Shown: positions 1 through 64,000 of the stretch, piece by piece
Layout of the letters: each line of letters begins with the position of its first letter
Position numbering within the stretch: the first letter of the stretch is position 1
From: an uncultured Candidatus Peribacteria bacterium
GTDB taxonomy: Bacteria > Patescibacteriota > Gracilibacteria > CAIRYL01
Assembly (NCBI GenBank): GCA_964532505.1
Contig: CAZHIF010000006.1
Location: forward strand, 13,558-77,557
Length of the DNA stretch: 64,000 nucleotides
Direction: 5' to 3'
Notes under the pieces: model-generated
Databases searched by the model: none
The model's input: the letters and a program-made list of their open reading frames with translations, nothing else
Told to the model about the DNA's origin: nothing
Translations under genes and position numbers: made by a program

Positions 1-1091
1 TGAAGAAAAAAGTACTCGTTGGTCTTTCTGGAGGACTCGATTCCACCATGTCTGCTTTTTTACTAAAAGAACAGGGATATGACGTCATCGGGGTACATTT
101 TCAATTGTGGCATGATGACAAGGCAGAAAAGTTTGAAAAGAATCTTCCCGAAAACAAATGCTGCAGCTTAAGGGATTTGATGCTCGCCAGAACCGTAGCA
201 AAAAAACTAGGTATCCCGTTTTTCGTTTTTGATTTTCGAGAACGGTTTAAAAAAGAGGTGGTAGACGATTTTATTTCCAAATTTCGCTCAGGAATAACGC
301 CCAACCCCTGCGTAGAATGTAATCGAAATATTAAATTCGGATTCTTTTTTGAAAAGATGAAAGATCTGGGATGTAATTATATTGCCACAGGGCATTATGT
401 GAAAAACGAATGGAACGAAACCACACATGAATGGGAACTTTCATCGGGAAAAGACCCACACAAAGACCAAACCTATTTTTTGTATACACTCACACAAGAA
501 CGGCTCTCTCATTGCCTTTTCCCCATGGCACCGTATACAAAAGACGAAATCAGAACCCTCGCAAAAGAAAATGGATTCACTTCCTTTGCTGAAAAAAGAG
601 AATCACAAGGCGTGTGTTTTTATGCAGAAAAGAGCCATATTCCATTTTTGGAGCGGCAGATTCCCGAAGCGTTTGTAGCAGGAGATATTATCCAAATGGA
701 AACCCAAAAAAAGATAGGAGAGCATGCTGGCATTTTGCACTATACTAAAGGACAACGAGCTAGGGTTGGAGGAATGCTTCTCCCACAATACGTCATCAAA
801 ACAGATCCAAAAACCAACATAGTATATATTGGATCGAATGCATTACTTTGGAGCAAATATATAACCCTCAACACACTTTCATGGATAGGAAGGCCATTGA
901 GAAAAGGTGAAAACTGCCTGATAAAAATTAGACATGGAGGTCAAGCGATGGATGCGATTGTGGAACATAATGAGCCAGAAAAAATGATTCTTCATTTTAA
1001 AGAACCAATTCGTAGCATTACCGCAGGGCAAAGTGCGGTGATGTATAATGCCACAGGAAAATGCTTAGGAGGTGGGATTATTGAAGAATAA
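1..1091 (+). CDS. mnmA: tRNA-specific 2-thiouridylase MnmA (start codon clipped by window edge)
   Basis: ORF 48..1091 extends in frame to nt 3, giving KKKVLVGLSGGLDSTMSAFLL (PP-loop SGGxDS). Nt 1-2 are the TG of the start codon. CVECN and QGVCF cysteine motifs as in MnmA. Confidence 0.9.
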   Translation, partial: KKKVLVGLSGGLDSTMSAFLLKEQGYDVIGVHFQLWHDDKAEKFEKNLPENKCCSLRDLMLARTVAKKLGIPFFVFDFRERFKKEVVDDFISKFRSGITPNPCVECNRNIKFGFFFEKMKDLGCNYIATGHYVKNEWNETTHEWELSSGKDPHKDQTYFLYTLTQERLSHCLFPMAPYTKDEIRTLAKENGFTSFAEKRESQGVCFYAEKSHIPFLERQIPEAFVAGDIIQMETQKKIGEHAGILHYTKGQRARVGGMLLPQYVIKTDPKTNIVYIGSNALLWSKYITLNTLSWIGRPLRKGENCLIKIRHGGQAMDAIVEHNEPEKMILHFKEPIRSITAGQSAVMYNATGKCLGGGIIEE

Positions 1092-1314
1092 ATGATTGGT
1101 TGATTGTAGGAATTGCATATAATATTTTTTTTCTGCCAGTAAAAAAGCGATTTGCGTTGCTCAAAAAACATGACTTGCCACGCTATCAGATTCTTTAACA
1201 CCCGCCAAAAACGAACCAGAACGAGGAAAACGCTTGAGCATGGCAAGCTCAAAACAAAAACGTACGAGAACAAGCATAAAAATTACAAATTACAAGTTTC
1301 AAGTTGTTTTTTCA

Positions 1315-2709
1315 TTATTCATTATTTTTTGGCATCACAATTTTTCCTTCCACCGCACACCAAGCTGCCGTGAGAGGGCTAGCAAGATGCGTGATCGCGC
1401 CTTTTCCTTGGCGTCCCACAAAATTTCTATTAGACGTGGAAACACAACGCTCTCCAGAAGGAACGTGATCACCATTCATCGCCAAACACATCGAACATCC
1501 AGGACGCCGAAAGTCAGCTCCTGCTTTTATAAAAATCTGATCATACCCTCTCGCAATGGCTTCTTTTTCCACCATTTCAGAACCTGGCACAATAAACATC
1601 CGAACACCCTTGGCAACACTATTATTTTTCAAAACATTCGCCACTATTTCAAGATCAGAAATTCGAGCATTGGTGCATGACCCCACAAACACATGCTGAA
1701 TAGGCGTTCCAATAAGTGATTGCCCAGCTTCCAATTGTGTGTAGGCAAGTGACTTTTGTGCGAGCATTTTATCTTCTTCATTCATGCTTTCAAGTAATGG
1801 AATAACTTCATCAAGCGCAATCCCCTGCCCCGGCGTCGTTCCCCAAGTTATCATGGGCTTTGCATTTTCCAAATCCACTTCCACCACCATATCATAATCT
1901 GCATCATCTGGAGACGCGTAGGACAACCATTCCTTTTTAGCCTTTTCAAAAAGACATTCTTCTATTCTTCCTGTGTTTTTGAGGAAATCAAAGGTTTTCT
2001 GGTCGGGCGACACAAGGCCAAATCGACCTCCGCATTCGATCGACATGTTGCAAATCGTCATACGCTCTTCCATCGACGCATTACGGATAAATTCCCCACA
2101 ATATTCCAACGCATAGCCTGTTCCTCCTTGCACGCCAATTTGCGCGATAAGCTTGAGGATTGCATCTTTTGCAGAAAAACGAGGATCAGGAGTTCCTACA
2201 AAATTCACTTTCATGGTCTTGGGTCGATCCATGAGCAGGCAAGACGTCGCCAATACATGAAAAATCTGAGTTGTTCCCACCCCAAACGCCAGCACTCCAA
2301 AAGCACCATGCGTGGAGGTGTGAGAATCTCCACAGCAAAGTGTCATTCCTGGTTGTGTAATTCCCAATTCAGGCCCTGTAACATGCACAATCCCTTGATG
2401 ACCAGAGCCAACATCATGCAGAGTAATTCCAAAATCGAGACAGTTTTTTCGCAGAGTTTCGAGCTGAATCTTATTTTGCTCATCAGCAAAATCATCTTGG
2501 CTTAAATTGGTTGGAATAGAGTGATCAAGGGTCGCCACATTTCGCGACGGATCAAAAACCCGCAGATTATGCTTTCGCAATTCATCAAATGCTTGAGGAC
2601 TGGTCACCTCATGCAACAGTTGCATATCTAAAAACAAAACATCGGGAGATCCTTCTTCCGAGCGCACCACGTGAGCATCCCAAATAGTATCAATAATATT
2701 TTTCGCCAT
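1315..2709 (-). CDS. leuC: 3-isopropylmalate dehydratase large subunit (aconitase fold)
   Basis: MAKNIIDTIWDAHVV N-terminus; Fe-S ligand motifs CCGDSHTSTHG and GSCTNARISD; NRNFVGRQG. ATG at 2709 preferred over TTG at 2718. No leuD adjacent. Confidence 0.85.
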   Translation of the reverse strand: MAKNIIDTIWDAHVVRSEEGSPDVLFLDMQLLHEVTSPQAFDELRKHNLRVFDPSRNVATLDHSIPTNLSQDDFADEQNKIQLETLRKNCLDFGITLHDVGSGHQGIVHVTGPELGITQPGMTLCCGDSHTSTHGAFGVLAFGVGTTQIFHVLATSCLLMDRPKTMKVNFVGTPDPRFSAKDAILKLIAQIGVQGGTGYALEYCGEFIRNASMEERMTICNMSIECGGRFGLVSPDQKTFDFLKNTGRIEECLFEKAKKEWLSYASPDDADYDMVVEVDLENAKPMITWGTTPGQGIALDEVIPLLESMNEEDKMLAQKSLAYTQLEAGQSLIGTPIQHVFVGSCTNARISDLEIVANVLKNNSVAKGVRMFIVPGSEMVEKEAIARGYDQIFIKAGADFRRPGCSMCLAMNGDHVPSGERCVSTSNRNFVGRQGKGAITHLASPLTAAWCAVEGKIVMPKNNE

Positions 2710-2806
2710 ACAAAACAATCATTACAAAAAACACAAGCAGTATAGAGACAATGTGAAAAATATCAAAACAATCTCTTTCTCAAAAAGTTTCTCTTTTGAA
2801 AAAATC

Positions 2807-2815
2807 TGATACAAT
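2807..2815 (+). promoter_or_regulatory. extended -10 element TGATACAAT upstream of tmk
   Basis: TGnTAnnnT match 32 nt upstream of ATG 2848. Same architecture recurs upstream of several other genes in the window. Confidence 0.4.
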
Positions 2816-2847
2816 AGTGAAGAAAGCATATTCATAACACCTTTTTC

Positions 2848-3438
2848 ATGTTCATCGTTTTTGAAGGAACAGACGGATCCGGAACTTCAACCCAAGCAAA
2901 AAATGTAGCAAATTTTTTAACAAATCAGGGAAAATCCGTTTTTCACACCACCGAACCTTCCACTTCTGCAGCAGGGATAGTGCTTCGGGAAATTCTTACA
3001 CATCAAAAAAACTTAGAAGCCAACGCCTTGCAAGTGCTTTTCTTCTCAGATCGTTTACACCACATTAAAGAAGAAATTATTCCAGCTCTGAAGCGAGGAG
3101 AAACGGTTATTTGTGAGCGATATGTGTGGAGTTCGATAGCATATGGAAACGCATCGGGAGTGAATGAAGCCATGCTTTTGGAGCTTTCTTCTCATTGCTT
3201 AGTGCCCGACCTTACCATTTTTTTGGATGTACCAGAAGAGATTTCTCTGGAACGAATTGAAAAACGAGGACAACGAAAAGAACATTTTGAAAAAGCAGAA
3301 GTGCTAAAAACAGTGAGAAAGGTGATGCAAAAACTGGCGAAAGAATCATTCCACAGCAAAAAAGTGTTGCATCTGGATGCGAGTGGGTGTGAGGAGGAAA
3401 TTGTAGAAAAGATACTATCATTTCATACTCTAAAATAA
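2848..3438 (+). CDS. tmk: thymidylate (dTMP) kinase
   Basis: P-loop FIVFEGTDGSGTSTQ; FSDRLHH and ERYVWSSIAYG motifs; typical 196-aa length. Confidence 0.85.
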   Translation: MFIVFEGTDGSGTSTQAKNVANFLTNQGKSVFHTTEPSTSAAGIVLREILTHQKNLEANALQVLFFSDRLHHIKEEIIPALKRGETVICERYVWSSIAYGNASGVNEAMLLELSSHCLVPDLTIFLDVPEEISLERIEKRGQRKEHFEKAEVLKTVRKVMQKLAKESFHSKKVLHLDASGCEEEIVEKILSFHTLK

Positions 3439-3522
3439 TAACTTGAACCTTGAAATTTACCCCTTCCTCACTTCTCTCCTCCACCCTATTCTCTTCTTCA
3501 TTTTTCATTCTTTTATAATCGT

Positions 3523-4167
3523 TTGCATTATTTATATCGTTTTCGCTGGCTTATAGGCTCATTGATAATCCTATTTGGACTCACTTTTCCCAATTGGTAT
3601 GTGTGGTACAGCACAGAACCTAATATTTTTGCAAAACAAGAAATCAACGACCCCATAAAAGCTCCAGTCGCCATTGTATTTGGAGCAGCAGTATATTCAT
3701 CTGGTCCGTCTCCCATCTTTTCCGATCGGCTTACCGTGGCAGCAAACTTGTATAAATCTGGCATGGTGCAAAGGATTTTGGTATCTGGAGATAACAGCGA
3801 AGAATATTACAATGAGCCGAAGGCAGGAAAAGAATTCCTTCTGAAAAAAGGAATTAAAGAAGGTGATATAATTTTGGATTATGCAGGATTTCGAAGCTAT
3901 GACACATGCATTCGAGCATATAAAATATTTGGAGTGGAAGAAGCATTGCTAGTGTCTCAAGAATTTCACCTTCCACGAGTAGTCTTTTTATGTAGCCATT
4001 CTGGCATCAAAAGTACTGGAATTTCTGCAGACATGCGAGCATATTCTAATATGTATAAAAACTATTTTCGTGAATATTTAGCAACACAATTAGGGTTCTA
4101 TCAGGTATTGTGGGGCGACTATGAACCAAAATTTTTGGGGAAGGAAGAACCAATTGACAAAGAATAA
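3523..4167 (+). CDS. SanA/YdcF-like DUF218 membrane protein
   Basis: N-terminal TM helix, then VAIVFGAAV...SDRLTVAANLYKSGMVQRILVSGDN, a DUF218/SanA pattern. TTG start. Confidence 0.6.
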   Translation: MHYLYRFRWLIGSLIILFGLTFPNWYVWYSTEPNIFAKQEINDPIKAPVAIVFGAAVYSSGPSPIFSDRLTVAANLYKSGMVQRILVSGDNSEEYYNEPKAGKEFLLKKGIKEGDIILDYAGFRSYDTCIRAYKIFGVEEALLVSQEFHLPRVVFLCSHSGIKSTGISADMRAYSNMYKNYFREYLATQLGFYQVLWGDYEPKFLGKEEPIDKE

Positions 4168-4177
4168 AGCCTCTCGG

Positions 4178-4183
4178 TATAAT
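4178..4183 (+). promoter_or_regulatory. candidate -10 hexamer TATAAT for the infC-rpmI-rplT operon
   Basis: Perfect TATAAT about 17 nt upstream of the first possible infC start. Confidence 0.35.
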
Positions 4184-4199
4184 CGAACAGCTTTTTTTA

Positions 4200-4751
4200 T
4201 TGTATTTTTTTTTGGCGAGTAAATTTCAAGAGCTATCGGGGAAAAATAAAATTCTGAAGAATGATGAAATTCAAGCTTCAGAAGTGCGCGTGGTGTCTGA
4301 TAATGGAGATCAATTGGGAGTATTTCCTCTCAAAAAAGCTCTAGAACTAGCTGCTGAAAAAGAACTAGACCTCGTGGAAGTTTCCCCTCAGGCTGTTCCA
4401 CCTGTGTGCAAGCTGATGAATTTTGGAACCTATCTGTACCAAAAGAAAAAGGAGGTGAAGGATCAGAAAAAGAAGCAAAAGGTGCAAGCCTCGAAAGAAA
4501 TCAAATTTGGAATTAGAATTTCTGATCATGACTTTGGAGTTCGGATTTCTAGGGTAATAGACTTTCTTAAGACTGGTCATCCCGTGCGAGTGATATTGCA
4601 GTTTAAAGGAAGAGAGCAATCACATGCCAGCATCGGACTCAAGCGATTTGAAGAGATGCAAATGGCGCTGGAAGGAATTGGAAAGCAAGAATATGCACCA
4701 AAAGAACAAGGAAGGAGCGTCGTCACAGAATTTCGTCCACTGAAAAAATAA
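4200..4751 (+). CDS. infC: translation initiation factor IF-3 (start codon uncertain: TTG 4200/4213 or ATT 4251)
   Basis: IQASEVRVVSDNGDQLGV, PPVCKLMNFG, KEIKFG.RISDHDF, ILQFKGRE: IF-3 N- and C-domain patterns. No in-frame ATG at the 5' end. Confidence 0.85.
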   Translation: MYFFLASKFQELSGKNKILKNDEIQASEVRVVSDNGDQLGVFPLKKALELAAEKELDLVEVSPQAVPPVCKLMNFGTYLYQKKKEVKDQKKKQKVQASKEIKFGIRISDHDFGVRISRVIDFLKTGHPVRVILQFKGREQSHASIGLKRFEEMQMALEGIGKQEYAPKEQGRSVVTEFRPLKK

Positions 4752-4770
4752 TTTTTTACTTCATTTGTGT

Positions 4771-4983
4771 ATGGCTATGAAACTTGGAAAAACAGGAAAG
4801 CAAAAGAATCACAGCACTTCTAAAAAAACTTTTGCGAAAACAGGGTCAGGAAAACTGACTATGGAAAAAGCAGCTCGAAACCATCTACTTCTTCAAAAAT
4901 CTCGAAGTGAAGGAGGAAAACAAGATTTATCTCTTGCTAAGGGGGATAGCAAGCGAGCAAGTAAAATGCTTCCATCTTGGTAA
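4771..4983 (+). CDS. rpmI: 50S ribosomal protein L35
   Basis: KKTFAKTGSGKL...HLLLQKS...KRASKMLP pattern; located between infC and rplT. Confidence 0.8.
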   Translation: MAMKLGKTGKQKNHSTSKKTFAKTGSGKLTMEKAARNHLLLQKSRSEGGKQDLSLAKGDSKRASKMLPSW

Positions 4984-5026
4984 TTTGAGATTGTTTTATT
5001 TTTAGTATTTTAATTATTTCATTCGT

Positions 5027-5371
5027 ATGAGAGTAACGAACGCACCAGCTCGAAAAGCTCGAAAAAAGAAGATTTTCTCCCTTACCAAAGGGTTCATGTG
5101 GGGACGAAAAAACGTTTTCAAAGAAGCAGTGGATGCTATGTGGCATGCAGGACAGAATAGCTATCGAGACCGACGAAGAAAAAAACGAAGCTTTCGACAG
5201 CTTTGGATCACTCGTATTTCTGCAGCATTGCAATCAATGGGAAAACGATATTCTGAATTTGCTTTCAAAATGGCAGAAAAGAAAATCATAGTAAACCGAA
5301 AAATGTTGGCAGAAATAGCAGTGAAAAATCCAGCAGTCTTTCAAGACATTGTAAACAAGGTATACGCGTAA
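5027..5371 (+). CDS. rplT: 50S ribosomal protein L20
   Basis: MRVTNAPARKARKKKIF.LTKGF.G...YRDRRRKKRSFRQLWITRISAA, the L20 signature. Confidence 0.9.
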   Translation: MRVTNAPARKARKKKIFSLTKGFMWGRKNVFKEAVDAMWHAGQNSYRDRRRKKRSFRQLWITRISAALQSMGKRYSEFAFKMAEKKIIVNRKMLAEIAVKNPAVFQDIVNKVYA

Positions 5372-5394
5372 GCGCTGCAAAAAATATATGGAGT

Positions 5395-5420
5395 AAAAAG
5401 CGGGAATTTTCCCGCTTTTT
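5395..5420 (+). terminator. rho-independent terminator after rplT
   Basis: AAAAAGCGGGA / ATTT loop / TCCCGCTTTTT: an 11-bp perfect stem followed by a T-rich tract. Confidence 0.75.
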
Positions 5421-5450
5421 CTATTTTAGTATTTTTAATTCTTAATTTTC

Positions 5451-6059
5451 ATGTTCATTCTCCTCTCTTCCTTTCTGATGGGTCTTTTCGCCGCCATAAT
5501 CCCTGGCCCCATTTTGCTTTCTGGAGTGGCGTGCATTCTTTCGAATGATAAAAGAGGATTGTTTCAAGCCATTAAATTGGTTTTGATTGCAGTATTTGTT
5601 GAATTTTTTATCGCATTAGGGATTGTGAAATTTGGAGCAAATATTCCATTCCCGCATTGGTTTTTTGCAAGCCTTTCTATTATTGGTGCATCGCTTCTTC
5701 TGTGGCTTGCATGGCAACTGTGGAACGCACAAAAAAACGAAGTGAGTGCCACGCAGATAAATTTTTCACCATGGCAAATGGTGGGAATAACTATCTTCAA
5801 TCCTATGCTGTGGGGAATGTGGATAACAGTTTCAATGCCATTAGCAGTGGAGGTGGGAAACCAGATTTTTTGGGGAGAAGGGTGGTATGTGATTATTTTT
5901 CTTTCTGGGATTGTGCTAGGGCATTCGGCTATTTTTGGACTTTCGGAAATTATTAAAGAAAAATTCCTTTCGCAAGCGTTCACGAAAAGAATTTTTCAAG
6001 TAGTGAGTTTTGGGTTTGTGCTGTTTGCAATGATGGTGATTTGGAATGGAGTGATATAA
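5451..6059 (+). CDS. LysE/RhtB-type exporter family membrane protein
   Basis: About 6 hydrophobic helices; N-terminal IIPGPILLSG motif typical of LysE-type translocators. Confidence 0.55.
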   Translation: MFILLSSFLMGLFAAIIPGPILLSGVACILSNDKRGLFQAIKLVLIAVFVEFFIALGIVKFGANIPFPHWFFASLSIIGASLLLWLAWQLWNAQKNEVSATQINFSPWQMVGITIFNPMLWGMWITVSMPLAVEVGNQIFWGEGWYVIIFLSGIVLGHSAIFGLSEIIKEKFLSQAFTKRIFQVVSFGFVLFAMMVIWNGVI

Positions 6060-6173
6060 GAAATCTCTGTGAAATATATAGTTAAAGAGAGAGGGTGGGG
6101 AGGGTAAAATAATGAAGGTAATCTCAAAAAGGAAACGATAATAGATGCAACTTCTCTCTTTTTATAAAAAAAA

Positions 6174-6857
6174 TTAGTGTGTTTTGCGAGTGGTCATTAA
6201 AGAATCTAATTGAGAAAGAAGTTGTTCAATAGTGTCCTTTCTTATATCTGAAACATTTAATTCCATATGGATTCCTTTTGGTCTTATTTCTTGATCGCTT
6301 GGAAAAAATTCGTGAAACCCATACTTGTTACACATACGACGAAGGACTGCCTCTTGTTTTTTGATGCTGGCTAATTGTTGCTCCGTCTGCGCACTGAACG
6401 ATACACCATCATTTATTGCGGCTTCCCTTGTTTCATATCGACCATACCCCCCTTGTATTAATACTATTTCTTCTGGAGATATTGTTAGCACAATATGAGA
6501 CAAATCATGCTTTAATGCTTCTCTTACAGTGTAAAGTAAAAAAAATGGGAATATTTCACGATGGGTTTTTCTTACCTGTTCTGGAATAGAAATAACATCA
6601 AGTGATAATCTATCTTTTTCTCTTTCTCTTTTCATCATTAAATATGGATCAATGACCTCATTATGTTCTAAATTAAGCCAAGATAGAAACTTCTGTACTA
6701 TGCTTTTCGGTATTTTCTCATCTTCTGTGGGTTGTTTAAAAAAAACAACTGAATTCTTACCACCCGTTCTTTTACATTCATCCTTTAATTCCTTAAACCT
6801 CGGATGTTCTTTTATCAAAGAAAGTATTTTCTTTCGATTATCGCATGAAGATTTCAT
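6174..6857 (-). CDS. hypothetical protein (orphan, no recognisable motif)
   Basis: 227-aa uninterrupted ORF flanked by very AT-rich spacers (6060..6173 and 6858..7086). No family recognised by eye. Confidence 0.5.
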   Translation of the reverse strand: MKSSCDNRKKILSLIKEHPRFKELKDECKRTGGKNSVVFFKQPTEDEKIPKSIVQKFLSWLNLEHNEVIDPYLMMKREREKDRLSLDVISIPEQVRKTHREIFPFFLLYTVREALKHDLSHIVLTISPEEIVLIQGGYGRYETREAAINDGVSFSAQTEQQLASIKKQEAVLRRMCNKYGFHEFFPSDQEIRPKGIHMELNVSDIRKDTIEQLLSQLDSLMTTRKTH

Positions 6858-7046
6858 TTTTTATAAATGAATAATATATAATGCCTTAAAGAATCTCTAC
6901 AAAAAAATAAAACATTTGTTTAATCTCTTTATTTTTAGAAAAACATTAGTGAGTTTTATAGATTCCTTACTGCATAATAATATTATAAAATATAAAACAA
7001 TAAATCAATAATATTTTTTCAGAAAATAAAAAATCATAAAAAATCG

Positions 7047-7055
7047 TGATATACT
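7047..7055 (+). promoter_or_regulatory. extended -10 element TGATATACT upstream of the PBP gene
   Basis: TGnTATACT 31 nt upstream of ATG 7087. Confidence 0.4.
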
Positions 7056-7086
7056 CCCGATAAACACCTTTTGTTGTCTTTTTCAT

Positions 7087-10000
7087 ATGAGCGATAAACT
7101 CTTTTCTCGAAAACCCATCACCCGCCAATCAAGCCACTTTGAACCACCTCAATCAAATCTCCCTCATCATTCTTCAAAAACACCTCTTTCAGAAAAAACA
7201 AAAAAAACAGCTAAAGCGCTTTTTTTGAAGTTTTTTCAGCTTGGGCTTTTTATCGTCCTTTGTGGATTTTTGTGGATTGGATACACCATTTCCACAACCC
7301 CAGATATCGAAACCCTCAGTGCTAATTCGTTTTCCCAGCCAAGTGTCATTCTGGACAATTCTGGAGGAACAGTGTTGTATGAATTGGTTGGGAAAGAAAG
7401 ACGAGACGTGGTGGCGCTCAATGATATTTCTATTCACATGCAGCATGCTATTTTGGCAGCAGAAGATGCCGATTTTTACAACCACGGAGGAGTATCATAC
7501 CGTGGAATTGCCAGAGCCGTGCGAGATGCATTCATTGCAGGACGCACCGAAGGAGGAGCTTCCACCATCACTCAACAACTGGTGAAAATGGTAGTGTTTT
7601 CAAAGGGAGAAGAAAGTTTTCATGAAAAATTACAACGAAAAATTAGAGAAATATCTCTTGCCATCGAAGTGGAAAAAACCTATGACAAAAACCAAATTCT
7701 TGAACTCTATCTCAACAAAGTTCCATTTAGAGGAAATATATATGGAGTAGAACGAGCCTCTCAGGAATTTTTTGGGAAAAATGCAAAAGATTTGACTATT
7801 GCAGAAAGTGCTTTTTTGGCAGGGCTTCCACAAGCTCCAGGGCGATATCAACGGGTAAATAAATCGTATATTGATCTCACGCCAGAAGAAATCGAAAGCC
7901 TGAACATTACTGATTTCGATGATCTCATGAGCCGATCGAATGAGATTAAAGACTCATTTGTACGAGGAGTATTTGGACAAAATTGGAACTTCGCGGGTGG
8001 AAAAATTGGCTATATACCTGGTCGGTTTGACTATGTATTAGGACAAATGCTCGCGAAAGAATTTATTAGCGAATCGGAAGCTAAACAGGCAAAAGAGGAG
8101 GTGAAAAATTTAAAATTTGTAGAGAATAAAGTTAGCCTTATAGCTCCGCATTTTGTTTTCTATGTGCAAAGCCAACTAGAGGATATTTTGAAAGAAAAAT
8201 ATGGAGATCAAGCAGAAACGATTCTCTATCAAAAAGGACTTAAAATATATACCACTCTTGATTCTGATTTGCAAAAAACCATGCAAGAAACATTTTTAAA
8301 TGCTTCTGCGAATCTTGATCCCTATAATATTCAAAATATTGCAGGAGTTGTTTTAGATAGTAAAACAGGGGCTATTTTGGCGATGCAGGGATCTCGAGAT
8401 TTCAATGCTACCGAATTTGGAGGACATCCTTTTGATGGGCAGGTGAATGTGATGACTTCTTCCAGACAGCCAGGATCAACTTTTAAAGCATTGGTGTATG
8501 CTGCTGCCTTTGAGCAAAAAGGACTCGCCCCAGCAACAGTTCTCATGGATGTAAAAACAAATCTTTCCCTCAATGGAGTCCCCTATTTCCCAAAAAACTT
8601 TGATAATACTTTTTCAGGTCCTGTGAGCATACGAAAAGCGTTGGGGTCATCCCTCAATATTCCTGCAGTGAAAGCTGGGATTATTATAGGTATCAAACCA
8701 CTGTATGAATTTGCTGGAAAACTCGGAATCCAATTTACAGAAAATGTTAATACGATGGGTCCAGCGATGGCATTGGGGGCGCCAGTGGTAAAACCTCTTG
8801 AAATGGCTGGAGCATATGCCACACTCGCAAATCAAGGGAAAAAAGTGACGCCTTTTGCCATCACCAAAGTGGTGGATGCTTCAGGTGCGATGATCTATGA
8901 ACAAAATATGAAAGCAGAACAGCCTCAGGTTATTTCACCAGAGACAGCATTTTTGGTGAGTGATATTCTTTCCGATGAATCGGGGAAGGCTCGACCAACC
9001 TCTTGGAACGGCTCGCTGGGAGGCTTTGGAAGACCTGTTGCGGTGAAAACGGGAACTTCCACAGGAGTGGATGCGAAAGGGAATACGCATCCTCATGACC
9101 TTTGGACTATTGGATACACTCCTTCGCGAGTGTTGGCAGTGTGGGCGGGAAACAACAAAGGATGGGAGGGAAATCCAAAAGGATTTTTATCAGATAAAGC
9201 CTCTGGACTTACCAATGTGGCACCCATTTGGAGAAAGATTATGCTCGCAGTGATCAAAGGAGTCCCTGCAGAAAATTTTGTGCGTCCTGCAGGAGTAAAG
9301 CAAATATCGGTTTCAAAACTTTCTGGAAAACTTCTTCCACAAGGATTTCCAGAATCACTTATCGTGAATGATTATTTCAATGTAAAATATTTACCAGACA
9401 AGCAGGATACCTCTTTGAAATATGTGAAACTCGAAGAATCTTCACAAAAACTTCCCAATGAATTTACTCCAGAAAGCGCGGTAAAAGAATATGTGTATGT
9501 GGAATTTCACTCGTTCTTTCCCAATAACCCTGCATGGGAAAACCCTGTAAGAGATTGGCTTACATCAAACAGAGCCACATTGAGTGAAAATCTTGGAATC
9601 CCCAACATTATTCCATTTGTTCCAAAAGAAACTACCGAAGTATATTCGGAAGAAACACAAAAAAACGCTCCCAAAATTACCATTGTCTCTCCTCCAAACA
9701 TGGGAACGGTTTCACCTCCTCGTATTACAATCACCACCAATCCGTCTTCTCCCAATGGAGTAGCAGCTGTACGAATCTATTGGGATGGGAAAATAGTGGC
9801 GCAAAAACAAGAGGCTCCATGGACATTCATTATTCCTGTCGAAGGCACAATGGTTGGTTCGGTGCACACCATCAAAGCAGAGGTTGAAGATAACCTAAAG
9901 TATACAGGAGAAATTTCAAAACAAGTGAAAATTGGAGCAGACACAGTTCCTCCAAAAATTTCGTTCAACTCTCCTGAGGAAAACACTTCCATAGCATCAG

Positions 10001-10233
10001 GAAATCGCCTCCCTATTTCGATAGACGCGATCGACGCCAATTCTTCCATAAAACGAGTAACCATCAGCATAGATGGAGAAGTTGTGAAAACATTTACTAC
10101 CTCGCCATATCAAATGAATTGGAAGGCAGATCTTCCGGCAGGGACTCACGTTTTGGAGGCAATCGCCCATGACGAAGCTGAAAATGAAAAACGAGTAAGT
10201 CTGAATTTCAAGATTACCGAAGTAGCCCAATAA
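7087..10233 (+). CDS. class A penicillin-binding protein (GT51 transglycosylase + transpeptidase) with C-terminal tandem Ig-like domains
   Basis: GT51 motifs EDADFYNHGG and GASTITQQLVK. Transpeptidase motifs STFK (SxxK), SLN and KTGT. N-terminal TM anchor. Two Ig-like repeats at about 9670..10227. Confidence 0.9.
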   Translation: MSDKLFSRKPITRQSSHFEPPQSNLPHHSSKTPLSEKTKKTAKALFLKFFQLGLFIVLCGFLWIGYTISTTPDIETLSANSFSQPSVILDNSGGTVLYELVGKERRDVVALNDISIHMQHAILAAEDADFYNHGGVSYRGIARAVRDAFIAGRTEGGASTITQQLVKMVVFSKGEESFHEKLQRKIREISLAIEVEKTYDKNQILELYLNKVPFRGNIYGVERASQEFFGKNAKDLTIAESAFLAGLPQAPGRYQRVNKSYIDLTPEEIESLNITDFDDLMSRSNEIKDSFVRGVFGQNWNFAGGKIGYIPGRFDYVLGQMLAKEFISESEAKQAKEEVKNLKFVENKVSLIAPHFVFYVQSQLEDILKEKYGDQAETILYQKGLKIYTTLDSDLQKTMQETFLNASANLDPYNIQNIAGVVLDSKTGAILAMQGSRDFNATEFGGHPFDGQVNVMTSSRQPGSTFKALVYAAAFEQKGLAPATVLMDVKTNLSLNGVPYFPKNFDNTFSGPVSIRKALGSSLNIPAVKAGIIIGIKPLYEFAGKLGIQFTENVNTMGPAMALGAPVVKPLEMAGAYATLANQGKKVTPFAITKVVDASGAMIYEQNMKAEQPQVISPETAFLVSDILSDESGKARPTSWNGSLGGFGRPVAVKTGTSTGVDAKGNTHPHDLWTIGYTPSRVLAVWAGNNKGWEGNPKGFLSDKASGLTNVAPIWRKIMLAVIKGVPAENFVRPAGVKQISVSKLSGKLLPQGFPESLIVNDYFNVKYLPDKQDTSLKYVKLEESSQKLPNEFTPESAVKEYVYVEFHSFFPNNPAWENPVRDWLTSNRATLSENLGIPNIIPFVPKETTEVYSEETQKNAPKITIVSPPNMGTVSPPRITITTNPSSPNGVAAVRIYWDGKIVAQKQEAPWTFIIPVEGTMVGSVHTIKAEVEDNLKYTGEISKQVKIGADTVPPKISFNSPEENTSIASGNRLPISIDAIDANSSIKRVTISIDGEVVKTFTTSPYQMNWKADLPAGTHVLEAIAHDEAENEKRVSLNFKITEVAQ

Positions 10234-10577
10234 AAATAAGCAATGAAATTTTTTTAAAAGAAAATTCATGGGCTCTTTATTCTTTTATCAAAAACTCATT
10301 TTACCTCTCCATACTCTCAACAGCACTCGTAGCCCCTCCTTATTTTTTCAGATACTCCCTCTTCGAAAATCACGAAACAAAAGACATATGTAAAACACCA
10401 CTGCAAGGTCATCACATACTAGCTAAAAGACGAACACATTGTTTACACTTCCTCACGCCACATCATAGAGCCAAAATCTAAACATTGGAATAACTCTTTC
10501 TAAAAAAAATTGGATTCTTTAAAAATTCAATAAAAAAGAAAAAAATAACACAAGAAAGTTTTTTTATTTTCGCATAT

Positions 10578-10622
10578 AAAAAAAGAAGGGGCTTTGTCAT
10601 AAAAAACATGACAACCCCCTTC
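10578..10622 (-). terminator. rho-independent terminator after fusA
   Basis: On the minus strand: GAAGGGGG.TTGTCAT / loop / ATGACAA..CCCCTTC followed by TTTTTTT. Confidence 0.75.
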
Positions 10623-10654
10623 TTATCTGCAGTATCTATTCGATATTAGATAGA

Positions 10655-12748
10655 TTACGCCATTCCTCGTTTCTTTCGAATGTCTTCTGTCACATTTGAA
10701 GGAGCTGGATCGTAGTGAGAAAATTCCATCGAATACGAAGCTCTTCCTTGAGAAAGCGATCGAAGATTGTTTACATATCCAAACATTTCAGAAAGAGGAA
10801 TTTTTGCACGAATCACTTTTGCCGTTCCTCGGTTTGCTGTTTCTTCAATCATTCCTCGTCGAGATGACACATCTCCCATCACATCTCCCAAATAGTCTTC
10901 TGGCGTGGTGATTTCTACTTTCATAATCGGTTCCAAAAGCACAGGTTTTGCTTTTCTTGCTGCATCTTGAAAGGCAATGGATCCTGCTGTTTTGAAGGCA
11001 AATTCTGAAGAATCCACATCATGGTATGACCCATCATAAAGCTCTACTTCGATGTCTACCATAGGATATCCGGCAACGACTCCTTTTTTCATCGCCTCTT
11101 GAACTCCCTTGTCTACCGCTGGAATGTATTCATTAGGAATCTTTCCTCCCACTACAGCGTTTACAAACTTGTATCCCTTCGCCTTTTCTTCTTCTGTTGC
11201 CTTTTCAGAAATCGGCCGAACTCGCATAAGAACATGTCCATATTGCCCTCGTCCTCCTGTCTGCTTTGAGTATTTTTCTTCCACGTTCACTTCCAAATTA
11301 ATTGTTTCTCGGTATGCCACCTGAGGTGCTCCCACTGTGGCTTCCACTCCAAATTCTCGCTTCATTCGGTCTACAATAATTTCAAGATGAAGTTCTCCCA
11401 TTCCAGAAATGATAGTTTGCCCTGTTTCTTCATCTGTTCGAACTCGAAGAGTAGGATCTTCTTCTACTAATTTTGAAAGAGCTGTTCCCATTTTTTCTAA
11501 ATCATTTTTCGTTTTTGCTTCAATAGCAATGTGAATTACTGGTTCTGGGAATACAATTGCTTCCATCGCAACAGGATCTGAATTTTCATCGCAAATAGTG
11601 TCTCCTGTTCGCACATCTTTAAGCCCCACAATCGCTCCAATTCCTCCAGATCGAATTACTTTAATTTCTTCTCGAGAATTGGCGTGCATTTGCACAAGTC
11701 GTCCAATTCGTTCTTTTTTCCCCGTTCGAGTGTTTATTACATAACTTCCTGATTCGATTTGTCCTGAATATACTCGAAAAAAACAAAGCCGTCCGATAAA
11801 TGGATCGGTTGCAATTTTAAAGACTACTCCTCGAAGTTCTTTTCCATTTGGAGAAACAATCACTTCTTCTTCTGTTTTGATACTAGTTGCTTTAATTTCA
11901 GGAACATCTAATGGAGATGGAAGGTAGTCTTGTACTCCGTCTAGCAATAATTGAACTCCTAGATTTCGAAGAGAAGAACCACAGTACACAAGGTATAGCT
12001 TGTTTTGGCAAACTCCTTTTCGAAGAGCTGCTTTTAGTTCTGCCAGTTCTACTGTTTGTCCTTCTAGCACTTTTTCCATGATTGCTTCATCAAAATCAGC
12101 AGCTTTTTCAATAAGAGCTTCACGAGCAGTAGCTACTGCATCTTTCATGTTTTCTGGAATAGCAATTTCTTTAATAATTTCCCCAGATTTCCCTTCAAAA
12201 GTAAATGCTTTTTCATTTACAATATCAACAATTCCAGAAAATTCACTTTCTTCTCCAATTGGAAGCTGCACTGGAAATGCATCTTTTGTAAGTCTTGTAT
12301 GAATAGATTTGATACACATTTGAAAATCAGCACCTGTTTTATCCATTTTATTTACAAATGCAATTCGAGGAACTCGATATTTATCAGCTTGTCTCCAAAC
12401 AGTTTCTGATTGTGGCTCTACTCCTTGAGAACCATCAAATACGGCAACACCTCCGTCCAACACTCGAAGAGATCGTTCTACTTCTACGGTAAAATCAACG
12501 TGTCCTGGAGTATCAATAATGTTAATTTGAACATTTTTCCACCGGCAGAAAGTAGCGGCAGATGTAATGGTAATTCCTCGTTCTTGCTCTTGTTCCATCC
12601 AGTCCATCGTTGCAGCTCCGTCATGTACTTCTCCAATTTTGTGAGTTACCCCTGTATAAAAAAGGATACGCTCTGTAGTGGTAGTTTTCCCCGCATCAAT
12701 GTGGGCAATGATTCCGATGTTTCGGATAAGCGAAAGGTCTTGTGCCAT
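10655..12748 (-). CDS. fusA: elongation factor G (stand-alone, not in an rpsL-rpsG-fusA-tuf cluster)
   Basis: G1 [16 protein letters not shown]3 DTPGHVDF, G4 NKMD; 697 aa, five-domain length. Confidence 0.9.
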
Positions 12749-12811
12749 AAAATATCTGTAAAAAATCCTAGCCAGTATACCAGCGTTTTTTTATTTGGCA
12801 AATTATTTTTA

Positions 12812-12841
12812 TTGCAAAGAGGCTATTTCTTGTAGTACAAT
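12812..12841 (+). promoter_or_regulatory. sigma70-like promoter TTGCAA-N18-TACAAT
   Basis: -35 at 12812..12817 and -10 at 12836..12841, 34 nt upstream of ATG 12876. Confidence 0.4.
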
Positions 12842-12875
12842 GGTCTGATAACATTATTTTTTAACAAATAACTAT

Positions 12876-13499
12876 ATGGATCACAATACTCGAAATGCTT
12901 TTGAAAAGCGTATTTCCGAAAGCAATGTTGCTACATCAAAAACATACGTTTCTCGAATAGGGGGATTTATGGAAAAGAATGGTCTTTTGGTGGGAGGGGT
13001 TTCTCTGGGGCTGGGTATGATGATGATAGGAGGTTCGTTTTTGGGGAATAGCCTTCCTCAGCTCAAAGCAGAGCTCTTAGGAAACACTGCGCCAACCCCC
13101 AGCACAGCAGAAAGCCTTGTGGTCGCCACTCCACCTCTCACGACCGCAGAAAGTGCCAGCACTGCAGCAACTGCAAACCGTTCCGATGATACTGCTACGA
13201 GTGAAGTAAAAACTGCAAGCTCAAGCTCAAGTTCAAGTTCAACCTCGGCGCCAACTACTTCATCGGCAGATACTGCTACCAGCAGTGTGCAAACAGAAGT
13301 GGTAACGTCATATGCAGATCCTGTATTTACCACAAAAAGTATTGCCACTCCAGAAGTAGAAATGGCACTCCCTGCACCTGAGCCAGTAGCAGTAGCAGGA
13401 GTTCCTGCAGGATTATTGCAGGCAAGCGAAGAAGGATTGAAACAAGCACTGGAAAATAAAGAGCCTGAAGTGATTCCAGGGGAAGCTATTGGGCAATAA
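12876..13499 (+). CDS. hypothetical membrane-anchored Ser/Thr/Ala-rich protein
   Basis: One TM (LLVGGVSLGLGMMMIGGSFLG) followed by a low-complexity T/S/A tract including SSSSSSSS. Lies directly upstream of the 1314-aa ORF. Confidence 0.5.
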   Translation: MDHNTRNAFEKRISESNVATSKTYVSRIGGFMEKNGLLVGGVSLGLGMMMIGGSFLGNSLPQLKAELLGNTAPTPSTAESLVVATPPLTTAESASTAATANRSDDTATSEVKTASSSSSSSSTSAPTTSSADTATSSVQTEVVTSYADPVFTTKSIATPEVEMALPAPEPVAVAGVPAGLLQASEEGLKQALENKEPEVIPGEAIGQ

Positions 13500-13529
13500 T
13501 TTTTATACTTTATTGTATTATTTATTCAT

Positions 13530-16500
13530 ATGAAACCATACACACATACATTTGAAGGATTTTTGGAGAAAAGGATGGTGTTTAATAATGGCGAAGGATT
13601 TAATGAAATATTTGATTATCAAAAAGAAACGCCTAGCAATATTGCACGACAAACAACAGAACAGCTTCAGCAAAGCCAAGACAAAATGCTTACACAACCA
13701 AGCCAAGTCCCTGTGGAAATAGCATATAAAGCCACTGGGAATGAAATTCCTGAAAATAATTATCCACAAAAAACAATTGAAAAAATAGCAGGATATAATC
13801 TTGCTTCTTATCATATGCCAAAAGATATGGCTGTTACCGATAATTTTCCAGAAGCACTAACCGATGATTTTCCAGAAGCACTAAGGGTGTTAAATTTGGT
13901 GGCAAGCTATGTACCTCCTGAAGAGCGACATAAAATAGTTAATGGAAATGAATATTTACCCGAGATTGCACAGGCTGTTTTAATGAATATACATAAAGAT
14001 CCAAAGAGTTCAGCTTTTAATGCTATTAATGATCATATTTCTCTTGCTGCTGCAGAAAAAGCAAGATCTTTGTATGTAGCAGATAAAAATGAAAATGGGC
14101 AAATTGATAGTTCTTACTACACCGTACCAAGAGCAACCATTGGTCCTTTTTCTTTTGGAAAAAAGCATATACCAGTTTCCAATGCAGGGGATTCATCTGT
14201 TGCACAAGGAAATATAGTACAAGAAGGAAATATGTTTACAGATACTGGCGTTAAGCAATCAATCTTTGGAGGAGTCCCAGAAAATGAGAACCATCAAATT
14301 AGCCAAGAGCTATACTACGCAGGACGCGCTGCTTTGGAAGCAGAATTAAATGATGATAATAATAGCTCAAATGGTTCAAACAATTGGGGTGAAGAAATTG
14401 GATTTACACCATACAATAAAGCAAGAAATACTCTTAATAGAAATAATTTTTCAGAAATTGCTCGAATGGGATATAAAGTACTTGGAGAAAAAGAAGGAAA
14501 CCTTCGAGCAATGGGAGCTGCTGTCAATAATTTGGTTAAGGGAAATGAAAACACTTCAGGAATTTCTATTCCAGAAGGAATCCAAAAACTCAACCCATCA
14601 GAAAAAGAAGCATTTTTATCAGCCTTACAAAATGGATGTTTTACAAACCAAAGATTTAACCAAATGGCAGAAGCGGGAGGAATTGGTATCATCATTGAAA
14701 ATGCTTCTATGAAGGATATAGATGTTCCTCAAGATGAAGTTGAAAGAAGTATTGAAAAAATAGTGAGTACAGGAGACTGGAAAATGATTGAAGAGAAAAT
14801 TACAGTAGATAACAGCTCTACATTGGTTAAAACAGAAAATAATGGAAAAGTAATTACCTATACCTATGAAGATAAAACTATAACGATAAAAGAAACAACA
14901 GAAGGTCGAGTGATTACCACTACCACGAATGAAAGAGTTACTACTACTACATACAAAAAAAACAGCCCTCCTCAAAAAGTTCATTTTGTTCTCCCTGCAT
15001 CTTTAGATCTTGGAGGCGGGAATAGTCTTTCTGCTGCGAATATTTTAAATCCAAAAGATTTTGGAATTGCTCTTCGGCATACGTTTGAAGGAGGGTCTTC
15101 TGTATGGGCAGATACCAAAGGAAATGTGGGAGGAACCTTACGAACAGAATTTGAAGGAGGATCTGCCTATTTTGGAGCAGACATGGGCTTGGTTGATCAA
15201 TTTACACAAGGGGGGGTGAATATTGTGGCAGGTACTGAACTGGAGAGCCAAGAATGGAAAACAAAATTTGAAGCAGGAATGAAAAATGGAGATATAGCAT
15301 CTTTGAAAATGGGACTTGAAAGAAACCTTGGCAATCCAAATTCTTTGATCAATAGAAATCTAAAAGAAAAATATAACGAACTGTATCATAACGATAATGC
15401 AGTAATACAATATTGGCAATCAAGAGGAACACCCGCTCATAATCCTCCAACAACTGGAGAACGACAAAGCGCAGCTTATGATTTGGCAACAAAGGCAATG
15501 TCAAAAGGATTATTTAAGCTTTATGGAGCAGAAGCTTCCCTTACCCCAAGTTCTCTTGGAGTAATGCTAAAATTTGTGTATGGAGTAGAGCGACAACAGC
15601 GTATTATGGGAATAGATCCAAAAATTCTTTCATCTCTCGAAAATAAATATCTCCAAATGGCAGCAAATGGGCAATTGGACAATAGAGAACTTCTGAATAA
15701 GAAACTTTCTATAGAAGATTTTTGTGAAAACGGAATGTGTAGAATCCTTCCTAAAAATATCCTTACAGATTTTCAAAATAAGGGGTATCAAAAAGTTCGA
15801 ATTTTTGGAAAAGGGGGTATTCCAAGTTCACTTGAATCCATTCCTCAAGAACAATTTGGTGAAAAGCCACCATTATTGGTAGTGAGAAATGGAAATGATG
15901 GAGTCCCTGTGATAGATGTGTCAGATGAGTTTGGTATGGGACAAGATGTTGCTTTTGGATACGAATATAATCCCACAACAAATCAAGCACAAATAATTCC
16001 AAATGTAAATGAATTTTATGCAGCCAATTGCACCGTACCATCACAAAACAATAGTGCATCATTATTAGGAGAAAATACTGTAGAAACAGGAAGAGGAGTG
16101 CATACAATAGCACCTCAAGAGATAAATGAAGCAGTGCTTTCTGAAATGGACGCTGTGAGAGATTCTATGGTTCAAAAAATGAAAACAAATCCAGGCCTCA
16201 AAAAAATGATAATGGATTTTGAGGGAACATCTCTCAATGCTTTTTCTAATAGTACAAGCGATGAATTTAAACAATCTGTAGAAAGAATAAGAAAAACATT
16301 TAATATTTCCACTTCTCTTTCTGATAATGCACTGGCCACTGTAGCATTTAAAGCTCGAATGAAAGCAAGTGGAAAAGAAGATTTTGAATCACGTATAAAT
16401 TATGCCCAAAGTAGTGGATTTATTACACAAGCTGAAAAAATGACAGGTGAAGCAAATATTTTACAACTCCTACAATCTGGAACAGAAAGCTTTAGATTAA

Positions 16501-17474
16501 GAGGTGGATCAGGAGGAATAGCAAATCGGTTTGATAGAAATGATACAAGCATAGATCACGCATACGAAGCAGGAGGAATTCAGCTTGTAAAAGCATCTCG
16601 GAAAGAAACAGAAATGACCGATCCAAGAACTGGGAAAACAGAAAAATGTTATCTCGTCACTGGATTTATAGAAGAATGTAATAACGCATTTGTTGGATTT
16701 GAACCATTTTCTCAAGAAGAATATGTGAATACAAAAAAAGAATATACAGGAGCAATTATCGAAGGATATGATGCTACGTATTATGATTATGTTCACCAGT
16801 TTAAAACTTTTTCTTTGAATATTTTAGGACTTCAAGGGGTTCCAACTATTTCAAAAGAAGTTTCTACTATTGTTAATCCTACAATAGATACTCAAAATGA
16901 AATAAGAAATAACAGTGAAACATATTCCCACACATTAATTAGAACAAGAACCGAGACGCCTACACCTCCGCCACCTCCACCTGAAACTCCTCCACCAACT
17001 CTACCTGAAACTCCTCCTCCACCTCCACCGCCTGGGCCTCGTAAGGGAGAGCCACCAAAACCAATAGCACCAGGTCAGCCAGGAGGGCCTTTACAACCAG
17101 GTCAGCCAGGAGGACCTACTATCCCAGTGGAACCACCCGCCCCAGGAATTCCTGGATCACCAAATCCAATTCCACCGGGCTCAAATCCGCTTCCTCCCAA
17201 TTATACTCCAGAACAGCCGCCTCCACCCCCTACACCAGCACCACCAACTGCTCCAGTAGCCCCTGTTCAACCTCCTGCAGTGCCCCCATCTGTTCCTGTT
17301 CCTATTACAGTGACACCAGAAGGACCAGTGGTTACACCACCTGTTATTGCTCCACCAGCTCCACCAGCTGCCCCAGCCCCCATCGGAAATGTAACAGTGA
17401 CACCAGTGGTTCAAGCGCCACCACCCGTAATGCAACCTCCAACAGGTTTTGCAGCAGTGTTTCCAGGGCAATAA
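13530..17474 (+). CDS. hypothetical 1314-aa protein with C-terminal proline-rich region
   Basis: Single uninterrupted ORF with no signal peptide, TM or known motif recognised. Last 174 aa (16950..17471) are Pro-rich (PPPPPPETPPP, PGQPGGP x2). Confidence 0.6.
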   Translation: MKPYTHTFEGFLEKRMVFNNGEGFNEIFDYQKETPSNIARQTTEQLQQSQDKMLTQPSQVPVEIAYKATGNEIPENNYPQKTIEKIAGYNLASYHMPKDMAVTDNFPEALTDDFPEALRVLNLVASYVPPEERHKIVNGNEYLPEIAQAVLMNIHKDPKSSAFNAINDHISLAAAEKARSLYVADKNENGQIDSSYYTVPRATIGPFSFGKKHIPVSNAGDSSVAQGNIVQEGNMFTDTGVKQSIFGGVPENENHQISQELYYAGRAALEAELNDDNNSSNGSNNWGEEIGFTPYNKARNTLNRNNFSEIARMGYKVLGEKEGNLRAMGAAVNNLVKGNENTSGISIPEGIQKLNPSEKEAFLSALQNGCFTNQRFNQMAEAGGIGIIIENASMKDIDVPQDEVERSIEKIVSTGDWKMIEEKITVDNSSTLVKTENNGKVITYTYEDKTITIKETTEGRVITTTTNERVTTTTYKKNSPPQKVHFVLPASLDLGGGNSLSAANILNPKDFGIALRHTFEGGSSVWADTKGNVGGTLRTEFEGGSAYFGADMGLVDQFTQGGVNIVAGTELESQEWKTKFEAGMKNGDIASLKMGLERNLGNPNSLINRNLKEKYNELYHNDNAVIQYWQSRGTPAHNPPTTGERQSAAYDLATKAMSKGLFKLYGAEASLTPSSLGVMLKFVYGVERQQRIMGIDPKILSSLENKYLQMAANGQLDNRELLNKKLSIEDFCENGMCRILPKNILTDFQNKGYQKVRIFGKGGIPSSLESIPQEQFGEKPPLLVVRNGNDGVPVIDVSDEFGMGQDVAFGYEYNPTTNQAQIIPNVNEFYAANCTVPSQNNSASLLGENTVETGRGVHTIAPQEINEAVLSEMDAVRDSMVQKMKTNPGLKKMIMDFEGTSLNAFSNSTSDEFKQSVERIRKTFNISTSLSDNALATVAFKARMKASGKEDFESRINYAQSSGFITQAEKMTGEANILQLLQSGTESFRLRGGSGGIANRFDRNDTSIDHAYEAGGIQLVKASRKETEMTDPRTGKTEKCYLVTGFIEECNNAFVGFEPFSQEEYVNTKKEYTGAIIEGYDATYYDYVHQFKTFSLNILGLQGVPTISKEVSTIVNPTIDTQNEIRNNSETYSHTLIRTRTETPTPPPPPPETPPPTLPETPPPPPPPGPRKGEPPKPIAPGQPGGPLQPGQPGGPTIPVEPPAPGIPGSPNPIPPGSNPLPPNYTPEQPPPPPTPAPPTAPVAPVQPPAVPPSVPVPITVTPEGPVVTPPVIAPPAPPAAPAPIGNVTVTPVVQAPPPVMQPPTGFAAVFPGQ
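13837..13884 (+). repeat. 24-nt tandem duplication (2 copies, 1 mismatch) inside the 1314-aa ORF
   Basis: ccgataattttccagaagcactaa / ccgatgattttccagaagcactaa, encoding DNFPEALT-DDFPEALR. Confidence 0.9.
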
Positions 17475-17484
17475 ATAATTTTTC

Positions 17485-17520
17485 AAAAACAACCTTCCAC
17501 TCAGAAGGTTGTTTTTATTT
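17485..17520 (+). terminator. rho-independent terminator after the 1314-aa ORF
   Basis: AAAAACAACCTTC / CACTCA / GAAGGTTGTTTTT: a 13-bp stem, then ATTT. Confidence 0.7.
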
Positions 17521-17568
17521 TACCTGCAAGGTGTTATCACCTAAAAACATTGTTTCAGGAAATGAAAA

Positions 17569-18660
<1,092 letters not shown>

Positions 18661-18933
18661 TTAAAGTGTAGCACAAAAGATATCTTCTTTTTCTTTCTCT
18701 TTTTTGTAAAACAGGAAAAAATCCTTGAAAAAAAGAAAAAATAGTATATAAAAATCACTAAAAAATGTATATCAAATTTCCCAAAAACACCTATTTTCAG
18801 GAATTGAAGCAAAAAACATCTCAATCTCTACAAGAAAGAGGGAATATTTGCACATCCTTTCTTTTTATAAAAATTGGTGCATTTTACAGAAGTTCCTAAA
18901 TATCAACAAATCTGAAATAATCGCTTATTTTTA

Positions 18934-19602
18934 CTACATTTCTCTTTTTCCAAACACCCCACTCCCCACTCTCACAATCGTTGCGCCTGCCATCAATGCC
19001 AGTTGGTAGTCTCCACTCATTCCCATTGAAATCTCTCTAAACCCCTCTCCTAAATTTTTTTTAACAGTATCAAACACTCTTTTCATAGCTTTATAAAACA
19101 TCAAAATAGCTTCAGGAGAAAGATGATTGGCAAGAATGGTAAAAAGCCCCGTAATGCGAACAGATTTCAGCGGATGCTCTTTGATATATGCAAAGACGTC
19201 TGGCAAATGTTCCATAAAAAATCCACTCTTCGCTTCATCTTCCGAAATATTGATATGCAAAAAAACATCTATTTTTTTTTCTTCTTCTGTAGCAATACGA
19301 TCGATTTCATAGAGCAATTCAAGAGAATCAACAGATTCGATACACGAAAAAATCTGCAGTGTTTTTCGGATTTTATTCTTCTGCAAATGTCCAATAAAAT
19401 GCTTTGGATTGGGCAAAGAAAGCAAAAACTCTTTTCTATCTTCTGCTTCTTGCACTCGGTTTTCAGAAAGAATGATGTGTGGATTGATGCACGCGGATTG
19501 AATGGATGCAATCGATTGCGTTTTAATTGCAAGCGAAAGCCTTGCATGATGCTGGGTGCACTGAAAAAAAATATCAGAAGTTCGTTTCGCAATAGAGTTC
19601 AT
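18934..19602 (-). CDS. yggS: YggS-family pyridoxal-phosphate homeostasis protein
   Basis: PLP-lysine context LAIKTQS; C-terminal ISMGMSGDYQLALMAGATIVRVGSGVFG. ATG at 19602 (MNSIAKR) preferred over the longer ORF. Confidence 0.8.
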   Translation of the reverse strand: MNSIAKRTSDIFFQCTQHHARLSLAIKTQSIASIQSACINPHIILSENRVQEAEDRKEFLLSLPNPKHFIGHLQKNKIRKTLQIFSCIESVDSLELLYEIDRIATEEEKKIDVFLHINISEDEAKSGFFMEHLPDVFAYIKEHPLKSVRITGLFTILANHLSPEAILMFYKAMKRVFDTVKKNLGEGFREISMGMSGDYQLALMAGATIVRVGSGVFGKREM

Positions 19603-19663
19603 GAAAAGAAAATCGAAAATAATAGCCAAAAGATGCTACCATTGCAGTATTGATTTTTGAAAC

Positions 19664-20746
19664 ATGAAAATGAACGAGACAACTCTTTTTTGGGCGATGG
19701 TGGACGGAATGCGCGCAAGCACCAGTACCCTGCTGTTGGAGCAATTTGGATCGCTTGCAAATATTCCTAAAGACCTCTCCAGTGCCGACTTACAATCCTT
19801 GGGAATGGCTGAACGAAGCGCCACACCTTTGGCGCAAAAAATGGCAAGTGTCAACCTGCAAAAAGCAGAAGACGTGATGCACACCAAGGGGCTATCGGTG
19901 ATGAGTTTTGAAGACGAAGAGTTTCCCTTTGCACTGAAGAACATTGCAGATGCACCACTTTTTCTGTTTTACAAAGGAGATATTTCTCTTCTGGCAAAAA
20001 GAATGTTTGCCGTGGTGGGAACTCGTTCTCCAAGCCTAGATGGGAAATATGCAGTGGAAACCATTGTGCCACCACTCGTTTCTGCTGGGATGACAATTGT
20101 TTCAGGAATGGCAATGGGGGTTGATACGTTGGCGCACCACGCCGCTCTCAAGGCACATGGAACAACTATTGCGTTTTTGGGAAGCGGACTGGATATGATC
20201 TATCCAAGTTCAAATCATCAGCTTTTTAGTGAAATCGTGCAAAATGGAATTGTGTTTTCTGAATTTCCATTGGGCACCAGACCAGAAGCCTATAATTTTC
20301 CTCGGCGCAATCGGCTTGTTTCTGGAATTTCAGAAGGAGTGATGATCGTGGAGGGAAAAGAAAAATCGGGATCCCTTATTACAGCAGATTTTGGCATGGA
20401 GCAAGGAAAAGAAATATTTGCCGTACCTGGAAGCATTCGCAATCCGCTTTCTGCAGGTCCGCATAAACTCATTGCAGATGGGGCTACTCTGGTACAAAGT
20501 GCAGACGATATTCTTTCGGTCTTTGGAATGTGTGCAAGTTCCAAAAAACCAACCTCTGCTGATCCTTTGGCACTTGACCCTGTGCAGAAAAAAATTTACG
20601 AACAGCTTTCTCACACTCCTCTTCCCTTTGATATATTGATGCAAAAATTGGGAATGACTTCTGCAGAGCTTTCTTCTGTTCTGATGATGATGATGCTTTT
20701 GGGAGTGGCAGAAGAAGTGGGCGGAAGTGCATGGGTGAAAAAATAA
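19664..20746 (+). CDS. dprA: DNA processing protein DprA (Smf)
   Basis: VVGTRSPS..G...., VSGMAMGVDTLAHHAAL, AFLGSGLDMIYP, NFPRRNRLVSG, SGSLITA; C-terminal winged-helix-like tail. Confidence 0.85.
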   Translation: MKMNETTLFWAMVDGMRASTSTLLLEQFGSLANIPKDLSSADLQSLGMAERSATPLAQKMASVNLQKAEDVMHTKGLSVMSFEDEEFPFALKNIADAPLFLFYKGDISLLAKRMFAVVGTRSPSLDGKYAVETIVPPLVSAGMTIVSGMAMGVDTLAHHAALKAHGTTIAFLGSGLDMIYPSSNHQLFSEIVQNGIVFSEFPLGTRPEAYNFPRRNRLVSGISEGVMIVEGKEKSGSLITADFGMEQGKEIFAVPGSIRNPLSAGPHKLIADGATLVQSADDILSVFGMCASSKKPTSADPLALDPVQKKIYEQLSHTPLPFDILMQKLGMTSAELSSVLMMMMLLGVAEEVGGSAWVKK

Positions 20747-20847
20747 AAAAATAAAAAATGTGGTAAAAAATCCCCTTTTTTTTTTCATGAAAACTTGTAC
20801 AATACAAAATGTTTTAAACAGTTGTGTTTTTTAACTTTGGTTTTTTT

Positions 20848-21975
20848 ATGGCTACTGTAACCCCTTTTCACATCTCAGAGGTTGACCTTCGAACCATTAT
20901 TAACGACTTTTTTTTAGTTCTCAGTCCAACGGAAAAAACGGTTATCACAAAACGTTTTGCATTAGATGACAAACCAAAGCAAACGCTCGAATCCATCGGA
21001 AGTTATTTCGACGTTACTCGAGAGCGAATCCGACAAATCGAAAACAATGCCATCAAAAAACTGCAGAGAAACGTGATGAATTCTCATTTGCGAAAGGTAA
21101 GTGAACTCTCTCGATCGGTACTCCAAGAAGCAGGAGGAATCATGATGACTGATCGTCTTATTTCAAAAGTGCTCAAATTGCTAAATTCCGATACTCCCTA
21201 TTCTGGAAACGTGGTTCGATTGGCATTGCGACTGGATAGAAATATCGACGAAGTGAAGCGAGATTTTGATTTTCATCCATTCCACCACTTCACAGAAGTA
21301 AGCATAGCGGATATTCAAAAAACCTTTAAAGCGATCCGAAAAAACCTACAAGAAAAGAAAGACGTATCATCTTTTGCCTCTATTTATAAAGATATTAAAG
21401 ATTTGATTCCTGTTTCCAAAGCAACGATGGAATCAATTGCCAGAACCAGTCCAAAGATTTTGGAAGTGGAAGAAGGATATGTGGGAATGACGAAATGGCG
21501 ACACATCAATCCAAAAAGCATTCGAGACAAAGCAATTCTCATCTTTAAGAAATATAAAAAACCACTGCACTTTATCGATCTTGCAAACAAAATTTCTGAA
21601 TTTGGAGATCCAAAACATGTGACAGTGCAAGCAGTGCACAACGATCTTATTCGATATGAAGACTTTGTACTGGTGGGGCGAGGAATGTATGCCCTTTCAC
21701 AATGGGGAATCCCTGCCGGAACGGTGATGGATATTATCGCAAAGATTTTGAAGGAAAAAGGAGCGATGAAGCGACAAGATCTCATACTAGAAGTGAAAAA
21801 ATATAGGGATGTGAAAAATAACACTATCTCTCTCAATCTGCAAAAAAGCCCAGCGTTTGTGCGAGTTGGACGTGCAGTATATGATTTTGATGAGTCTCAG
21901 TGGAGCTATCCAGAAGGAGGACGAGGTCGAGCATATTTGAAAAAAGAAGGGAAAGCAGGAGAATTGGAAGAATAA
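20848..21975 (+). CDS. sigma-70 region-4 HTH protein fused to two HARE-HTH-like modules
   Basis: LSPTEKTVITKRFALDDKPKQTLESIGSYFDVTRERIRQIENNAIKKL is sigma70 region 4. PLHFIDLANKI....VHNDLIRYEDFVLVGRGMYALSQWG and a second similar module resemble the RNAP delta-type HARE-HTH. Confidence 0.6.
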   Translation: MATVTPFHISEVDLRTIINDFFLVLSPTEKTVITKRFALDDKPKQTLESIGSYFDVTRERIRQIENNAIKKLQRNVMNSHLRKVSELSRSVLQEAGGIMMTDRLISKVLKLLNSDTPYSGNVVRLALRLDRNIDEVKRDFDFHPFHHFTEVSIADIQKTFKAIRKNLQEKKDVSSFASIYKDIKDLIPVSKATMESIARTSPKILEVEEGYVGMTKWRHINPKSIRDKAILIFKKYKKPLHFIDLANKISEFGDPKHVTVQAVHNDLIRYEDFVLVGRGMYALSQWGIPAGTVMDIIAKILKEKGAMKRQDLILEVKKYRDVKNNTISLNLQKSPAFVRVGRAVYDFDESQWSYPEGGRGRAYLKKEGKAGELEE

Positions 21976-21987
21976 TTAAAAAAAGGA

Positions 21988-22233
21988 ATGAAGAGGAAAT
22001 CTGCTATCCGACGGCTCAAGATCATTTCGGGGCAGATCGAAGGACTGGTGCGCATGTTAGAGTCGGAAGAGCGATGCGAAGCAGTTTTTCCGCAGATAAA
22101 AGCTATCAAAAATGCCTTTCATTCATTTTCCTCTGAAGTGACAAAAGAAATGATGAAAGAATGTGTTCCGCAGCTTTCGGATGATCAGGTGGAAAAAATG
22201 GAAACGATTATGAATCATTTTACAAAATTATGA
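21988..22233 (+). CDS. CsoR/RcnR/FrmR-family (DUF156) metal- or thiol-sensing repressor
   Basis: RRLKIISGQIEGLVRMLESEERCEAVFPQIKAIKNAF....KEC; 81 aa. Cys30 and Cys59 are present, but the position of the CsoR histidine is Met55. Confidence 0.75.
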   Translation: MKRKSAIRRLKIISGQIEGLVRMLESEERCEAVFPQIKAIKNAFHSFSSEVTKEMMKECVPQLSDDQVEKMETIMNHFTKL

Positions 22234-23879
22234 TTCGATTAGTACCCTATTGGCAAGCACTGGGAATATTTATTCTAGGAGGACTTTGTCTTCCTTTTCT
22301 TTTTCCTATCCCGCTGGGGAAAATCATACTCACTTCCCCCACTCTTTCCACTGAGCAGATTGCAAATCAGGTAAATAACACTCCTACACAGCAAGATAAG
22401 ATCTGGCAAATCAGTTTCGACAGTGCTCTATTACACGAAAAACACATGAGCATAGCAGAAGTATTGGCACGCATTATGCCAATTCTTTCGCTTAATGAAA
22501 GCACGGGAGAACTTTCTTCCGATCGATTTATTCTTCCTATCATCAAAAAAGCCTATGCATCACTCGAACAGCTTGCTTTTTTCCCATTAAACGACACCAC
22601 TCTTTTGAGAGATGTGGCACGTATAGCGCCATTTTCAGAAACAGAATTTCCTGCGCAGTGGTATGATGCCTCGGTGGCACAGTGGTATCCTGCGGTTGTT
22701 GTGCCACAAACCACATATCTTTCCGTGCTTCCGTTTAGCACTTGGCAAAGCGAATATCAGATGCAAAAAAAATTACAAGGAACTGATATTCAAATTCATT
22801 GGCACGATAAAAACACCACTTGGCTTTTGTGGTGGCAGATTATAGCATTATTGGTTTCAGGATTTTTGGGAATTGGCGAATATATGGCAAGAAGAAATCC
22901 CGACACAACAGTGAAATCAGAAGGATTTTCGGTAAGAGGGGTGTACATTGCACCTGCCAAAATTCCCAAAAAAATCCCTTCGTGGAAAGACCAAATCATC
23001 TCACGTATTTCACAAATCCACACCGCGCCAAAATATATCGTGAGAAGTGTAATTATTATGCTAAGTCTTGCTCTTTTTTTGCTCGATTTCCCCCGTTTTG
23101 AATATCAAAATACGTTCTATCTGCAAAATGAAAACCAGACAAAAGACGAAAAAACATTTACCGATGCAAAAGCACTCCTGATCCAATGGACAGAAAAGGG
23201 AGGAAGCTTTTCTAGTGCAATTTTTGAACCATTGCCAAAGAGTCGCGCAAAAATATTGATAGAAATACCTGAGAAAGGCATAGCTATAACACCTGAGAAT
23301 CTGCGTCCTCAAACCTTTGGAACAAAAATATTTTTTCCGTCTTTGGGGGATGCCATGACCATCACCAACAATGAGAATGAAGCAGAACAAGTCATTAAAA
23401 CCCTTTCAACGCAGTGGGGAGTGGAAAAGGTGAACTGGACATCTTCTGTACAGCAAACTACAGAACTCATTCCAAACTATTCCGCGCTTAAAGAAAATGG
23501 TATCAGCGCATTAGAAATTACGACCTTTCTCGATTTTATTGGCACTGGAAAGCATATTGGAGAAGTATTCCTTACGGCAGAAAAAAATGAAATGGGAACA
23601 GATCTCTCGGGATGGTTTTTGAAAAACACCAAAGGAGAACTGGTTTCGGCAAATAATGTGATCCTCAAAACCATGTCGAGCAACCCAAAAACTCCTCAAA
23701 CGATATATTTTTCTTTCAGCAATATTTTTGCGATTCTACCACTCTTTATATCATCACTTGATTTTCAACTCGTTTATCTAAAAAATCTTATCATACTGTT
23801 GATTATTGTGTTGGTGGAAATGGGAATTTTAATGTTTATTATTGCAAAAGTAGTCTATTCCAGAGTTTCTAGAAAGTAA
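22230..23879 (+). CDS. hypothetical polytopic membrane protein (2 large soluble loops), start overlaps csoR-like stop (ATGA)
   Basis: TM segments at the N-terminus, around residues 205 and 275, and at the C-terminus. Only weak by-eye resemblance to RND porter subdomains (e.g. TLLRDVARIAP). No firm family. Confidence 0.5.
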   Translation: MIRLVPYWQALGIFILGGLCLPFLFPIPLGKIILTSPTLSTEQIANQVNNTPTQQDKIWQISFDSALLHEKHMSIAEVLARIMPILSLNESTGELSSDRFILPIIKKAYASLEQLAFFPLNDTTLLRDVARIAPFSETEFPAQWYDASVAQWYPAVVVPQTTYLSVLPFSTWQSEYQMQKKLQGTDIQIHWHDKNTTWLLWWQIIALLVSGFLGIGEYMARRNPDTTVKSEGFSVRGVYIAPAKIPKKIPSWKDQIISRISQIHTAPKYIVRSVIIMLSLALFLLDFPRFEYQNTFYLQNENQTKDEKTFTDAKALLIQWTEKGGSFSSAIFEPLPKSRAKILIEIPEKGIAITPENLRPQTFGTKIFFPSLGDAMTITNNENEAEQVIKTLSTQWGVEKVNWTSSVQQTTELIPNYSALKENGISALEITTFLDFIGTGKHIGEVFLTAEKNEMGTDLSGWFLKNTKGELVSANNVILKTMSSNPKTPQTIYFSFSNIFAILPLFISSLDFQLVYLKNLIILLIIVLVEMGILMFIIAKVVYSRVSRK

Positions 23880-23921
23880 AATTCCGCATAGTGATTCAAA
23901 ATTTTGAACCATTATAAGATA

Positions 23922-24326
23922 TTAAAAAATCTCATCCTTCTGAAAAAACCGCATAATTTCCTCTTTTGCACTTTCTTCGGAATCGGACGAATGAAGAATA
24001 TTCCGCTGAAAATTGGTGGCATAATCCCCTCTCACAGTTCCTGGATCCAGCATACTTTTTCCCGTCATCGCCCGCACAATCTCTACCACATTTTCCCCTC
24101 TGAGCACTGCCACCAACACTGGCGCCATCTGCATATATAAAGACAATTCCTCAAAAAACGGCTCATGTACCACATGTGCATAATGCTCCCGCAAAAGCAC
24201 ATCGCCTAGCTTCATCATCTTGCAAGCGACCAATTGAAAATTTTTCCGCTCAAACCGCGTTAAAATCTCTCCACAAATTCCTCTAGTAACCGCATCTGGC
24301 TTCATCAAAATACAAGTCTGTTGCAT
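23922..24326 (-). CDS. ndk: nucleoside diphosphate kinase
   Basis: CILMKPDAV, FFEEL, GTVRGDYA, NILHSSDS (active-site His). Confidence 0.9.
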   Translation of the reverse strand: MQQTCILMKPDAVTRGICGEILTRFERKNFQLVACKMMKLGDVLLREHYAHVVHEPFFEELSLYMQMAPVLVAVLRGENVVEIVRAMTGKSMLDPGTVRGDYATNFQRNILHSSDSEESAKEEIMRFFQKDEIF

Positions 24327-24521
24327 AGGGTTTTTTCAAAAAAATGAGTATTGCCACTATTTGAAGGGTTTTAAAAAGAAAAGGCAAGAAAATATTTGAA
24401 GAGAATGAAAAATGTATTGATTTTATTTTAAAATAAGGTAAAGCAATTAACAGAAGGCTTATAAAGTTCTCCGCCTCTGCCCCTCCCTCTCAATTATTAG
24501 TATCTTCTTTATTATTATTTT

Positions 24522-25268
24522 TTATCCATTATTTACTTTTTTCTCCAATATCCACCAAAGCAACAAAAATAAAACCACTACAGACCCAAAAACCAGCCCA
24601 GCGCTCAGCCACACAGAAACATCAGAAGTTCCCAAAAATCCATATCGAAACCCGTTGATGATGTAGACCAGAGGATTATACAGTGAAAGCGTTTTCCAAA
24701 TACCAGAGAGCATGTGCACCGAATAGAACACTCCTCCCAAATAAATCATTGGAGTGAGGAAAAACGTTGGTACGATGCTAATATCATCAAATGTTTTGGC
24801 ATACACCGCGTTCAAAAGCCCCAAAAGAGAAAATAACATTGCACTTCCCACTGCAAAAAAAATCACCCACCCAAGATGCGCCAAATGAAATCCTGCAAAG
24901 AAAAAAGAAACAAGTAAAACCCCAAGCCCAGTGGAAAGACCTCTTACCACACCACCCGTTAAAAATCCGAGCAAAATCGTGAGACTTGACATAGACGAAA
25001 CCAAAAGCTCTTCCAGATGCTTCATCATCTTTGCCTGAAAAAACGAAGAAACCGTATTAGCAAATGAATTATTGATGATCGCCATCATAATGAGACCAGG
25101 AGCCAAAAACGCGCGATATGGCTCGCCTTCTGCTCCGCTCATAAACGTTCCAAAAATAAGGAAATAGAGAGAACTGGTGATGAGCGGTGGCAAAATAGTT
25201 TGCACCCAGATTTTACTAAACCGACGAATTTCTTTTCGAGTGAGTGTAAGATAGGCAGTAATCTGCAT
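24522..25268 (-). CDS. ABC-2 type transporter permease
   Basis: 248 aa, about 6 TM helices; lies downstream of the ABC ATPase on the same strand. Confidence 0.75.
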   Translation of the reverse strand: MQITAYLTLTRKEIRRFSKIWVQTILPPLITSSLYFLIFGTFMSGAEGEPYRAFLAPGLIMMAIINNSFANTVSSFFQAKMMKHLEELLVSSMSSLTILLGFLTGGVVRGLSTGLGVLLVSFFFAGFHLAHLGWVIFFAVGSAMLFSLLGLLNAVYAKTFDDISIVPTFFLTPMIYLGGVFYSVHMLSGIWKTLSLYNPLVYIINGFRYGFLGTSDVSVWLSAGLVFGSVVVLFLLLWWILEKKVNNG

Positions 25269-25334
25269 AGAAAAATAGGGAAAAGGAATACATTTTTAAG
25301 AGCACTCTTTTGAAGAAAAATTTTTTATACTTAC

Positions 25335-25355
25335 ATAATTTGTAATTCGTAATTC
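25335..25355 (+). repeat. three tandem heptads ATAATTT-GTAATTC-GTAATTC containing the ATTCGTAATT motif
   Basis: Lies in the intergenic spacer of the ABC operon. See the finding on the dispersed motif. Confidence 0.8.
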
Positions 25356-25389
25356 TTCAAACAATAACTCTCTTTAAAAGTCAAAAGCT

Positions 25390-26292
25390 TTATGCTGCGA
25401 TTAGCTGTTCTAGAGCGTTTTCTTTTGGCTTGATACTAATGAGATAGGGGGATAAAAACGAAAGCGATTCGAGCATTTGCAAAAGAGTTTTTTGGGGAGC
25501 AATGGTGAGCTGATACTCTTGCTCTGAAATTACTTGAAGCGAAGAAGTCTTCTTCACAAGATTGAGAATTTCTTTGGGAAGAGGACTTAAGAGCAGTAAA
25601 AACGCTTGCTGTTTATATTCTGCAATAACTTCTTTCACACTTCCTTCCAACACTTTTTTCCCTTTCGAAAGCAATACAAGCCGATTACACAGTTGTTCCA
25701 CTTCTTCTAGGTAGTGCGTGGTGAGCACAATAGTGGTGCCCGAAGCATGTAATTCTTTGAGAAAATCCCACATTCCCCTCCGAAGCTCCACATCCACCCC
25801 TGCTGTTGGCTCATCTAGTAAAAGGATTTTTGGTTTATGAATAAGCCCTCGGGCAATCATAAGTCGTCGTTTCATTCCTCCAGAAAGCGCCCGAGCCTCA
25901 GAAAATCGCTTTTCCCAAAGACTTAGTTTTTTTAGAAGATATTCGGCATACTCGATGCAATCTTTTTTCGCAATACCATAATACCCTGCTTGATCTGTGA
26001 TAATATCGATTACGCGAGCGAATGGAAAGAAATTGAACTCCTGTGGAACCACTCCAATGCACGCTTTCGCTTCTGAGAAATGAGTATCTAGATCAAACTT
26101 ATCAATCAGCACTTTTCCAGAAGTTTTTTGTATCAAACCAGAAAGAATGCTAATGGTAGTGGTTTTTCCTGCTCCGTTTTGTCCCAATAGTGCAAAAAAA
26201 TCACCCTTGGCAATGGAAAACGAAACATCCTCCACGGCATGTGTTCCATCGGCATAGGTTTTTTGGAGATGAGAAATAGTGCAAATGGACAT
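25390..26292 (-). CDS. ABC transporter ATP-binding protein
   Basis: Walker A GQNGAGKTT, signature LSGGMKRR, Walker B ILLLDEPTAGVD, H-loop TTHY. Confidence 0.9.
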   Translation of the reverse strand: MSICTISHLQKTYADGTHAVEDVSFSIAKGDFFALLGQNGAGKTTTISILSGLIQKTSGKVLIDKFDLDTHFSEAKACIGVVPQEFNFFPFARVIDIITDQAGYYGIAKKDCIEYAEYLLKKLSLWEKRFSEARALSGGMKRRLMIARGLIHKPKILLLDEPTAGVDVELRRGMWDFLKELHASGTTIVLTTHYLEEVEQLCNRLVLLSKGKKVLEGSVKEVIAEYKQQAFLLLLSPLPKEILNLVKKTSSLQVISEQEYQLTIAPQKTLLQMLESLSFLSPYLISIKPKENALEQLIAA

Positions 26293-26328
26293 AAAAAATA
26301 ATGAAAAGTAAACAATGAACAGTTAAAT

Positions 26329-26337
26329 AACTTATCA
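26329..26337 (-). promoter_or_regulatory. extended -10 element TGATAAGTT upstream of the ABC ATPase gene
   Basis: Minus-strand TGnTAAGTT 36 nt upstream of ATG 26292. Abuts the AATTACGAAT motif. Confidence 0.3.
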
Positions 26338-26346
26338 TTCGTAATT
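26337..26346 (+). repeat. ATTCGTAATT motif copy
   Basis: Intergenic, between the truncated mutS and the ABC ATPase gene. Confidence 0.8.
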
Positions 26347-26394
26347 GAGAAATCGGCGAAACAACAATTTTTGATAGCAAGTCTTGTCGAAACC

Positions 26395-27603
26395 TTATTT
26401 CGTAAAAAGAGCACTGCACGCTTCTGCCCAATTTTTCCATGGGCTATTCTCTGGAATTTTTTCGAGCATTGGGAGCAAAGCTTTCATTGATTCTAATGAT
26501 TTGGAGAGGCGAAGCACGTCATGGGGAGTGGCTCGAGAAAGGGCGAGTTTTCCCAAAATCCGTTCGATATCAGAGACTGCAGAAAATGTTTTTTCCAACG
26601 CTGTTTTCAGATCAGGATCTTTGACCAAATACTCTACCTTATCCAATCGGTTATCAATTTTGGATTTATCCGCCAAAGGCGACAAAAACCACTGGCGAAG
26701 CTTTCTGGCTCCCATTGCGGTTTTTGTGAAATCTACTTGAGCAAGTAATCCATGCCGAATTTCTCCATCACTTCCTGCAAATAATTCCAGATTCATCATA
26801 GTGCCATGATCGAGCTGCAACACGCCTTCATGCGTTTTTAAAACCACTTGAGAAATGTGTCGCATCGGCATTTTTTGTGTTTCATCAAGATAAGAAAACA
26901 GCAATGCCATCGCTTTTTGAAGAGATGCAGATTGTTCGATTCCCAGACTTTTAAGGGTTTTGGTTCCAAAAAAATCCTGCAAAAACTGCTCTGCATGTTC
27001 TGGTGCAAAATGCCGCGTCAGGCTTCCAGAGAAATAGGAAAACGATGGTGCCAATTCAGTGAATACCGAAGGAGTAAGCACCAATTCCGCAATATCAGAC
27101 TTCAAAAGCTCTCGCAATACTTCATCGAAAGAAGATTCTTGGGTGATGATTACCTGTCCCGTGGAAAGCTCGCATTGGACCAAAGAAAATGCGCACTGCT
27201 CCACATGCAAGGCTGCGATAAATCGGCTTTTCCCCTCTTCCAAAATCTGATCGGAAAGTGTTGTTCCAGGGGTGATGATGGAAACAATCTTGCGCTCTAC
27301 AATCCCAGGAAGCGAAGGATCCGAAACCTGTTCGGCAATCGCTACTTTTTTCCCTGCCTGTGTGAGTTTGGCAATGTATCGTTCTGCGGATTTGATGGGC
27401 ACTCCACACATCGGCACAGGATTTTCTGCGTTTTTATTGCGCGAAGTGAGTGCAATATCCAAAATTTCTGCAGCACATTCGGCATCAGAATGAAACATTT
27501 CATAAAAATCTCCAACCCGAAAAAACAAAAGAGCATCTCCTGCTTCTTTTTTGAGATCGGTATATTGACGCTCCATGGGGCTTTGAGAAGTGGGAGAAGG
27601 CAT
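26395..27603 (-). CDS. mutS: truncated MutS: mismatch-binding, connector and part of core domains only (no clamp, no ATPase); possible pseudogene remnant
   Basis: MERQYTDLK...FFRVGDFYEMF (Phe-x-Glu mismatch motif), PMCGVP, IAEQ, IITPGT. The ORF ends after 402 aa at a point equivalent to roughly residue 410 of the E. coli protein. An ABC operon follows 100 nt downstream. Confidence 0.8.
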   Translation of the reverse strand: MPSPTSQSPMERQYTDLKKEAGDALLFFRVGDFYEMFHSDAECAAEILDIALTSRNKNAENPVPMCGVPIKSAERYIAKLTQAGKKVAIAEQVSDPSLPGIVERKIVSIITPGTTLSDQILEEGKSRFIAALHVEQCAFSLVQCELSTGQVIITQESSFDEVLRELLKSDIAELVLTPSVFTELAPSFSYFSGSLTRHFAPEHAEQFLQDFFGTKTLKSLGIEQSASLQKAMALLFSYLDETQKMPMRHISQVVLKTHEGVLQLDHGTMMNLELFAGSDGEIRHGLLAQVDFTKTAMGARKLRQWFLSPLADKSKIDNRLDKVEYLVKDPDLKTALEKTFSAVSDIERILGKLALSRATPHDVLRLSKSLESMKALLPMLEKIPENSPWKNWAEACSALFTK

Positions 27604-27734
27604 GATTTTGACAAAAAAATGGACAGACTCATCCTATTCATTTTCTATATTTTTTTCCACCAATTTCCGTATAATATTCACATATTAATTTTATTTTTCG
27701 ATACAAAATAAAACATGAATATATAAAATCCACC

Positions 27735-28073
27735 TTATCCCTCAATCTTTCTCAACACCTCCTCAAAACTCGATTGCAATATTTGCACGCTCGCTAGCTT
27801 ACTGGAATCAAAAAAAGAAACAACCATCGCCCCATGAAATCCTCCCCATCGCTCACGAATCGCCCAAAATGCAGCAGATCCTTTTCTCTTGATATGATTT
27901 CGAACTACCGCCCGTTTATCAATTTTTTTGGAAACCACAAAGGCAATTGTCATCGGAGTTTTTGATTTTTTCCAAAGAACACGAAAAAAAGGAGTCTTAT
28001 ACGAAACTCCTTTTTTATACACATAGTCAATATCGGAAGATGACCGAAGCCGATACAAACGTGAAAGTGCCAA
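27735..28073 (-). CDS. rnpA: ribonuclease P protein component
   Basis: RLRSSSDIDYVYKKG, FVVSKKIDKRAVVRNHIKR basic motif; lies immediately downstream of rpmH. Confidence 0.8.
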   Translation of the reverse strand: MALSRLYRLRSSSDIDYVYKKGVSYKTPFFRVLWKKSKTPMTIAFVVSKKIDKRAVVRNHIKRKGSAAFWAIRERWGGFHGAMVVSFFDSSKLASVQILQSSFEEVLRKIEG

Positions 28074-28093
28074 ACAACTTTTTTAAAAAATAC

Positions 28094-28222
28094 CTACACA
28101 GTAAGCTCGTGTCTCCCTTTCGATCGTCGAGCCCGAAGCACTGCTCGCCCTCCTGGAGTTCTCATTCTAGCCAAAAACCCATGCGTTCGGCTTCGTTTTC
28201 TCTTATTTCCCTTCGACAACAT
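28094..28222 (-). CDS. rpmH: 50S ribosomal protein L34 (below the ORF-track size cutoff)
   Basis: Manual minus-strand translation gives [42 protein letters not shown] (42 aa), matching the L34 consensus. Ends 20 nt upstream of rnpA. Confidence 0.9.
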
Positions 28223-28307
28223 AACAATTGATAAAAAATCTCACGTATAACAACAAAACATAGTTGGATTAAGAGGAAAAATCTGTGTGAACCTTCTTCA
28301 AAAATCC

Positions 28308-28384
28308 TGGTGGATCTGAGAGGATTTGAACCTCTGACCTCATGATTATCAGTCATGCGCTCTAACCACCTGAGCTACAGATCC
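28308..28384 (-). tRNA. tRNA-Ile (anticodon GAT), CCA encoded
   Basis: Reverse complement GGATCTGTAGCTCAGGTGGTTAGAGCGCATGACTGATAATCATGAGGTCAGAGGTTCAAATCCTCTCAGATCCACCA folds as a cloverleaf with anticodon loop CTGATAA. Confidence 0.9.
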
Positions 28385-28403
28385 GTAACAATAAAAAAAA
28401 ATT

Positions 28404-28478
28404 TGGCTGCCCGGGTTGGGATCGAACCAACGCATGGCGGAGTCAAAGTCCACTGCCTTACCGCTTGGCTACCGGGCA
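28404..28478 (-). tRNA. tRNA-Gln (anticodon TTG), CCA encoded
   Basis: Reverse complement TGCCCGGTAGCCAAGCGGTAAGGCAGTGGACTTTGACTCCGCCATGCGTTGGTTCGATCCCAACCCGGGCAGCCA. It has a U1:A72 pair and a 3-bp D-stem as in bacterial tRNA-Gln; anticodon loop CTTTGAC. Confidence 0.9.
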
Positions 28479-28601
28479 AAAAACGCCAAAGCATTTTTAC
28501 ACATTCAGCAAATAGAATGCAAGTTTTTTTAAAAAAATAATAAATTTATCAAAAACAGCCTATACTATCATAATTTTTGAAGGTGGTAGGTTATTATTGA
28601 C

Positions 28602-29408
28602 TTACGATATTTTTTCTTCTCTTTGCACCTTGTTCATAAAATCTCGGAGAAAACTAATATCGATATATCCAGAAAAATTCCTTTTATCAAAAGGATTTTC
28701 TAAATTAGAAATAATTAACGAAAGATAAAGATACAAAAACGATACAAAGAAAACAACAATTCCTTCTTTTACCTGTGTTATCAAGGAAGAATCTCCTGAA
28801 GATGCTATTTCTAAAAATAATAATGTTCCGAGTACAAACATGGTAATAAAATTTTTGAGCTGATGCACAATATGAGGAATAGCATCATTATCTTTAATCT
28901 CAATCATTCGATATGCAACTTTATTTAATAATGAAATTTCTTGTTTTAGCTTGATAATATGATTTGCAGGAACCCCTGCCTGTTCTGCTAAAATAAGCTG
29001 TTCTGACATTATTTTTATAAATTCATGAGTGTCTTTTTTATCAGAATTATCAGCAATGTACAAAAACAATTCTTCTAACCGAAAGAAAAATTCTTTTAAT
29101 ATAATATGAGAAGAAAAAGCTGGTTTTAAAGATTGAATATAGCGAATTTCAGCATAAATATTTTGCATTGCATTTTTTAGCTCCACTTTCAATCGTTCAC
29201 TTTCTTTATATTCCTGCATTACAGGTGATAAAATAAATCCGTAAATGAAAATAACGGAAGAAAGGAGAGAGGTATAAATAGAAATAGGATCAATAAATTC
29301 TAATGATGTAGGAACAAGAAGCACCTTTACCATCAGCAAAATAATAGCAAATAAAAGAGCCGAGAAAAATACCGACCGATGAAAAAATTTTTTTATAGCC
29401 TTAATCAT
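28602..29408 (-). CDS. hypothetical membrane protein (2+2 TM helices around a helical soluble core)
   Basis: The topology resembles DUF4239/bestrophin-like proteins, but no diagnostic motif was recognised. Confidence 0.45.
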   Translation of the reverse strand: MIKAIKKFFHRSVFFSALLFAIILLMVKVLLVPTSLEFIDPISIYTSLLSSVIFIYGFILSPVMQEYKESERLKVELKNAMQNIYAEIRYIQSLKPAFSSHIILKEFFFRLEELFLYIADNSDKKDTHEFIKIMSEQLILAEQAGVPANHIIKLKQEISLLNKVAYRMIEIKDNDAIPHIVHQLKNFITMFVLGTLLFLEIASSGDSSLITQVKEGIVVFFVSFLYLYLSLIISNLENPFDKRNFSGYIDISFLRDFMNKVQREEKIS

Positions 29409-29420
29409 ATATAAAAAAAA

Positions 29421-30689
29421 TTAAAAAATATTCATAGCATTTTTAAGCTCCTCTTCTTTTCCTTCAAACGGACCAATAATACTCAGGCGTAATTTTTTTG
29501 GATCCAAAATTCGTTTTGCCACCAAATCTACTTGTTCTTTGGTAACAGCGTCAATCGATTCAAAATATTCATCTAATGTTTTAATAGGGCGATGTAATAC
29601 CGCTTGTGTTCCTAAAAATCCTGCAATTTCTTCACAGTCTTCCATTCGGAGGGTGATTTTTCCTTTTAAATAATTTTTTGCTTTAATGAGCTCTGTTTCC
29701 AGAATACCATTTTGTGCTATTTCATGATATTCTTTTGCAATGGCTTCAACAGCTTCGAGCACTCGAGGAATGGCAACCCCAGCTCTAGTGGAAAACACTC
29801 CGCAGTCGGTATATCGATCGGTTGAGGTTCCAATACTATAGCATAACCCTTTTTCTTCTCGCACTCGCAAAAACATTCGCGACGACATTCCTCCGCCCAA
29901 AATAACCGATAAAATACTTTCGGCATATTTATCAGCATCAAAATGATCAAGGCCAGGAAACCCCATCACTAGATGTGCTTGCTCTGTGTTTTTATTTCGC
30001 AAAAAAAGCGTTTCGGTTTCACTCCAATTAAAAGGCGTTGGAGTCCTTTTTTTAGAAGTATTAGAAAAAATAAAATACTGATCAATCAATTTCATAATTT
30101 CATCTTGTTGCACATCTCCTGTTGCAATAATCACAGTATTTTCTGGGGTGTACAGTTCATTTTTATACTTTTGAAAATCTTCTTGGGTAATAGAATTGAT
30201 AAGTTCAGGTGTTCCGATCTGATCAAGTGCCATGGGGTGATTTCCAAAAAGTAACTCCTCAAAATCCCATCCAACTTTATAAGTCGGCATATCTTCATAC
30301 ATGTTCATTTCTTCCAAAATCACGCCTCGTTCTTTATCGATTTCTGTAGGATCAAACGTTGCATTCAGCAGCATGTCCGAAAGCACATCGAAAGCAATTT
30401 TCTTCTGCTCTGCGGCTACTTTTACATAATACCCCACATATTCTTTCCCAGTGAATGCATTGAAATCACCTCCTACTCCATCAATGGCTTCAGACACCTC
30501 TTTGGCGTTTTTATACCGTGCTCCTCCTTTAAAAAACATATGCTCTAAAAAATGAGCGGTTCCTCGTTCATGTTCAGCTTCATATCGACTTCCTGCTCCT
30601 ACTAAAATAAGTAAAGTACATGCTTTCGTTCCTTCTTGTGGCGAAATAAGCACTCGAAGTCCATTTGATAATTTCTGTTCGGTGTACAT
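29421..30689 (-). CDS. M16-family (insulinase/pitrilysin-like) zinc peptidase
   Basis: Inverted zinc motif HFLEH (TAHFLEHMFFKGG). ATG 30689 (MYTEQKLSNGLRV) chosen because the longer ORF would run across the leuS start. Confidence 0.8.
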   Translation of the reverse strand: MYTEQKLSNGLRVLISPQEGTKACTLLILVGAGSRYEAEHERGTAHFLEHMFFKGGARYKNAKEVSEAIDGVGGDFNAFTGKEYVGYYVKVAAEQKKIAFDVLSDMLLNATFDPTEIDKERGVILEEMNMYEDMPTYKVGWDFEELLFGNHPMALDQIGTPELINSITQEDFQKYKNELYTPENTVIIATGDVQQDEIMKLIDQYFIFSNTSKKRTPTPFNWSETETLFLRNKNTEQAHLVMGFPGLDHFDADKYAESILSVILGGGMSSRMFLRVREEKGLCYSIGTSTDRYTDCGVFSTRAGVAIPRVLEAVEAIAKEYHEIAQNGILETELIKAKNYLKGKITLRMEDCEEIAGFLGTQAVLHRPIKTLDEYFESIDAVTKEQVDLVAKRILDPKKLRLSIIGPFEGKEEELKNAMNIF

Positions 30690-30815
30690 TGAAAATAAAA
30701 AAACATAACTAACAAAATCATACTGCTTTATAAAAAAAGAATAAAGTTTTTCTTTACTACCTCTTTTTTGTATACTTTGGATTGCTATTGTGCGTGTTTT
30801 TTTATTGTAAATTTT

Positions 30816-33800
30816 ATGTCTGCGTATAATCACCAAGAAATTGAAAAAAAATGGCAACAATTTTGGGAAGAAAATAAAACATTTTCTGTGAAAAACGCTT
30901 CAACTTCGCTCAGCGACCAATCTGAACCTGAGCAGAGTCGAAGGAAAAAATTCTATGCCCTTGATATGTTCCCTTATCCATCTGGTGCGGGGCTGCATGT
31001 TGGGCATCCTGAAGGGTATACCGCCACGGATATTATTTGCCGAAAAAAACGAATGGAAGGATATGATGTTTTGCATCCCATGGGGTGGGATGCTTTTGGG
31101 CTTCCTGCGGAAAATTTTGCCATCAAAACAGGTGTACATCCCAATGTTTCAACGCAACAAAATATTGCCAATTTCACAAAGCAAATTAAATCTCTTGGGT
31201 TTTCGTATGACTGGAACCGAGAAATTGATACAACCGATCCCAATTATTATAAATGGACGCAACAACTGTTTTTGAAATTTTATGAAAAAGGATTGTTGTA
31301 TGAAGAAGAAAAACCAATGAACTGGTGTCCGAGTTGCAAAGTGGTGTGTGCAAATGAGGAAGTAGAACAAGGACTGCATGAACGGTGCGGAAATCCCGTG
31401 ACGAAAAAATCACTCAAACAGTGGATGTTTAAAATTACCGACTATGCCGAACGGCTTTTGCAGGATTTGGAAAAACCAAATGTGATTATTCTCCACGGAT
31501 GGGGAGGAAGAGGTTCTTCAGGGTGGATGGCAGACTTAAAAAATTTTTTGGAAAACAACGGAATAGAAGCGTTTTCTCCAGATTTACCAAATACGAAAAA
31601 TCCACAATATGCTGAATGGAAAGAATTTTTTGAACAAAATCTTAAACAACATCTTCGCAGAAATACCATTTTGGTTGGGCATTCTTTGGGTGGAGGATTT
31701 ATTCAAAAATATCTATCAGAAGAAGAAATTCAAATTGCAGAAATTGTTTTATTTGCCCCAACTGTTTCTAATTGTGGTATTTCTGAAATTGAAAATTTTT
31801 TCACCGAAACATTTGATTACGAAAAAATTAAAAATTCTACAGATAATATTTTTATTTTTGGAGGAGGAAAAGATCCGTATATCAAAAAAGAAGAATTGGA
31901 ATTTTTGACCGAAAAACTTTCTGCTCATTTGGAAATCTTCCCAGAAGAAGAGCATTTTTGGAGCGATAGGCCTATTGATTATTTTTCTTCAAAAGCAATT
32001 TCGAAATTTTTTGAAAAAGTTGTCGATTCTCAACTCGACTGGCCAGAAAAAATTAAGGCAATGCAAAAGAACTGGATTGGGAAAAGTGAAGGAGGAGAAA
32101 TTGAATTTACAATTCAAAATTCAGAATTAAAAATTTCCGTCTACACCACCCGTGCAGATACCATTTTTTCAGGAACATTTTTGATTTTGTCGCCAGAACA
32201 TCCATTGGTTGCCAAAATTACAACGCCTGAACAAAAAACGGAAATTGAAGCCTATCAAAAAAAATGTGCGGCAATGTCGGATCTTGACCGAACGGAGCTC
32301 AACAAAGACAAAACAGGTGCATTTACAGGAAGTTTTGCGATCAATCCAGCGAGTGGCGACAAAATGCCGATTTGGATTTCGGATTTTGTTTTGGCAAGTT
32401 ATGGAACAGGAGCGGTTTTTGCCGATGCTCATGACGAACGAGATTTTGAAATGGCAAAAATTTATGGGATTCCTCTCAAAACTTCTATTTATCCAGAAAA
32501 TGCAACTCCTGAAGAAAAACAAAAAATCGACAACCTAGAAGAATGTTTTTCTGGAAAAGGAATCTTACATCATTCTTTACAATTTGATGGAATGAAATCG
32601 GACGAAGCGATTCCAAAAATTTTGGACTGGCTGACAGAAAAAGGATATGCGACAAAAAAAACCAATTATCGTTTGCGTGACTGGATTTTTACTCGGCAGC
32701 GATATTGGGGAGAACCGATTCCATTGGTATTTGATGAAAATGGAAAATGCTATCCATTGGACGAAAGCGAACTGCCTTTGGTGTTGCCTGAAAGCAGCAA
32801 TTATGAGCCGAGTGAAAGTGGAGAAAGTCCACTTGCAAAAATTGAAGAATGGGTAAATGTGAAAGGAGAAATTACCGAAAAGGGAACCGTGAAAATTTCG
32901 GCAAATGGGACAAAAAAATTCAGAAGAGAAACTTCCACCATGCCAAACTGGGCAGGAAGTTCGTGGTATTGGCTTCGGTTCATGGATGCCAAAAATGACG
33001 AACAAGCGTGGTCAAAAGACGCTGAAAATTTTTGGGGACCAGTGGATTTGTATGTCGGAGGTGCCGAACATGCAGTACTACACTTGCTCTATGCTCGATT
33101 TTGGCATAAAGCATTATATGATATGGGACTCGTTTCCACCAAAGAACCGTTTAAAAAATTAGTAAACCAAGGACTCATTTTGAGCTATGCATACCAAAGA
33201 AGCACGGGTGGACTGGTTCCACTAGACGAAGTGGAAGAAAAAACCATAGACGGAATTCCAAAATATTTTGAAAAATCGACCAGACAAGAAGTGAAAAAAA
33301 TCGTCGCCAAAATGTCAAAATCGCTCAAAAATGTGATTAATCCTGATGAAATTATTGAAGCCTTTGGAGCAGATACTTTGCGAATGTACGAAATGTTTAT
33401 GGGACCGTTTGAGCAGAGTAAAGCGTGGGACACTACTGCCGTGGAAGGAATGCATAAATTTTTGTCTCGAATTTATAGAAATTTTACGGAAAAAGAAATT
33501 GTAGATGTTTGCCCGCCCGAAAATCTTATTCGGCTAACGCACCAAACCGTCAAAAAAGTTTCTGATGATATTGATGCGTTCAAGTTCAATACTGCTATTT
33601 CGCAACTGATGATTTGGATGAATGAATTTGCAAAACTTGATCACATTCCACGCATTGCAGGGGGTCGTTTTATTCGCCTTCTTTCTCCTTTTGCTCCGCA
33701 TTTGGCAGAAGAATTGTGGAAAAAATTTAAACCCGAAAGCGAAACGATTGCGTTTGAAAATTGGGCAACATACGACGAAAAATATTTGGTGGCTGATACA

Positions 33801-33986
33801 GTTGTGTACGCCGTGCAGGTGAATGGAAAACTGCGGGCTGATTTTGAAATGCCAAAAGATGCTCCACGCGAAGAAGTTTTGGAGGCGGCAAAAAAATTGG
33901 AAAAAGTACAGAAATATTTGAATGAAGGAGTAATGAGAAAAGAAATTTTTGTTCCGGGAAAAATTGTAGGGTTTGTAGTAGGGTAG
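30816..33986 (+). CDS. leuS: leucyl-tRNA synthetase carrying an inserted alpha/beta-hydrolase domain
   Basis: HVGH (HIGH), KMSKS, CP1 motifs TTRADTIF and GTGAVFADAHDERD, C-terminal VQVNGKLR. 1056 aa against about 860 aa for canonical bacterial LeuRS. Confidence 0.9.
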   Translation: MSAYNHQEIEKKWQQFWEENKTFSVKNASTSLSDQSEPEQSRRKKFYALDMFPYPSGAGLHVGHPEGYTATDIICRKKRMEGYDVLHPMGWDAFGLPAENFAIKTGVHPNVSTQQNIANFTKQIKSLGFSYDWNREIDTTDPNYYKWTQQLFLKFYEKGLLYEEEKPMNWCPSCKVVCANEEVEQGLHERCGNPVTKKSLKQWMFKITDYAERLLQDLEKPNVIILHGWGGRGSSGWMADLKNFLENNGIEAFSPDLPNTKNPQYAEWKEFFEQNLKQHLRRNTILVGHSLGGGFIQKYLSEEEIQIAEIVLFAPTVSNCGISEIENFFTETFDYEKIKNSTDNIFIFGGGKDPYIKKEELEFLTEKLSAHLEIFPEEEHFWSDRPIDYFSSKAISKFFEKVVDSQLDWPEKIKAMQKNWIGKSEGGEIEFTIQNSELKISVYTTRADTIFSGTFLILSPEHPLVAKITTPEQKTEIEAYQKKCAAMSDLDRTELNKDKTGAFTGSFAINPASGDKMPIWISDFVLASYGTGAVFADAHDERDFEMAKIYGIPLKTSIYPENATPEEKQKIDNLEECFSGKGILHHSLQFDGMKSDEAIPKILDWLTEKGYATKKTNYRLRDWIFTRQRYWGEPIPLVFDENGKCYPLDESELPLVLPESSNYEPSESGESPLAKIEEWVNVKGEITEKGTVKISANGTKKFRRETSTMPNWAGSSWYWLRFMDAKNDEQAWSKDAENFWGPVDLYVGGAEHAVLHLLYARFWHKALYDMGLVSTKEPFKKLVNQGLILSYAYQRSTGGLVPLDEVEEKTIDGIPKYFEKSTRQEVKKIVAKMSKSLKNVINPDEIIEAFGADTLRMYEMFMGPFEQSKAWDTTAVEGMHKFLSRIYRNFTEKEIVDVCPPENLIRLTHQTVKKVSDDIDAFKFNTAISQLMIWMNEFAKLDHIPRIAGGRFIRLLSPFAPHLAEELWKKFKPESETIAFENWATYDEKYLVADTVVYAVQVNGKLRADFEMPKDAPREEVLEAAKKLEKVQKYLNEGVMRKEIFVPGKIVGFVVG
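31473..32036 (+). other. about 188-aa alpha/beta serine-hydrolase (YdeN/RBBP9-like) domain inserted within LeuRS (residues about 220-407)
   Basis: VIILHGWGG, nucleophile elbow GHSLGG (Ser codon 31683..31685), GGGKDPY (Asp 31872..31874), EEEHFW (His 31953..31955). Flanks DLEK / LDWPEKIKAMQKNWIGKSEG are contiguous in canonical LeuRS. Confidence 0.7.
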
Positions 33987-34140
33987 ATTATTATTTTCTA
34001 AATTTTATGACCAACGGTCTCTCTTCATTGGCTATTTACCAAACAGAAAAATGAAGTGAAGTAATTATAAAATATAACCAACTGAAAATGTTGTCTTCTG
34101 AGGGGAAATTTCTCAATTATACATTTTAAAAACTATTTTT

Positions 34141-34755
34141 ATGCCTAAAGCCTTTTCTCCTCAAGATCACTATTTTCACCAAGCAAAAAAGCTTGGATAT
34201 CGAGCTCGCAGTGCGTTTAAACTCATCGAAACACTGGAAAAATTCCCAAAGCTTTTGCCAAAGAAGGCAAATGTGCTGGATCTGGGAGCTGCTCCTGGAA
34301 GTTTTTTGCAGGTGTTGGGAGAAAAAAACGCAGGAGGAAAAGTGTGTGGAGTGGATTTGCAGAAAATAGAAAAGTTTCCAAAGAATTATCCGTGTGAGCT
34401 GGAACTCATCCAAGGAGATGTTTTTGAAGAAAGCACTGCGAAAGAAATCATTGCATTTTTTGGAGAAAAGAAAGCCGATCTCATCACATCAGATCTGGCG
34501 CCCAAAACTTCTGGGATCAAAGGAGTGGATCAGTGGAAGAGTATCGAGCTTAATCAGCGAGTGCTGGAAGTGTGTGAAATGCTTTTAAAACCGAAAGGAA
34601 ACCTTATTACCAAGATTTTTAAAGGAGAAGATTTTGAAGAATTTTGGACGCATGAATTTCGCAATCGATTTGAAACGGTAAAAACTTTCAAACCAAATTC
34701 TTGCCGAGATAGGAGTGTAGAGTTTTTTTTGGTAGGAATAGAGTGGAAAGGATGA
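34141..34755 (+). CDS. rlmE: 23S rRNA (uridine-2'-O)-methyltransferase RlmE/FtsJ
   Basis: YRARSAFKLIE, SAM motif VLDLGAAPGSFLQV, ITSDLAPKTSG. Confidence 0.85.
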   Translation: MPKAFSPQDHYFHQAKKLGYRARSAFKLIETLEKFPKLLPKKANVLDLGAAPGSFLQVLGEKNAGGKVCGVDLQKIEKFPKNYPCELELIQGDVFEESTAKEIIAFFGEKKADLITSDLAPKTSGIKGVDQWKSIELNQRVLEVCEMLLKPKGNLITKIFKGEDFEEFWTHEFRNRFETVKTFKPNSCRDRSVEFFLVGIEWKG

Positions 34756-34808
34756 GAAGAAAAAAGAAAGACTGTCTAAATTATTGCTATCAACTCGAGT
34801 ATAAAAAA

Positions 34809-37586
34809 TCATTCAATATTCATTCTTGTTTTTCTTTTTCCAATCCACCACATTCCGCCACCCACCGAAGAAATCCCTAAAAAAAACAGAATTAAAACGA
34901 AAAAAGAAGCAGGAGTGCTTACAAAGGAATTTTGCAAAGCAACATTTGCAGGACGAATATCCTTTATTTTTCCTTTATACAAATGGATAATTACAGGCTT
35001 CCCAGCAACAAAAACTTCTTGTGCACGGGGTAGATATTCTGGGAAATCCATGGCATAAAAATTCCCATCTTCCGCCCACATCAGAATCATTTCTTGATCT
35101 ACCAATGAAATAACCCCAGAAATGATGACATCGTTTGGTGGTTTTGGAATCAGTGTGAAAGTCGCTTTTTTGGTGGTTGATTTTTTCTTTTTCGCCTTTT
35201 TCTGTTTTGATTTTTCAACAAATCGTGGGGCAAGCGGACCAAACCACTCATCATTCCTCGCTTTTTTCCAAGAAATCGAAGAAACCACCCCTTCATATTC
35301 ATTGATTAAAGAAATAGTGGCATCCGTGTTTGGAAAAGCAAAAAGAAATGGTTGATTGAGAGGGATAGACTGGTGGGGCAAGAAAAAAATATAGGGAAGT
35401 TTTTTGGTCGTCACCTTTCCTTTTCTCTCAATTCGAAGCGACCATCCTCTCAAAAATCCAGATCGAGCGCTGTTATTGATGAGGAACAAGATCTCATTTT
35501 TAGAATCGGCACCTAATGGATTGGGAAGCACTTTGGCAATGCTTACCGCATGCAATTCGTTTTTTGGAGCTACTTTAAGAGCTTTCTTTTTTGCTTCTTT
35601 TTTGGTAGTTGTTTTTTTGCTCACTTTGGGAGCAGGTGTTGGAGTGGTGAAAAAAGAAGTGATGGATGAATGCTCTGATGAATAGGCACGCACTCCAAAT
35701 TTCTGAAAATCAAGGCGATGGAGTAAAATCGGAGTATTGGAATACTGAGAAAAACAGCTTGGTGTATGAAAATCAATCCCCCATTTTTTAACCTGCAACG
35801 CAGCTTTAAAATGCTCACGCTGCACATTTGAAAGTTCGTTTTCTATCCAGTTAAAACATATCGTATCTAAAAGCGTCATATCACTCGATCGCAATTCTAA
35901 AAACATTTGATCAAGAGAAAGGCTTTTATTTTTCATCGGCAAGCGGACAATATATTCCTGCTCTGGCAATAGCCAATCGTTTGGAAAGATCTTAAGCTCT
36001 TTTCCTGCATTATACAGCCCAATATTTTTGAGAGGAATAATTTCAGAAGATGTATTTTTCAAGCGGATTTCAAATACTTCTGTTGAAACCAAAAAATCAG
36101 AAAATAACAATCCCTCCACGGCAGAAGAAGAATCTCCAGAAATCACAATCTGAAAATCCTGAAGAGAATTGGTATCATCGGTGACAATACGCACTATTTT
36201 CGAATTTTTGGGAAACGCAGCAATATTCACACAATCATATTCTGCCACACTCCCCTTCCACTGATTTTGCAAAATCATCACAGCAATATCTTTTTTTTCT
36301 TTCGATTCCAGATAATTATTCTGATTCGCATAACACATTCCTTCTAAAATCTGAGAATTACTATCGACTAAATAAATACTTTCATCGCTGAGCGAAAGTC
36401 CAGAAATGGGGACAAAAAACATCCAACCTCCGCCCAACTGGCGAGGCGGTTCGGTGGTATCTTTTTGAAACACAAAGCGCAAAATATCCCCCGTTTTTGC
36501 GAATATATTTTCTGGAATGGTATAGGCAACTCCATCAATTCCAAGACGTATTCCTGCTATGTCGGTATTACATGAAACGCATTTTACTTCGATGCTATCG
36601 GGTGAAGCATTGGGAGACACGGAAATAATCTGCAGAATAACTGGATTAGTGGGAGATTTCAGCACTGGAAATGGAATCATATTGTTTTCGAAAGTGGTGG
36701 CAACCGAAGGCGGAATCGAAGTTGAAAGACAAGCAGTATTTTGAGTATTTGCAGAAGGCCTCATCCAACATGTCTGATCAGCAAACACTCCAAAAGATTC
36801 TCCAGATTTTGCAGTTCCAGAATATTGGAACACCGAAACACTCTGTCCATTAGGATCAAAGAGGGTGAGAGTTTCTCCTGTGTTGTTGAGCGTGATGCCA
36901 CTTTGCGATCGATAAACTGCCAACACACTTTGCGACTCAATACGCTGAGAAGCAAAAATATAGGCATCACCAGAAGTATCCACAACTTTCCAACCCGCTA
37001 TATCAAAAGAATTTTCAGTCGGATTAAAAAGTTCAAAATATTCATTCTCCAGTCCGTCCGTTCCTTCGGGATCAGGAAACATTTCAGTAATAATCAATGC
37101 AGGGTAAGGAGTGGGAGTGGGAGTGGGTGTGGGTGTTGAGGATGAAAGTGGTGTCGGCGGAGGAGTTGGAGTGAAAGGGGAAACATTGGGAAGACTTGGA
37201 GAAGAGATTGTCCAAATCCAGCTTCCCTCTAGCAAAGAATAAGACATTCCTGTTTTTTTTGCAGGAATAATGATAGAATCAACCTTTTCACCGTTTGCGG
37301 CATAGATCGAAACAGTGTCACCAGTATCGTTGATTTTATTAGAAAGTGATATAAGTAAGTAACCCCCTGCCGAAATACTGGAAAATGGAAAAGCATACAA
37401 ATTCTCCTTTCCAGTCGAAGTCATTTCAGAATATTTCCATCCTGTAAAATCAGCATATTCATCGCTAAAAATCTCGATATATTCCTCGGTAGGATGCACT
37501 TCTGAAATATTCACCGCCAGTGAAATGCCCGAAAAAATCAAGTTTACAAAAAATAGCCAACAAAAAAGAATGGCATACAGTTTCAT
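34809..37586 (-). CDS. lamin-tail-domain (LTD) repeat surface protein, signal peptide + C-terminal TM anchor
   Basis: LTD-like modules (IITEMFPDPEGTDGLENEYFELFNPTE...IAGWKV; IAKVLPNPLGADSKNEILFLIN...LRGWSL), TP-rich linkers, Lys-rich patches, and a C-terminal FFVLILFFLGISSVGGGMWWIGKRK. Confidence 0.7.
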   Translation of the reverse strand: MKLYAILFCWLFFVNLIFSGISLAVNISEVHPTEEYIEIFSDEYADFTGWKYSEMTSTGKENLYAFPFSSISAGGYLLISLSNKINDTGDTVSIYAANGEKVDSIIIPAKKTGMSYSLLEGSWIWTISSPSLPNVSPFTPTPPPTPLSSSTPTPTPTPTPYPALIITEMFPDPEGTDGLENEYFELFNPTENSFDIAGWKVVDTSGDAYIFASQRIESQSVLAVYRSQSGITLNNTGETLTLFDPNGQSVSVFQYSGTAKSGESFGVFADQTCWMRPSANTQNTACLSTSIPPSVATTFENNMIPFPVLKSPTNPVILQIISVSPNASPDSIEVKCVSCNTDIAGIRLGIDGVAYTIPENIFAKTGDILRFVFQKDTTEPPRQLGGGWMFFVPISGLSLSDESIYLVDSNSQILEGMCYANQNNYLESKEKKDIAVMILQNQWKGSVAEYDCVNIAAFPKNSKIVRIVTDDTNSLQDFQIVISGDSSSAVEGLLFSDFLVSTEVFEIRLKNTSSEIIPLKNIGLYNAGKELKIFPNDWLLPEQEYIVRLPMKNKSLSLDQMFLELRSSDMTLLDTICFNWIENELSNVQREHFKAALQVKKWGIDFHTPSCFSQYSNTPILLHRLDFQKFGVRAYSSEHSSITSFFTTPTPAPKVSKKTTTKKEAKKKALKVAPKNELHAVSIAKVLPNPLGADSKNEILFLINNSARSGFLRGWSLRIERKGKVTTKKLPYIFFLPHQSIPLNQPFLFAFPNTDATISLINEYEGVVSSISWKKARNDEWFGPLAPRFVEKSKQKKAKKKKSTTKKATFTLIPKPPNDVIISGVISLVDQEMILMWAEDGNFYAMDFPEYLPRAQEVFVAGKPVIIHLYKGKIKDIRPANVALQNSFVSTPASFFVLILFFLGISSVGGGMWWIGKRKTRMNIE

Positions 37587-37681
37587 ACAAAAAATCTAAC
37601 ATTGAGCAATACAGAAAGCTATTTCTTTTTGTTAAAAACATTGTAAAAGGTGAGGAGGTGCTTCCATAAAATATATTTCTT

Positions 37682-37717
37682 AAAAAATAAAAAAGAACCC
37701 CTTAATGGGGTTCTTTT
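37682..37717 (-). terminator. rho-independent terminator closing the tig - small ORF unit
   Basis: Minus strand: AAAAGAACCCC / ATTAA / GGGGTTCTTTT, then TTATTTTTT. Starts 3 nt after the stop codon at 37720. Confidence 0.75.
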
Positions 37718-37719
37718 TC

Positions 37720-37938
37720 TTATTCTTCGTCGTCTTCTTCGCTTGGTCTCCAAGGATCAAGCAATTCATCAATCGCAGCTAATTTTTCTTCTGGAGTCAT
37801 TTCAGTATCAGCCAATACAGTATCAATCGATCCCAAAAGAGCTCCTACTTCTTCCATCACTTCCGTGATAGTAAGTTCTTGATCTTCGTCTTGCGAGTGG
37901 CATTGTCCGCCTCCGCAGCATCCGTCATTGTGCATCAT
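37720..37938 (-). CDS. small acidic protein with N-terminal CCGGGQCH cysteine cluster (hypothetical)
   Basis: 72-aa ORF starting 16 nt downstream of tig and followed directly by a strong terminator. Very acidic C-terminal two thirds. Confidence 0.5.
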   Translation of the reverse strand: MMHNDGCCGGGQCHSQDEDQELTITEVMEEVGALLGSIDTVLADTEMTPEEKLAAIDELLDPWRPSEEDDEE

Positions 37939-37954
37939 AATAAAAAAATAAAGA

Positions 37955-39232
37955 TTATTCAGAAAGCATTTTCTTAAAAAACGCTCTGATTTGCAATCGA
38001 TTTTCTATCTGAAACCATCCTTCTTGATTTTTAGCATAATAGCGCTCTTTTTCCTTTCGTTGGTTGGCAGAAACCCGAGAAAGTTCTCGAAAGATTTCAT
38101 CATGTATTTCTGATTCTGGAATGACGATTTTTTCTTCATCCAAAAGCTTTCGAAGCCCAAGTCGTGATTTTACAGTTTTTTCTGCCTGCCCTTTCACTTC
38201 TTCTTTTATCTCTTCGGCTGTTTTTTTCGTTGCTTCGAGATATTTTCCCCAAGGAAGCCCCATCTGCAATCCTTGCATTTTGATGTTGTCAATAATGGTT
38301 TCTTGCTCTTCGGCGATCATAATCAGAGGTAAATCTGCTGTAGTGTTTTCACCAATAGCCTCAAATAACGCCTGTTGTGCAGCGGCATATCCTTCATTCT
38401 TTTTCTTTTTTTCCAAATGTATTTTTATCTCATTTCGAAGATCTGCCACTGTTTCGTCTTTTCCTGTTAGTTTTTTCACAAACGCATCATCCACCTCAGG
38501 AAGCACTTTTTCTTTCACTGCTAGAATTTTCACCGTAAAGAAAAATTCTTTCCCTGCATAATCGGCTGCGTGATAATCGGCTGGAAATGTAATCGGAAAT
38601 GTTTTTTCCTCATCTTTTTTCATATTCAATAGTTCGTCTTCAAACCCTGGAATAAAAGTTCCAGAACCCACTTCAAGAAGATGAAACTCGCTCTGCATTC
38701 CGGGTTGAGAAACTCCTTCGGCATTCTTTCCGTCAAAATTAATCTCGGCAATATCTCCTTTTTCAATCCCTCGAGATACCTCCCGTTCTTCTGAAAGATT
38801 CTTTCGAAACATTTCCACCGCTTCATCAATTTCTTTTTCTTCCACCTTCACCTCTTTCTCTTTGAACTCAGATAACCCTTTAGAAGACACTTTCACTTCT
38901 GGATATACGGGAACAATAAACTGAACCTTCAATGGATCAATACTTTCAACTTTCAGGTTTGGTCGATCCAGCGGAGCAATTTTTTCAGACCGTATCGCAT
39001 TCACATACGCATCATTAATCGCCAAATCAATACATTCTTGTTGAATGGCAGCTTCTCCAATTCGAGATCGGATCAAACTCGCAGGCACATGCCCTTTCCG
39101 AAATCCATCTATTTTTACCTCCGAAGAAAGTTGCTTTATAGCAGCAGCTTCATGTGATTTCACTTCATCGGCTGTAAGCGAAACAGTGAGCACAACGGTG
39201 GAGTGTTCTCCTTTTGTTTTTTGAATATCCAT
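37955..39232 (-). CDS. tig: trigger factor
   Basis: IDGFRKGHVP ribosome-binding motif, central FKBP-type PPIase segment (FIPGFEDEL), helical C-terminal arm. Confidence 0.9.
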   Translation of the reverse strand: MDIQKTKGEHSTVVLTVSLTADEVKSHEAAAIKQLSSEVKIDGFRKGHVPASLIRSRIGEAAIQQECIDLAINDAYVNAIRSEKIAPLDRPNLKVESIDPLKVQFIVPVYPEVKVSSKGLSEFKEKEVKVEEKEIDEAVEMFRKNLSEEREVSRGIEKGDIAEINFDGKNAEGVSQPGMQSEFHLLEVGSGTFIPGFEDELLNMKKDEEKTFPITFPADYHAADYAGKEFFFTVKILAVKEKVLPEVDDAFVKKLTGKDETVADLRNEIKIHLEKKKKNEGYAAAQQALFEAIGENTTADLPLIMIAEEQETIIDNIKMQGLQMGLPWGKYLEATKKTAEEIKEEVKGQAEKTVKSRLGLRKLLDEEKIVIPESEIHDEIFRELSRVSANQRKEKERYYAKNQEGWFQIENRLQIRAFFKKMLSE

Positions 39233-39301
39233 AAAAAAATATAAAAATCGAAAAAAAGTTTACCAAAGAAAAAAGAAAAAAGAAAACTGTATTTCTTAGG
39301 A

Positions 39302-39619
39302 TTATCGGGGGAAATTTTGTAAAAATGCGACCTGTATCATTCCTCCCTCCACATTATACGCATCATATCCTATTTGAGAAAGCGCCTTAGTCACCATTCC
39401 ACTCCGGTTTCCACTTCGGCATAATACATAAATGGGAAAATCTTTTGGTAACTCAGAAAGTCGTGATTCAAGATTCATCATTTCAATATATTTGATGCGC
39501 TCATCATTCCCTAAAGAAGCCTCTTTCCATTCAAATGGAGTGCGCACATCCAGCACTATAAATGAAGAATCACCTGTTGCAAGTCTTTCGAGGAGAGTTG
39601 TTGCAGAAATTGTTTTCAT
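39302..39619 (-). CDS. rhodanese-domain sulfurtransferase
   Basis: LDVRTPFEW, active-site loop CRSGNRS, NVEGGM. ATG 39619 (MKTISAT) preferred. Confidence 0.8.
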   Translation of the reverse strand: MKTISATTLLERLATGDSSFIVLDVRTPFEWKEASLGNDERIKYIEMMNLESRLSELPKDFPIYVLCRSGNRSGMVTKALSQIGYDAYNVEGGMIQVAFLQNFPR

Positions 39620-39678
39620 AGATAAAATAAAAAAAAGACACTGCATAGTAGATGAGCGTCTTTTGCAAAAGCTTCTCT

Positions 39679-39755
39679 TGGTGGAGTGTATCGGAGTCGA
39701 ACCGATGACCTCCTGCGTGCAAAACAGGCGCTCTAGCCAGCTGAGCTAACACCCC
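39679..39755 (-). tRNA. tRNA-Ala (anticodon TGC), CCA encoded
   Basis: Reverse complement GGGGTGTTAGCTCAGCTGGCTAGAGCGCCTGTTTTGCACGCAGGAGGTCATCGGTTCGACTCCGATACACTCCACCA. G3:U70 identity pair present. Confidence 0.9.
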
Positions 39756-39840
39756 AAGATTGTATGCTGGCGGATGGTATCATAGTTTTTGGAAGATATG
39801 CAAGAGAAATTTTCCAAAAACCTATTTACTCTGAAATCCA

Positions 39841-39885
39841 AGAAAAAAACTAAAAACCTCCTAATAACAACATTGAGAGGTTTTT
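39841..39885 (-). terminator. orphan terminator-like hairpin (9-bp stem, 16-nt loop, T-run on minus strand)
   Basis: AAAAACCTC ... GAGGTTTTT; the minus strand continues with AGTTTTTTTCT. No annotated minus-strand gene lies upstream of it. Confidence 0.35.
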
Positions 39886-40028
39886 ATAAAGTACTTTTCA
39901 AAAAATATTATTGTTTGATGCAATAGGGAAAATCAATGTTTTAGGGTCTAGTAGTTATAAATTGCTCTGTACGAACCGAGACAATTCCCAGCCCCAGCAT
40001 ACTTTTTTACAAAAGATTCCATATAAGT

Positions 40029-40112
40029 ATGAAAAAATATTTATTTGTGATCTTTGACAGTCTTTTAAGCGCTTTAATACAGATTATTTCATTGCTTATG
40101 AAAATATTTTAA
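40029..40112 (+). CDS. candidate 27-aa hydrophobic peptide MKKYLFVIFDSLLSALIQIISLLMKIF (speculative)
   Basis: Small ORF in a 436-nt gene-free spacer. Its 3' end overlaps a minus-strand extended -10 element. AT-rich DNA produces such ORFs by chance. Confidence 0.15.
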   Translation: MKKYLFVIFDSLLSALIQIISLLMKIF

Positions 40113-40114
40113 CA
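40106..40114 (-). promoter_or_regulatory. minus-strand extended -10 element TGTTAAAAT (candidate antisense/sRNA promoter)
   Basis: TGnTAAAAT on the minus strand, about 250 nt upstream of the orphan hairpin at 39841..39885. Confidence 0.25.
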
Positions 40115-40191
40115 TAGAAATAAAAAAAAACAACAGGTTATAAAAAGAAAAAAAATTTATGCTAAAAACATAAAAAATTTTTTTATTATCC

Positions 40192-41148
40192 ATGCACATC
40201 CTCATTCTTGCAGGGGGCTTTGCCACACGTTTGTGGCCACTCACCGAAAAAAAAGCAAAACCACTGATTCCCGTGGCAGGAAAACCGCTTATTTCTTTTT
40301 TGGTGGAATCATTACCCGAAACTATTCCCATCACCATTTCTACCAATCAGGTCTTTGCAAAAGATTTTGAAAACTGGAAAGAAGAATTTTTTCCACACCG
40401 AATCATCAATATTTTTGTGGAAGACAGTGTTGGTGAAACTCAAAAAAAAGGCGCATTGGCAGCCGTTTCACTTTTTTTGCAAGATTCAAATCTTTCCGAG
40501 CCACTGATGCTACTAGCAGGAGATAATTATTTTGGGTTTTCAATGCAAACATTTATCGATGCGGCACGTGATACTCCAATCCTCGCCGCATATGATATTA
40601 AAGACCTCAGAGAGGCTAAAAAATTTGGTGTGGTGGTACCAAAAAATGAAAAGCAAGTAAAAGCATTTGAAGAAAAGCCCGAAAAACCCTCTTCTTCACT
40701 AGTTTCCACAGGCGCATATATTTTCCCAGTTTCCACACTGCAGGATATTATCGACTATTCAAAAACCCATGCCGATGATTTGGGAGGGATTTTTGAGTAT
40801 TTTTTGCAACAGGGAAAAGAAGTAGAATATTTCACGTTTTCAGAAGATTGGTTTGATATTGGGAGTTTTCCTGCCTTTATGGAGGCAAATCAGACATTGC
40901 TTATGACTTCTTTGATACATGAAAATGTGCAACAAAAAGGGAAAGTGGAAATGTCTGGTATTTGCATAGTGCAAAAAAACTGCCAGTTAGAAAACGTGGA
41001 ATTGGAAAATTCGATTATTTTGGAAGGATGTGTTATCAAAAACACCACGCTAAAAAATTGCCTTATCTGTGAAGAATGCATCATCGAAAACACCGACATC
41101 ACCAACAAAATGATAAGGTCCGAAAGTGTAGTAATTCGGAAAAAATAG
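40192..41148 (+). CDS. sugar-phosphate nucleotidyltransferase
   Basis: ILAGGFATRLWPLTEKKAKPLIPVAGKPLI nucleotide-binding loop; C-terminal hexapeptide-like repeats. TGCTAAAAA extended -10-like element at 40160..40168. Confidence 0.65.
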   Translation: MHILILAGGFATRLWPLTEKKAKPLIPVAGKPLISFLVESLPETIPITISTNQVFAKDFENWKEEFFPHRIINIFVEDSVGETQKKGALAAVSLFLQDSNLSEPLMLLAGDNYFGFSMQTFIDAARDTPILAAYDIKDLREAKKFGVVVPKNEKQVKAFEEKPEKPSSSLVSTGAYIFPVSTLQDIIDYSKTHADDLGGIFEYFLQQGKEVEYFTFSEDWFDIGSFPAFMEANQTLLMTSLIHENVQQKGKVEMSGICIVQKNCQLENVELENSIILEGCVIKNTTLKNCLICEECIIENTDITNKMIRSESVVIRKK

Positions 41149-41264
41149 AATAAATTACAAATTATACTTTTGTGCTGATTAAAAAGAAGTGAAAAAATCA
41201 ATTTTGTATTTTCTCAAGTCTTGCGCTATCCTTTTCCTAATATTTTTTCAAAAAAAGTAATTCT

Positions 41265-42764
41265 ATGCACGTTCTCATAATTGGTTCTGGGATTGCAGGA
41301 GCTTCCACAGCTTTTCGGTTGTTGGAAGATTCTGCTGTGCATATCACCATTATAACGAGAGGAGAAACAATTCAAGAAAGCAATTCATCACTTGCGCAAG
41401 GAGGAATTGTGATGGTGGGGAGCGAAAACAACGATTCGGTGGCAAGCTTGGAAGAGGATATTTTGCGAGCAGGAGATGAAAAAAATAATCCAAAAGCCGT
41501 GCATTGGCTTGCGACACATGCAACGCCTTTGGTGGAAAAGATATTGAAACAAGGCGCTCAAGTGCTGTTCGACTCTTCTCTTGGGCTTGAAGCAGCACAT
41601 TCGCATTCTCGAGTAGCTCATATAGCAGATCACACTGGGAAATCCATTATGACAGCATTGCTAAATACTCTCAAAAAATCTTCCCGCATCAGATGGAAAA
41701 CAAACTGCACCGCAATTGATCTAATCATGCACCATGATGAGTGCATCGGCGCAATGGTTTTAGAAAATAATAGTATTTCCCAAATATTTGCAGACGCTGT
41801 GGTACTCGCCACTGGTGGCATAGCGCATCTCTACTCGATGACCTCAAACCCAGAAGGAGCGCGAGGAGACGGCATCGCCATGGCGCACCGTGCAGGAGCA
41901 AAGATACAAGATTTGGAATACATCCAATTTCACCCCACGGTCTTGTCTTGTGAAGAAGAAAGAAAACCGCTGATCTCTGAGCGGGTGCGAGGAGAAGGTG
42001 CAATTCTCAAAACGCCAGATACCAAAAAACCATTTATGGAACAATACAATTCAAAATGGAAAGACTTGGCGCCCAGAGACGAAGTGAGTCGTGCGATTTT
42101 TTCTGAAATGCAAGCACATAAATATGATCATGTGCTGCTCGATCTGCATTCTATAATGCCAAAAGAACAAATTATAAAAACTTTTCCGACTATTTATCAA
42201 TCATGTCTTCGATACAAAATTGATATCACCACAGATGATATTCCTGTGGTTCCTGCAGCACACTACACATGCGGAGGTGTGCAGGTTGATCTACACGGAA
42301 AAACGACTCTTCCGCGACTGTATGCTGTGGGAGAAGTGAGCCATACAGGACTTCATGGCGCTAATAGACTCGCCAGTACTTCACTTCTTGAAGGTTTGGT
42401 GTGGGGGTATTTTGCTGCTGAAGATATTTTAAAAATGCCATCAAATACTGATTTCCCGACGCCTCAAAATCCTATCTTTACCGATACGAAACAAACAAAT
42501 TCCTCGGAAAAAAAAGCTCTTTTCCAAAAAATCAAAACCATTTTATGGGAAAAAGTGGGAATTGTGCGCACTTCAAAAGGATTGCAAGATGCTATGCAAG
42601 AACTTTTGGAATTACAAAAAAAAATTGATGCAATGCTGCATAAAGAATTTCTTAGCGATGAAGACATTGGACTCTCCAATGCCATTTTGGTAGCAACGCT
42701 TATTGCTAGATCCGCATTCGAAAATCATGAATCAGCAGGATGTCATTTTTTAGAAAAACATTAA
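41265..42764 (+). CDS. nadB: L-aspartate oxidase
   Basis: FAD motif IIGSGIAGAS, LAQGGI, HYTCGGVQVD, GLHGANRLASTSLLEGLVWG. Confidence 0.85.
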   Translation: MHVLIIGSGIAGASTAFRLLEDSAVHITIITRGETIQESNSSLAQGGIVMVGSENNDSVASLEEDILRAGDEKNNPKAVHWLATHATPLVEKILKQGAQVLFDSSLGLEAAHSHSRVAHIADHTGKSIMTALLNTLKKSSRIRWKTNCTAIDLIMHHDECIGAMVLENNSISQIFADAVVLATGGIAHLYSMTSNPEGARGDGIAMAHRAGAKIQDLEYIQFHPTVLSCEEERKPLISERVRGEGAILKTPDTKKPFMEQYNSKWKDLAPRDEVSRAIFSEMQAHKYDHVLLDLHSIMPKEQIIKTFPTIYQSCLRYKIDITTDDIPVVPAAHYTCGGVQVDLHGKTTLPRLYAVGEVSHTGLHGANRLASTSLLEGLVWGYFAAEDILKMPSNTDFPTPQNPIFTDTKQTNSSEKKALFQKIKTILWEKVGIVRTSKGLQDAMQELLELQKKIDAMLHKEFLSDEDIGLSNAILVATLIARSAFENHESAGCHFLEKH

Positions 42765-44503
42765 TATCTCCCACATTCATTCTCAATTTCCTGAAACAAA
42801 AAGAACGAAGAAACCTTCCGTCCGTGGGCACAGGCATCTGGAGTATCGCATTGTTTCCAATCTTCCACCAAAGCTTCCATTTCTGACTGACTCAAACGGT
42901 CTCCAAATTTTTTTGCACCACGACATGCGGCGTATGAAATAATACGCTGACCAATACCTTGCAGTGCTTTCCCAAATGCAGGATCAAAAAAATCAAGATC
43001 CGCCAACAAAGCTGAAAATAATTTTTCCAATTCGATATGCTCGCTTCCACTCGGAACTGCCGTCACTGCCACTTCATTTCCTCCAAAATCTTCAATAGAA
43101 AACCCAAATGCCTCCAGCTCTGGAAGATTATCGAGCAGCTGCAATTTTTCAGAAGTCGAAAAAGACATGACCACAGGAGTCAAAAGTAATTGAGAAGAGA
43201 TTGTTTTTTGAGCTAATGCTTTTTGATATTGCTCATATCGAACCCTCTCGTGTGCGGCGTGCTGATCGATAATACGAATCCCATTGGATTCTTCCACCAC
43301 AATAAAACTATTTCGAACCTGTCCAATCACTTTCCAAGAATGAGATTCGAGATGGGGCTCCTCCATGGAAAAAAACGGAATCCTTGTACTTATTGGCTTT
43401 AAAGGCACATGATCAACTCTTGGAAATGAATCATTTGAAAACGTGGTAGATTTTTGAACGTGCGGAAGATGGTATGCTGGAGAAACTGCTTTTGGCACAA
43501 CACTATTCCCAAGTGAAGCAGATGTCCTCGAAAGCCCTTTTTCAAGACTTCCCTTGATGATTTGAAAAATTTCTTTAGGATGAGAAAATTTCACCTCTAG
43601 CTTTCTCGGATGCACATTCACATCCACTTGATCGGGGGGAATGGTGAGAGAAAGTACTACCACTGGATGCTTTCCCGAAGGAAGTAATGATTGATAGGCT
43701 TGCTGGATGCACGCACTAAAAATACTATCCCTCTGTATCATCCGACCATTCACAAAGAAAAATTGCTTATCCTTTGTAGATCGATGAAGAGAAGAATGTG
43801 AACAAAAACCCTCAATACGCATATCATTCCCATCATATTGCAAAGGCAAAAGATAGCTGGCAATGTTTTCTCCCAACACTTTTTTACAACGGATGAGAAA
43901 CGGATAGTCAGAAGGGATTAGTGGAAAAGAAAGAATTTCTCGGTGTTCGGTGCGGAGCGTAAAAGACACCAGCGGATGAGAAAGAGCAAATTGTTCTATT
44001 GTTTTGACGATTTCACGAGTTTCTGTTTCTGCTGATTTCATAAATTTTTTTCGTGCTGGCACGTTCCAAAAAAGATTTTCAACAATCGTTTCTGTTCCCA
44101 CTGCGCAACCAATGGGTGTACTTTGATCACCATTTTTTACTTCAATGCCATGCAAATCATTCGCTTGCTTTGTGCGAATGGTACAGTGCGACACAGACGC
44201 GATAGCAGCGATCGCCTCTCCTCGAAATCCAAAGGATGAGAGGGTAAATAAATCATCAGTCGTTGCAATTTTCGACGTTGCATATCGCTGAAAACTCATC
44301 ACCGCATCATCAGGATTCATTCCGCATCCATTATCAATAATCCGAATTTCTTTTAGTCCCCCCTCTTCAATCTGCACGATTATATTCGTTGATCCCGCAT
44401 CAATAGAATTTTCTACTAATTCTTTTACCACACTTGCAGGTCGTTCCACCACTTCCCCTGCGGCAATTTGGTTTTGAAGCGATGGAGGAAGAAGTCGAAT
44501 CAT
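42761..44503 (-). CDS. mutL: DNA mismatch repair endonuclease MutL
   Basis: GHKL motifs ELVENSIDAG and DNGCGM. C-terminal endonuclease motifs DQHAAHERVRYE, ACRGAKK and CAHGR. The start overlaps the atpC stop (ATGA). Confidence 0.9.
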   Translation of the reverse strand: MIRLLPPSLQNQIAAGEVVERPASVVKELVENSIDAGSTNIIVQIEEGGLKEIRIIDNGCGMNPDDAVMSFQRYATSKIATTDDLFTLSSFGFRGEAIAAIASVSHCTIRTKQANDLHGIEVKNGDQSTPIGCAVGTETIVENLFWNVPARKKFMKSAETETREIVKTIEQFALSHPLVSFTLRTEHREILSFPLIPSDYPFLIRCKKVLGENIASYLLPLQYDGNDMRIEGFCSHSSLHRSTKDKQFFFVNGRMIQRDSIFSACIQQAYQSLLPSGKHPVVVLSLTIPPDQVDVNVHPRKLEVKFSHPKEIFQIIKGSLEKGLSRTSASLGNSVVPKAVSPAYHLPHVQKSTTFSNDSFPRVDHVPLKPISTRIPFFSMEEPHLESHSWKVIGQVRNSFIVVEESNGIRIIDQHAAHERVRYEQYQKALAQKTISSQLLLTPVVMSFSTSEKLQLLDNLPELEAFGFSIEDFGGNEVAVTAVPSGSEHIELEKLFSALLADLDFFDPAFGKALQGIGQRIISYAACRGAKKFGDRLSQSEMEALVEDWKQCDTPDACAHGRKVSSFFLFQEIENECGRY

Positions 44504-44940
44504 AATGAATTATATATTCCTCTTCTGGAATAGTGTTTTTTTGCCACTTTCACTCGATAGGTTTCTTTTTCAAGCATTGCCATAAGGGCTGCATAGTCTT
44601 CATCATCATTTATAATTGCTTGATTCCGAAGTTCTTCAGCTCGGGCTTTTGCTGCTTCCGCCATTTCCAAATCAATATCTTCTGCTCGATCAGCACTGTC
44701 TGCCAAAATAGTCAGCACATTATTATGAAACTCTATAAATCCTCCAGAAATAGCAAGAAGTTTTTCCCCTTCTTCTGTTTTTATCAAAATCTCTCCCCCA
44801 TTTTTCAATGCTCCAATATAAGGAATATGATTCGCCAGAAGTGTCACCTCCCCTCGAATCACCGGAAGAGTAGCCTGAAGAACAAGTTCTTCCAGAACTA
44901 GTTTTTCGGGAGTGATGATTTTGAGGGTAAAAAATTTCAT
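44500..44940 (-). CDS. atpC: F1 ATP synthase epsilon subunit
   Basis: Last gene of the atp operon; beta-sandwich plus helical hairpin length (146 aa); ISGGFIE motif. Confidence 0.85.
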   Translation of the reverse strand: MKFFTLKIITPEKLVLEELVLQATLPVIRGEVTLLANHIPYIGALKNGGEILIKTEEGEKLLAISGGFIEFHNNVLTILADSADRAEDIDLEMAEAAKARAEELRNQAIINDDEDYAALMAMLEKETYRVKVAKKHYSRRGIYNSL

Positions 44941-44992
44941 ACTCTACATCAAGCTAAAAGGACTCTCTTATTGCTCGTAATTTGTCATTGAC

Positions 44993-47280
<2,288 letters not shown>

Positions 47281-47283
47281 GAA

Positions 47284-48783
47284 TTATGCGGTAAAAATCT
47301 TGATAAAATCTTCAATAAACTTTTTCAGTTTTTCCTCGGTGCCTTCTGAAATAATCTTCTCATTAGCAATGGCTTGAGCAATCCCAGAATCACTAGCCTG
47401 CAAAGCTTTTATAAATTCTTCTTCAAATCGAACAATATCATTTACAGGAATTGTATCCAGATATCCTCTCGTGAGGGCATAGAGAATCGCTACTTCTTCT
47501 TCGAGCTTGAGCGGAGAATATTGCCCTTGCTTGAGCACTTCTATTCCTCGCTTTCCTCGTTCGAGCAACGCTTTAGTTTTTTCGTCGAGATCTGATCCAA
47601 ACTGTGCAAATGCTTCCATTTCTCGGTATTGCGCCAAATCAAGCCGAAGCCGACTTGCCACTTGTTTCATCGCCTTGGTTTGTGCCGATGATCCTACTCG
47701 AGAAACCGAAAGTCCAACGTTGAGCGCTGGTCGAATTCCTTTGTAGAACAAATCCGACTCAAGATAAATCTGTCCATCGGTAATCGAAATAACATTGGTT
47801 GGAATATAAGCAGACACATCTCCTGCCTGTGTTTCGATGATAGGAAGTGCAGTGATAGACCCTCCTCCATAATTTTCGTTCAGCTTTGCCGCTCGTTCCA
47901 AAAGTCGAGAATGAAGGTAAAACACATCTCCAGGGTACGCTTCTCGTCCTGGTGGTCGCCGTAAGATAAGAGAAATTTGTCGATATGCAACAGCATGTTT
48001 TGAAAGATCATCATATACAATCAGCACATCTTTCCCCTGATCCATTAAATATTCTGCCAGAGCAACTCCTGCATATGGTGCTAAAAATGAAAGTGCTGCG
48101 GGTTCAGAAATACCTGCTGCCACAATTGTAGTGTATTCCATTGCTCCTGCTTTTTCCAATTCTGCCATAATTCGTGCAACTTTTTGCGCTTTTTGCCCAA
48201 TCGCCACATAAATACATGTCATATTTTGCCCTTTTTGATTGATAATGGTATCAATCGCTACGGCTGTTTTTCCTGTCTGTCGATCTCCAATAATCAGCTC
48301 TCGCTGCCCTCGCCCAATAGGAATCAGCGCATCAATTGCTTTAATTCCTGTTTGGACAGGTTGGTGCACTGACTTTCGAGTCATCACCCCTGGAGCTACT
48401 TTTTCCACAGGATATCGTTTTTCCGTTGTAATAACGCCTTTCCCATCAATCGGATCTCCAAGAGCATTGACAACCCGACCAATCATCGACTCCCCCACTG
48501 GAACTGAAAGAATTTCATTGGTTCTGGTTGCAGTGTCTCCTTCTTTCACAGAATCCACATCACTCATCAGCATAACTCCCACTTCACTTTCTTCCAAATT
48601 GAATGCCACCCCAAGTGCTCCAGAAGAGAATTTTACCATTTCCGAAGCCATAACCTCAGAAAGACCTGCCACTCGAGCCACTCCATCTCCCACCTCCAAA
48701 ACAGTTCCTGTCTCTTCCAAAACGGGAGACGACCCAAAGGCGTCAATTTGCTTTTTCAATTCTGAAACCAGTGCGTTTGCCAT
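47284..48783 (-). CDS. atpA: F1 ATP synthase alpha subunit
   Basis: Walker A GDRQTGKT; [26 protein letters not shown]. Confidence 0.95.
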
Positions 48784-48807
48784 ACAAATAATAAGAAATA
48801 CAAAGAA

Positions 48808-49197
48808 TTATAACGAATTTTTAAGCGCTTGCATTTTTTTCTGCACGCTTGCATCCCAGCGTCTTTCGGCTGATGAAATGACAATTCCTCCCACTAGACA
48901 AGCATCTTGCACATATTCACATCGTAGATTTTTCCCCACAAAAAGCGTTTTTGCTTTTTCTTCTACTTGTTTTTTGAGCTCATCAGAAAGAGAAAAAGCA
49001 GAAGTGATGACCACATGACAAATATTCTCTTTTTCATCTTGCAATGCTTGTAATTCTGTGAGTACCGAAGGAAGTAAAGAAAGCTTTTTCTTTCGCTTCA
49101 AAAAAGAAATAGTACGAGAAACCAATGTTTCCACAGAAGACCCTTCTGAGGTCATTTCCATGAGAGTGGATGCCAACTGTCGAGGAGAAAGAATCAT
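48808..49197 (-). CDS. atpH: F1 ATP synthase delta (OSCP) subunit, unusually short (129 aa)
   Basis: Position between atpF and atpA. C-terminal LVGGIVISSAERRWDASVQKKMQAL matches the delta C-terminus. Confidence 0.65.
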   Translation of the reverse strand: MILSPRQLASTLMEMTSEGSSVETLVSRTISFLKRKKKLSLLPSVLTELQALQDEKENICHVVITSAFSLSDELKKQVEEKAKTLFVGKNLRCEYVQDACLVGGIVISSAERRWDASVQKKMQALKNSL

Positions 49198-49203
49198 GAA
49201 AAA

Positions 49204-49689
49204 CTATGAGATAATCTTTTTAATAAGATCAGCGTCTGCTGTGGCGTCCAATTTTTGCTGGATCACTTTTTCCACAGCACTCATCACTACTTCCGAAAGA
49301 TCTTTCTTTGCATCATTCAAAAGTCTTTGTGCATCTTGAATAGACTGAGCACGAGCGTCTTCGATCATTCGAGCGGACTGAGCTTCCGCAAGTTGAAGGG
49401 TTGATTCGGCTTGTTTTTTTGCTTGCTGCATAGCAAGATCAATCACTTTTTTTGCTTCCTTTTGAGCATCAAGCATTATCTGAGCTTCTTGTTCTAAAGC
49501 CTTTTTCAACATTTCTTTTGCCTCCGCAGCATCTTTTATCCCCTGATCAATCTTTGCAGTTCGATCATCAAGAAAAGTGATCATCGGACCATATGCAAAT
49601 TTGTAGAGCACAAAAAGAAGTATTGCGAAGTTGAGTGCTTGAAAAGCAAGCATCCAAAGATTAATCCCCAATTTTGCAAGTGCTTCCAT
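49204..49689 (-). CDS. atpF: Fo ATP synthase b subunit
   Basis: One N-terminal TM helix, then a long charged helix; operon position. Confidence 0.85.
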   Translation of the reverse strand: MEALAKLGINLWMLAFQALNFAILLFVLYKFAYGPMITFLDDRTAKIDQGIKDAAEAKEMLKKALEQEAQIMLDAQKEAKKVIDLAMQQAKKQAESTLQLAEAQSARMIEDARAQSIQDAQRLLNDAKKDLSEVVMSAVEKVIQQKLDATADADLIKKIIS

Positions 49690-49718
49690 AGAACGAAAGT
49701 ATTATAAGTGAATAAGTT

Positions 49719-49976
<258 letters not shown>

Positions 49977-50738
49977 TTAATGCTCCGCCTCTGTCATTGC
50001 CATTTTCATAAACACTGTTGTGAGTATTGCAAAAACCGCAGCTTGCACAAGACCAACAAACACCTCCAATACATAAAAAGGAAGTGGTACAAAATATGGC
50101 ACTAAGCTAATCATCACCATGAGCAAAACCTCTCCCGCAAATATATTTCCAAAAAGTCGAAATGAAAAAGAAAGAATTTTTGCTATTTCACTAATTAACT
50201 CCAAAATTCCAACAACTGTTCCAATAAAGTAAGGCTTATGAAAAGGACTTACAAAAAACTTTTTCGCATACCCTCGCATCCCAAGAGCTACAATTCCTAC
50301 AAATTGAATTGTAAAAAAAACTATCAAAGAAAGAGCAATCGTAAAATTGAGATCGGCAGAGGTGCTGCGAAAAAATGGAATAATAGTATGATGACCATTG
50401 TGAACTCCTTCAACTCCAACAGACCCAACCCCTGGAATAAGCCCTGCCCAGTTGGAAAATAAAACAAAAAAGAAAATAGTCATTACCAAAGGAAGTGCTT
50501 TTCTTGTATGCTCTGCGTTTTTCATAACAGAGTTAATCGTTGACGACGTAAAGTCAAAAACCGACTCAACCAATCCTTGCACTCGCCCTGGAACTTCTTT
50601 TTTTTTAGAAACTACATAGGTAAGAAACCACATCAAAAAAACACTTACCAATAACCCTGTAAGCATAGAATTAGTAATGGATGCAGCACCTATTGTAAAT
50701 ATTTGCTCTGCCTGAATAGAAATAGGTGGAATATTCAC
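49977..50738 (-). CDS. atpB: Fo ATP synthase a subunit (GTG start)
   Basis: SFSFRLFGNIFAGE (essential Arg motif); polytopic; first gene of the operon. Confidence 0.9.
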   Translation of the reverse strand: MNIPPISIQAEQIFTIGAASITNSMLTGLLVSVFLMWFLTYVVSKKKEVPGRVQGLVESVFDFTSSTINSVMKNAEHTRKALPLVMTIFFFVLFSNWAGLIPGVGSVGVEGVHNGHHTIIPFFRSTSADLNFTIALSLIVFFTIQFVGIVALGMRGYAKKFFVSPFHKPYFIGTVVGILELISEIAKILSFSFRLFGNIFAGEVLLMVMISLVPYFVPLPFYVLEVFVGLVQAAVFAILTTVFMKMAMTEAEH

Positions 50739-50832
50739 AAAAAACCTATGAAAGTAAAAAAATAATCATTTGCACTCTATCAAAAAAATACTTAAAAAGT
50801 CAAAAAGAAAAATTTGAAAAAATAAGAAGGTA

Positions 50833-50841
50833 TGATACACT
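50833..50841 (+). promoter_or_regulatory. extended -10 element TGATACACT upstream of rny
   Basis: TGnTACACT, but about 160 nt upstream of ATG 51000, so the assignment is tentative. Confidence 0.3.
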
Positions 50842-50999
50842 AAAAAAAGAAGAGAGAGAAAAGGAGAAGAAGTGCTATTTACCTACCCCAGTTGTGATTC
50901 ATACATCATTACATTTTAGTATAAAGCCACCTCTTATAGCTCTGCGATAAAGAGTTATCTTTTTTGATTTCTTCATATCACTCTATTATTTTTACTGAT

Positions 51000-52574
51000 A
51001 TGACGAATATTATTATAGCCATTGTTTTTCTCCTCATTGGAGGTGTGGCAGGAGGATTTTTCCTCAAATGGAAATACAAGCAAGAACTGAAAACAAAAAT
51101 CAAAGCGGAGCTTTTTGACGTGGAAAAACAAATCGCCGACGCCGAAAAAAAACTTCTAAGGCTCGAAAAAGAAACAACAGAAAAAGAGCGAGAAGCGGAT
51201 AAAAAAGCGCAAGAAATTATTTCTAAAGCCCAAAGCGAAGGAGATAGGCGAAAAAATGAAATTCAAAAACAAGAATTAGAATTGGAAAAAGAAGTGGCTC
51301 GAATGGAAGAAAAAGAAAAAGGACTTGATGAAAAGGTGAAAGAAGTGGAACGGCAAAAAGGGATTGCACTCGATATGCAAAAAAACCTAGAAGAAGAAAG
51401 TGAAAAATTGAAAAAATTGATTGCAGACGAACAAATCGAACTACAAAAAATTTCTGGACTTTCTCCAGAAGAAGCAAAGCAAAAGATGTTTGACATCATC
51501 GAAAAAACAGCAGAGCAAGATTTGGTAACCAAAATGCACCGAATGGAAGAACGGCTAAAAGCGGAATTGCAAGATAAAGCGAGGCACACCATTGTGAGTG
51601 CAATACAGAGAATCGCATCTGATGTGACAACAGAAACAACGGTGTCTCAAGTGGAGCTCGAGAATGATGAAATGAAAGGGCGAATCATTGGGAAAGAAGG
51701 AAGAAATATCAATGCCTTCGAACGGGCAACGGGGGTAAATTTGGTAATTGATGATACTCCAAATGTTGTAATCCTTTCATCCTTTGACCCACTCAGAAGA
51801 TACTTAGCTGCCGAAGTGTTGAAAGAACTTCTGGAAGATGGTCGGATTCATCCTGCTCGAATTGAAGAAGTTATGAAGAAAAAACAAGCGGAAGTGGATA
51901 AAATGATTGAAAAATTAGGAGAGGAAGCAATATTTGAAACCGGAGTGACGGGAATTCCTCATGACTTAGTGAAGATTTTAGGACGACTCCATTTCAGAAC
52001 GTCATACGGACAAAATGTATTACGACACTCAATAGAATGTGCATTCATTGCGGAAGGAATAGCACATCTTCTAGGAGCAAATCCTGAACTCGCCAAAAAA
52101 GCAGCCTTACTTCATGATCTTGGGAAAACACTTTCTCATGAGATGGGAGGAAAACACGCATTGCTTTCTGGGGAAATCGCACGAAAATTCCAGCTCGATG
52201 AAGATTTAGTGCATGCCATCGAAGCGCATCATGAAGATATGCCACTCAGAACAATAGAAGCGTTTATCGTGCAAGCATCAGATGCCATTTCTGCTTCTCG
52301 ACCAGGAGCAAGAAAAGAAACCTCTGAAAAATTCATCAAACGAATGGTGGAATTGGAAGGAATTGCGACGTCATACAAAGGAGTGCAAAAATGCTACGCC
52401 ATGTCGGCAGGACGAGAAATGTGGCTATTTGTTAATCCAGAAGAACTGTCTGACTTGGAAACATCAAAGCTTTCTTGGGATATCACCAGAAGAATTGAAA
52501 GCGATGTGCAGTATCCGGGAGAGATTAGAGTAGTAATGATTCGAGAAACACGATTTGTACACACAGCAACGTAA
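51000..52574 (+). CDS. rny: ribonuclease Y
   Basis: N-terminal TM, Lys/Glu coiled coil, KH domain GRIIGKEGRNINAFE, HD domain HSIECAF...LLHDLGK. Confidence 0.9.
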   Translation: MTNIIIAIVFLLIGGVAGGFFLKWKYKQELKTKIKAELFDVEKQIADAEKKLLRLEKETTEKEREADKKAQEIISKAQSEGDRRKNEIQKQELELEKEVARMEEKEKGLDEKVKEVERQKGIALDMQKNLEEESEKLKKLIADEQIELQKISGLSPEEAKQKMFDIIEKTAEQDLVTKMHRMEERLKAELQDKARHTIVSAIQRIASDVTTETTVSQVELENDEMKGRIIGKEGRNINAFERATGVNLVIDDTPNVVILSSFDPLRRYLAAEVLKELLEDGRIHPARIEEVMKKKQAEVDKMIEKLGEEAIFETGVTGIPHDLVKILGRLHFRTSYGQNVLRHSIECAFIAEGIAHLLGANPELAKKAALLHDLGKTLSHEMGGKHALLSGEIARKFQLDEDLVHAIEAHHEDMPLRTIEAFIVQASDAISASRPGARKETSEKFIKRMVELEGIATSYKGVQKCYAMSAGREMWLFVNPEELSDLETSKLSWDITRRIESDVQYPGEIRVVMIRETRFVHTAT

Positions 52575-52593
52575 TCTTGAAAAAAATGGAGTG

Positions 52594-52626
52594 CAAAAAA
52601 AGAGTGCCCAGACGTGGTACTCTTTT
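52594..52626. terminator. bidirectional terminator between convergent rny and nadK
   Basis: AAAGAGTGCC / CAGACGT / GGTACTCTTT (10 bp, one G-U pair) flanked by an A-run and a T-run. Confidence 0.7.
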
Positions 52627-52646
52627 CTTAGGAGCCATTATTTGAT

Positions 52647-53507
52647 CTACCCCCATCCCAATTTTTCTCGCAATGTTGAAAAATATGATTCTTCTTTTTG
52701 CCGCAAAAACACAAGAGGTGATGCATGCTTTTTAATGCGGAGTGTGGCACCAGAAGGGAATGGAAAATATTTCTGCCCGTCTACTGAGATGAGCATGTGA
52801 GCATCAGATTGTACTGAAATAGTTTTTTCGGAAGAAAGTACTATCGAACGCTGAGAAAACCCTGCAGGAGCAAGTGGTGTCATCACAAGGCCTTGAGTGT
52901 CGATGGCAACGATGGGACCTCCTGCAGCGAGATTATAGGCAGTTGATCCAGTGGGAGATGCAATAATAATCCCATCTGCTCTATAGGTAGTAAGAAACTC
53001 ATTATCCACCCATGTGGAAAGATGCCGAAGCCGTGCAATTCCTGCATGATGGATAGTGCACTCATTGAGTGCATAAAACGTTTTTATCTCACCATTTTTA
53101 TCTTCAACACTTCCTTCTAACACCATTCGTTTATCTTCTGAAACCCCTTGATAAGCAAAAATATTCTCCAGCGCTTGTGGCGCTTCTTCTGGCAAAACAG
53201 ATGAAAAAAATCCTATATTCCCAGCATGCACTCCAACGATCGGTGTTTCAAAAATCTTCGGAGCATATTCATGCAAAGATCGGAGCAATGTTCCATCTCC
53301 TCCCAAAAAAATAAAGAGATCCAGCGTAATATTCTTGGATATTCTTTTTTTTTGTACAGGATCGAGCTGATCTCCCAATGTCAAAAGTGTTGTATCACTC
53401 AAAAATACTTCTTTTCCCGAATTGCGTAAAAATTCTAGCAACGAAAGCGCCTTCAAGACCACTTCGGGCGTTGCCACCTGCCGAAGAGAAAACCCAATAG
53501 ACTTCAA
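52647..53507 (-). CDS. nadK: NAD kinase (start uncertain: TTG 53507 favoured; ORF is open up to 53615)
   Basis: GGDGTLL, ALNECTI, ASPTGSTAYNLAAGGPIV. Confidence 0.85.
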   Translation of the reverse strand: MKSIGFSLRQVATPEVVLKALSLLEFLRNSGKEVFLSDTTLLTLGDQLDPVQKKRISKNITLDLFIFLGGDGTLLRSLHEYAPKIFETPIVGVHAGNIGFFSSVLPEEAPQALENIFAYQGVSEDKRMVLEGSVEDKNGEIKTFYALNECTIHHAGIARLRHLSTWVDNEFLTTYRADGIIIASPTGSTAYNLAAGGPIVAIDTQGLVMTPLAPAGFSQRSIVLSSEKTISVQSDAHMLISVDGQKYFPFPSGATLRIKKHASPLVFLRQKEESYFSTLREKLGWG

Positions 53508-53601
53508 TGCGTATGTAAATAATGAACAATGAACAATATAACAAGGAAAAACTAAAATGGAAAAGTGGAAAAATTCACAGCTATGGAAATAAGTAGAAAA
53601 T

Positions 53602-53610
53602 TGATATACT
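53602..53610 (+). promoter_or_regulatory. extended -10 element TGATATACT upstream of rpe
   Basis: TGnTATACT 42 nt upstream of ATG 53653. Confidence 0.4.
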
Positions 53611-53629
53611 GACAATGCTTTATTTTATA

Positions 53630-53639
53630 ATTCGTAATT
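53630..53639 (+). repeat. ATTCGTAATT motif copy
   Basis: In the predicted 5' leader of rpe, 14 nt upstream of the ATG. Confidence 0.8.
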
Positions 53640-53652
53640 TTGCAATTTCAGT

Positions 53653-54300
53653 ATGTCTTCTCCTCAAATTTTTCCGTCTCTTCTCTCCGCTAATGCAGGC
53701 AGTTTTCAGGCCGAAATAGACCGAATGGATCCATTTACCGATGGAATTCATTTTGATGTGATGGATGGGCATTTTGTACCCAATATCACCTTTGGATCGC
53801 CAGTCCTAAAGCATTTGCAAACAAAAAATTTTTTCGATGTGCATTTGATGATTGAAAACGCAGATCAATATATCGAAAATTTTGTGGAAGCGGGTGCTGC
53901 GATGATTTCCGTGCATGGCGAAAACAATCCTCATGTGCACCGCACGCTTCAGCTCATCAAAAGTTTTGGAGTGAAGGCAGGAATTGCCATCAACCCAGCT
54001 ACTTCTTTTGAAACAGCAAAAGAATGGATTCGGTTTGCTGATTTTGTGCTGGTGATGAGCGTGAATCCAGGATTTGGAGGGCAAACGTTTATTCCAGAAA
54101 CCCTTGATAAAATCCGAACAATTCGTTCACATTTTCCAGATACTCCTATTGAAGTGGATGGCGGAGTGAACAGCAAAACCGCTAGCGCCATTGTGGAAGC
54201 AGGGGCAACGATACTTGTTTCTGGAAGCTATTTGTTTGGAGCGGAAGATTTGGCACATGCAGTGGCACAATTGAAATACCATTCAAATTTTTCCTCTTGA
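53653..54300 (+). CDS. rpe: ribulose-phosphate 3-epimerase
   Basis: IHFDVMDGHFVPNITFG, HLMIE, MSVNPGFGGQ, VDGGV. Confidence 0.9.
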   Translation: MSSPQIFPSLLSANAGSFQAEIDRMDPFTDGIHFDVMDGHFVPNITFGSPVLKHLQTKNFFDVHLMIENADQYIENFVEAGAAMISVHGENNPHVHRTLQLIKSFGVKAGIAINPATSFETAKEWIRFADFVLVMSVNPGFGGQTFIPETLDKIRTIRSHFPDTPIEVDGGVNSKTASAIVEAGATILVSGSYLFGAEDLAHAVAQLKYHSNFSS

Positions 54301-54304
54301 AATC

Positions 54305-54553
54305 ATGACTCCCATTCTTCGCCGTTGTGCCTTCACTAAAATACTTCTCCCTCGAGAGCAAATGATTCGTCTTGTTCGAACGAAAGATGGCATGTTGCAT
54401 CGTGATGAGAAAAATATGCTAAAAGGGCGTTCTGTGCACATCGCTCAAACTGAAAACGCAATATCCCAATTGAAAAATCCTAAAAAAATTCCATATTTAG
54501 CACACTTGTTGAAAATACCAGTGGAAGTAGTGAAAAATTTTTTATCCTTTTAA
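54305..54553 (+). CDS. ylxR: YlxR-family (DUF448) RNA-binding protein
   Basis: RRCAFTKILLPREQMIRLV....G....D......GRS.HI pattern; 82 aa. Confidence 0.7.
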   Translation: MTPILRRCAFTKILLPREQMIRLVRTKDGMLHRDEKNMLKGRSVHIAQTENAISQLKNPKKIPYLAHLLKIPVEVVKNFLSF

Positions 54554-54556
54554 TAT

Positions 54557-55747
54557 ATGAGCACCCTTCTTCACCTCCTCCAAAAAACAAAGCTCTCCAG
54601 CCGAAAAACCACACTGCTTTCTACTCAACAAAAAAATGATATTCTGCATGCTTTGGCAGAAAAGCTCGAACATAATGCCAACGATATAACGATGGCAAAT
54701 GCCAAGGATTTGGAAATATTGGGAGATTCTCCCATGAAAGATCGACTTCTGTTGAACCTCGAACGGATACAAAATATTGCCCAAGAAGTGCGTAATGTAG
54801 CATCATTGCCAGATCCTGTTGGAGAAATTTTACCATCTCCCATTCCCCTTTCCAGTTTCAATCTGCAAAAAATAAGAGTGCCATTTGGAGTAGTAGCAAT
54901 GATCTACGAATCTCGACCGAATGTGACAATTGATGCCTTTTCTCTGGCGTTTAAAAGTGGAAATGCCGTGGTACTCAAAGGAGGGCGTGAAGCGTTTCAT
55001 TCTAATACTGCATTGGTGAAATGCATAACAGAAGTGTTAGAACCGTTGCATTTAGAAGACGCCTTGTGTTTTTTGGGTAATGCTTCGCGAGAAGAAACAA
55101 AAGAACTAATGCAGGCAAAAGGACTTATTGATGTTTTAATTCCTCGCGGAGGAAAAGGGCTTATCAAAGCAGTAGTAGAGAATGCAACGGTTCCAGTAAT
55201 CGAAACAGGAGCAAGTGTGGTGCACACATTTGTGGACGCATCGGCAGATTTTGAAATGGCAAAAAATAATATCATCAATGAAAAAACAAGGCGGGTTTCT
55301 GTTTGCAATGCGCTCGACACCCTGCTGATTCATGAAAATATTGCAGAAGCATTTTTACCGTTTATCAAAAAACACTTAGAAGAAGCCCATGTTCGCATTC
55401 ATGAAAAAAATGTAGATTTTTCAACAGAATGGCTTGATTATGATATTGCCATTAAAGTGGTAAAAAATCTTGATGAAGCATTAGAGCATATTTATAAGTA
55501 TTCACTGGGACATTCCGAAAGTATCATTACAGAAGATCCAGAGAACGCCGAGAGATTTTTAAATGAAGTGGATGCTGCCTGTGTGTATCACAATGCTTCC
55601 ACTGCTTTTTCCGACGGAGCACAATTTGGATTGGGGGCCGAAATTGGAATTTCAACGCAAAAATTACATGCTCGAGGACCATTCGCATTAGAAGGACTTA
55701 CGACCTATAAATGGAAAATTCGAGGACATGGAGAAATCAGAAAATAA
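54557..55747 (+). CDS. proA: gamma-glutamyl phosphate reductase
   Basis: LPDPVGE, VAMIYESRPNVTIDA, LKGG.EA, CNALDTLLIH (catalytic Cys). Confidence 0.85.
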   Translation: MSTLLHLLQKTKLSSRKTTLLSTQQKNDILHALAEKLEHNANDITMANAKDLEILGDSPMKDRLLLNLERIQNIAQEVRNVASLPDPVGEILPSPIPLSSFNLQKIRVPFGVVAMIYESRPNVTIDAFSLAFKSGNAVVLKGGREAFHSNTALVKCITEVLEPLHLEDALCFLGNASREETKELMQAKGLIDVLIPRGGKGLIKAVVENATVPVIETGASVVHTFVDASADFEMAKNNIINEKTRRVSVCNALDTLLIHENIAEAFLPFIKKHLEEAHVRIHEKNVDFSTEWLDYDIAIKVVKNLDEALEHIYKYSLGHSESIITEDPENAERFLNEVDAACVYHNASTAFSDGAQFGLGAEIGISTQKLHARGPFALEGLTTYKWKIRGHGEIRK

Positions 55748-55762
55748 TTTTTATCTATTCTC

Positions 55763-56281
55763 ATGAAAGAAATAGAAGCAAAAGCGTGGCTAAAAGGAAT
55801 AAAACACCAAGAAGTAAAGATTTTTTTGCACACGTACGCAACATTTATAAAAAATACTCACAAAGAAGATCAGATGTATGCATTTCATGGTACAGATCTG
55901 AACGATCTTTTTCGTATTCGAAACGAAGAAGGAACAACAATTATTACCCAAAAAGAAAAACACATCACTCCAGAAGGAATGGAGATGAACGACGAACATG
56001 AGTTTTGCGTGAAAGAACCAGACGCGTTTAAAAACTTTATGAGCAGCAAAGGATATTCGTTGGCATATCAGAAAACAAAAACCGTACAGCAATACCGCTT
56101 CGAAAATCTCTTGGTAGAAATAGTCGATATAGAAGGATTAGGAAGTTTTTTAGAAGTAGAAAGCCTAGTAGAAGACGAAGAACAAGCAATATCAGCTATT
56201 ACTTTATTTTTTGCACGATTTAGTATGGAAAACGAAATAGAGCCAAGACCATATGGAGTACTTTTAACTTCTGTGGAATAG
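55763..56281 (+). CDS. CYTH-domain protein (class IV adenylate cyclase / triphosphatase fold)
   Basis: N-terminal EIEAK (ExExK) motif; C-terminal LVEIVDIEGLGSFLEVE. Confidence 0.7.
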   Translation: MKEIEAKAWLKGIKHQEVKIFLHTYATFIKNTHKEDQMYAFHGTDLNDLFRIRNEEGTTIITQKEKHITPEGMEMNDEHEFCVKEPDAFKNFMSSKGYSLAYQKTKTVQQYRFENLLVEIVDIEGLGSFLEVESLVEDEEQAISAITLFFARFSMENEIEPRPYGVLLTSVE

Positions 56282-56304
56282 GTTTTTGCTATAGAAAAAA
56301 TAAA

Positions 56305-56332
56305 CAAAAAAGAGGATTTCCCCTCTTTTTTT
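56305..56332. terminator. bidirectional terminator between convergent CYTH gene and nusG
   Basis: AAAAAGAGG / ATTTCC / CCTCTTTTT with flanking A- and T-runs. Confidence 0.65.
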
Positions 56333-56358
56333 AAAAAACAATGAAAGACTGCTTTTCC

Positions 56359-56985
56359 TTATTTTTTCTTCACTTCGTTAAACGCCACTTCCACAGGAGT
56401 GTCTCGTTCAAACACATTGACCATCACAATAAGTCGACCTCTTTCAATGTTCACTTCAGTCACTTTTCCTTCAAATGATGCAAATGGTCCAGATGAGATG
56501 GCAACCAAATCTCCCACCGAAAATTCTTCTTTGAACTTTGGCTTTTCTTCTCCCATTCGCACTTTAATAATCCCAAATTCTTCAGGACTCACCGCCACAG
56601 GAATATTCCCAGACCCCACAAATCCTGTTACACTTGGTGTGTTTCGCACCAAATACCACGAGTCATCGGTGACAATCATGTCGACCAAAACATATCCTGG
56701 GAAAATACATTTTTTCCGAGAGATAGGCTTCCCTTGGCGCATATGCACTTCGCTTTCTTTAGGAACCACCACTTCAAAAATTTTATCCTGCATGTGGAAG
56801 GTTTCGATTCGAGTTTGAATCGACTTTTTTACGGCATCTTCATATCCAGAATAGGTGTGGATAGCATACCACTGCCTCCCCTGAGAAGAATCTTGCCGAC
56901 CTCGTTGCACTCTTGCAAAATAATCAACTTCGGTTCTTACCTCCGTAGATTTTTTGGAAGTGTTTTTAGCAATATCATCTGTCAT
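56359..56985 (-). CDS. nusG: transcription termination/antitermination factor NusG (about 38-aa N-terminal extension)
   Basis: WYAIHTYSGYE NGN start; KOW motif GDLVAISSGPFASFEGKV. Confidence 0.9.
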   Translation of the reverse strand: MTDDIAKNTSKKSTEVRTEVDYFARVQRGRQDSSQGRQWYAIHTYSGYEDAVKKSIQTRIETFHMQDKIFEVVVPKESEVHMRQGKPISRKKCIFPGYVLVDMIVTDDSWYLVRNTPSVTGFVGSGNIPVAVSPEEFGIIKVRMGEEKPKFKEEFSVGDLVAISSGPFASFEGKVTEVNIERGRLIVMVNVFERDTPVEVAFNEVKKK

Positions 56986-57003
56986 GCTATCAGAAAAGAA
57001 AAA

Positions 57004-57192
57004 CTACAATACTTGGTACAGCGTTCTAAAAAATCCACTCAACACAAAGTCTGTGATAAAAAAGAGGAGCGTAAAAACAACCAAAAACCAAAAAACAATC
57101 TTTGTAAGCCGAAAGGCTTCTTTTTCGGTTGGCCATGTCACATTTCGAATTTCGTGAAAGGCTCCTTTAAAATATGAGACAAAAGCATTCAT
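57004..57192 (-). CDS. secE: preprotein translocase subunit SecE
   Basis: 62 aa; EIRNVTWPTEKE followed by a single TM helix; lies upstream of nusG. Confidence 0.85.
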   Translation of the reverse strand: MNAFVSYFKGAFHEIRNVTWPTEKEAFRLTKIVFWFLVVFTLLFFITDFVLSGFFRTLYQVL

Positions 57193-57203
57193 AAAAAAAT
57201 AGA

Positions 57204-57476
57204 TTATGATTGTTGGGTTGCAGAAGCAATAGCAGAAGCAATTTGAGACTTCTTTCGAGCAGCATTGTTTTTATGGATAATATTTCGCTTTGCTGCCATG
57301 TCGATTGCTTTTTGAGCTTCGTCAAAATGGTGTTGTGCTTTATCCACTTTTCCATCAGAAATCCATTTTGCAATGTTTTTCACCATAGTAAGCATTCGGG
57401 TTTTAACCCCAAGGTTTCGCTGTCGTGCGCTTTCTGAAAGCTCAGCTCGTTTTTTTGCAGATTTAATAATCGGCAT
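57204..57476 (-). CDS. rpsT: 30S ribosomal protein S20
   Basis: MPIIKSAKKRAE.SE..R.RN; IIHKNNAARKKS. Confidence 0.85.
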   Translation of the reverse strand: MPIIKSAKKRAELSESARQRNLGVKTRMLTMVKNIAKWISDGKVDKAQHHFDEAQKAIDMAAKRNIIHKNNAARKKSQIASAIASATQQS

Positions 57477-57528
57477 AGAGAATAAAATAAAAAAAGAAAC
57501 AAATAAACAAGTGAAATAGCTCTTCTCT

Positions 57529-57603
57529 TGGTAGTGCCAAGGGGAATCGAACCCCTGTTGCCGGACTGAGAACCCAGCGTCCTAACCGCTAGACGATGGC
57601 ACC
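57529..57603 (-). tRNA. tRNA-Glu (anticodon CTC), CCA encoded
   Basis: Reverse complement GGTGCCATCGTCTAGCGGTTAGGACGCTGGGTTCTCAGTCCGGCAACAGGGGTTCGATTCCCCTTGGCACTACCA; anticodon loop TTCTCAG; G1-U72 wobble pair. Confidence 0.85.
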
Positions 57604-57724
57604 GTACCTTCAAAATATGCCTATAGCATTTTTGCAAAAAGCATTCTTACGCTTTCCTCAAAAAAAGGCAAGAGAAAAAAGTTGTCAGCGAAATTTGGAA
57701 AATACCCGATTTTTTCAAAAAAAA

Positions 57725-57753
57725 TTGCAAAAAACAAAGAAATCTGATATAAT
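57725..57753 (+). promoter_or_regulatory. strong sigma70-like promoter TTGCAA-N17-(TGa)TATAAT for the mosaic surface-protein gene
   Basis: -35 at 57725..57730, TG at 57745..57746, -10 at 57748..57753. The first ATG downstream of the predicted transcription start is 57779. Confidence 0.55.
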
Positions 57754-57778
57754 GATGAGAAATTTTTACAAAAAAAAT

Positions 57779-60700
57779 ATGAAATACTCTTTGAAAAAAG
57801 CAGGAATCCTTTTCGGCTTTGGATGTTTGATGATAGGTGGTCTTTGGGGAGGAATGAATTCTTTGGAAGTCCAAGAACTGAATGCAAAAGAATCAGAAAA
57901 AAATGCTGATCCTCTCGCTGCGATATTCCAAGTCATAAGTGGAAACCCTGAATATAAAGCCGATTTCACCACCGATACGTTAAAAAGTTATTCAGGTCCA
58001 AAGTCTGATGCCTTAAAAAATTGTATTGCAACCGCTCCCAAAAGTGCAGAAAAACAACTCGTCTATGGTGAATACAATCAAGCCGCTGTCGTCAATCAAA
58101 CCACCCAAGAAATCCTCGATGAGATCAATCCTGTTTTCGGGCATGCCGTTCGTAACTCCGAAATCAACTGGGTTTGGGATGGCGTCAATCACCAATACAC
58201 GTTCAAGGTTGCCAAGGGGGAAGAATCTCTCTGGTGGTGTTATTTCCGAAACGAAACCAATTTCTTCAAAAATTTCTTCAAGCAAGACAAGATGCAATAT
58301 GGCCTCGCTGGTAACCCCTCTCTCCTCGATTCCGATAGTGATGGGGTAACCGATCTTCAAGAAACTACCGATGGCACCAACAAACTGGATGCCACTTCCT
58401 ACAAAGATTCCGATAGAGACAAAGTTCCCGATGTCGTAGAAGCAAAAGAAGGAAGTAATCCCATGGATAAGACTTCGTTCAGGGATTCTGATACCGGTGG
58501 TGTACCGGATTATGTAGAAATTATTTTCTATGTCAAAAAAGGTTTGACCGCTGGAAACAGCACCAACATTGCTGATGATGCTCGTGATACCGATGCAGGT
58601 GGAATGGCTGACTACAAGGAAATTTTAAATGGAACCGATCCAAAAAATAGTAGTGATGATTACAATGGCATTGTTTGTACTGCGGTCTATCTTCCTGTTT
58701 GTGGAATCAAAAATAATGAGAAAAAAACATATTCCAATATATGTGAGATGAGCAAAGCAGCTGCCACAAAAGTTTCGGATGGAGAATGTACAACGGTTCC
58801 CGTTCCGGTGCATGGCGTTTGTGGTAGCGCGCATGGAAGTGCCGCTTCTTCTTCTCCCACCACCAATTTATGTGCAATTGGAACCGCTTCTTCTGTTTCC
58901 GGTTCCGGTCCTTGGTATTGGTCTTGTGCAGGAATAAATGGAGGAACAAACGCAAGTTGTTCTGCGGATAAAACTCCAACTCCGGTGCATGGTATGTGTG
59001 GAAGCAGCAATGGAACTACTGTTTCTTCTTCTCCCACCACCAATTTATGTGCAATTGGAACCGCTTCTTCTGTTTCCGGTTCCGGTCCTTGGTATTGGTC
59101 TTGTACCGGCTCCAATGGAGGAAGTTCTGCAAATTGCTCCGCTCCCAAACTTGTTCCAAGCGTCGATTGCAAGAATGGTGATGCTCTCACAAAAGCTATT
59201 TGCAAGGGTTATCAAGATATTCTCAGCCGAGATCCTGAATATGGTGGCTACATGTACTGGTACACCGATCTCCCAAAAAATGGGGTTACTGCCAACGACC
59301 AAGGCATCATCAATGACTTCATTCGAAGTGCTGCCATTGCTACTGGCGAAATCTCTTCCGAATACTGTCCTTCCCTTGCCTGCAAAATTGTAAAAGCCTA
59401 TCGGGATATTCTGAGAAAAGCTCCAGACACGCCCAGTTATAACAAGGCTCTTGCCGAGTTAACCGCCAATGCAACCCAAGCCATTGTCAATACTTATGTA
59501 CAAAATCTCGGAAATACAGGTGGCTCTTCTTCCCCTCAAAACCTCGGAAACTGTCCCGCAAATGCATTTGCTTATAGCGCCAATCTCGGAAAGCAATATT
59601 CCTGCACCTGTCTCGCTTCTCAAACAACTTCCGGTTCCGTTTGGGGGACTGATATCTACACCTCCGATTCCGCTTTGTGTCGGGCTGCCGTTCATGCTGG
59701 ATACCAACAATCGGGATTCCAAGGAACCGTTGTTTTTGAAATGCTTGCTGGACAATCCACCTATACCGGAAGCACCCAAAAAGGAATAACATCTCTTTCT
59801 ACGGGAGCAAAAACCTCTTCCATTCGATTCGTCTCTGGAAATTCCATGGGATCGGGTGGCGGTGGCGGAAATACTGAATTTTGGGTTACAGGGTATGTAA
59901 TGCCAGGACGAATCAATGTATTAAAACCTGAAGATTATACATTATTAAGTGCCATAAACCATGTCACAGCTATTCCAAATCCCGATGGCACACTCAATTA
60001 CGGCTATTCTGGAGTATCCAACCCAGATGCCGAAATGAAAAATTTTGTGAGTGTTGCACACGCAAATAATCAAGAAATTCTTTTTGGCGTACAATGGACA
60101 CTCAACACCCTCAATTCTGTTGCTTCTTGGGACGCCATGACATCTGCAACAAGCAGAACACGATTGGTTAATGAAATTTTGGCAGTAGTAGAAAAATATG
60201 ATTATGATGGTGTGGATCTCGACCTCGAACCCGTTGATAATGGAGGAACGACATTGGCAGGAAGTGCCAGAAAACAAGGATATGTTGCTTTTGTAAAAGA
60301 ATTGCGAAATGCATTGAACAATCCAAAATATAATACCATTGCAGGAAAACGAGCAATTCTTGCCGCTTCGACCATTGGTCCACTTGATGCCGAACCACAT
60401 GCACAACTCATTGATGCTTTTGATCAAATCAATGTGATGACGTATGACATGAACTTTCATGACGGTGACAGCATCGGCTTTGATTCTCCTATCAATGGAC
60501 CATATTATACCGTTGATAAATTGATACAAGGCATGAAACAAGCAGGAATCCCTGCAAACAAACTTGGACTTGGAATCAATTTTGATGTGGTATGCTGGAC
60601 AGGAAAAACAGGACCAGGCGGATCCACAGCAGGAGTCCCAAAAGAAGGTGAACTCTCCTATTCGAGCATGGAATCTATTATTCAAAACGCAACACTTCAT

Positions 60701-61951
60701 TGGGATAGCACCGCACAAATGCATTGGTTCCAAAATGGAAATAAATGGTGTAACTATAACTCTCCTCAATCCATTGCCGCAAAAATAGCGTATGCAAAAA
60801 AAGAAGGACTGGGAGGAGTCATGATTTGGGAAATGGGATTGGATAGCAGTTCCAGAACTCTCCGCAAAGCCGTTCAAGATGCCATTGGAGGAACAACCAC
60901 TCTAAACACGGTGAATGGAACATGTGGAAGTGCGAATGGAACAAGCAGTGCATCGGCTCCCACCACCAATTTATGCTCTTCCGGAACCGCAACTTCTGTT
61001 TCTGGAGCCGGTCCATGGACATGGTCTTGTGCAGGAATAAATGGAGGAACAAACGCCAGCTGTTCTGTCAATAAAACAGGTCTTTCCTGTTCTTCCGATT
61101 CCATGTCTACCGCTGTTTGTGCAGGGTACAACCGCATTTTGAACCGAACACCCGATTCCGGAGGACTTGCCTATTGGGTTCAGGATTTCAAAAACCGAGG
61201 AATTTCTTCCTCCAATGCCCTTGCAATTGATATTAACATTTACAGTGGAGCAAAAGCAGCAAAAGAAATTCCACCCTGTTCCACCATTCGTTGTAAAGTC
61301 ATATATGCTTATGAAACCATATTGGGAAGATTCCCCGAACAAGGCGGATATGACTATTGGTCAACCAATATTTCATCATCTGCTTCACAAGAACTTGTCA
61401 ATCAGTACGTTCAAACATCTGCCTTCACATGGACATTGGGATCCTATGGATCCTGCAGTGCCACCTGCGGAAGTGGAACACAAACCGCAAGCTATTATTG
61501 TAAAAACAATGAAACAGGTTCTTCTGTTGCCGATTCCAAATGCTATGGAAGTAAACCCACTAATAAAACACAAAGTTGTAATACCCAGGCGTGTGCTATC
61601 ACCTATACATGCACCACAGATGCGATGTCAAAAGCCATTTGTGCAGGATATACACGCATTTTGAACCGAACACCCGATTCCGGAGGACTTGCCTATTGGG
61701 TTCAGGATTTCAAAAACCGAGGAATTTCTTCCTCCAATGCCCTTGCAATTGATATTAACATTTACAGTGGAGCAAAAGCAGCAAAAGAAATTCCACCCTG
61801 TTCCACCATTCGTTGTAAAGTCATATATGCTTATGAAACCATATTGGGAAGATTCCCCGAACAAGGCGGATATGACTATTGGTCAACCAATATTTCGGAA
61901 AATGCCACACAAACAACCGTGAACCAATATATTATTGATGCTTCAAAATAA
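57779..61951 (+). CDS. 1390-aa secreted mosaic protein: TSP3-like Ca repeats, Kazal-like, Cys-rich 59-aa repeats, DUF4214 repeats, LCCL, GH18, TSP1
   Basis: Signal anchor MKYSLKKAGILFGFGCLMIGG. Motifs are listed in the findings. The ORF-track start 57596 overlaps tRNA-Glu and the promoter, so it was rejected. Confidence 0.8.
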   Translation: MKYSLKKAGILFGFGCLMIGGLWGGMNSLEVQELNAKESEKNADPLAAIFQVISGNPEYKADFTTDTLKSYSGPKSDALKNCIATAPKSAEKQLVYGEYNQAAVVNQTTQEILDEINPVFGHAVRNSEINWVWDGVNHQYTFKVAKGEESLWWCYFRNETNFFKNFFKQDKMQYGLAGNPSLLDSDSDGVTDLQETTDGTNKLDATSYKDSDRDKVPDVVEAKEGSNPMDKTSFRDSDTGGVPDYVEIIFYVKKGLTAGNSTNIADDARDTDAGGMADYKEILNGTDPKNSSDDYNGIVCTAVYLPVCGIKNNEKKTYSNICEMSKAAATKVSDGECTTVPVPVHGVCGSAHGSAASSSPTTNLCAIGTASSVSGSGPWYWSCAGINGGTNASCSADKTPTPVHGMCGSSNGTTVSSSPTTNLCAIGTASSVSGSGPWYWSCTGSNGGSSANCSAPKLVPSVDCKNGDALTKAICKGYQDILSRDPEYGGYMYWYTDLPKNGVTANDQGIINDFIRSAAIATGEISSEYCPSLACKIVKAYRDILRKAPDTPSYNKALAELTANATQAIVNTYVQNLGNTGGSSSPQNLGNCPANAFAYSANLGKQYSCTCLASQTTSGSVWGTDIYTSDSALCRAAVHAGYQQSGFQGTVVFEMLAGQSTYTGSTQKGITSLSTGAKTSSIRFVSGNSMGSGGGGGNTEFWVTGYVMPGRINVLKPEDYTLLSAINHVTAIPNPDGTLNYGYSGVSNPDAEMKNFVSVAHANNQEILFGVQWTLNTLNSVASWDAMTSATSRTRLVNEILAVVEKYDYDGVDLDLEPVDNGGTTLAGSARKQGYVAFVKELRNALNNPKYNTIAGKRAILAASTIGPLDAEPHAQLIDAFDQINVMTYDMNFHDGDSIGFDSPINGPYYTVDKLIQGMKQAGIPANKLGLGINFDVVCWTGKTGPGGSTAGVPKEGELSYSSMESIIQNATLHWDSTAQMHWFQNGNKWCNYNSPQSIAAKIAYAKKEGLGGVMIWEMGLDSSSRTLRKAVQDAIGGTTTLNTVNGTCGSANGTSSASAPTTNLCSSGTATSVSGAGPWTWSCAGINGGTNASCSVNKTGLSCSSDSMSTAVCAGYNRILNRTPDSGGLAYWVQDFKNRGISSSNALAIDINIYSGAKAAKEIPPCSTIRCKVIYAYETILGRFPEQGGYDYWSTNISSSASQELVNQYVQTSAFTWTLGSYGSCSATCGSGTQTASYYCKNNETGSSVADSKCYGSKPTNKTQSCNTQACAITYTCTTDAMSKAICAGYTRILNRTPDSGGLAYWVQDFKNRGISSSNALAIDINIYSGAKAAKEIPPCSTIRCKVIYAYETILGRFPEQGGYDYWSTNISENATQTTVNQYIIDASK
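58676..58789 (+). other. Kazal-like module
   Basis: CTAVYLPVCGIKNNEKKTYSNICEMSKAAATKVSDGEC, containing the Kazal core PVCG...TYSN.C. Confidence 0.55.
58808..59161 (+). repeat. two tandem 177-nt (59-aa) Cys/Gly/Ser-rich repeats with an 82-nt perfectly identical core; third diverged copy at about 60907..61077
   Basis: Core 58846..58927 is identical to 59023..59104. Peptide: HG.CGS..G....SSPTTNLCAIGTASSVSGSGPWYWSC.G.NGG....CS. Confidence 0.9.
59552..59800 (+). other. LCCL domain
   Basis: CPANAF......YSCTCLASQTTSGSVWGTDIYTSDSALCRAAVHAGYQQSGFQGTVVFEMLAGQSTYTGSTQKGITS. Confidence 0.7.
59872..60846 (+). other. GH18 (chitinase / endo-beta-N-acetylglucosaminidase-type) catalytic domain
   Basis: Catalytic DGVDLDLE at 60206..60229; MTYDM; GGVMIWEMGLD. 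Confidence 0.7.
61133..61374 (+). repeat. 242-bp perfect direct repeat, copy 1 (DUF4214-type module)
   Basis: Base-for-base identical to 61655..61896 (offset 522 nt); checked by eye along the full length. Confidence 0.95.
61430..61594 (+). other. thrombospondin type 1 (TSP1)-like repeat
   Basis: WTLGSYGSCSATCGSGTQTASYYCKNNETGSSVADSKCYGSKPTNKTQSCNTQAC, containing the CSxTCGxG core with six Cys. Confidence 0.6.
61655..61896 (+). repeat. 242-bp perfect direct repeat, copy 2
   Basis: Identical to 61133..61374. Confidence 0.95.
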
Positions 61952-62041
61952 AAAAAGGGTAAATCTTTTTTTGATGTGCTGAATAATCTGGAGCGAAATA
62001 TTTTTTCAAGGCCTTGAAAAATGACAAGTTTCCATTTTCCA

Positions 62042-62051
62042 AATTACGAAT
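62042..62051 (-). repeat. ATTCGTAATT motif copy (reverse orientation)
   Basis: Intergenic, 20 nt upstream of the GT39 -10 element. Confidence 0.8.
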
Positions 62052-62070
62052 GGAAAATACATATTCCAAG

Positions 62071-62079
62071 TGATATGTT
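62071..62079 (+). promoter_or_regulatory. extended -10 element TGATATGTT upstream of the GT39-like gene
   Basis: TGnTATGTT 28 nt upstream of ATG 62108. Confidence 0.35.
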
Positions 62080-62107
62080 ATGTTTTGTTTTCTTTGAATA
62101 ACTTTGT

Positions 62108-63535
62108 ATGTTGTGGTTTTCTGGGAATCGTTGGACATATTGGGAAATGGGAATATTGGTAGGGATTGTGTTTTTGCAAGTGCTTCGATTTTGGAATTTG
62201 GACACGGCACCATCAGGATTTTATGTAGATGAAGCCGCAGGAGCAGCTCATGTTATGTGCTTACTCGAAACGGGAACAAGCTTTCATGGTGATTTTTTAA
62301 AACTATTTTATTCTTCTTTGGGCGGAGGATACACGACCTCCGTTTTTGCTTTGATGCAAAGCGTTTGGACGTTTTTTATGGGAACTTCTGTTATAGACTT
62401 TCGAGCTTTTTCGGTGTTTTCTGGGGTGTTTTCGGTATGGGGAATTTTCTTGATTGCCTCTCATTTTGCAGGAAGAAAGGCCGGGCTTTTAGCATCGCTT
62501 TTACTCAGCGTCTCGCCATGGTTTTTTCTGAATACTCGCATTGCGTGGGATCCTCCTTTGGTACTACCTTTTCTTATTTTTGGAATGGTATTTTTTTTCA
62601 CCGTCCCTCGAAAATGGTATTTTTCATTGTTTTCAGGATTGTGCTTTTCTTTAGCAATGCTTTCGTATCCTCCTACCAAAGTGCAGCTGGCGCTTTTGCT
62701 TCCCCTACTCTTCTTTTTTCAATATCGATTCAACGTTCTAAAAGCCATTCGGCAAGAATATCCATTTCTCATACTGTTTATATTTTTCACAATCCTGTTG
62801 GGAATTTTTTATTGGAATTATCCAGAAGCCCTTTCTCGATCAGAACTTCTAAGTATCACAGGAGGATACTATTGGGACGTGGTAGCGAAAACTCCTCAAA
62901 CTATCATGGGAGTTATAGAAGTGTTTTTTCAAAATGTAGCCCAATATTTTTCGTATAATTTTCTATGGGAAATAGGTGATACCAACCTGCGCCACCACAC
63001 AGGATTTGGCGGAATGATGAGCCTTTTTGAAATTATTGGATCGATTTTGGGAATTGGCTGGCTAATGCTTTCTAAAAAGTATATATCAAAACGAAATCAG
63101 CAAATTTTGATGTTTTGTTTGTTAGGGTATCTCTTTGGAGTGATTCCCGCAGCCCTCACCTGGGACGGATCTCCACACGCACTTCGGGCCATTGGAGCGA
63201 TTCCTTTTGGAGTACTTTTCGCTTCGTTCTCATTTTTATTTTTATGGGAGAAAATAAAATGCAAGATTTGGTCGAAATGGATATTCCTTTTGCTGCTTAT
63301 TCCTGCCTTTTTTTCGGGATTATATTTTTATGATTTTTTCACAAATTATCCTGCAAAAAGCACTGCTTGGTTTCAAGAAGAAGTGTTGCAAATAGCTAAG
63401 GACGGAAAACAAACAGGAGATTTTTCTAGATTTGAAGAGCGCGTTGTTCGTGATAATTATGAACCACTTGCGAAATCATATTTCTTGATGGAATTTAAAG
63501 AAGAGAAATGCATACAACTCCAAACAAATCACTAA
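62108..63535 (+). CDS. GT39/ArnT/PMT-like polytopic glycosyltransferase
   Basis: More than 10 hydrophobic helices; first-loop acidic motif FYVDEAAGAAH, typical of GT-C family 39-type enzymes. Confidence 0.55.
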   Translation: MLWFSGNRWTYWEMGILVGIVFLQVLRFWNLDTAPSGFYVDEAAGAAHVMCLLETGTSFHGDFLKLFYSSLGGGYTTSVFALMQSVWTFFMGTSVIDFRAFSVFSGVFSVWGIFLIASHFAGRKAGLLASLLLSVSPWFFLNTRIAWDPPLVLPFLIFGMVFFFTVPRKWYFSLFSGLCFSLAMLSYPPTKVQLALLLPLLFFFQYRFNVLKAIRQEYPFLILFIFFTILLGIFYWNYPEALSRSELLSITGGYYWDVVAKTPQTIMGVIEVFFQNVAQYFSYNFLWEIGDTNLRHHTGFGGMMSLFEIIGSILGIGWLMLSKKYISKRNQQILMFCLLGYLFGVIPAALTWDGSPHALRAIGAIPFGVLFASFSFLFLWEKIKCKIWSKWIFLLLLIPAFFSGLYFYDFFTNYPAKSTAWFQEEVLQIAKDGKQTGDFSRFEERVVRDNYEPLAKSYFLMEFKEEKCIQLQTNH

Positions 63536-63591
63536 CTCTGAAGTTCAAAACAATGTTTTCGCAAAATTTTAGGACACTTTTTATATTTTTA

Positions 63592-63600
63592 TGATACAGT
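63592..63600 (+). promoter_or_regulatory. extended -10 element TGATACAGT upstream of purN
   Basis: TGnTACAGT 29 nt upstream of ATG 63630. Confidence 0.35.
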
Positions 63601-63608
63601 AAAAATAC

Positions 63609-63618
63609 ATTCGTAATT
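63609..63618 (+). repeat. ATTCGTAATT motif copy (continues as GTAATTT-GTAACTA)
   Basis: In the predicted 5' leader of purN, 12 nt upstream of the ATG. Confidence 0.8.
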
Positions 63619-63629
63619 TGTAACTATTC

Positions 63630-64000
63630 ATGCTTCTTGCTGTTTTGGCTTCCACCAATGGTTCCAACCTTCCCAGCTTTTTTGCTCATGCAAAACAATT
63701 AGGAATTTCTTGCATTTTGCTCACCAATAAAGAAAATTGTGGTGCTGTACAAAAAGCACAAGATGCAGGAGTGGAATCTATTTTTATCGATCCAACAGGA
63801 AAAACAAGGGAGGAATTTGACACTCATATGCTGCACATTTTGCAAAAAAAAAATGTGGAACATATTTTCTGTATTGGATATATGCGGATTATTTCTTCCG
63901 TGCTCACGAAAGCCTTTGCTGGAAAAATTTATAATATTCATCCCTCTTTGCTTCCTGCTTTTTCTGGTGGAATGGATGGCGATGTGCATGAACAGGTCTT
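63630..64000 (+). CDS. purN: phosphoribosylglycinamide formyltransferase (3' end beyond window)
   Basis: Manual translation gives MLLAVLASTNGSNLPSFF...IYNIHPSLLPAFSGGMDGDVHEQV (GSN loop and NIHPSLLP motif). Absent from the ORF track because there is no stop codon in the window. Confidence 0.75.
   Translation, partial: MLLAVLASTNGSNLPSFFAHAKQLGISCILLTNKENCGAVQKAQDAGVESIFIDPTGKTREEFDTHMLHILQKKNVEHIFCIGYMRIISSVLTKAFAGKIYNIHPSLLPAFSGGMDGDVHEQV

Follow-up and report, generated by a model that had tools for sequence, protein, structure and literature searches.

A predicted RBBP9/YdeN-type serine hydrolase module embedded in the leucyl-tRNA synthetase of a Candidatus Peribacteria bacterium and its CPR relatives

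Introduction

Aminoacyl-tRNA synthetases (aaRSs) are among the best-studied enzymes, and the accessory domains that they carry for editing, tRNA binding or signalling are a major theme of the field. The leucyl-tRNA synthetase (LeuRS) gene of an uncultured Candidatus Peribacteria bacterium, located in the 64,000-nucleotide stretch of DNA analysed here (the window), raises the question of why such an enzyme should enclose what looks like a second enzyme, an alpha/beta serine hydrolase. An initial annotation of this DNA had proposed either an additional proofreading activity or a moonlighting esterase, and had known of no described aaRS with an alpha/beta-hydrolase module. The literature that we searched likewise describes no such aaRS and no alpha/beta-hydrolase with an intact Ser-Asp-His triad inside a LeuRS, and nothing relevant was found there on a link of aaRSs to hydrolases, NUDIX proteins or RBBP9.

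A serine hydrolase module within an otherwise canonical LeuRS

The open reading frame of the window LeuRS encodes 1056 aa, ends at a TAG stop and contains no internal stops or frameshifts (Table 1). It scores 1011.9 bits against the bacterial LeuRS model TIGR00396 (leuS_bact; cutoff 548.4), in a match that is split in two by the insert. The full-length model (pLDDT 85.6, pTM 0.80) superposes well on known structures, with target-normalised TM-scores of 0.87-0.88 for the LeuRS body against E. coli LeuRS-tRNA complexes and a TM-score of 0.85 against T. thermophilus LeuRS. All domains and motifs of the canonical bacterial enzymes (E. coli 4AQ7/4ARC, T. thermophilus 1H3N/2BYT) are shared by the window protein, namely the HIGH signature (HVGH, residues 61-64), the zinc knuckle of the ZN domain as defined in PMC13454842 (C171-x2-C174...H188-x2-C191), the CP1 domain, which sits after the ZN domain, with its T-rich and HDxRD motifs (TTRADT at 444 and GTGAVFADAHDERD at 530), KMSKS (832-836), and the anticodon-binding and C-terminal domains. 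Unlike canonical LeuRS, it accommodates a foreign enzyme domain of 186 aa at the point that corresponds to the G209|L210 boundary of T. thermophilus LeuRS, and its editing motif (GTGAVFA-DAHDERD), like that of its closest relatives, lacks one residue. Judged from its motifs, the host appears to retain both its synthetic and its CP1 editing sites and is predicted to be a functional enzyme. Exact-sequence look-ups of the window LeuRS returned no match.

Table 1. Features of the window LeuRS gene, with positions counted from the first letter of the window
Feature	Position	Strand	Basis
leuS, bacterial-type leucyl-tRNA synthetase, 1056 aa	30816..33986	+	ORF, TIGR00396, model, TM-scores
N-terminal catalytic (Rossmann) core part	30816..31475	+	includes HVGH, ZN domain and helix KITDYAERLLQDLEK
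HVGH motif	30996-31007	+	starts at H61
Predicted RBBP9/YdeN-type serine hydrolase module, aa 221-406, 186 aa	31476..32033	+	PF06821, PDB matches, model, Foldseek
His227-Gly228, HG oxyanion-hole motif after strand beta1	31494..31499	+	H in 81/83 and G in 78/83 modules
Ser290 (TCT), putative nucleophile in G-H-S-L-G-G	31683..31685	+	83/83 modules; aligns with RBBP9 Ser75
Asp353 (GAT codon 31872-31874), putative catalytic acid, followed by Pro-Tyr-Ile	31872..31883	+	aligned to RBBP9
His380 (CAT), putative catalytic base	31953..31955	+	83/83 modules
LeuRS core resumes: LDWPEKIKAMQ, helix start (on into KNWIG), leads to CP1	32034..32066	+	
CP1 editing domain, aa 418-606	32067..32633	+	PF13603, 192 bits
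T-rich motif TTRADT	32145-32162	+	
GTGAVFADAHDERD	32403-32444	+	
KMSKS loop	33309..33323	+	motif position
Anticodon-binding domain, aa 904-1020	33525..33875	+	PF08264, 68 bits

The insert alone matches Pfam PF06821 (Ser_hydrolase) with 46.2 bits (41.5 in the full protein; gathering cutoff 22) over profile positions 1-157 of 172, and Abhydrolase_1 with 47 bits. Among PDB sequences, it matches RBBP9 (3e-12) and YdeN (8e-11) best. In a Foldseek search with the AlphaFold model of the insert (pLDDT 94.4, pTM 0.92) all top matches were alpha/beta hydrolases, with YdeN (1uxo, TM 0.85) and RBBP9 with Phe (7oex, TM 0.83) clearly ahead of the others. Human RBBP9 and Bacillus subtilis YdeN, both PF06821 proteins, measure ~185 aa and have no lid, and the insert is likewise modelled as a minimal lid-less alpha/beta hydrolase of ~180-190 residues. 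The order of motifs is also the same (HG...GHSxG...D...H): H227-G228 is followed by G288-H-S290-L-G, D353 and H380, the triad residues being aligned with RBBP9 S75, D138 and the H165-equivalent. Structure prediction, Pfam and PDB matches therefore agree with the initial annotation, which had read a YdeN/RBBP9-type hydrolase lying in frame in an otherwise complete LeuRS; the positions that it gave for the triad codons are exact, and its bounds of 31473-32036 enclose the insert but take in one flanking residue on each side.

Differences from RBBP9 and YdeN include the embedding of the module in another enzyme, these two proteins being free-standing, and a sequence identity of only 22-25%. Of the RBBP9 substrate cage, the D-P-aromatic-aliphatic element is kept in the form D-P-(Y/F)-(I/V), the Tyr and Ile after Asp353 of the insert aligning with Phe140 and Leu141, and so is a conserved Glu in the loop equivalent to that of Glu108. 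However, RBBP9 Tyr99, Leu103 and Ser76 are Thr, Cys and Leu in the insert, and the Glu108 loop is 2 residues shorter, so that the substrate may differ. Across an alignment of 83 modules, 69 of them embedded, Ser and His are present in 100%, Asp/Glu in ~94% and HG in ~94-98%, while the embedded modules are only ~25-30% identical overall. Invariant Ser and His and near-invariant HG, GxSxG and Asp at such low identity are a signature of selection on catalysis, and the reading thereby passes the test of triad conservation that the initial annotation had set. We thus consider it established, as far as sequence and predicted structure can do so, that the insert is a complete RBBP9/YdeN-type alpha/beta serine hydrolase with an intact triad; its catalytic activity, its substrate class and the reason for its association with LeuRS are what we infer from there.

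Junctions and composition of the insert

Helix KITDYAERLLQDLEK stops at the insertion point, and the segment in which LeuRS resumes contains the counterpart of E. coli W223, the Trp that docks the ZN domain. The insertion point had been taken for the linker through which the chain enters CP1, but is a helix-helix junction after the ZN domain, 11-15 residues ahead of the CP1 start. The codon style of the insert had likewise been described as that of its flanks, whereas GC3 is 0.20 in the insert and 0.34 in the remainder of the gene, the lowest equal-sized segment of which has 0.277; even so, the other genes of the window span a range of GC3 that includes 0.20.

This compositional dip could point to an artefact or a selfish element, whether through chimeric assembly or as an inserted intein or transposon, a reading to which we give next to no credence. 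The same insert sits at the same junction in five assemblies (L001, L002, L003, L004 and L101) and in five proteins (P0008, P0009, P0013, P0093 and P0007). A chimeric assembly is ruled out, since these in-frame junctions recur in ten or more independent assemblies; a single-protein metagenome scan gave one relative only. An intein is rejected, in line with the initial annotation, because the insert starts at Pro221 (after Lys220) and ends at Gln406 before Leu407, with neither an N-terminal Cys, Ser or Thr nor a C-terminal His-Asn plus nucleophile, and because Pfam gives no Hint, endonuclease or LAGLIDADG match. A mobile element is rejected on similar grounds, as neither a target-site duplication nor terminal inverted repeats flank the insert and the Pfam search of the insert gave no transposase domain; the repeats present are short, AT-rich and due to chance, and none is paired across the junctions.

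Distribution and insertion sites in CPR LeuRS

Some 65 LeuRS cluster representatives of CPR bacteria carry the hydrolase module, in Gracilibacteria/Peregrinibacteria, Parcubacteria-type lineages and Doudnabacteria; as the query of this census included LeuRS flanks, the count says nothing about a preference for LeuRS over other hosts. Modules are present in exactly one copy per locus and in none of 75 non-CPR LeuRS loci, and tandem duplications are found in the proteins P0113 and P0104. Public records call the carrier proteins merely 'leucine--tRNA ligase' or 'hypothetical protein'.

The module occupies at least five sites, all of them loops or hairpin turns at the LeuRS surface: A (~210), B (~238-246), C (~360-375), D (~436-442) and E (~674-689, all in L013 numbering). 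One position precedes the anticodon-binding domain, and site E is far from the acceptor end. Site classes A to D cluster about the CP1 hinge and the ZN domain, around which the tRNA 3' end shuttles (PMC13454842), and some effect of proximity to it is conceivable there. The same hotspots also host NUDIX, GNAT, Ham1 and Y1_Tnp (Y1-transposase) domains, a GNAT and the serine hydrolase sometimes occurring in one LeuRS (P0028, P0054), and the permissive loops as a whole hold many unrelated inserts of 60-340 aa. Among other synthetases, one IleRS carries His_Phos_1 and HD domains, and the NCBIfam family NF040702 (ileS_w_GNAT) offers a precedent for an unrelated small enzyme domain as the passenger of a class Ia synthetase, though with a different host (IleRS) and a different passenger (GNAT) from those of the window.

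Permissive loops that take up even a transposase-like domain, the low GC3 of the insert and its faster evolution (among site-A relatives, 39-45% identity for the module against 61-69% for the LeuRS body) would all suit a neutral or structural insertion. The module would then be baggage that the host tolerates, or would serve without catalysis as a scaffold or regulatory surface, and would persist only because an essential gene is unlikely to lose it by precise excision. Such an origin seems to us very improbable, given catalytic residues that are invariant or near-invariant in the 69 embedded modules, a fold predicted at very high confidence and the tandem duplication of the module.

The history of these insertions was considered with neighbour-joining trees which, being built on divergent sequences, are indicative, and of which the module tree (170 columns) is poorly supported save at a few nodes. 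A scheme of four ancient, vertically inherited insertions is not supported, since in the LeuRS tree the site classes are intermixed with one another and with non-carriers. Moreover, the module of L002 groups with free and site-E modules (100% bootstrap), away from those of the window and L001, even though the LeuRS bodies of L002 and of window/L001 are sisters.

Free-standing homologues and their neighbourhood

Free homologues of the module are abundant in CPR bacteria, with 2275 matches at E<=1e-10; matches in the annotated database are ~180-aa free proteins only, with no long proteins, even the source proteins of the query modules being absent among them. Within the LeuRS clade of the window, some genomes have the hydrolase as a separate gene beside an insert-free leuS: the closest free homologues lie 0.5-1 kb away from it, and the linked, insert-free LeuRS proteins are 64-67% identical to that of the window and nest inside the carrier clade (bootstrap 97-99%). 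This neighbourhood may reflect inherited synteny and not selected linkage, because all the linked loci share the block unk433...GT2-RecR and one relative, L102, holds the hydrolase in that block without leuS. The idea of two independent linkages of the free gene to leuS was downgraded for the same reason, L081, L084, L097 and L102 sharing one ancestral block. More distant free homologues are found away from leuS, and most of the free genes are distant from any aaRS or antibiotic cluster.

Candidate roles of the module

Hydrolytic editing modules of aaRSs (CP1, INS/YbaK/ProXp, AlaX, DTD and PheRS B3/B4) occur fused or separate, just as the present module is embedded in leuS or encoded by a neighbouring gene. 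Its Ser-Asp-His mechanism and alpha/beta-hydrolase fold are, in contrast, unrelated to theirs, and a Pfam search of the insert gave no match to known editing or trans-editing families (CP1, YbaK/INS, AlaX, DTD, B3_4). Clues to its chemistry come from alpha/beta hydrolases. RBBP9 is an aminopeptidase that requires a free alpha-amine (PMC8866121), and a YdeN homologue is a short-chain esterase (PMC6119806). Human BPHL (valacyclovirase), also a serine hydrolase with a Ser-Asp-His triad, acts on nucleoside analogues esterified with amino acids in preference to ordinary esterase substrates, and is also efficient on homocysteine thiolactone, with 7.7e4 M-1 s-1 (PMC4198189). BPHL (2ocg) appears among the Foldseek matches of the insert at a TM of only 0.63/0.48; it is larger, is equipped with a cap domain and represents another family of alpha/beta hydrolases. 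The functional parallel is one of analogy. Editing that produces homocysteine thiolactone involves LeuRS and IleRS among class Ia synthetases. The compound is described as an aaRS editing product with MetRS as the sole synthetase named (PMC4198189).

Could the module then proofread in cis? It would act as a third sieve, deacylating mischarged aminoacyl-tRNA(Leu) or hydrolysing non-cognate aminoacyl-adenylate as the 3' end or the intermediate moves between the synthetic and CP1 sites. RBBP9-type chemistry, which proceeds through an aminoacyl-Ser intermediate, is formally that of aminoacyl-tRNA deacylation; the cage element and the Glu108-equivalent are retained, the nucleophile is invariant in many LeuRS carriers, and all site classes but one of the five are located at the CP1 hinge or within it, next to the mobile ZN domain. 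Gene context is consistent with this as well, as the clade of the window shows linkage between the free gene and leuS, the linked LeuRS of L097 has a degenerate T-rich editing motif, and one free homologue adjoins a stand-alone B3_4 (PheRS-beta editing-like) gene. We nevertheless consider proofreading in cis unlikely. The window LeuRS and almost all of 51 carriers have intact HVGH, KMSKS, T-rich and HDxRD motifs. The state of the CP1 motifs leaves no evident editing gap for the module to fill and also led us to reject the idea that it replaces a dead CP1. A module found at five or more sites, site E included, and in tandem copies cannot require a precise position relative to the CCA end, and unrelated enzymes occupy the same loops. 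The window module, with a net charge of -12, is tied to the tip of a helical hairpin by linkers of only ~4-6 residues. Embedded modules show no shift to basic surfaces, their charge not differing from that of 164 free modules (-3.8 and -2.8, respectively; p=0.66), so that adaptation of embedded modules to tRNA contact was rejected too. Varied positions, short linkers, acidic charge and this likeness to free homologues argue against a geometry-dependent proofreading site, and the earlier suggestion that its position brings the hydrolysing site onto the route of the aminoacylated 3' end is not sustained; the evidence lies closer to a putative moonlighting esterase than to additional proofreading.

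A role that needs no fixed geometry is target-attached immunity. Here the module would protect LeuRS from non-hydrolysable aminoacyl-adenylate mimics directed against it, which the module and likewise the GNAT and NUDIX passengers would cleave or modify in the immediate vicinity of the enzyme. Known immunity to aminoacyl-nucleotide inhibitors of aaRSs comprises the GNAT MccE2, which acetylates the alpha-amine, and the serine peptidase MccF, which cuts the aminoacyl-nucleotide bond, and the Leu-AMP mimic TM84 targets LeuRS (PMC8323819). The joint presence of GNAT and serine hydrolase in some CPR LeuRS and the IleRS-with-GNAT family fit this picture. Even so, it is improbable in our view: the argument is one of pure analogy, MccF has another fold (family S66), the idea does not account for Ham1 and Y1-transposase passengers, the very common free homologues mostly lie away from aaRS and antibiotic clusters, and no inhibitor is known in such habitats.

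More broadly, the module might be a hitherto unrecognised quality-control or detoxifying hydrolase dedicated to LeuRS and repeatedly welded into it in CPR bacteria, with a product of LeuRS chemistry or an aminoacyl-adenylate-mimic antibiotic as substrate; mischarged aminoacyl-tRNA(Leu), non-cognate aminoacyl-adenylate, homocysteine thiolactone and adenylate-mimic antibiotics are the candidates. We consider this possible but less likely than not. If it were true, LeuRS would be a multi-enzyme hub with NUDIX, GNAT and Ham1 partners, and the module would represent a new class of synthetase-associated hydrolytic activity on the alpha/beta-hydrolase fold.

We instead favour, with a probability of roughly one half, an autonomous RBBP9/YdeN-type aminoacyl-type hydrolase that a functional LeuRS carries at a permissive surface junction. 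Most likely the module performs the same reaction as its free ~180-aa CPR homologues, which would be hydrolysis of a small, diffusible alpha-aminoacyl-type acyl compound. In such a compound the acyl group would bear a hydrophobic side chain and an unblocked alpha-amine, and would be linked as an ester, a thioester or an N-terminal amide. The chemistry of LeuRS may be involved, with aminoacyl esters and homocysteine thiolactone as candidate substrates. Fusion would confer obligatory 1:1 co-expression and co-localisation with LeuRS, rather than a fixed geometry towards the tRNA 3' end. As to its origin, it appears most plausible that the ancestor of the clade had a hydrolase gene next to leuS and that a local rearrangement brought the two together. 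Since that event, CPR LeuRS would on many occasions have acquired, lost, moved or exchanged the module.

Conclusions

The fusion is widespread among divergent LeuRS clusters, often alongside NUDIX, GNAT or Ham1, and is therefore not a curiosity of a single genome. Within the clade of the window, the gene neighbours leuS in certain genomes and is enclosed by it in others, which provides a tractable natural system for the origins of domain insertion. The module also offers an initial clue to function in the bacterial YdeN family, which is large and uncharacterised. Should aminoacyl species derived from LeuRS be its substrates, it would represent a new form of translational quality control or of target-attached antibiotic immunity. 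Should it instead be an autonomous passenger, an essential synthetase would serve in ultra-small genomes as a carrier of small housekeeping enzymes.

A serine hydrolase domain within leucyl-tRNA synthetase

The LeuRS of the window scored 1012 bits against the NCBIfam model of bacterial leucine--tRNA ligase (TIGR00396; cutoff 548), in two stretches split by the insert, and Pfam recognized its class I catalytic core, LeuRS editing domain, and anticodon-binding domain. In a full-length model (pLDDT 85.6, pTM 0.80), the LeuRS body and the module are both folded, and the body matches E. coli LeuRS-tRNA complexes with a TM of 0.87-0.88. The insert matches the Pfam family Ser_hydrolase (PF06821; 46 bits, cutoff 22) as well as general alpha/beta-hydrolase models, and among solved structures it is closest in sequence to human RBBP9 (3e-12) and to YdeN of B. 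subtilis (8e-11). These were also the top PDB matches to its AlphaFold model (46 sequences; pLDDT 94.4, pTM 0.92), with YdeN at TM 0.85, phenylalanine-bound RBBP9 at TM 0.83, and other alpha/beta hydrolases clearly behind. The codons that the initial annotation assigned to the catalytic Ser, Asp, and His proved exact.

In an alignment with T. thermophilus LeuRS, the insert falls precisely at the boundary of G209 and L210 (...AERLLKDLEG and LNWPEKVKAMQ...), and the true insert therefore comprises residues 221-406. In the full-length model, linkers of ~4-6 residues on each side lead from helix 207-217 into strand 222-227 and from helix 389-404 into helix 411-421, such that the module occupies a helix-helix junction 11-15 residues ahead of the CP1 editing domain rather than the CP1 linker originally proposed. 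The codon style of the insert, at first thought to match its flanks, differs from them: GC3 is 0.20 versus 0.34 in the remaining gene, where every equal-sized segment has a value of at least 0.277. Overall GC is 0.32 in the insert and 0.40 in the rest of leuS, and the insert is rich in Phe, Ile, Asn, and Glu; its origin, weaker codon selection, or its composition may account for the difference. There is no second copy of the module within the 64 kb, and loci hold one copy each, no more.

Pfam gave no match at E<=1e-5 for two other large ORFs of the window (1314 and 549 aa); the longer has a very low GC3 (0.197) similar to that of the insert. A further ORF encodes a GH18 glycosyl hydrolase domain alongside LCCL, thrombospondin type 1, and DUF4214 domains, a eukaryote-like mix of adhesion domains that is unusual among small bacterial genomes. 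The start of this ORF overlaps a tRNA-Glu(CTC) encoded on the other strand.

Coordinates of features in the window (positions in the window unless given as residues), in related loci, and in individual proteins, with LeuRS insertion sites in L013 numbering
Source	Feature	Location	Strand	Remarks
Window	ORF	13530-17474		1314 aa
Window	ORF	22230-23879		549 aa
Window	M16 (insulinase-type) peptidase gene	29421-30680	-	upstream of leuS, divergently transcribed
Window	leuS	30816..33986	+	1056 aa, ends TAG, no internal stop
Window	Hydrolase insert	31476-32033		
Window	Ser290 codon	31683-85		
Window	Asp353 codon	31872-74		
Window	His380 codon	31953-55		
Window	LeuRS motif HVGH	residue 61		
Window	LeuRS editing domain	aa 418-606		
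Window	LeuRS motif TTRADT	residue 444		
Window	LeuRS motif GTGAVFADAHDERD	residue 530		
Window	LeuRS motif KMSKS	residue 832		
Window	FtsJ/RlmE-type methyltransferase gene	34141-34755	+	downstream of leuS
Window	GH18/LCCL ORF	57596-61951		1451 aa
L001	In-frame TAA of leuS	~3517-3519		
L004	leuS	3001-6063		
L091	B3_4 gene	5008-5688		226 aa
L091	Free hydrolase P0160	6001-6543		
L093	IleRS gene	8024-12109		1361 aa
L093	IleRS, histidine-phosphatase-family insert	~aa 527-690		
L097	leuS	2989-5493		insert-free
L097	Hydrolase gene	6001-6537		0.5 kb downstream of leuS, same strand
P0007	Split site-A module	aa 207-530		1140-aa LeuRS
P0035	IS200-type Y1 transposase domain (Y1_Tnp)	aa 269-374		site B
L013	Site A	~210/211		window's type
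L013	Site B	~238-246		hairpin turn immediately ahead of TTRPDT
L013	Site C	~360-375		CP1-internal loop past HDxRD
L013	Site D	~436-442		CxxC knuckle directly past CP1 exit
L013	Site E	~674-689		ahead of anticodon-binding domain

A chimeric assembly, a concern of the initial annotation, is ruled out by independent assemblies that carry the module at the same junction: a Gracilibacteria MAG (L001), a Peribacteria locus (L002), an 828-kb Patescibacteria contig (L003), a JGI metagenome contig (L101), and L004, together with the proteins P0008, P0009, P0013, P0093, and P0007. The junction residues (Lys220-Pro221 ... Gln406-Leu407) exclude an intein, and Pfam detected no Hint or endonuclease domain in the window LeuRS. 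A transposon was likewise rejected, with no target-site duplication or terminal repeat at the insert flanks.

L001, the closest relative (LeuRS 65% identical), has in its leuS a single in-frame TAA opposite a Glu codon (GAA) of the window (ANE*VEQG), the remaining frame being intact; sequencing error, a pseudogene, and recoding are all possible explanations. The leuS of L004 was read with code 25 because of an in-frame TGA, its frame being open only under that code. The L004 contig is labelled 'uncultured Gammaproteobacteria', and the nucleophile elbow of its site-A module is AHSCG; it probably represents a mis-binned Gracilibacteria/Absconditabacteria-type genome.

Distribution and insertion sites in CPR LeuRS

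When 1.84 billion cluster representatives were searched exhaustively by HMMER, with the insert and 50-residue LeuRS flanks as the query, the best 150 matches contained at least ~65 LeuRS-length carriers, a count that is a lower bound because only these matches were considered and that, with LeuRS flanks in the query, says nothing on host preference. The same 150 matches include several complete free proteins (172-199 aa, 35-46% identical to the insert). Named sources of carriers are Gracilibacteria, Peregrinibacteria, Uhrbacteria, Taylorbacteria, Portnoybacteria, and Doudnabacteria. The module is missing from all 75 non-CPR LeuRS loci examined. One bacterial-type LeuRS with a site-C module (P0027, RLG13644.1) was deposited as 'Candidatus Nanohaloarchaeota archaeon', for which either mis-binning or a transfer to a DPANN archaeon would account.

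Mapped on an insert-free Sphaerochaeta LeuRS (L013), the modules occupy at least five sites (A-E), and two proteins (P0113 and P0104) contain tandem copies. In P0007, a nested insert of ~140 aa, for which Pfam gave no match, splits the site-A module past its nucleophile region. Across 83 aligned modules (69 of them embedded), overall identity is only ~25-30%; every module has the nucleophile Ser and the catalytic His, the acidic residue (Asp/Glu) is conserved in ~94%, and the HG motif in ~94-98%. Nearly all of 51 full-length carriers retain intact CP1 editing motifs.

Other passenger domains in class Ia synthetases

At the hydrolase hotspots we identified 45 further insertions of 60-340 aa, and those with a Pfam identity often co-occur with the hydrolase in a single LeuRS of 1100-1344 aa. 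By Pfam, NUDIX domains are present in at least 12 proteins, mostly at site C but also at site A (P0025, P0113, P0082, P0106, P0065, P0022, P0038, P0047, P0020, P0042, P0026, and P0129). Site B hosts GNAT acetyltransferase (P0054, P0028), Ham1/ITPase-like (P0094, P0063, P0097), and Y1_Tnp (P0035) domains. NCBIfam already holds an 'IleRS, N-acetyltransferase domain-containing' family. In a Paceibacterota genome (L093), an IleRS (TIGR00392, 865 bits) contains an HD domain as well as a histidine-phosphatase-family insert. Its gene follows that of a free RBBP9/YdeN hydrolase at a distance of 1.5 kb, and genes for NUDIX, dUTPase, and ArgRS proteins are located upstream. Given the LeuRS passengers and the IleRS cases, CPR class Ia synthetases are general hosts of small enzymes.

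In literature searches we found no published description of a synthetase with an alpha/beta-hydrolase, NUDIX, or Ham1 insertion, nor any report connecting RBBP9/YdeN proteins with tRNA synthetases, and among synthetase inserts a survey of domain insertions from 2026 covers only CP1. Both component families are known; their combination, with its dynamics, appears to be new. For years the carrier sequences have been publicly available, with no annotation more specific than 'leucine--tRNA ligase' or 'hypothetical protein' (e.g. MCT4592538.1, MBT4936803.1, and UniRef A0A1G2MFH8).

Free homologs and origin of the module

The closest free homologs of the window's module (P0195, P0176, and P0177; 38-40% identical) are encoded 0.9-1 kb upstream of insert-free leuS genes. 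Another, P0012, sits 0.5 kb downstream of a different insert-free leuS and is 46% identical to the window's module and 55% to that of L002. The LeuRS linked to the first group share 64-67% identity with the LeuRS body of the window, which is as near as carriers are to one another (window-L002 69%, window-L003 61%); they also share with it an unusual GTGxVFA-DAHDxRD variant. A bootstrapped neighbor-joining (NJ) tree of 782 insert-free LeuRS columns gave (L003,((L084,(L089,L081))100,(L002,(L001,window)96)97)97)99, and the clade with the hydrolase as a neighboring gene therefore nests inside the site-A carriers. From these sequences, the module would either have entered site A more than once or have left leuS cleanly. 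In an NJ tree of the modules, that of L002 lies apart from those of the window and L001 and groups at 100% bootstrap with two free proteins, P0012 and P0033, and with the site-E module of P0010, which suggests cassette replacement or repeated insertion.

The leuS-linked hydrolase loci have one ancestral block in common (unk433 ... GT2-RecR), which in L102 contains the hydrolase without leuS, and more distant free homologs are not adjacent to leuS; the linkage may therefore be inherited synteny rather than selected. The window lacks, over its full 64 kb, the GT2-RecR-HisRS block bordering leuS in the insert-free sister clade. In L097, the insert-free LeuRS has a degenerate T-rich motif (VYNSVPQTYH versus VYTTRPDTLF) and keeps HDKRD, a single case that is suggestive only. 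In L091, the free hydrolase lies ~300 bp from a stand-alone B3_4 gene resembling the PheRS beta-subunit editing domain, with a small opposite-strand ORF between the two.

Possible functions of the embedded hydrolase

The sequences show an intact, conserved serine-hydrolase active site within an intact LeuRS. The aminopeptidase RBBP9 acts on substrates with a free alpha-amine, a requirement of the enzyme; Glu108 binds this amine, and the side chain sits in a cage of Tyr99/Leu103/Phe140/Leu141 (PMC8866121). The window's module keeps a D-P-Tyr-Ile element aligned to Phe140/Leu141 as well as a conserved Glu in the Glu108 loop. A YdeN homolog is a short-chain esterase, and soluble esters or thioesters have been suggested as YdeN substrates (PMC6119806).

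A specific tie to LeuRS chemistry is possible, as sites A-D ring the CP1 hinge and the ZN domain, around which the CCA end travels ~30 A (PMC13454842). By analogy, we infer possible parallels with the alpha/beta-hydrolase BPHL and with inhibitor immunity. LeuRS and IleRS are among the synthetases involved in editing that forms homocysteine thiolactone. This aaRS editing product, for which MetRS is named, is hydrolyzed by BPHL at 7.7e4 M-1 s-1, an enzyme that prefers amino-acid esters (PMC4198189). Immunity to aminoacyl-nucleotide inhibitors of aaRS is conferred by GNAT and serine-peptidase proteins, which detoxify them (PMC8323819).

As one hypothesis, beside a moonlighting esterase, the initial annotation envisaged additional proofreading at a site close to where the aminoacylated tRNA 3' end passes. 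Several observations speak against proofreading that would depend on such a geometry: the module is found at five or more distinct LeuRS positions, its linkers are short and rigid, CP1 is intact, and unrelated enzymes occupy the same loops. The window's module is moreover acidic (charge -12), and embedded modules have no basic shift relative to 164 free ones (p=0.66). For these reasons we favor, with a probability of about one half, an autonomous hydrolase that would act on a diffusible aminoacyl-type substrate and that LeuRS would carry as a means of obligatory co-expression and co-localization.

What the first reader, a model, noticed from the sequence alone, without database searches (positions are those of the whole stretch)
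57779..61951. Secreted 1390-aa mosaic protein combining animal-ECM-type modules (TSP3, Kazal, LCCL, TSP1) with a GH18 glycosidase
The protein has an N-terminal signal anchor (MKYSLKKAGILFGFGCLMIGG). Reading along it, the modules are: (1) four acidic DxDxDG-type calcium-binding repeats of the thrombospondin type 3 kind (58326..58662: DSDSDGVTDLQE, DSDRDKVPDVVE, DSDTGGVPDYVE, DTDAGGMADYKE); (2) a Kazal-like module (58676..58789); (3) three copies of a 59-aa Cys/Gly/Ser module; (4) DUF4214-type repeats (Y..IL.R.PD.GG..YW); (5) an LCCL domain (59552..59800, VWGTDIYTSDSALCRAAVHAGY); (6) a GH18 barrel with the catalytic DGVDLDLE motif (60206..60229) and GGVMIWEMGLD; (7) a TSP1-like repeat (61430..61594, GSCSATCGSGTQ). 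Each module occurs sporadically in bacteria, but finding TSP1, LCCL, Kazal and GH18 in one polypeptide is very unusual. The combination suggests adhesion to a host or prey surface coupled to glycan (chitin, N-glycan or peptidoglycan-like) hydrolysis. The gene has the best promoter in the window (TTGCAA-N17-TGaTATAAT) and is followed by a GT39-type glycosyltransferase.
Basis: partly seen in the sequence, partly recalled or inferred. Interest (0 to 1): 0.7.

Follow-up and report, generated by a model that had tools for sequence, protein, structure and literature searches.

The report
Mosaic secreted GH18 chitinase-like protein
An uncultured bacterium encodes a 1390-residue exported enzyme in which a chitinase-type catalytic domain is joined to adhesion-type modules better known from animal matrix proteins; the combination looks unique, but each part comes from a module pool that bacteria already share.

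Summary
ORF 57779..61951 (+) encodes a 1390-aa protein with an N-terminal signal/anchor helix.

Profile and PDB searches support these modules:
- GH18: Pfam 1e-41, with an intact DGVDLDLE motif that aligns with chitinase DGIDLDWE.
- LCCL: 64 bits.
- ADAMTS-type TSP1: 42 bits.
- Five DUF4214 units.
- A four-cysteine Kazal module. Its best PDB match, end to end, is the two-disulfide inhibitor GmSPI-2.
- Bacterial-type TSP3 calcium repeats. The Pfam score is weak, but the stretch is 48-58% identical to TSP3_bac-bearing proteins.

The "Cys/Gly/Ser" module is a widespread unannotated unit. It occurs 927 times in 115 hit proteins, gives an AlphaFold pLDDT of 96, and has no PDB fold relative.

No other protein combining GH18 with LCCL, TSP1, Kazal or the CGS module turned up in searches of 5.8 and 1.84 billion proteins or in 80 metagenomic GH18 loci.

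The modules' nearest relatives are bacterial, and GC3 matches the neighbouring genes. This is therefore domain shuffling within a bacterial extracellular toolkit, not recent import from animals.

Most likely it is a surface-exposed, catalytically competent GlcNAc-polymer hydrolase with binding, spacer and protective modules. Substrate, biological partner and taxonomy remain unresolved.

It is a new variant of a known kind and of moderate interest.

The parts
57725..57753 (+). Promoter-like site TTGCAA-N17-TATAAT with TG (extended -10), 25 nt upstream of the ATG
   Evidence: It is a consensus match only; such sites are not enriched in the region (9 found vs 14.7 expected).
57779..61951 (+). Coding sequence of the 1390-aa mosaic protein, including the stop codon
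   Evidence: The longer start at 57596 overlaps tRNA-Glu.
57779..57856 (+). N-terminal signal peptide or signal-anchor helix (MKYSLKK + AGILFGFGCLMIGGLWGG)
   Evidence: Read directly from the sequence. Homologues P0289 and L003:6291-7724 have the same kind of N-terminus. Cleavage was not predicted because no SignalP was available.
57857..58318 (+). N-terminal domain of unknown function (conserved core about residues 60-175; 2 Cys)
   Evidence: No Pfam hit. It is 47% identical to the N-terminal domain of P0289 (which also has GH18) and to a second protein in L003. The AF2 model is poor (pLDDT 66) and has no fold match.
58319..58654 (+). Four acidic Ca-binding-type repeats of the bacterial TSP3 kind (DSDSDGVTDLQE, DSDRDKVPDVVE, DSDTGGVPDYVE, DTDAGGMADYKE)
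   Evidence: TSP3_bac scores 18.3 bits, below the cut-off of 25. The stretch is 48-58% identical over about 110 aa to repeat arrays in P0020, P0049, P0063, P0084 and P0115, which carry PF18884/PF02412.
58655..58798 (+). Non-classical (four-Cys, two-disulfide) Kazal-like module; Cys300-Cys337 = 58676..58789
   Evidence: Kazal_1 scores 24.4 bits alone (cut-off 21) and 18.5 bits in the full protein. The best PDB match is GmSPI-2 (2m5x/4hgu), E 1.8e-4, with all four Cys aligned; all 43 PDB hits at E<=10 carry Kazal-type or related protease-inhibitor names (one is agrin). GmSPI-2 has two disulfides and inhibits subtilisin and proteinase K (PMC4169406).
58799..59152 (+). Two tandem CGS modules (about 58 aa each, 4 Cys each)
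   Evidence: The two copies are 87% identical at DNA level. The family has 927 copies in 115 hit proteins. AF2 gives pLDDT 96. There is no PDB fold relative and no Pfam hit.
59153..59533 (+). DUF4214 pair a (one recognisable unit and one degenerate unit; 4 Cys)
   Evidence: 21.4 bits when scanned alone.
59534..59848 (+). LCCL domain (4 Cys; VWGTDIYTSDSALCRAAVHAGY)
   Evidence: Pfam LCCL 64 bits. Cochlin 1jbi, E 0.002. The nearest named relatives are from Novosphingobium and Roseomonas.
59849..59869 (+). Gly-rich linker (SGGGGGN) between LCCL and GH18
   Evidence: Read directly from the sequence.
59870..60892 (+). GH18 (beta/alpha)8 catalytic domain with a small insertion domain. The DGVDLDLE motif is at 60206..60229 (Glu817 at 60227..60229); MTYD is at residues 887-890; GGVMIWE has Trp1016.
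   Evidence: Pfam 143.9 bits. Alignments over the whole barrel to chitinases 5gzu and 6kxn. Invariant columns in the subfamily alignment A3.
60893..61072 (+). Third CGS module
   Evidence: 77.5% DNA identity to CGS1.
61073..61417 (+). DUF4214 pair b
   Evidence: Pfam 48.3 bits, 2 stretches.
61418..61597 (+). TSP1 repeat of the ADAMTS type (6 Cys; CSATCGSGTQ)
   Evidence: TSP1_ADAMTS 42.2 bits and TSP_1 21.8 bits. Thrombospondin-1 TSRs, E 3.5e-6.
61598..61948 (+). DUF4214 pair c. It contains an exact 242-bp copy of part of pair b (about 61655..61896 = about 61133..61374).
   Evidence: The Logan contig L002 starts about 29 nt before the end of the repeat.
62108..63535 (+). Neighbouring gene: polytopic membrane protein, possibly a GT-C (PMT_2/ArnT-like) glycosyltransferase. 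No link to the mosaic protein has been shown.
   Evidence: PMT_2 scores 25.8 bits against a cut-off of 26.1. There is no NCBIfam hit, and no terminator-like site in the 156-nt gap. The P0289 locus has no such neighbour.

Best explanation
The gene encodes an exported glycoside hydrolase of family 18 from an uncultured low-GC bacterium. The protein is either released or tethered to the cell surface by its N-terminal helix.

The catalytic barrel keeps the residues needed for substrate-assisted hydrolysis of beta-1,4-linked GlcNAc polymers, so it most likely cuts chitin or chito-oligosaccharides (inferred). The other twelve modules are non-catalytic extracellular parts that bacteria shuffle among large surface proteins. 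Their likely roles are:
- Calcium-binding TSP3 repeats, CGS modules and DUF4214 pairs act as rigid spacers or binding units.
- LCCL, fused to the barrel by a seven-residue glycine linker, and TSP1 act as ligand- or glycan-binding units that hold the enzyme on its target.
- The two-disulfide Kazal module may protect the protein from subtilisin-type proteases, or may block proteases of the target organism.

Shown here: module identities, an intact catalytic motif, export signals, an even cysteine count in every extracellular module, uniqueness of the architecture, and bacterial affinity of the modules. Inferred: the substrate, the binding roles and the biological partner.
For: **Catalytic domain.** Pfam GH18 scores 1e-41. 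Alignment over the full barrel to solved chitinases places DGVDLDLE on DGIDLDWE, MTYD on MTYD/MSYD, and GGVMIWE on GGAMYWE. In alignment A3 the same residues are invariant in the closest subfamily members, which include the cluster of the Thiothrix nivea GH18.

**Export.** The protein has an N-terminal basic and hydrophobic segment. It has 42 Cys outside that segment, and every module carries an even number.

**Accessory modules.**

**Shared module pool.**
- CGS modules co-occur with TSP1 (P0105, P0111, P0120).
- CGS modules co-occur with Kazal (P0064).
- CGS modules co-occur with DUF4214 (P0078).
- CGS modules co-occur with TSP3 (P0049 and others) in other proteins.
- The genomic contexts checked for those proteins are bacterial: P0105 sits beside GcrA, RelA and Era, and P0064 beside RNase Y, HU and PGK.
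- The nearest named LCCL relatives are from Novosphingobium and Roseomonas, ahead of a rotifer and a newt.

**Native gene.** GC3 is 0.346, within the neighbours' range of 0.20-0.38. The higher total GC comes from codon positions 1-2. The gene sits among housekeeping genes.

**A simpler relative.** P0289 has the same N-terminal domain followed by a GH18. This suggests that N-domain + GH18 is the older core and the other modules are additions.
Against: - No activity or binding data exist.
- The SxGG motif on strand 3, typical of classical chitinases, is replaced by FGVQW. The closest GH18 relatives are only 33-43% identical (36% by BLASTP, 43% by phmmer, for P0250), so substrate specificity cannot be transferred. 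It could be chitin, peptidoglycan-like glycans or N-glycans.
- The TSP3 and Kazal calls are near or below the Pfam thresholds.
- The full-length architecture rests on a single assembly that crosses an exact 242-bp internal repeat.
- Taxonomy and lifestyle of the organism were not resolved.
Confidence: 0.65

Rival explanations
1. The protein is mainly an attachment-and-breach device of an episymbiotic or predatory bacterium. The adhesion modules bind the surface of a host or prey cell, and the GH18 domain cuts that cell's wall glycan (peptidoglycan-type or chitin-like) rather than environmental chitin.
For: - The CGS module is most abundant and most similar in proteins named as Paceibacteria, Magasanikbacteria and Micavibrio-like Alphaproteobacteria, which include episymbionts and predators.
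- A homologous CGS copy sits in a phage protein of the adhesion kind.
- The window also encodes other large surface proteins with no family or with LTD domains.
- The protein is anchored at its N-terminus and is long enough to reach away from the cell.
Against: - The organism's taxonomy and lifestyle are unknown.
- The window carries LeuB/LeuC, ProA and a NadB-like flavoprotein, which is a richer metabolism than in typical reduced episymbionts.
- The best matches of the GH18 domain are true chitinases.
- No partner, secretion system or lysis genes are adjacent.
Confidence: 0.2
2. The GH18 domain is a non-catalytic lectin (chi-lectin type), and the whole protein is purely an adhesin.
For: Many accessory adhesion modules are present. 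The SxGG motif is degenerate.
Against: Chi-lectins lack the catalytic Glu and/or the preceding Asp. Here the full D-x-x-D-x-D-x-E motif, the MxYD Tyr/Asp and the conserved Trp are all present.
Confidence: 0.05
3. Part of the architecture is an assembly artefact. In particular, the C-terminal DUF4214-TSP1-DUF4214 block could result from mis-joining across the exact internal repeat.
For: - There is an exact 242-bp direct repeat 522 bp apart.
- The protein is a singleton from one NCBI contig.
- The independent Logan contig breaks at the repeat.
Against: - The reading frame stays open for 4.17 kb.
- Every module boundary falls between intact domains.
- The 36 nt at the start of the repeat differ by both synonymous and non-synonymous changes, as expected of a real duplication.
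- A break about 29 nt inside the repeat is what a k=31 graph gives if both copies are real.
- GC3 is uniform along the gene.
Confidence: 0.08
4. The LCCL, TSP1 and Kazal modules were recently captured from an animal or other eukaryotic host.
For: - These families were defined in animals.
- The top whole-protein LCCL hit is a newt protein with 11 LCCL copies, and a rotifer protein is 54% identical.
- The best PDB matches are animal proteins.
Against: - By single-domain score, the nearest named LCCLs are bacterial: Novosphingobium 90.5 bits and Roseomonas 87 bits, against rotifer 72.8 and newt 65.9.
- TSP1 and Kazal co-occur with the bacterial CGS module in other bacterial contigs.
- There is no compositional anomaly at third codon positions.
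- The PDB is biased towards animal proteins.
Confidence: 0.05

Closest known systems
Modular cell-surface GH18 chitinases of bacteria, e.g. Paenibacillus ChiW (PDB 5gzt/5gzu)
   Same: It is the best PDB match (E 1e-33 to 1e-35). The shared features are a GH18 barrel with DxxDxDxE, MxYD and the conserved Trp, a small insertion domain, and a large multi-module exported protein.
   Different: The aligned region shows only modest similarity. ChiW has two GH18 barrels (two matched stretches). From my own knowledge, not tested here, it also has SLH and CBM54 modules. This protein has one barrel and an unprecedented set of TSP3, Kazal, CGS, DUF4214, LCCL and TSP1 modules. Its motif is followed by EPV rather than EYP, and SxGG is degenerate.
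Single-domain GH18 of Thiothrix nivea (cluster of P0250) and the N-domain + GH18 protein P0289
   Same: These are the closest catalytic domains found: P0250 36% identity by BLASTP (43% by phmmer), P0289 33%. They share YDGVDxDxEPV, FDQINxMTYDM, NKLGLGxxFD and GLGGVMIWE. P0289 also shares the N-terminal domain at 47% identity.
   Different: They have no LCCL, TSP1, Kazal, CGS, TSP3 or DUF4214 modules. They are 409 and 654 aa long, against 1390 aa here.
LCCL domain proteins (cochlin; bacterial LCCL-repeat proteins)
   Same: Pfam LCCL scores 64 bits. The protein has the four Cys and the YGT..YT.DS..C.AAVHAG motif, and is 53% identical to a Novosphingobium LCCL protein.
   Different: The relatives found mostly carry several LCCL copies (2-12 matched stretches), or LCCL with Ig, TIR or CarboxypepD_reg domains. 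None carries a glycosidase.
Non-classical Kazal inhibitors with two disulfides (Galleria GmSPI-2, 2m5x/4hgu)
   Same: The alignment runs end to end with all four Cys and the PVCG...KTYSN.C core. GmSPI-2 has the same two-disulfide pattern.
   Different: Here it is one internal module of a large bacterial protein, with a three-residue longer loop after CG. The predicted P1 residue is Ala302 (from my own reading of the alignment). Inhibitory activity is untested.
TSP1 repeats of the ADAMTS type, and bacterial CGS+TSP1 proteins (P0105, P0111, P0120)
   Same: It has six Cys and the CSxTCGxGxQ motif, scores 42 bits against PF19030, and is 42-52% identical to TSP1 copies in P0105 and P0111.
   Different: The Trp ladder is reduced to one Trp plus one Tyr, and the Arg layer is absent (TASYY in place of RxRxC). 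There is a single copy, flanked by duplicated DUF4214 pairs.

Membership tests
Glycoside hydrolase family 18 | Match to the family profile over the (beta/alpha)8 barrel | tested here: met
   PF00704 scores 143.9 bits against a cut-off of 29.6. 6kxn aligns over residues 694-1032.
Glycoside hydrolase family 18 | DxxDxDxE motif with the catalytic Glu | tested here: met
   D810-G-V-D813-L-D815-L-E817 aligns with DGIDLDWE of 5gzu and DGVDIDWE of 6kxn. The motif is invariant in A3.
Glycoside hydrolase family 18 | MxYD Tyr/Asp and the conserved Trp on strand 8 | tested here: met
   MTYD at residues 887-890 and Trp1016 in GGVMIWE align with the chitinase equivalents.
Glycoside hydrolase family 18 | SxGG motif on strand 3 (typical of classical chitinases, not universal in GH18) | tested here: not met
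   The sequence is ILFGVQW. The closest subfamily members also vary here.
Glycoside hydrolase family 18 | Hydrolytic activity on GlcNAc-containing glycans | not testable with these tools
   This needs an enzyme assay.
LCCL domain (PF03815) | Profile match above threshold, four conserved Cys and the core motif | tested here: met
   64.0 bits against 22.6. Cys592/609/611/634 are present. Cochlin 1jbi, E 0.002.
Thrombospondin type 1 repeat (PF19030/PF00090) | Profile match above threshold, six Cys, CSxTCG motif | tested here: met
   42.2 bits against 23.8 (PF19030) and 21.8 against 21.6 (PF00090). There are six Cys. PDB hits are TSR-containing proteins, led by thrombospondin-1.
Thrombospondin type 1 repeat (PF19030/PF00090) | Stacked Trp/Arg (CWR) layers | tested here: not met
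   Only W1217 and Y1223 lie ahead of the first Cys, and TASYY replaces the Arg-bearing strand. The ladder is degenerate.
Kazal-type inhibitor domain (PF00050) | Profile match above threshold | tested here: inconclusive
   24.4 bits alone against a cut-off of 21, but 18.5 bits in the full protein. Only profile positions 5-35 of 49 are matched.
Kazal-type inhibitor domain (PF00050) | Cysteine framework and PVCG...TYxNxC core | tested here: met
   It matches the four-Cys non-classical framework of GmSPI-2 end to end, E 1.8e-4. The classical Cys1-Cys5 pair is absent.
Kazal-type inhibitor domain (PF00050) | Serine-protease inhibition | not testable with these tools
   This needs an inhibition assay.
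Bacterial TSP3 repeat (PF18884) | Profile match above threshold | tested here: not met
   18.3 bits against a cut-off of 25, and only the fourth repeat is matched.
Bacterial TSP3 repeat (PF18884) | Homology to repeat arrays that carry the family, and DxDxDGxxDxxE-type motifs | tested here: met
   48-58% identity over about 110 aa to P0020, P0049, P0063, P0084 and P0115, which carry PF18884/PF02412. Four motifs can be read in the sequence.
DUF4214 (PF13946) | Profile match above threshold | tested here: met
   96.4 bits against 23.2, with five stretches.
GT-C glycosyltransferase, PMT_2/GT39-like (neighbouring gene 62108..63535) | Profile match above threshold | tested here: inconclusive
   PF13231 scores 25.8 bits against a cut-off of 26.1 (E 1.4e-5). 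There is no NCBIfam hit.

The most novel reading that the evidence does not exclude
The protein is the host- or prey-contact organ of an ultra-small or predatory bacterium. A surface-tethered stalk of calcium-stiffened and disulfide-locked modules would place a wall-cutting GH18 on the partner cell, with the Kazal module neutralising the partner's proteases. In this reading the CGS unit it carries is a new fold family of cell-surface-binding modules, shared by CPR bacteria, predatory Alphaproteobacteria and their phages.
Probability: 0.12. Interest if true: 0.6.

Novelty: new variant of a known kind. Interest (0 to 1): 0.35.

Why it matters
Modular secreted chitinases are well known. The new element here is the set of partners. 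LCCL, TSP1, a two-disulfide Kazal module and bacterial TSP3 repeats are joined to a GH18 barrel in one bacterial polypeptide, and no second example was found.

This gives a concrete, expressible case for testing what LCCL and TSP1 modules bind when they occur in bacteria. It also allows a test of whether a Kazal module can protect, or arm, a bacterial surface enzyme.

The work also flags an abundant, confidently folding module (CGS) that has no Pfam entry and no solved structural relative. That module deserves a family definition.

If the organism proves to be an episymbiont or predator, the protein would be a candidate contact factor.

On present evidence, however, it is one more product of domain shuffling among the large surface proteins of uncultured bacteria.

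Tried and rejected
- **Taxonomy.** Exact look-ups give no names for any window protein. A genome-contig scan with LCCL+GH18 found nothing. A scan with RNase Y found only a 44%-identical Clostridium MAG. Rfam found only four tRNAs. The phylum is therefore unresolved. A CPR affiliation is only hinted at by the names of CGS-bearing hits.
- **N-terminal domain.**
  - The word-indexed protein search found nothing, and a JGI metagenome scan with alignment A1 found nothing.
  - The two-sequence AF2 model was poor: pLDDT 66 for one model, and under 45 for the other four. Its Foldseek hits are meaningless, with best E 0.7.
  - The function of this domain stays unknown.
- **Conserved operon partner.** The P0289 locus has different neighbours, so no link to the downstream GT-C-like gene can be claimed.
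- **Intrinsic terminator.** None was seen between the gene and its neighbour.
- **Other copies of the modules in the window.** None were found.
- **Literature.** Searches for LCCL with bacterial chitinase, TSP1 in Patescibacteria, CPR GH18 and the SRA run found nothing relevant.
- **Lipoprotein.** I considered this and rejected it. The residues before Cys16 (G-F-G) do not fit a lipobox; this is my own reading, with no predictor run.
- **Foreign island.** I considered this and rejected it, because GC3 matches the neighbouring genes.
Full report
**1. The observation**

Window 57779..61951 (+) is an uninterrupted ORF of 1390 codons plus a stop. The mechanical ORF list extends it upstream to 57596, giving 1451 aa, which is also the public gene model P0001. 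That extension overlaps tRNA-Glu(CTC) at 57529..57603 on the other strand. ATG 57779 gives an N-terminus (MKYSLKK followed by 18 hydrophobic residues) like those of the two homologues that share the next domain.

The exception is the TSP3 block, whose motifs run 58328..58621 rather than 58326..58662.

**2. Are the module calls real?**

Pfam on the whole protein and on separate segments gives:

| Module | Score (bits) | Cut-off (bits) | Note |
|---|---|---|---|
| GH18 | 143.9 | 29.6 | |
| LCCL | 64.0 | 22.6 | |
| TSP1_ADAMTS | 42.2 | 23.8 | |
| TSP_1 | 21.8 | 21.6 | |
| DUF4214 | 96.4 | 23.2 | five stretches |
| Kazal_1 (segment alone) | 24.4 | 21 | 18.5 in the full protein |
| TSP3_bac | 18.3 | 25 | below cut-off |

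Sequence searches of the PDB give independent support.
- The Kazal stretch hits proteins deposited as Kazal-type or related protease inhibitors (plus agrin) among all 43 matches at E<=10. The best is Galleria silk protease inhibitor 2 (2m5x/4hgu, E 1.8e-4), aligned end to end with all four cysteines.
- GmSPI-2 is a non-classical Kazal with only two disulfides. It inhibits subtilisin and proteinase K (PMC4169406). The module here is that variant, not a low-complexity match.
- The top matches for the TSP1 stretch are thrombospondin-type repeats (thrombospondin-1, THSD7A, ADAMTS13), with thrombospondin-1 at E 3.5e-6.
- The LCCL stretch hits cochlin at E 0.002.
- The TSP3 block fails the Pfam threshold. 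It is, however, 48-58% identical over about 110 residues to repeat arrays in five proteins whose precomputed Pfam annotation is TSP3_bac or TSP_3.

**3. The catalytic domain**

The GH18 segment aligns to solved chitinases over the whole barrel; 6kxn covers residues 694-1032. Three conserved features line up:
- D810-G-V-D-L-D-L-E817 falls on DGIDLDWE / DGVDIDWE.
- MTYD falls on MTYD / MSYD.
- GGVMIWE falls on GGAMYWE.

The stretch between MTYD and the last strand aligns with the small alpha+beta insertion of chitinases.

The closest relatives are only 33-43% identical. They are the cluster of the Thiothrix nivea GH18 (P0250: 36% by BLASTP, 43% by phmmer) and the metagenomic protein P0289. With them the domain shares a subfamily signature: YDGVDxDxEPV, FDQINxMTYDM, NKLGLGxxFD and GLGGVMIWE. 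The classical SxGG motif is not kept.

The domain therefore looks catalytically competent. Its substrate cannot be assigned beyond GlcNAc-containing glycans, with chitin the default.

**4. The unannotated parts**

*The CGS module.* The 'Cys/Gly/Ser' module has no Pfam or NCBIfam match. It is nevertheless what every one of the 119 other listed hits to the full-length query shares (8-12% coverage for nearly all).
- An HMM built from the three copies finds 927 copies in 115 of the collected hit proteins (nearly all from that search), with up to 19 in tandem.
- The consensus is vNGvCGSANG......PT.NLC..GTAS.VSGSGPW.W.C.G.NGG..ASCSA, with four invariant Cys.
- With a 60-sequence alignment, AlphaFold2 gives a small all-beta domain at mean pLDDT 96.
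- Foldseek finds no PDB relative; the best E is 2.9.
- Foldseek finds one BFVD match, which is simply a homologous copy (46% identity) in a protein of an uncultured tailed phage.

*The N-terminal domain.* Residues about 60-175 also have no family. They are 47% identical to the N-terminal domain of P0289 (654 aa: signal anchor, this domain, a linker region, GH18). They are similarly close to a second, 477-aa protein encoded 2 kb away on the same contig. Attempts to go further failed.

**5. Is the architecture unusual?**

Yes, as far as these searches reach.
- The word-indexed search of 5.8 billion proteins with the LCCL+GH18 segment returned LCCL proteins and GH18 proteins, but none with both.
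- The full HMMER scan of 1.84 billion representatives returned only the protein itself with a single match across both domains.
- I compared each module against all 347 collected proteins. Only the query combines GH18 with LCCL, TSP1, Kazal, CGS or DUF4214.
- None of the 80 best GH18 loci from JGI metagenomes has any of these modules beside the barrel.
- The limit of this test is that a distant LCCL+GH18 protein scoring below about 128 bits would not have been listed.

**6. Where do the modules come from?**

The modules are native bacterial material, not recent animal imports.
- CGS modules co-occur with TSP1 in P0105, P0111 and P0120.
- CGS modules co-occur with Kazal in P0064.
- CGS modules co-occur with DUF4214 in P0078.
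- CGS modules co-occur with TSP3 arrays in several other proteins.
- P0105 lies between GcrA, Era, RNase III, RelA and LeuA genes, an alphaproteobacterial setting.
- P0064 lies beside RNase Y, HU and PGK, next to other giant proteins with Kazal and fibrinogen-C modules.
- Two of the LCCL relatives found (P0125, P0128) lie in bacterial contigs.
- By single-domain score the closest named LCCLs are from Novosphingobium (90.5 bits) and Roseomonas (87 bits). They rank ahead of a rotifer (72.8) and a newt (65.9).

Within the window the gene sits among housekeeping genes: NusG, ProA, Rpe, NAD kinase, RNase Y and others. Its GC3 (0.346) lies inside the neighbours' range. The higher overall GC comes from Gly/Ala/Ser/Thr/Cys codons.

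**7. Integrity of the gene**

The C-terminal DUF4214 pair is a near-copy of the pair before the TSP1 repeat.
- A 278-bp match is 96% identical. All 11 differences lie in its first 36 nt, so about 242 bp are identical at 61133..61374 and 61655..61896.
- The only independent assembly of this locus is a Logan contig from SRR11582163. It begins about 29 nt before the end of the second copy.
- That is where a k=31 graph would break if both copies exist. This fits a real, very recent duplication or gene conversion, but the order of the blocks is not independently verified.

**8. How it most likely works**

*Shown here.* The protein has export signals. Every extracellular module has an even number of cysteines, 42 in all. 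The GH18 active-site motif is intact. A seven-residue glycine linker ties LCCL to the barrel.

*Inferred.* The protein is displayed on, or released from, the cell. The GH18 domain hydrolyses a GlcNAc polymer. LCCL and TSP1, and perhaps CGS and DUF4214, bind the substrate surface or hold the enzyme away from the cell. The TSP3 repeats bind calcium and stiffen the stalk. The Kazal module resists or inhibits subtilisin-like proteases. I put this at 0.65.

*Rivals.*
- A contact-and-breach role against a host or prey cell: 0.2.
- A non-catalytic lectin: 0.05.
- A partial assembly artefact: 0.08.
- Recent capture from animals: 0.05.

**9.

The promoter-like site exists at 57725..57753 (10 of 12 matches, with TG). 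Such sites are not more frequent than in shuffled sequence, and a better match occurs elsewhere.

The downstream gene is a polytopic membrane protein that matches PMT_2 just under the threshold (25.8 vs 26.1 bits). 'GT-C-like' is fair; 'GT39' is not shown. No conserved linkage was found.

**10. Verdict**

The protein is a new variant of a known kind, the modular secreted GH18 enzyme, and its accessory set has no second example in the data searched. Interest is moderate (0.35). The architecture is unique, but it is a plausible product of routine domain shuffling, and neither the substrate, the partner nor the organism is known. The most reusable by-product is the CGS module, an abundant and confidently folding extracellular unit with no family entry.

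Noticed in passing
window 58799-59152 and 60893-61072; proteins P0002-P0120: The CGS module is a widespread, unannotated four-Cys unit of about 57 aa. It occurs 927 times in 115 hit proteins, with up to 19 tandem copies. AF2 gives pLDDT 96. It has no PDB fold relative and no Pfam or NCBIfam entry. One homologous copy sits in an uncultured Caudovirales protein (A0A6J5SE33).
   Followed up: partly
window ~61133-61374 and ~61655-61896: An exact 242-bp direct repeat lies inside the gene, flanking the TSP1 repeat. The 36 nt before it carry 11 differences (4 synonymous and 4 non-synonymous codon changes). The independent Logan contig L002 starts about 29 nt before the repeat's end.
   Followed up: yes
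window 57857-58318; L003:2062-4026(+) and L003:6291-7724(-): The N-terminal domain has no family assignment. It recurs after the signal anchor in two proteins of another metagenomic contig, once ahead of a GH18 and once ahead of an unrelated C-terminal region. It seems to be a lineage-specific leader domain for exported proteins.
   Followed up: partly
window 57529-57603(-) and 57596-57778(+): The public 1451-aa gene model (P0001) starts inside tRNA-Glu(CTC) on the opposite strand. The start is probably mis-called by 61 codons.
   Followed up: yes
window 26395-27603(-): The MutS ORF contains only domains I-III (401 aa). The next gene, 100 nt downstream, is an ABC-transporter ATPase, so the clamp and ATPase domains of MutS are missing. 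A full-length MutL is present at 42761-44503.
   Followed up: no
window 13530-17474(+): A 1314-aa protein has no Pfam or NCBIfam match and a strongly Pro-rich C-terminus. It has no obvious N-terminal signal.
   Followed up: no
window 34809-37586(-): A 924-aa protein matches the lamin-tail domain (LTD) profile in two stretches. It is another large, probably extracellular protein in the same window.
   Followed up: no
window 30768-33986(+): The leucyl-tRNA synthetase is 1072 aa long. It has an insertion of about 200 residues between the parts that match the LeuRS profile (residues about 201-411).
   Followed up: no
L087:1-5932 (JGI Ga0302241_1000608): Next to the CGS+Kazal protein P0064 lie two more giant proteins, carrying fibrinogen-C, DUF2341 and Kazal matches. 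This is a cluster of surface proteins built from 'eukaryote-like' modules in a bacterial contig.
   Followed up: no
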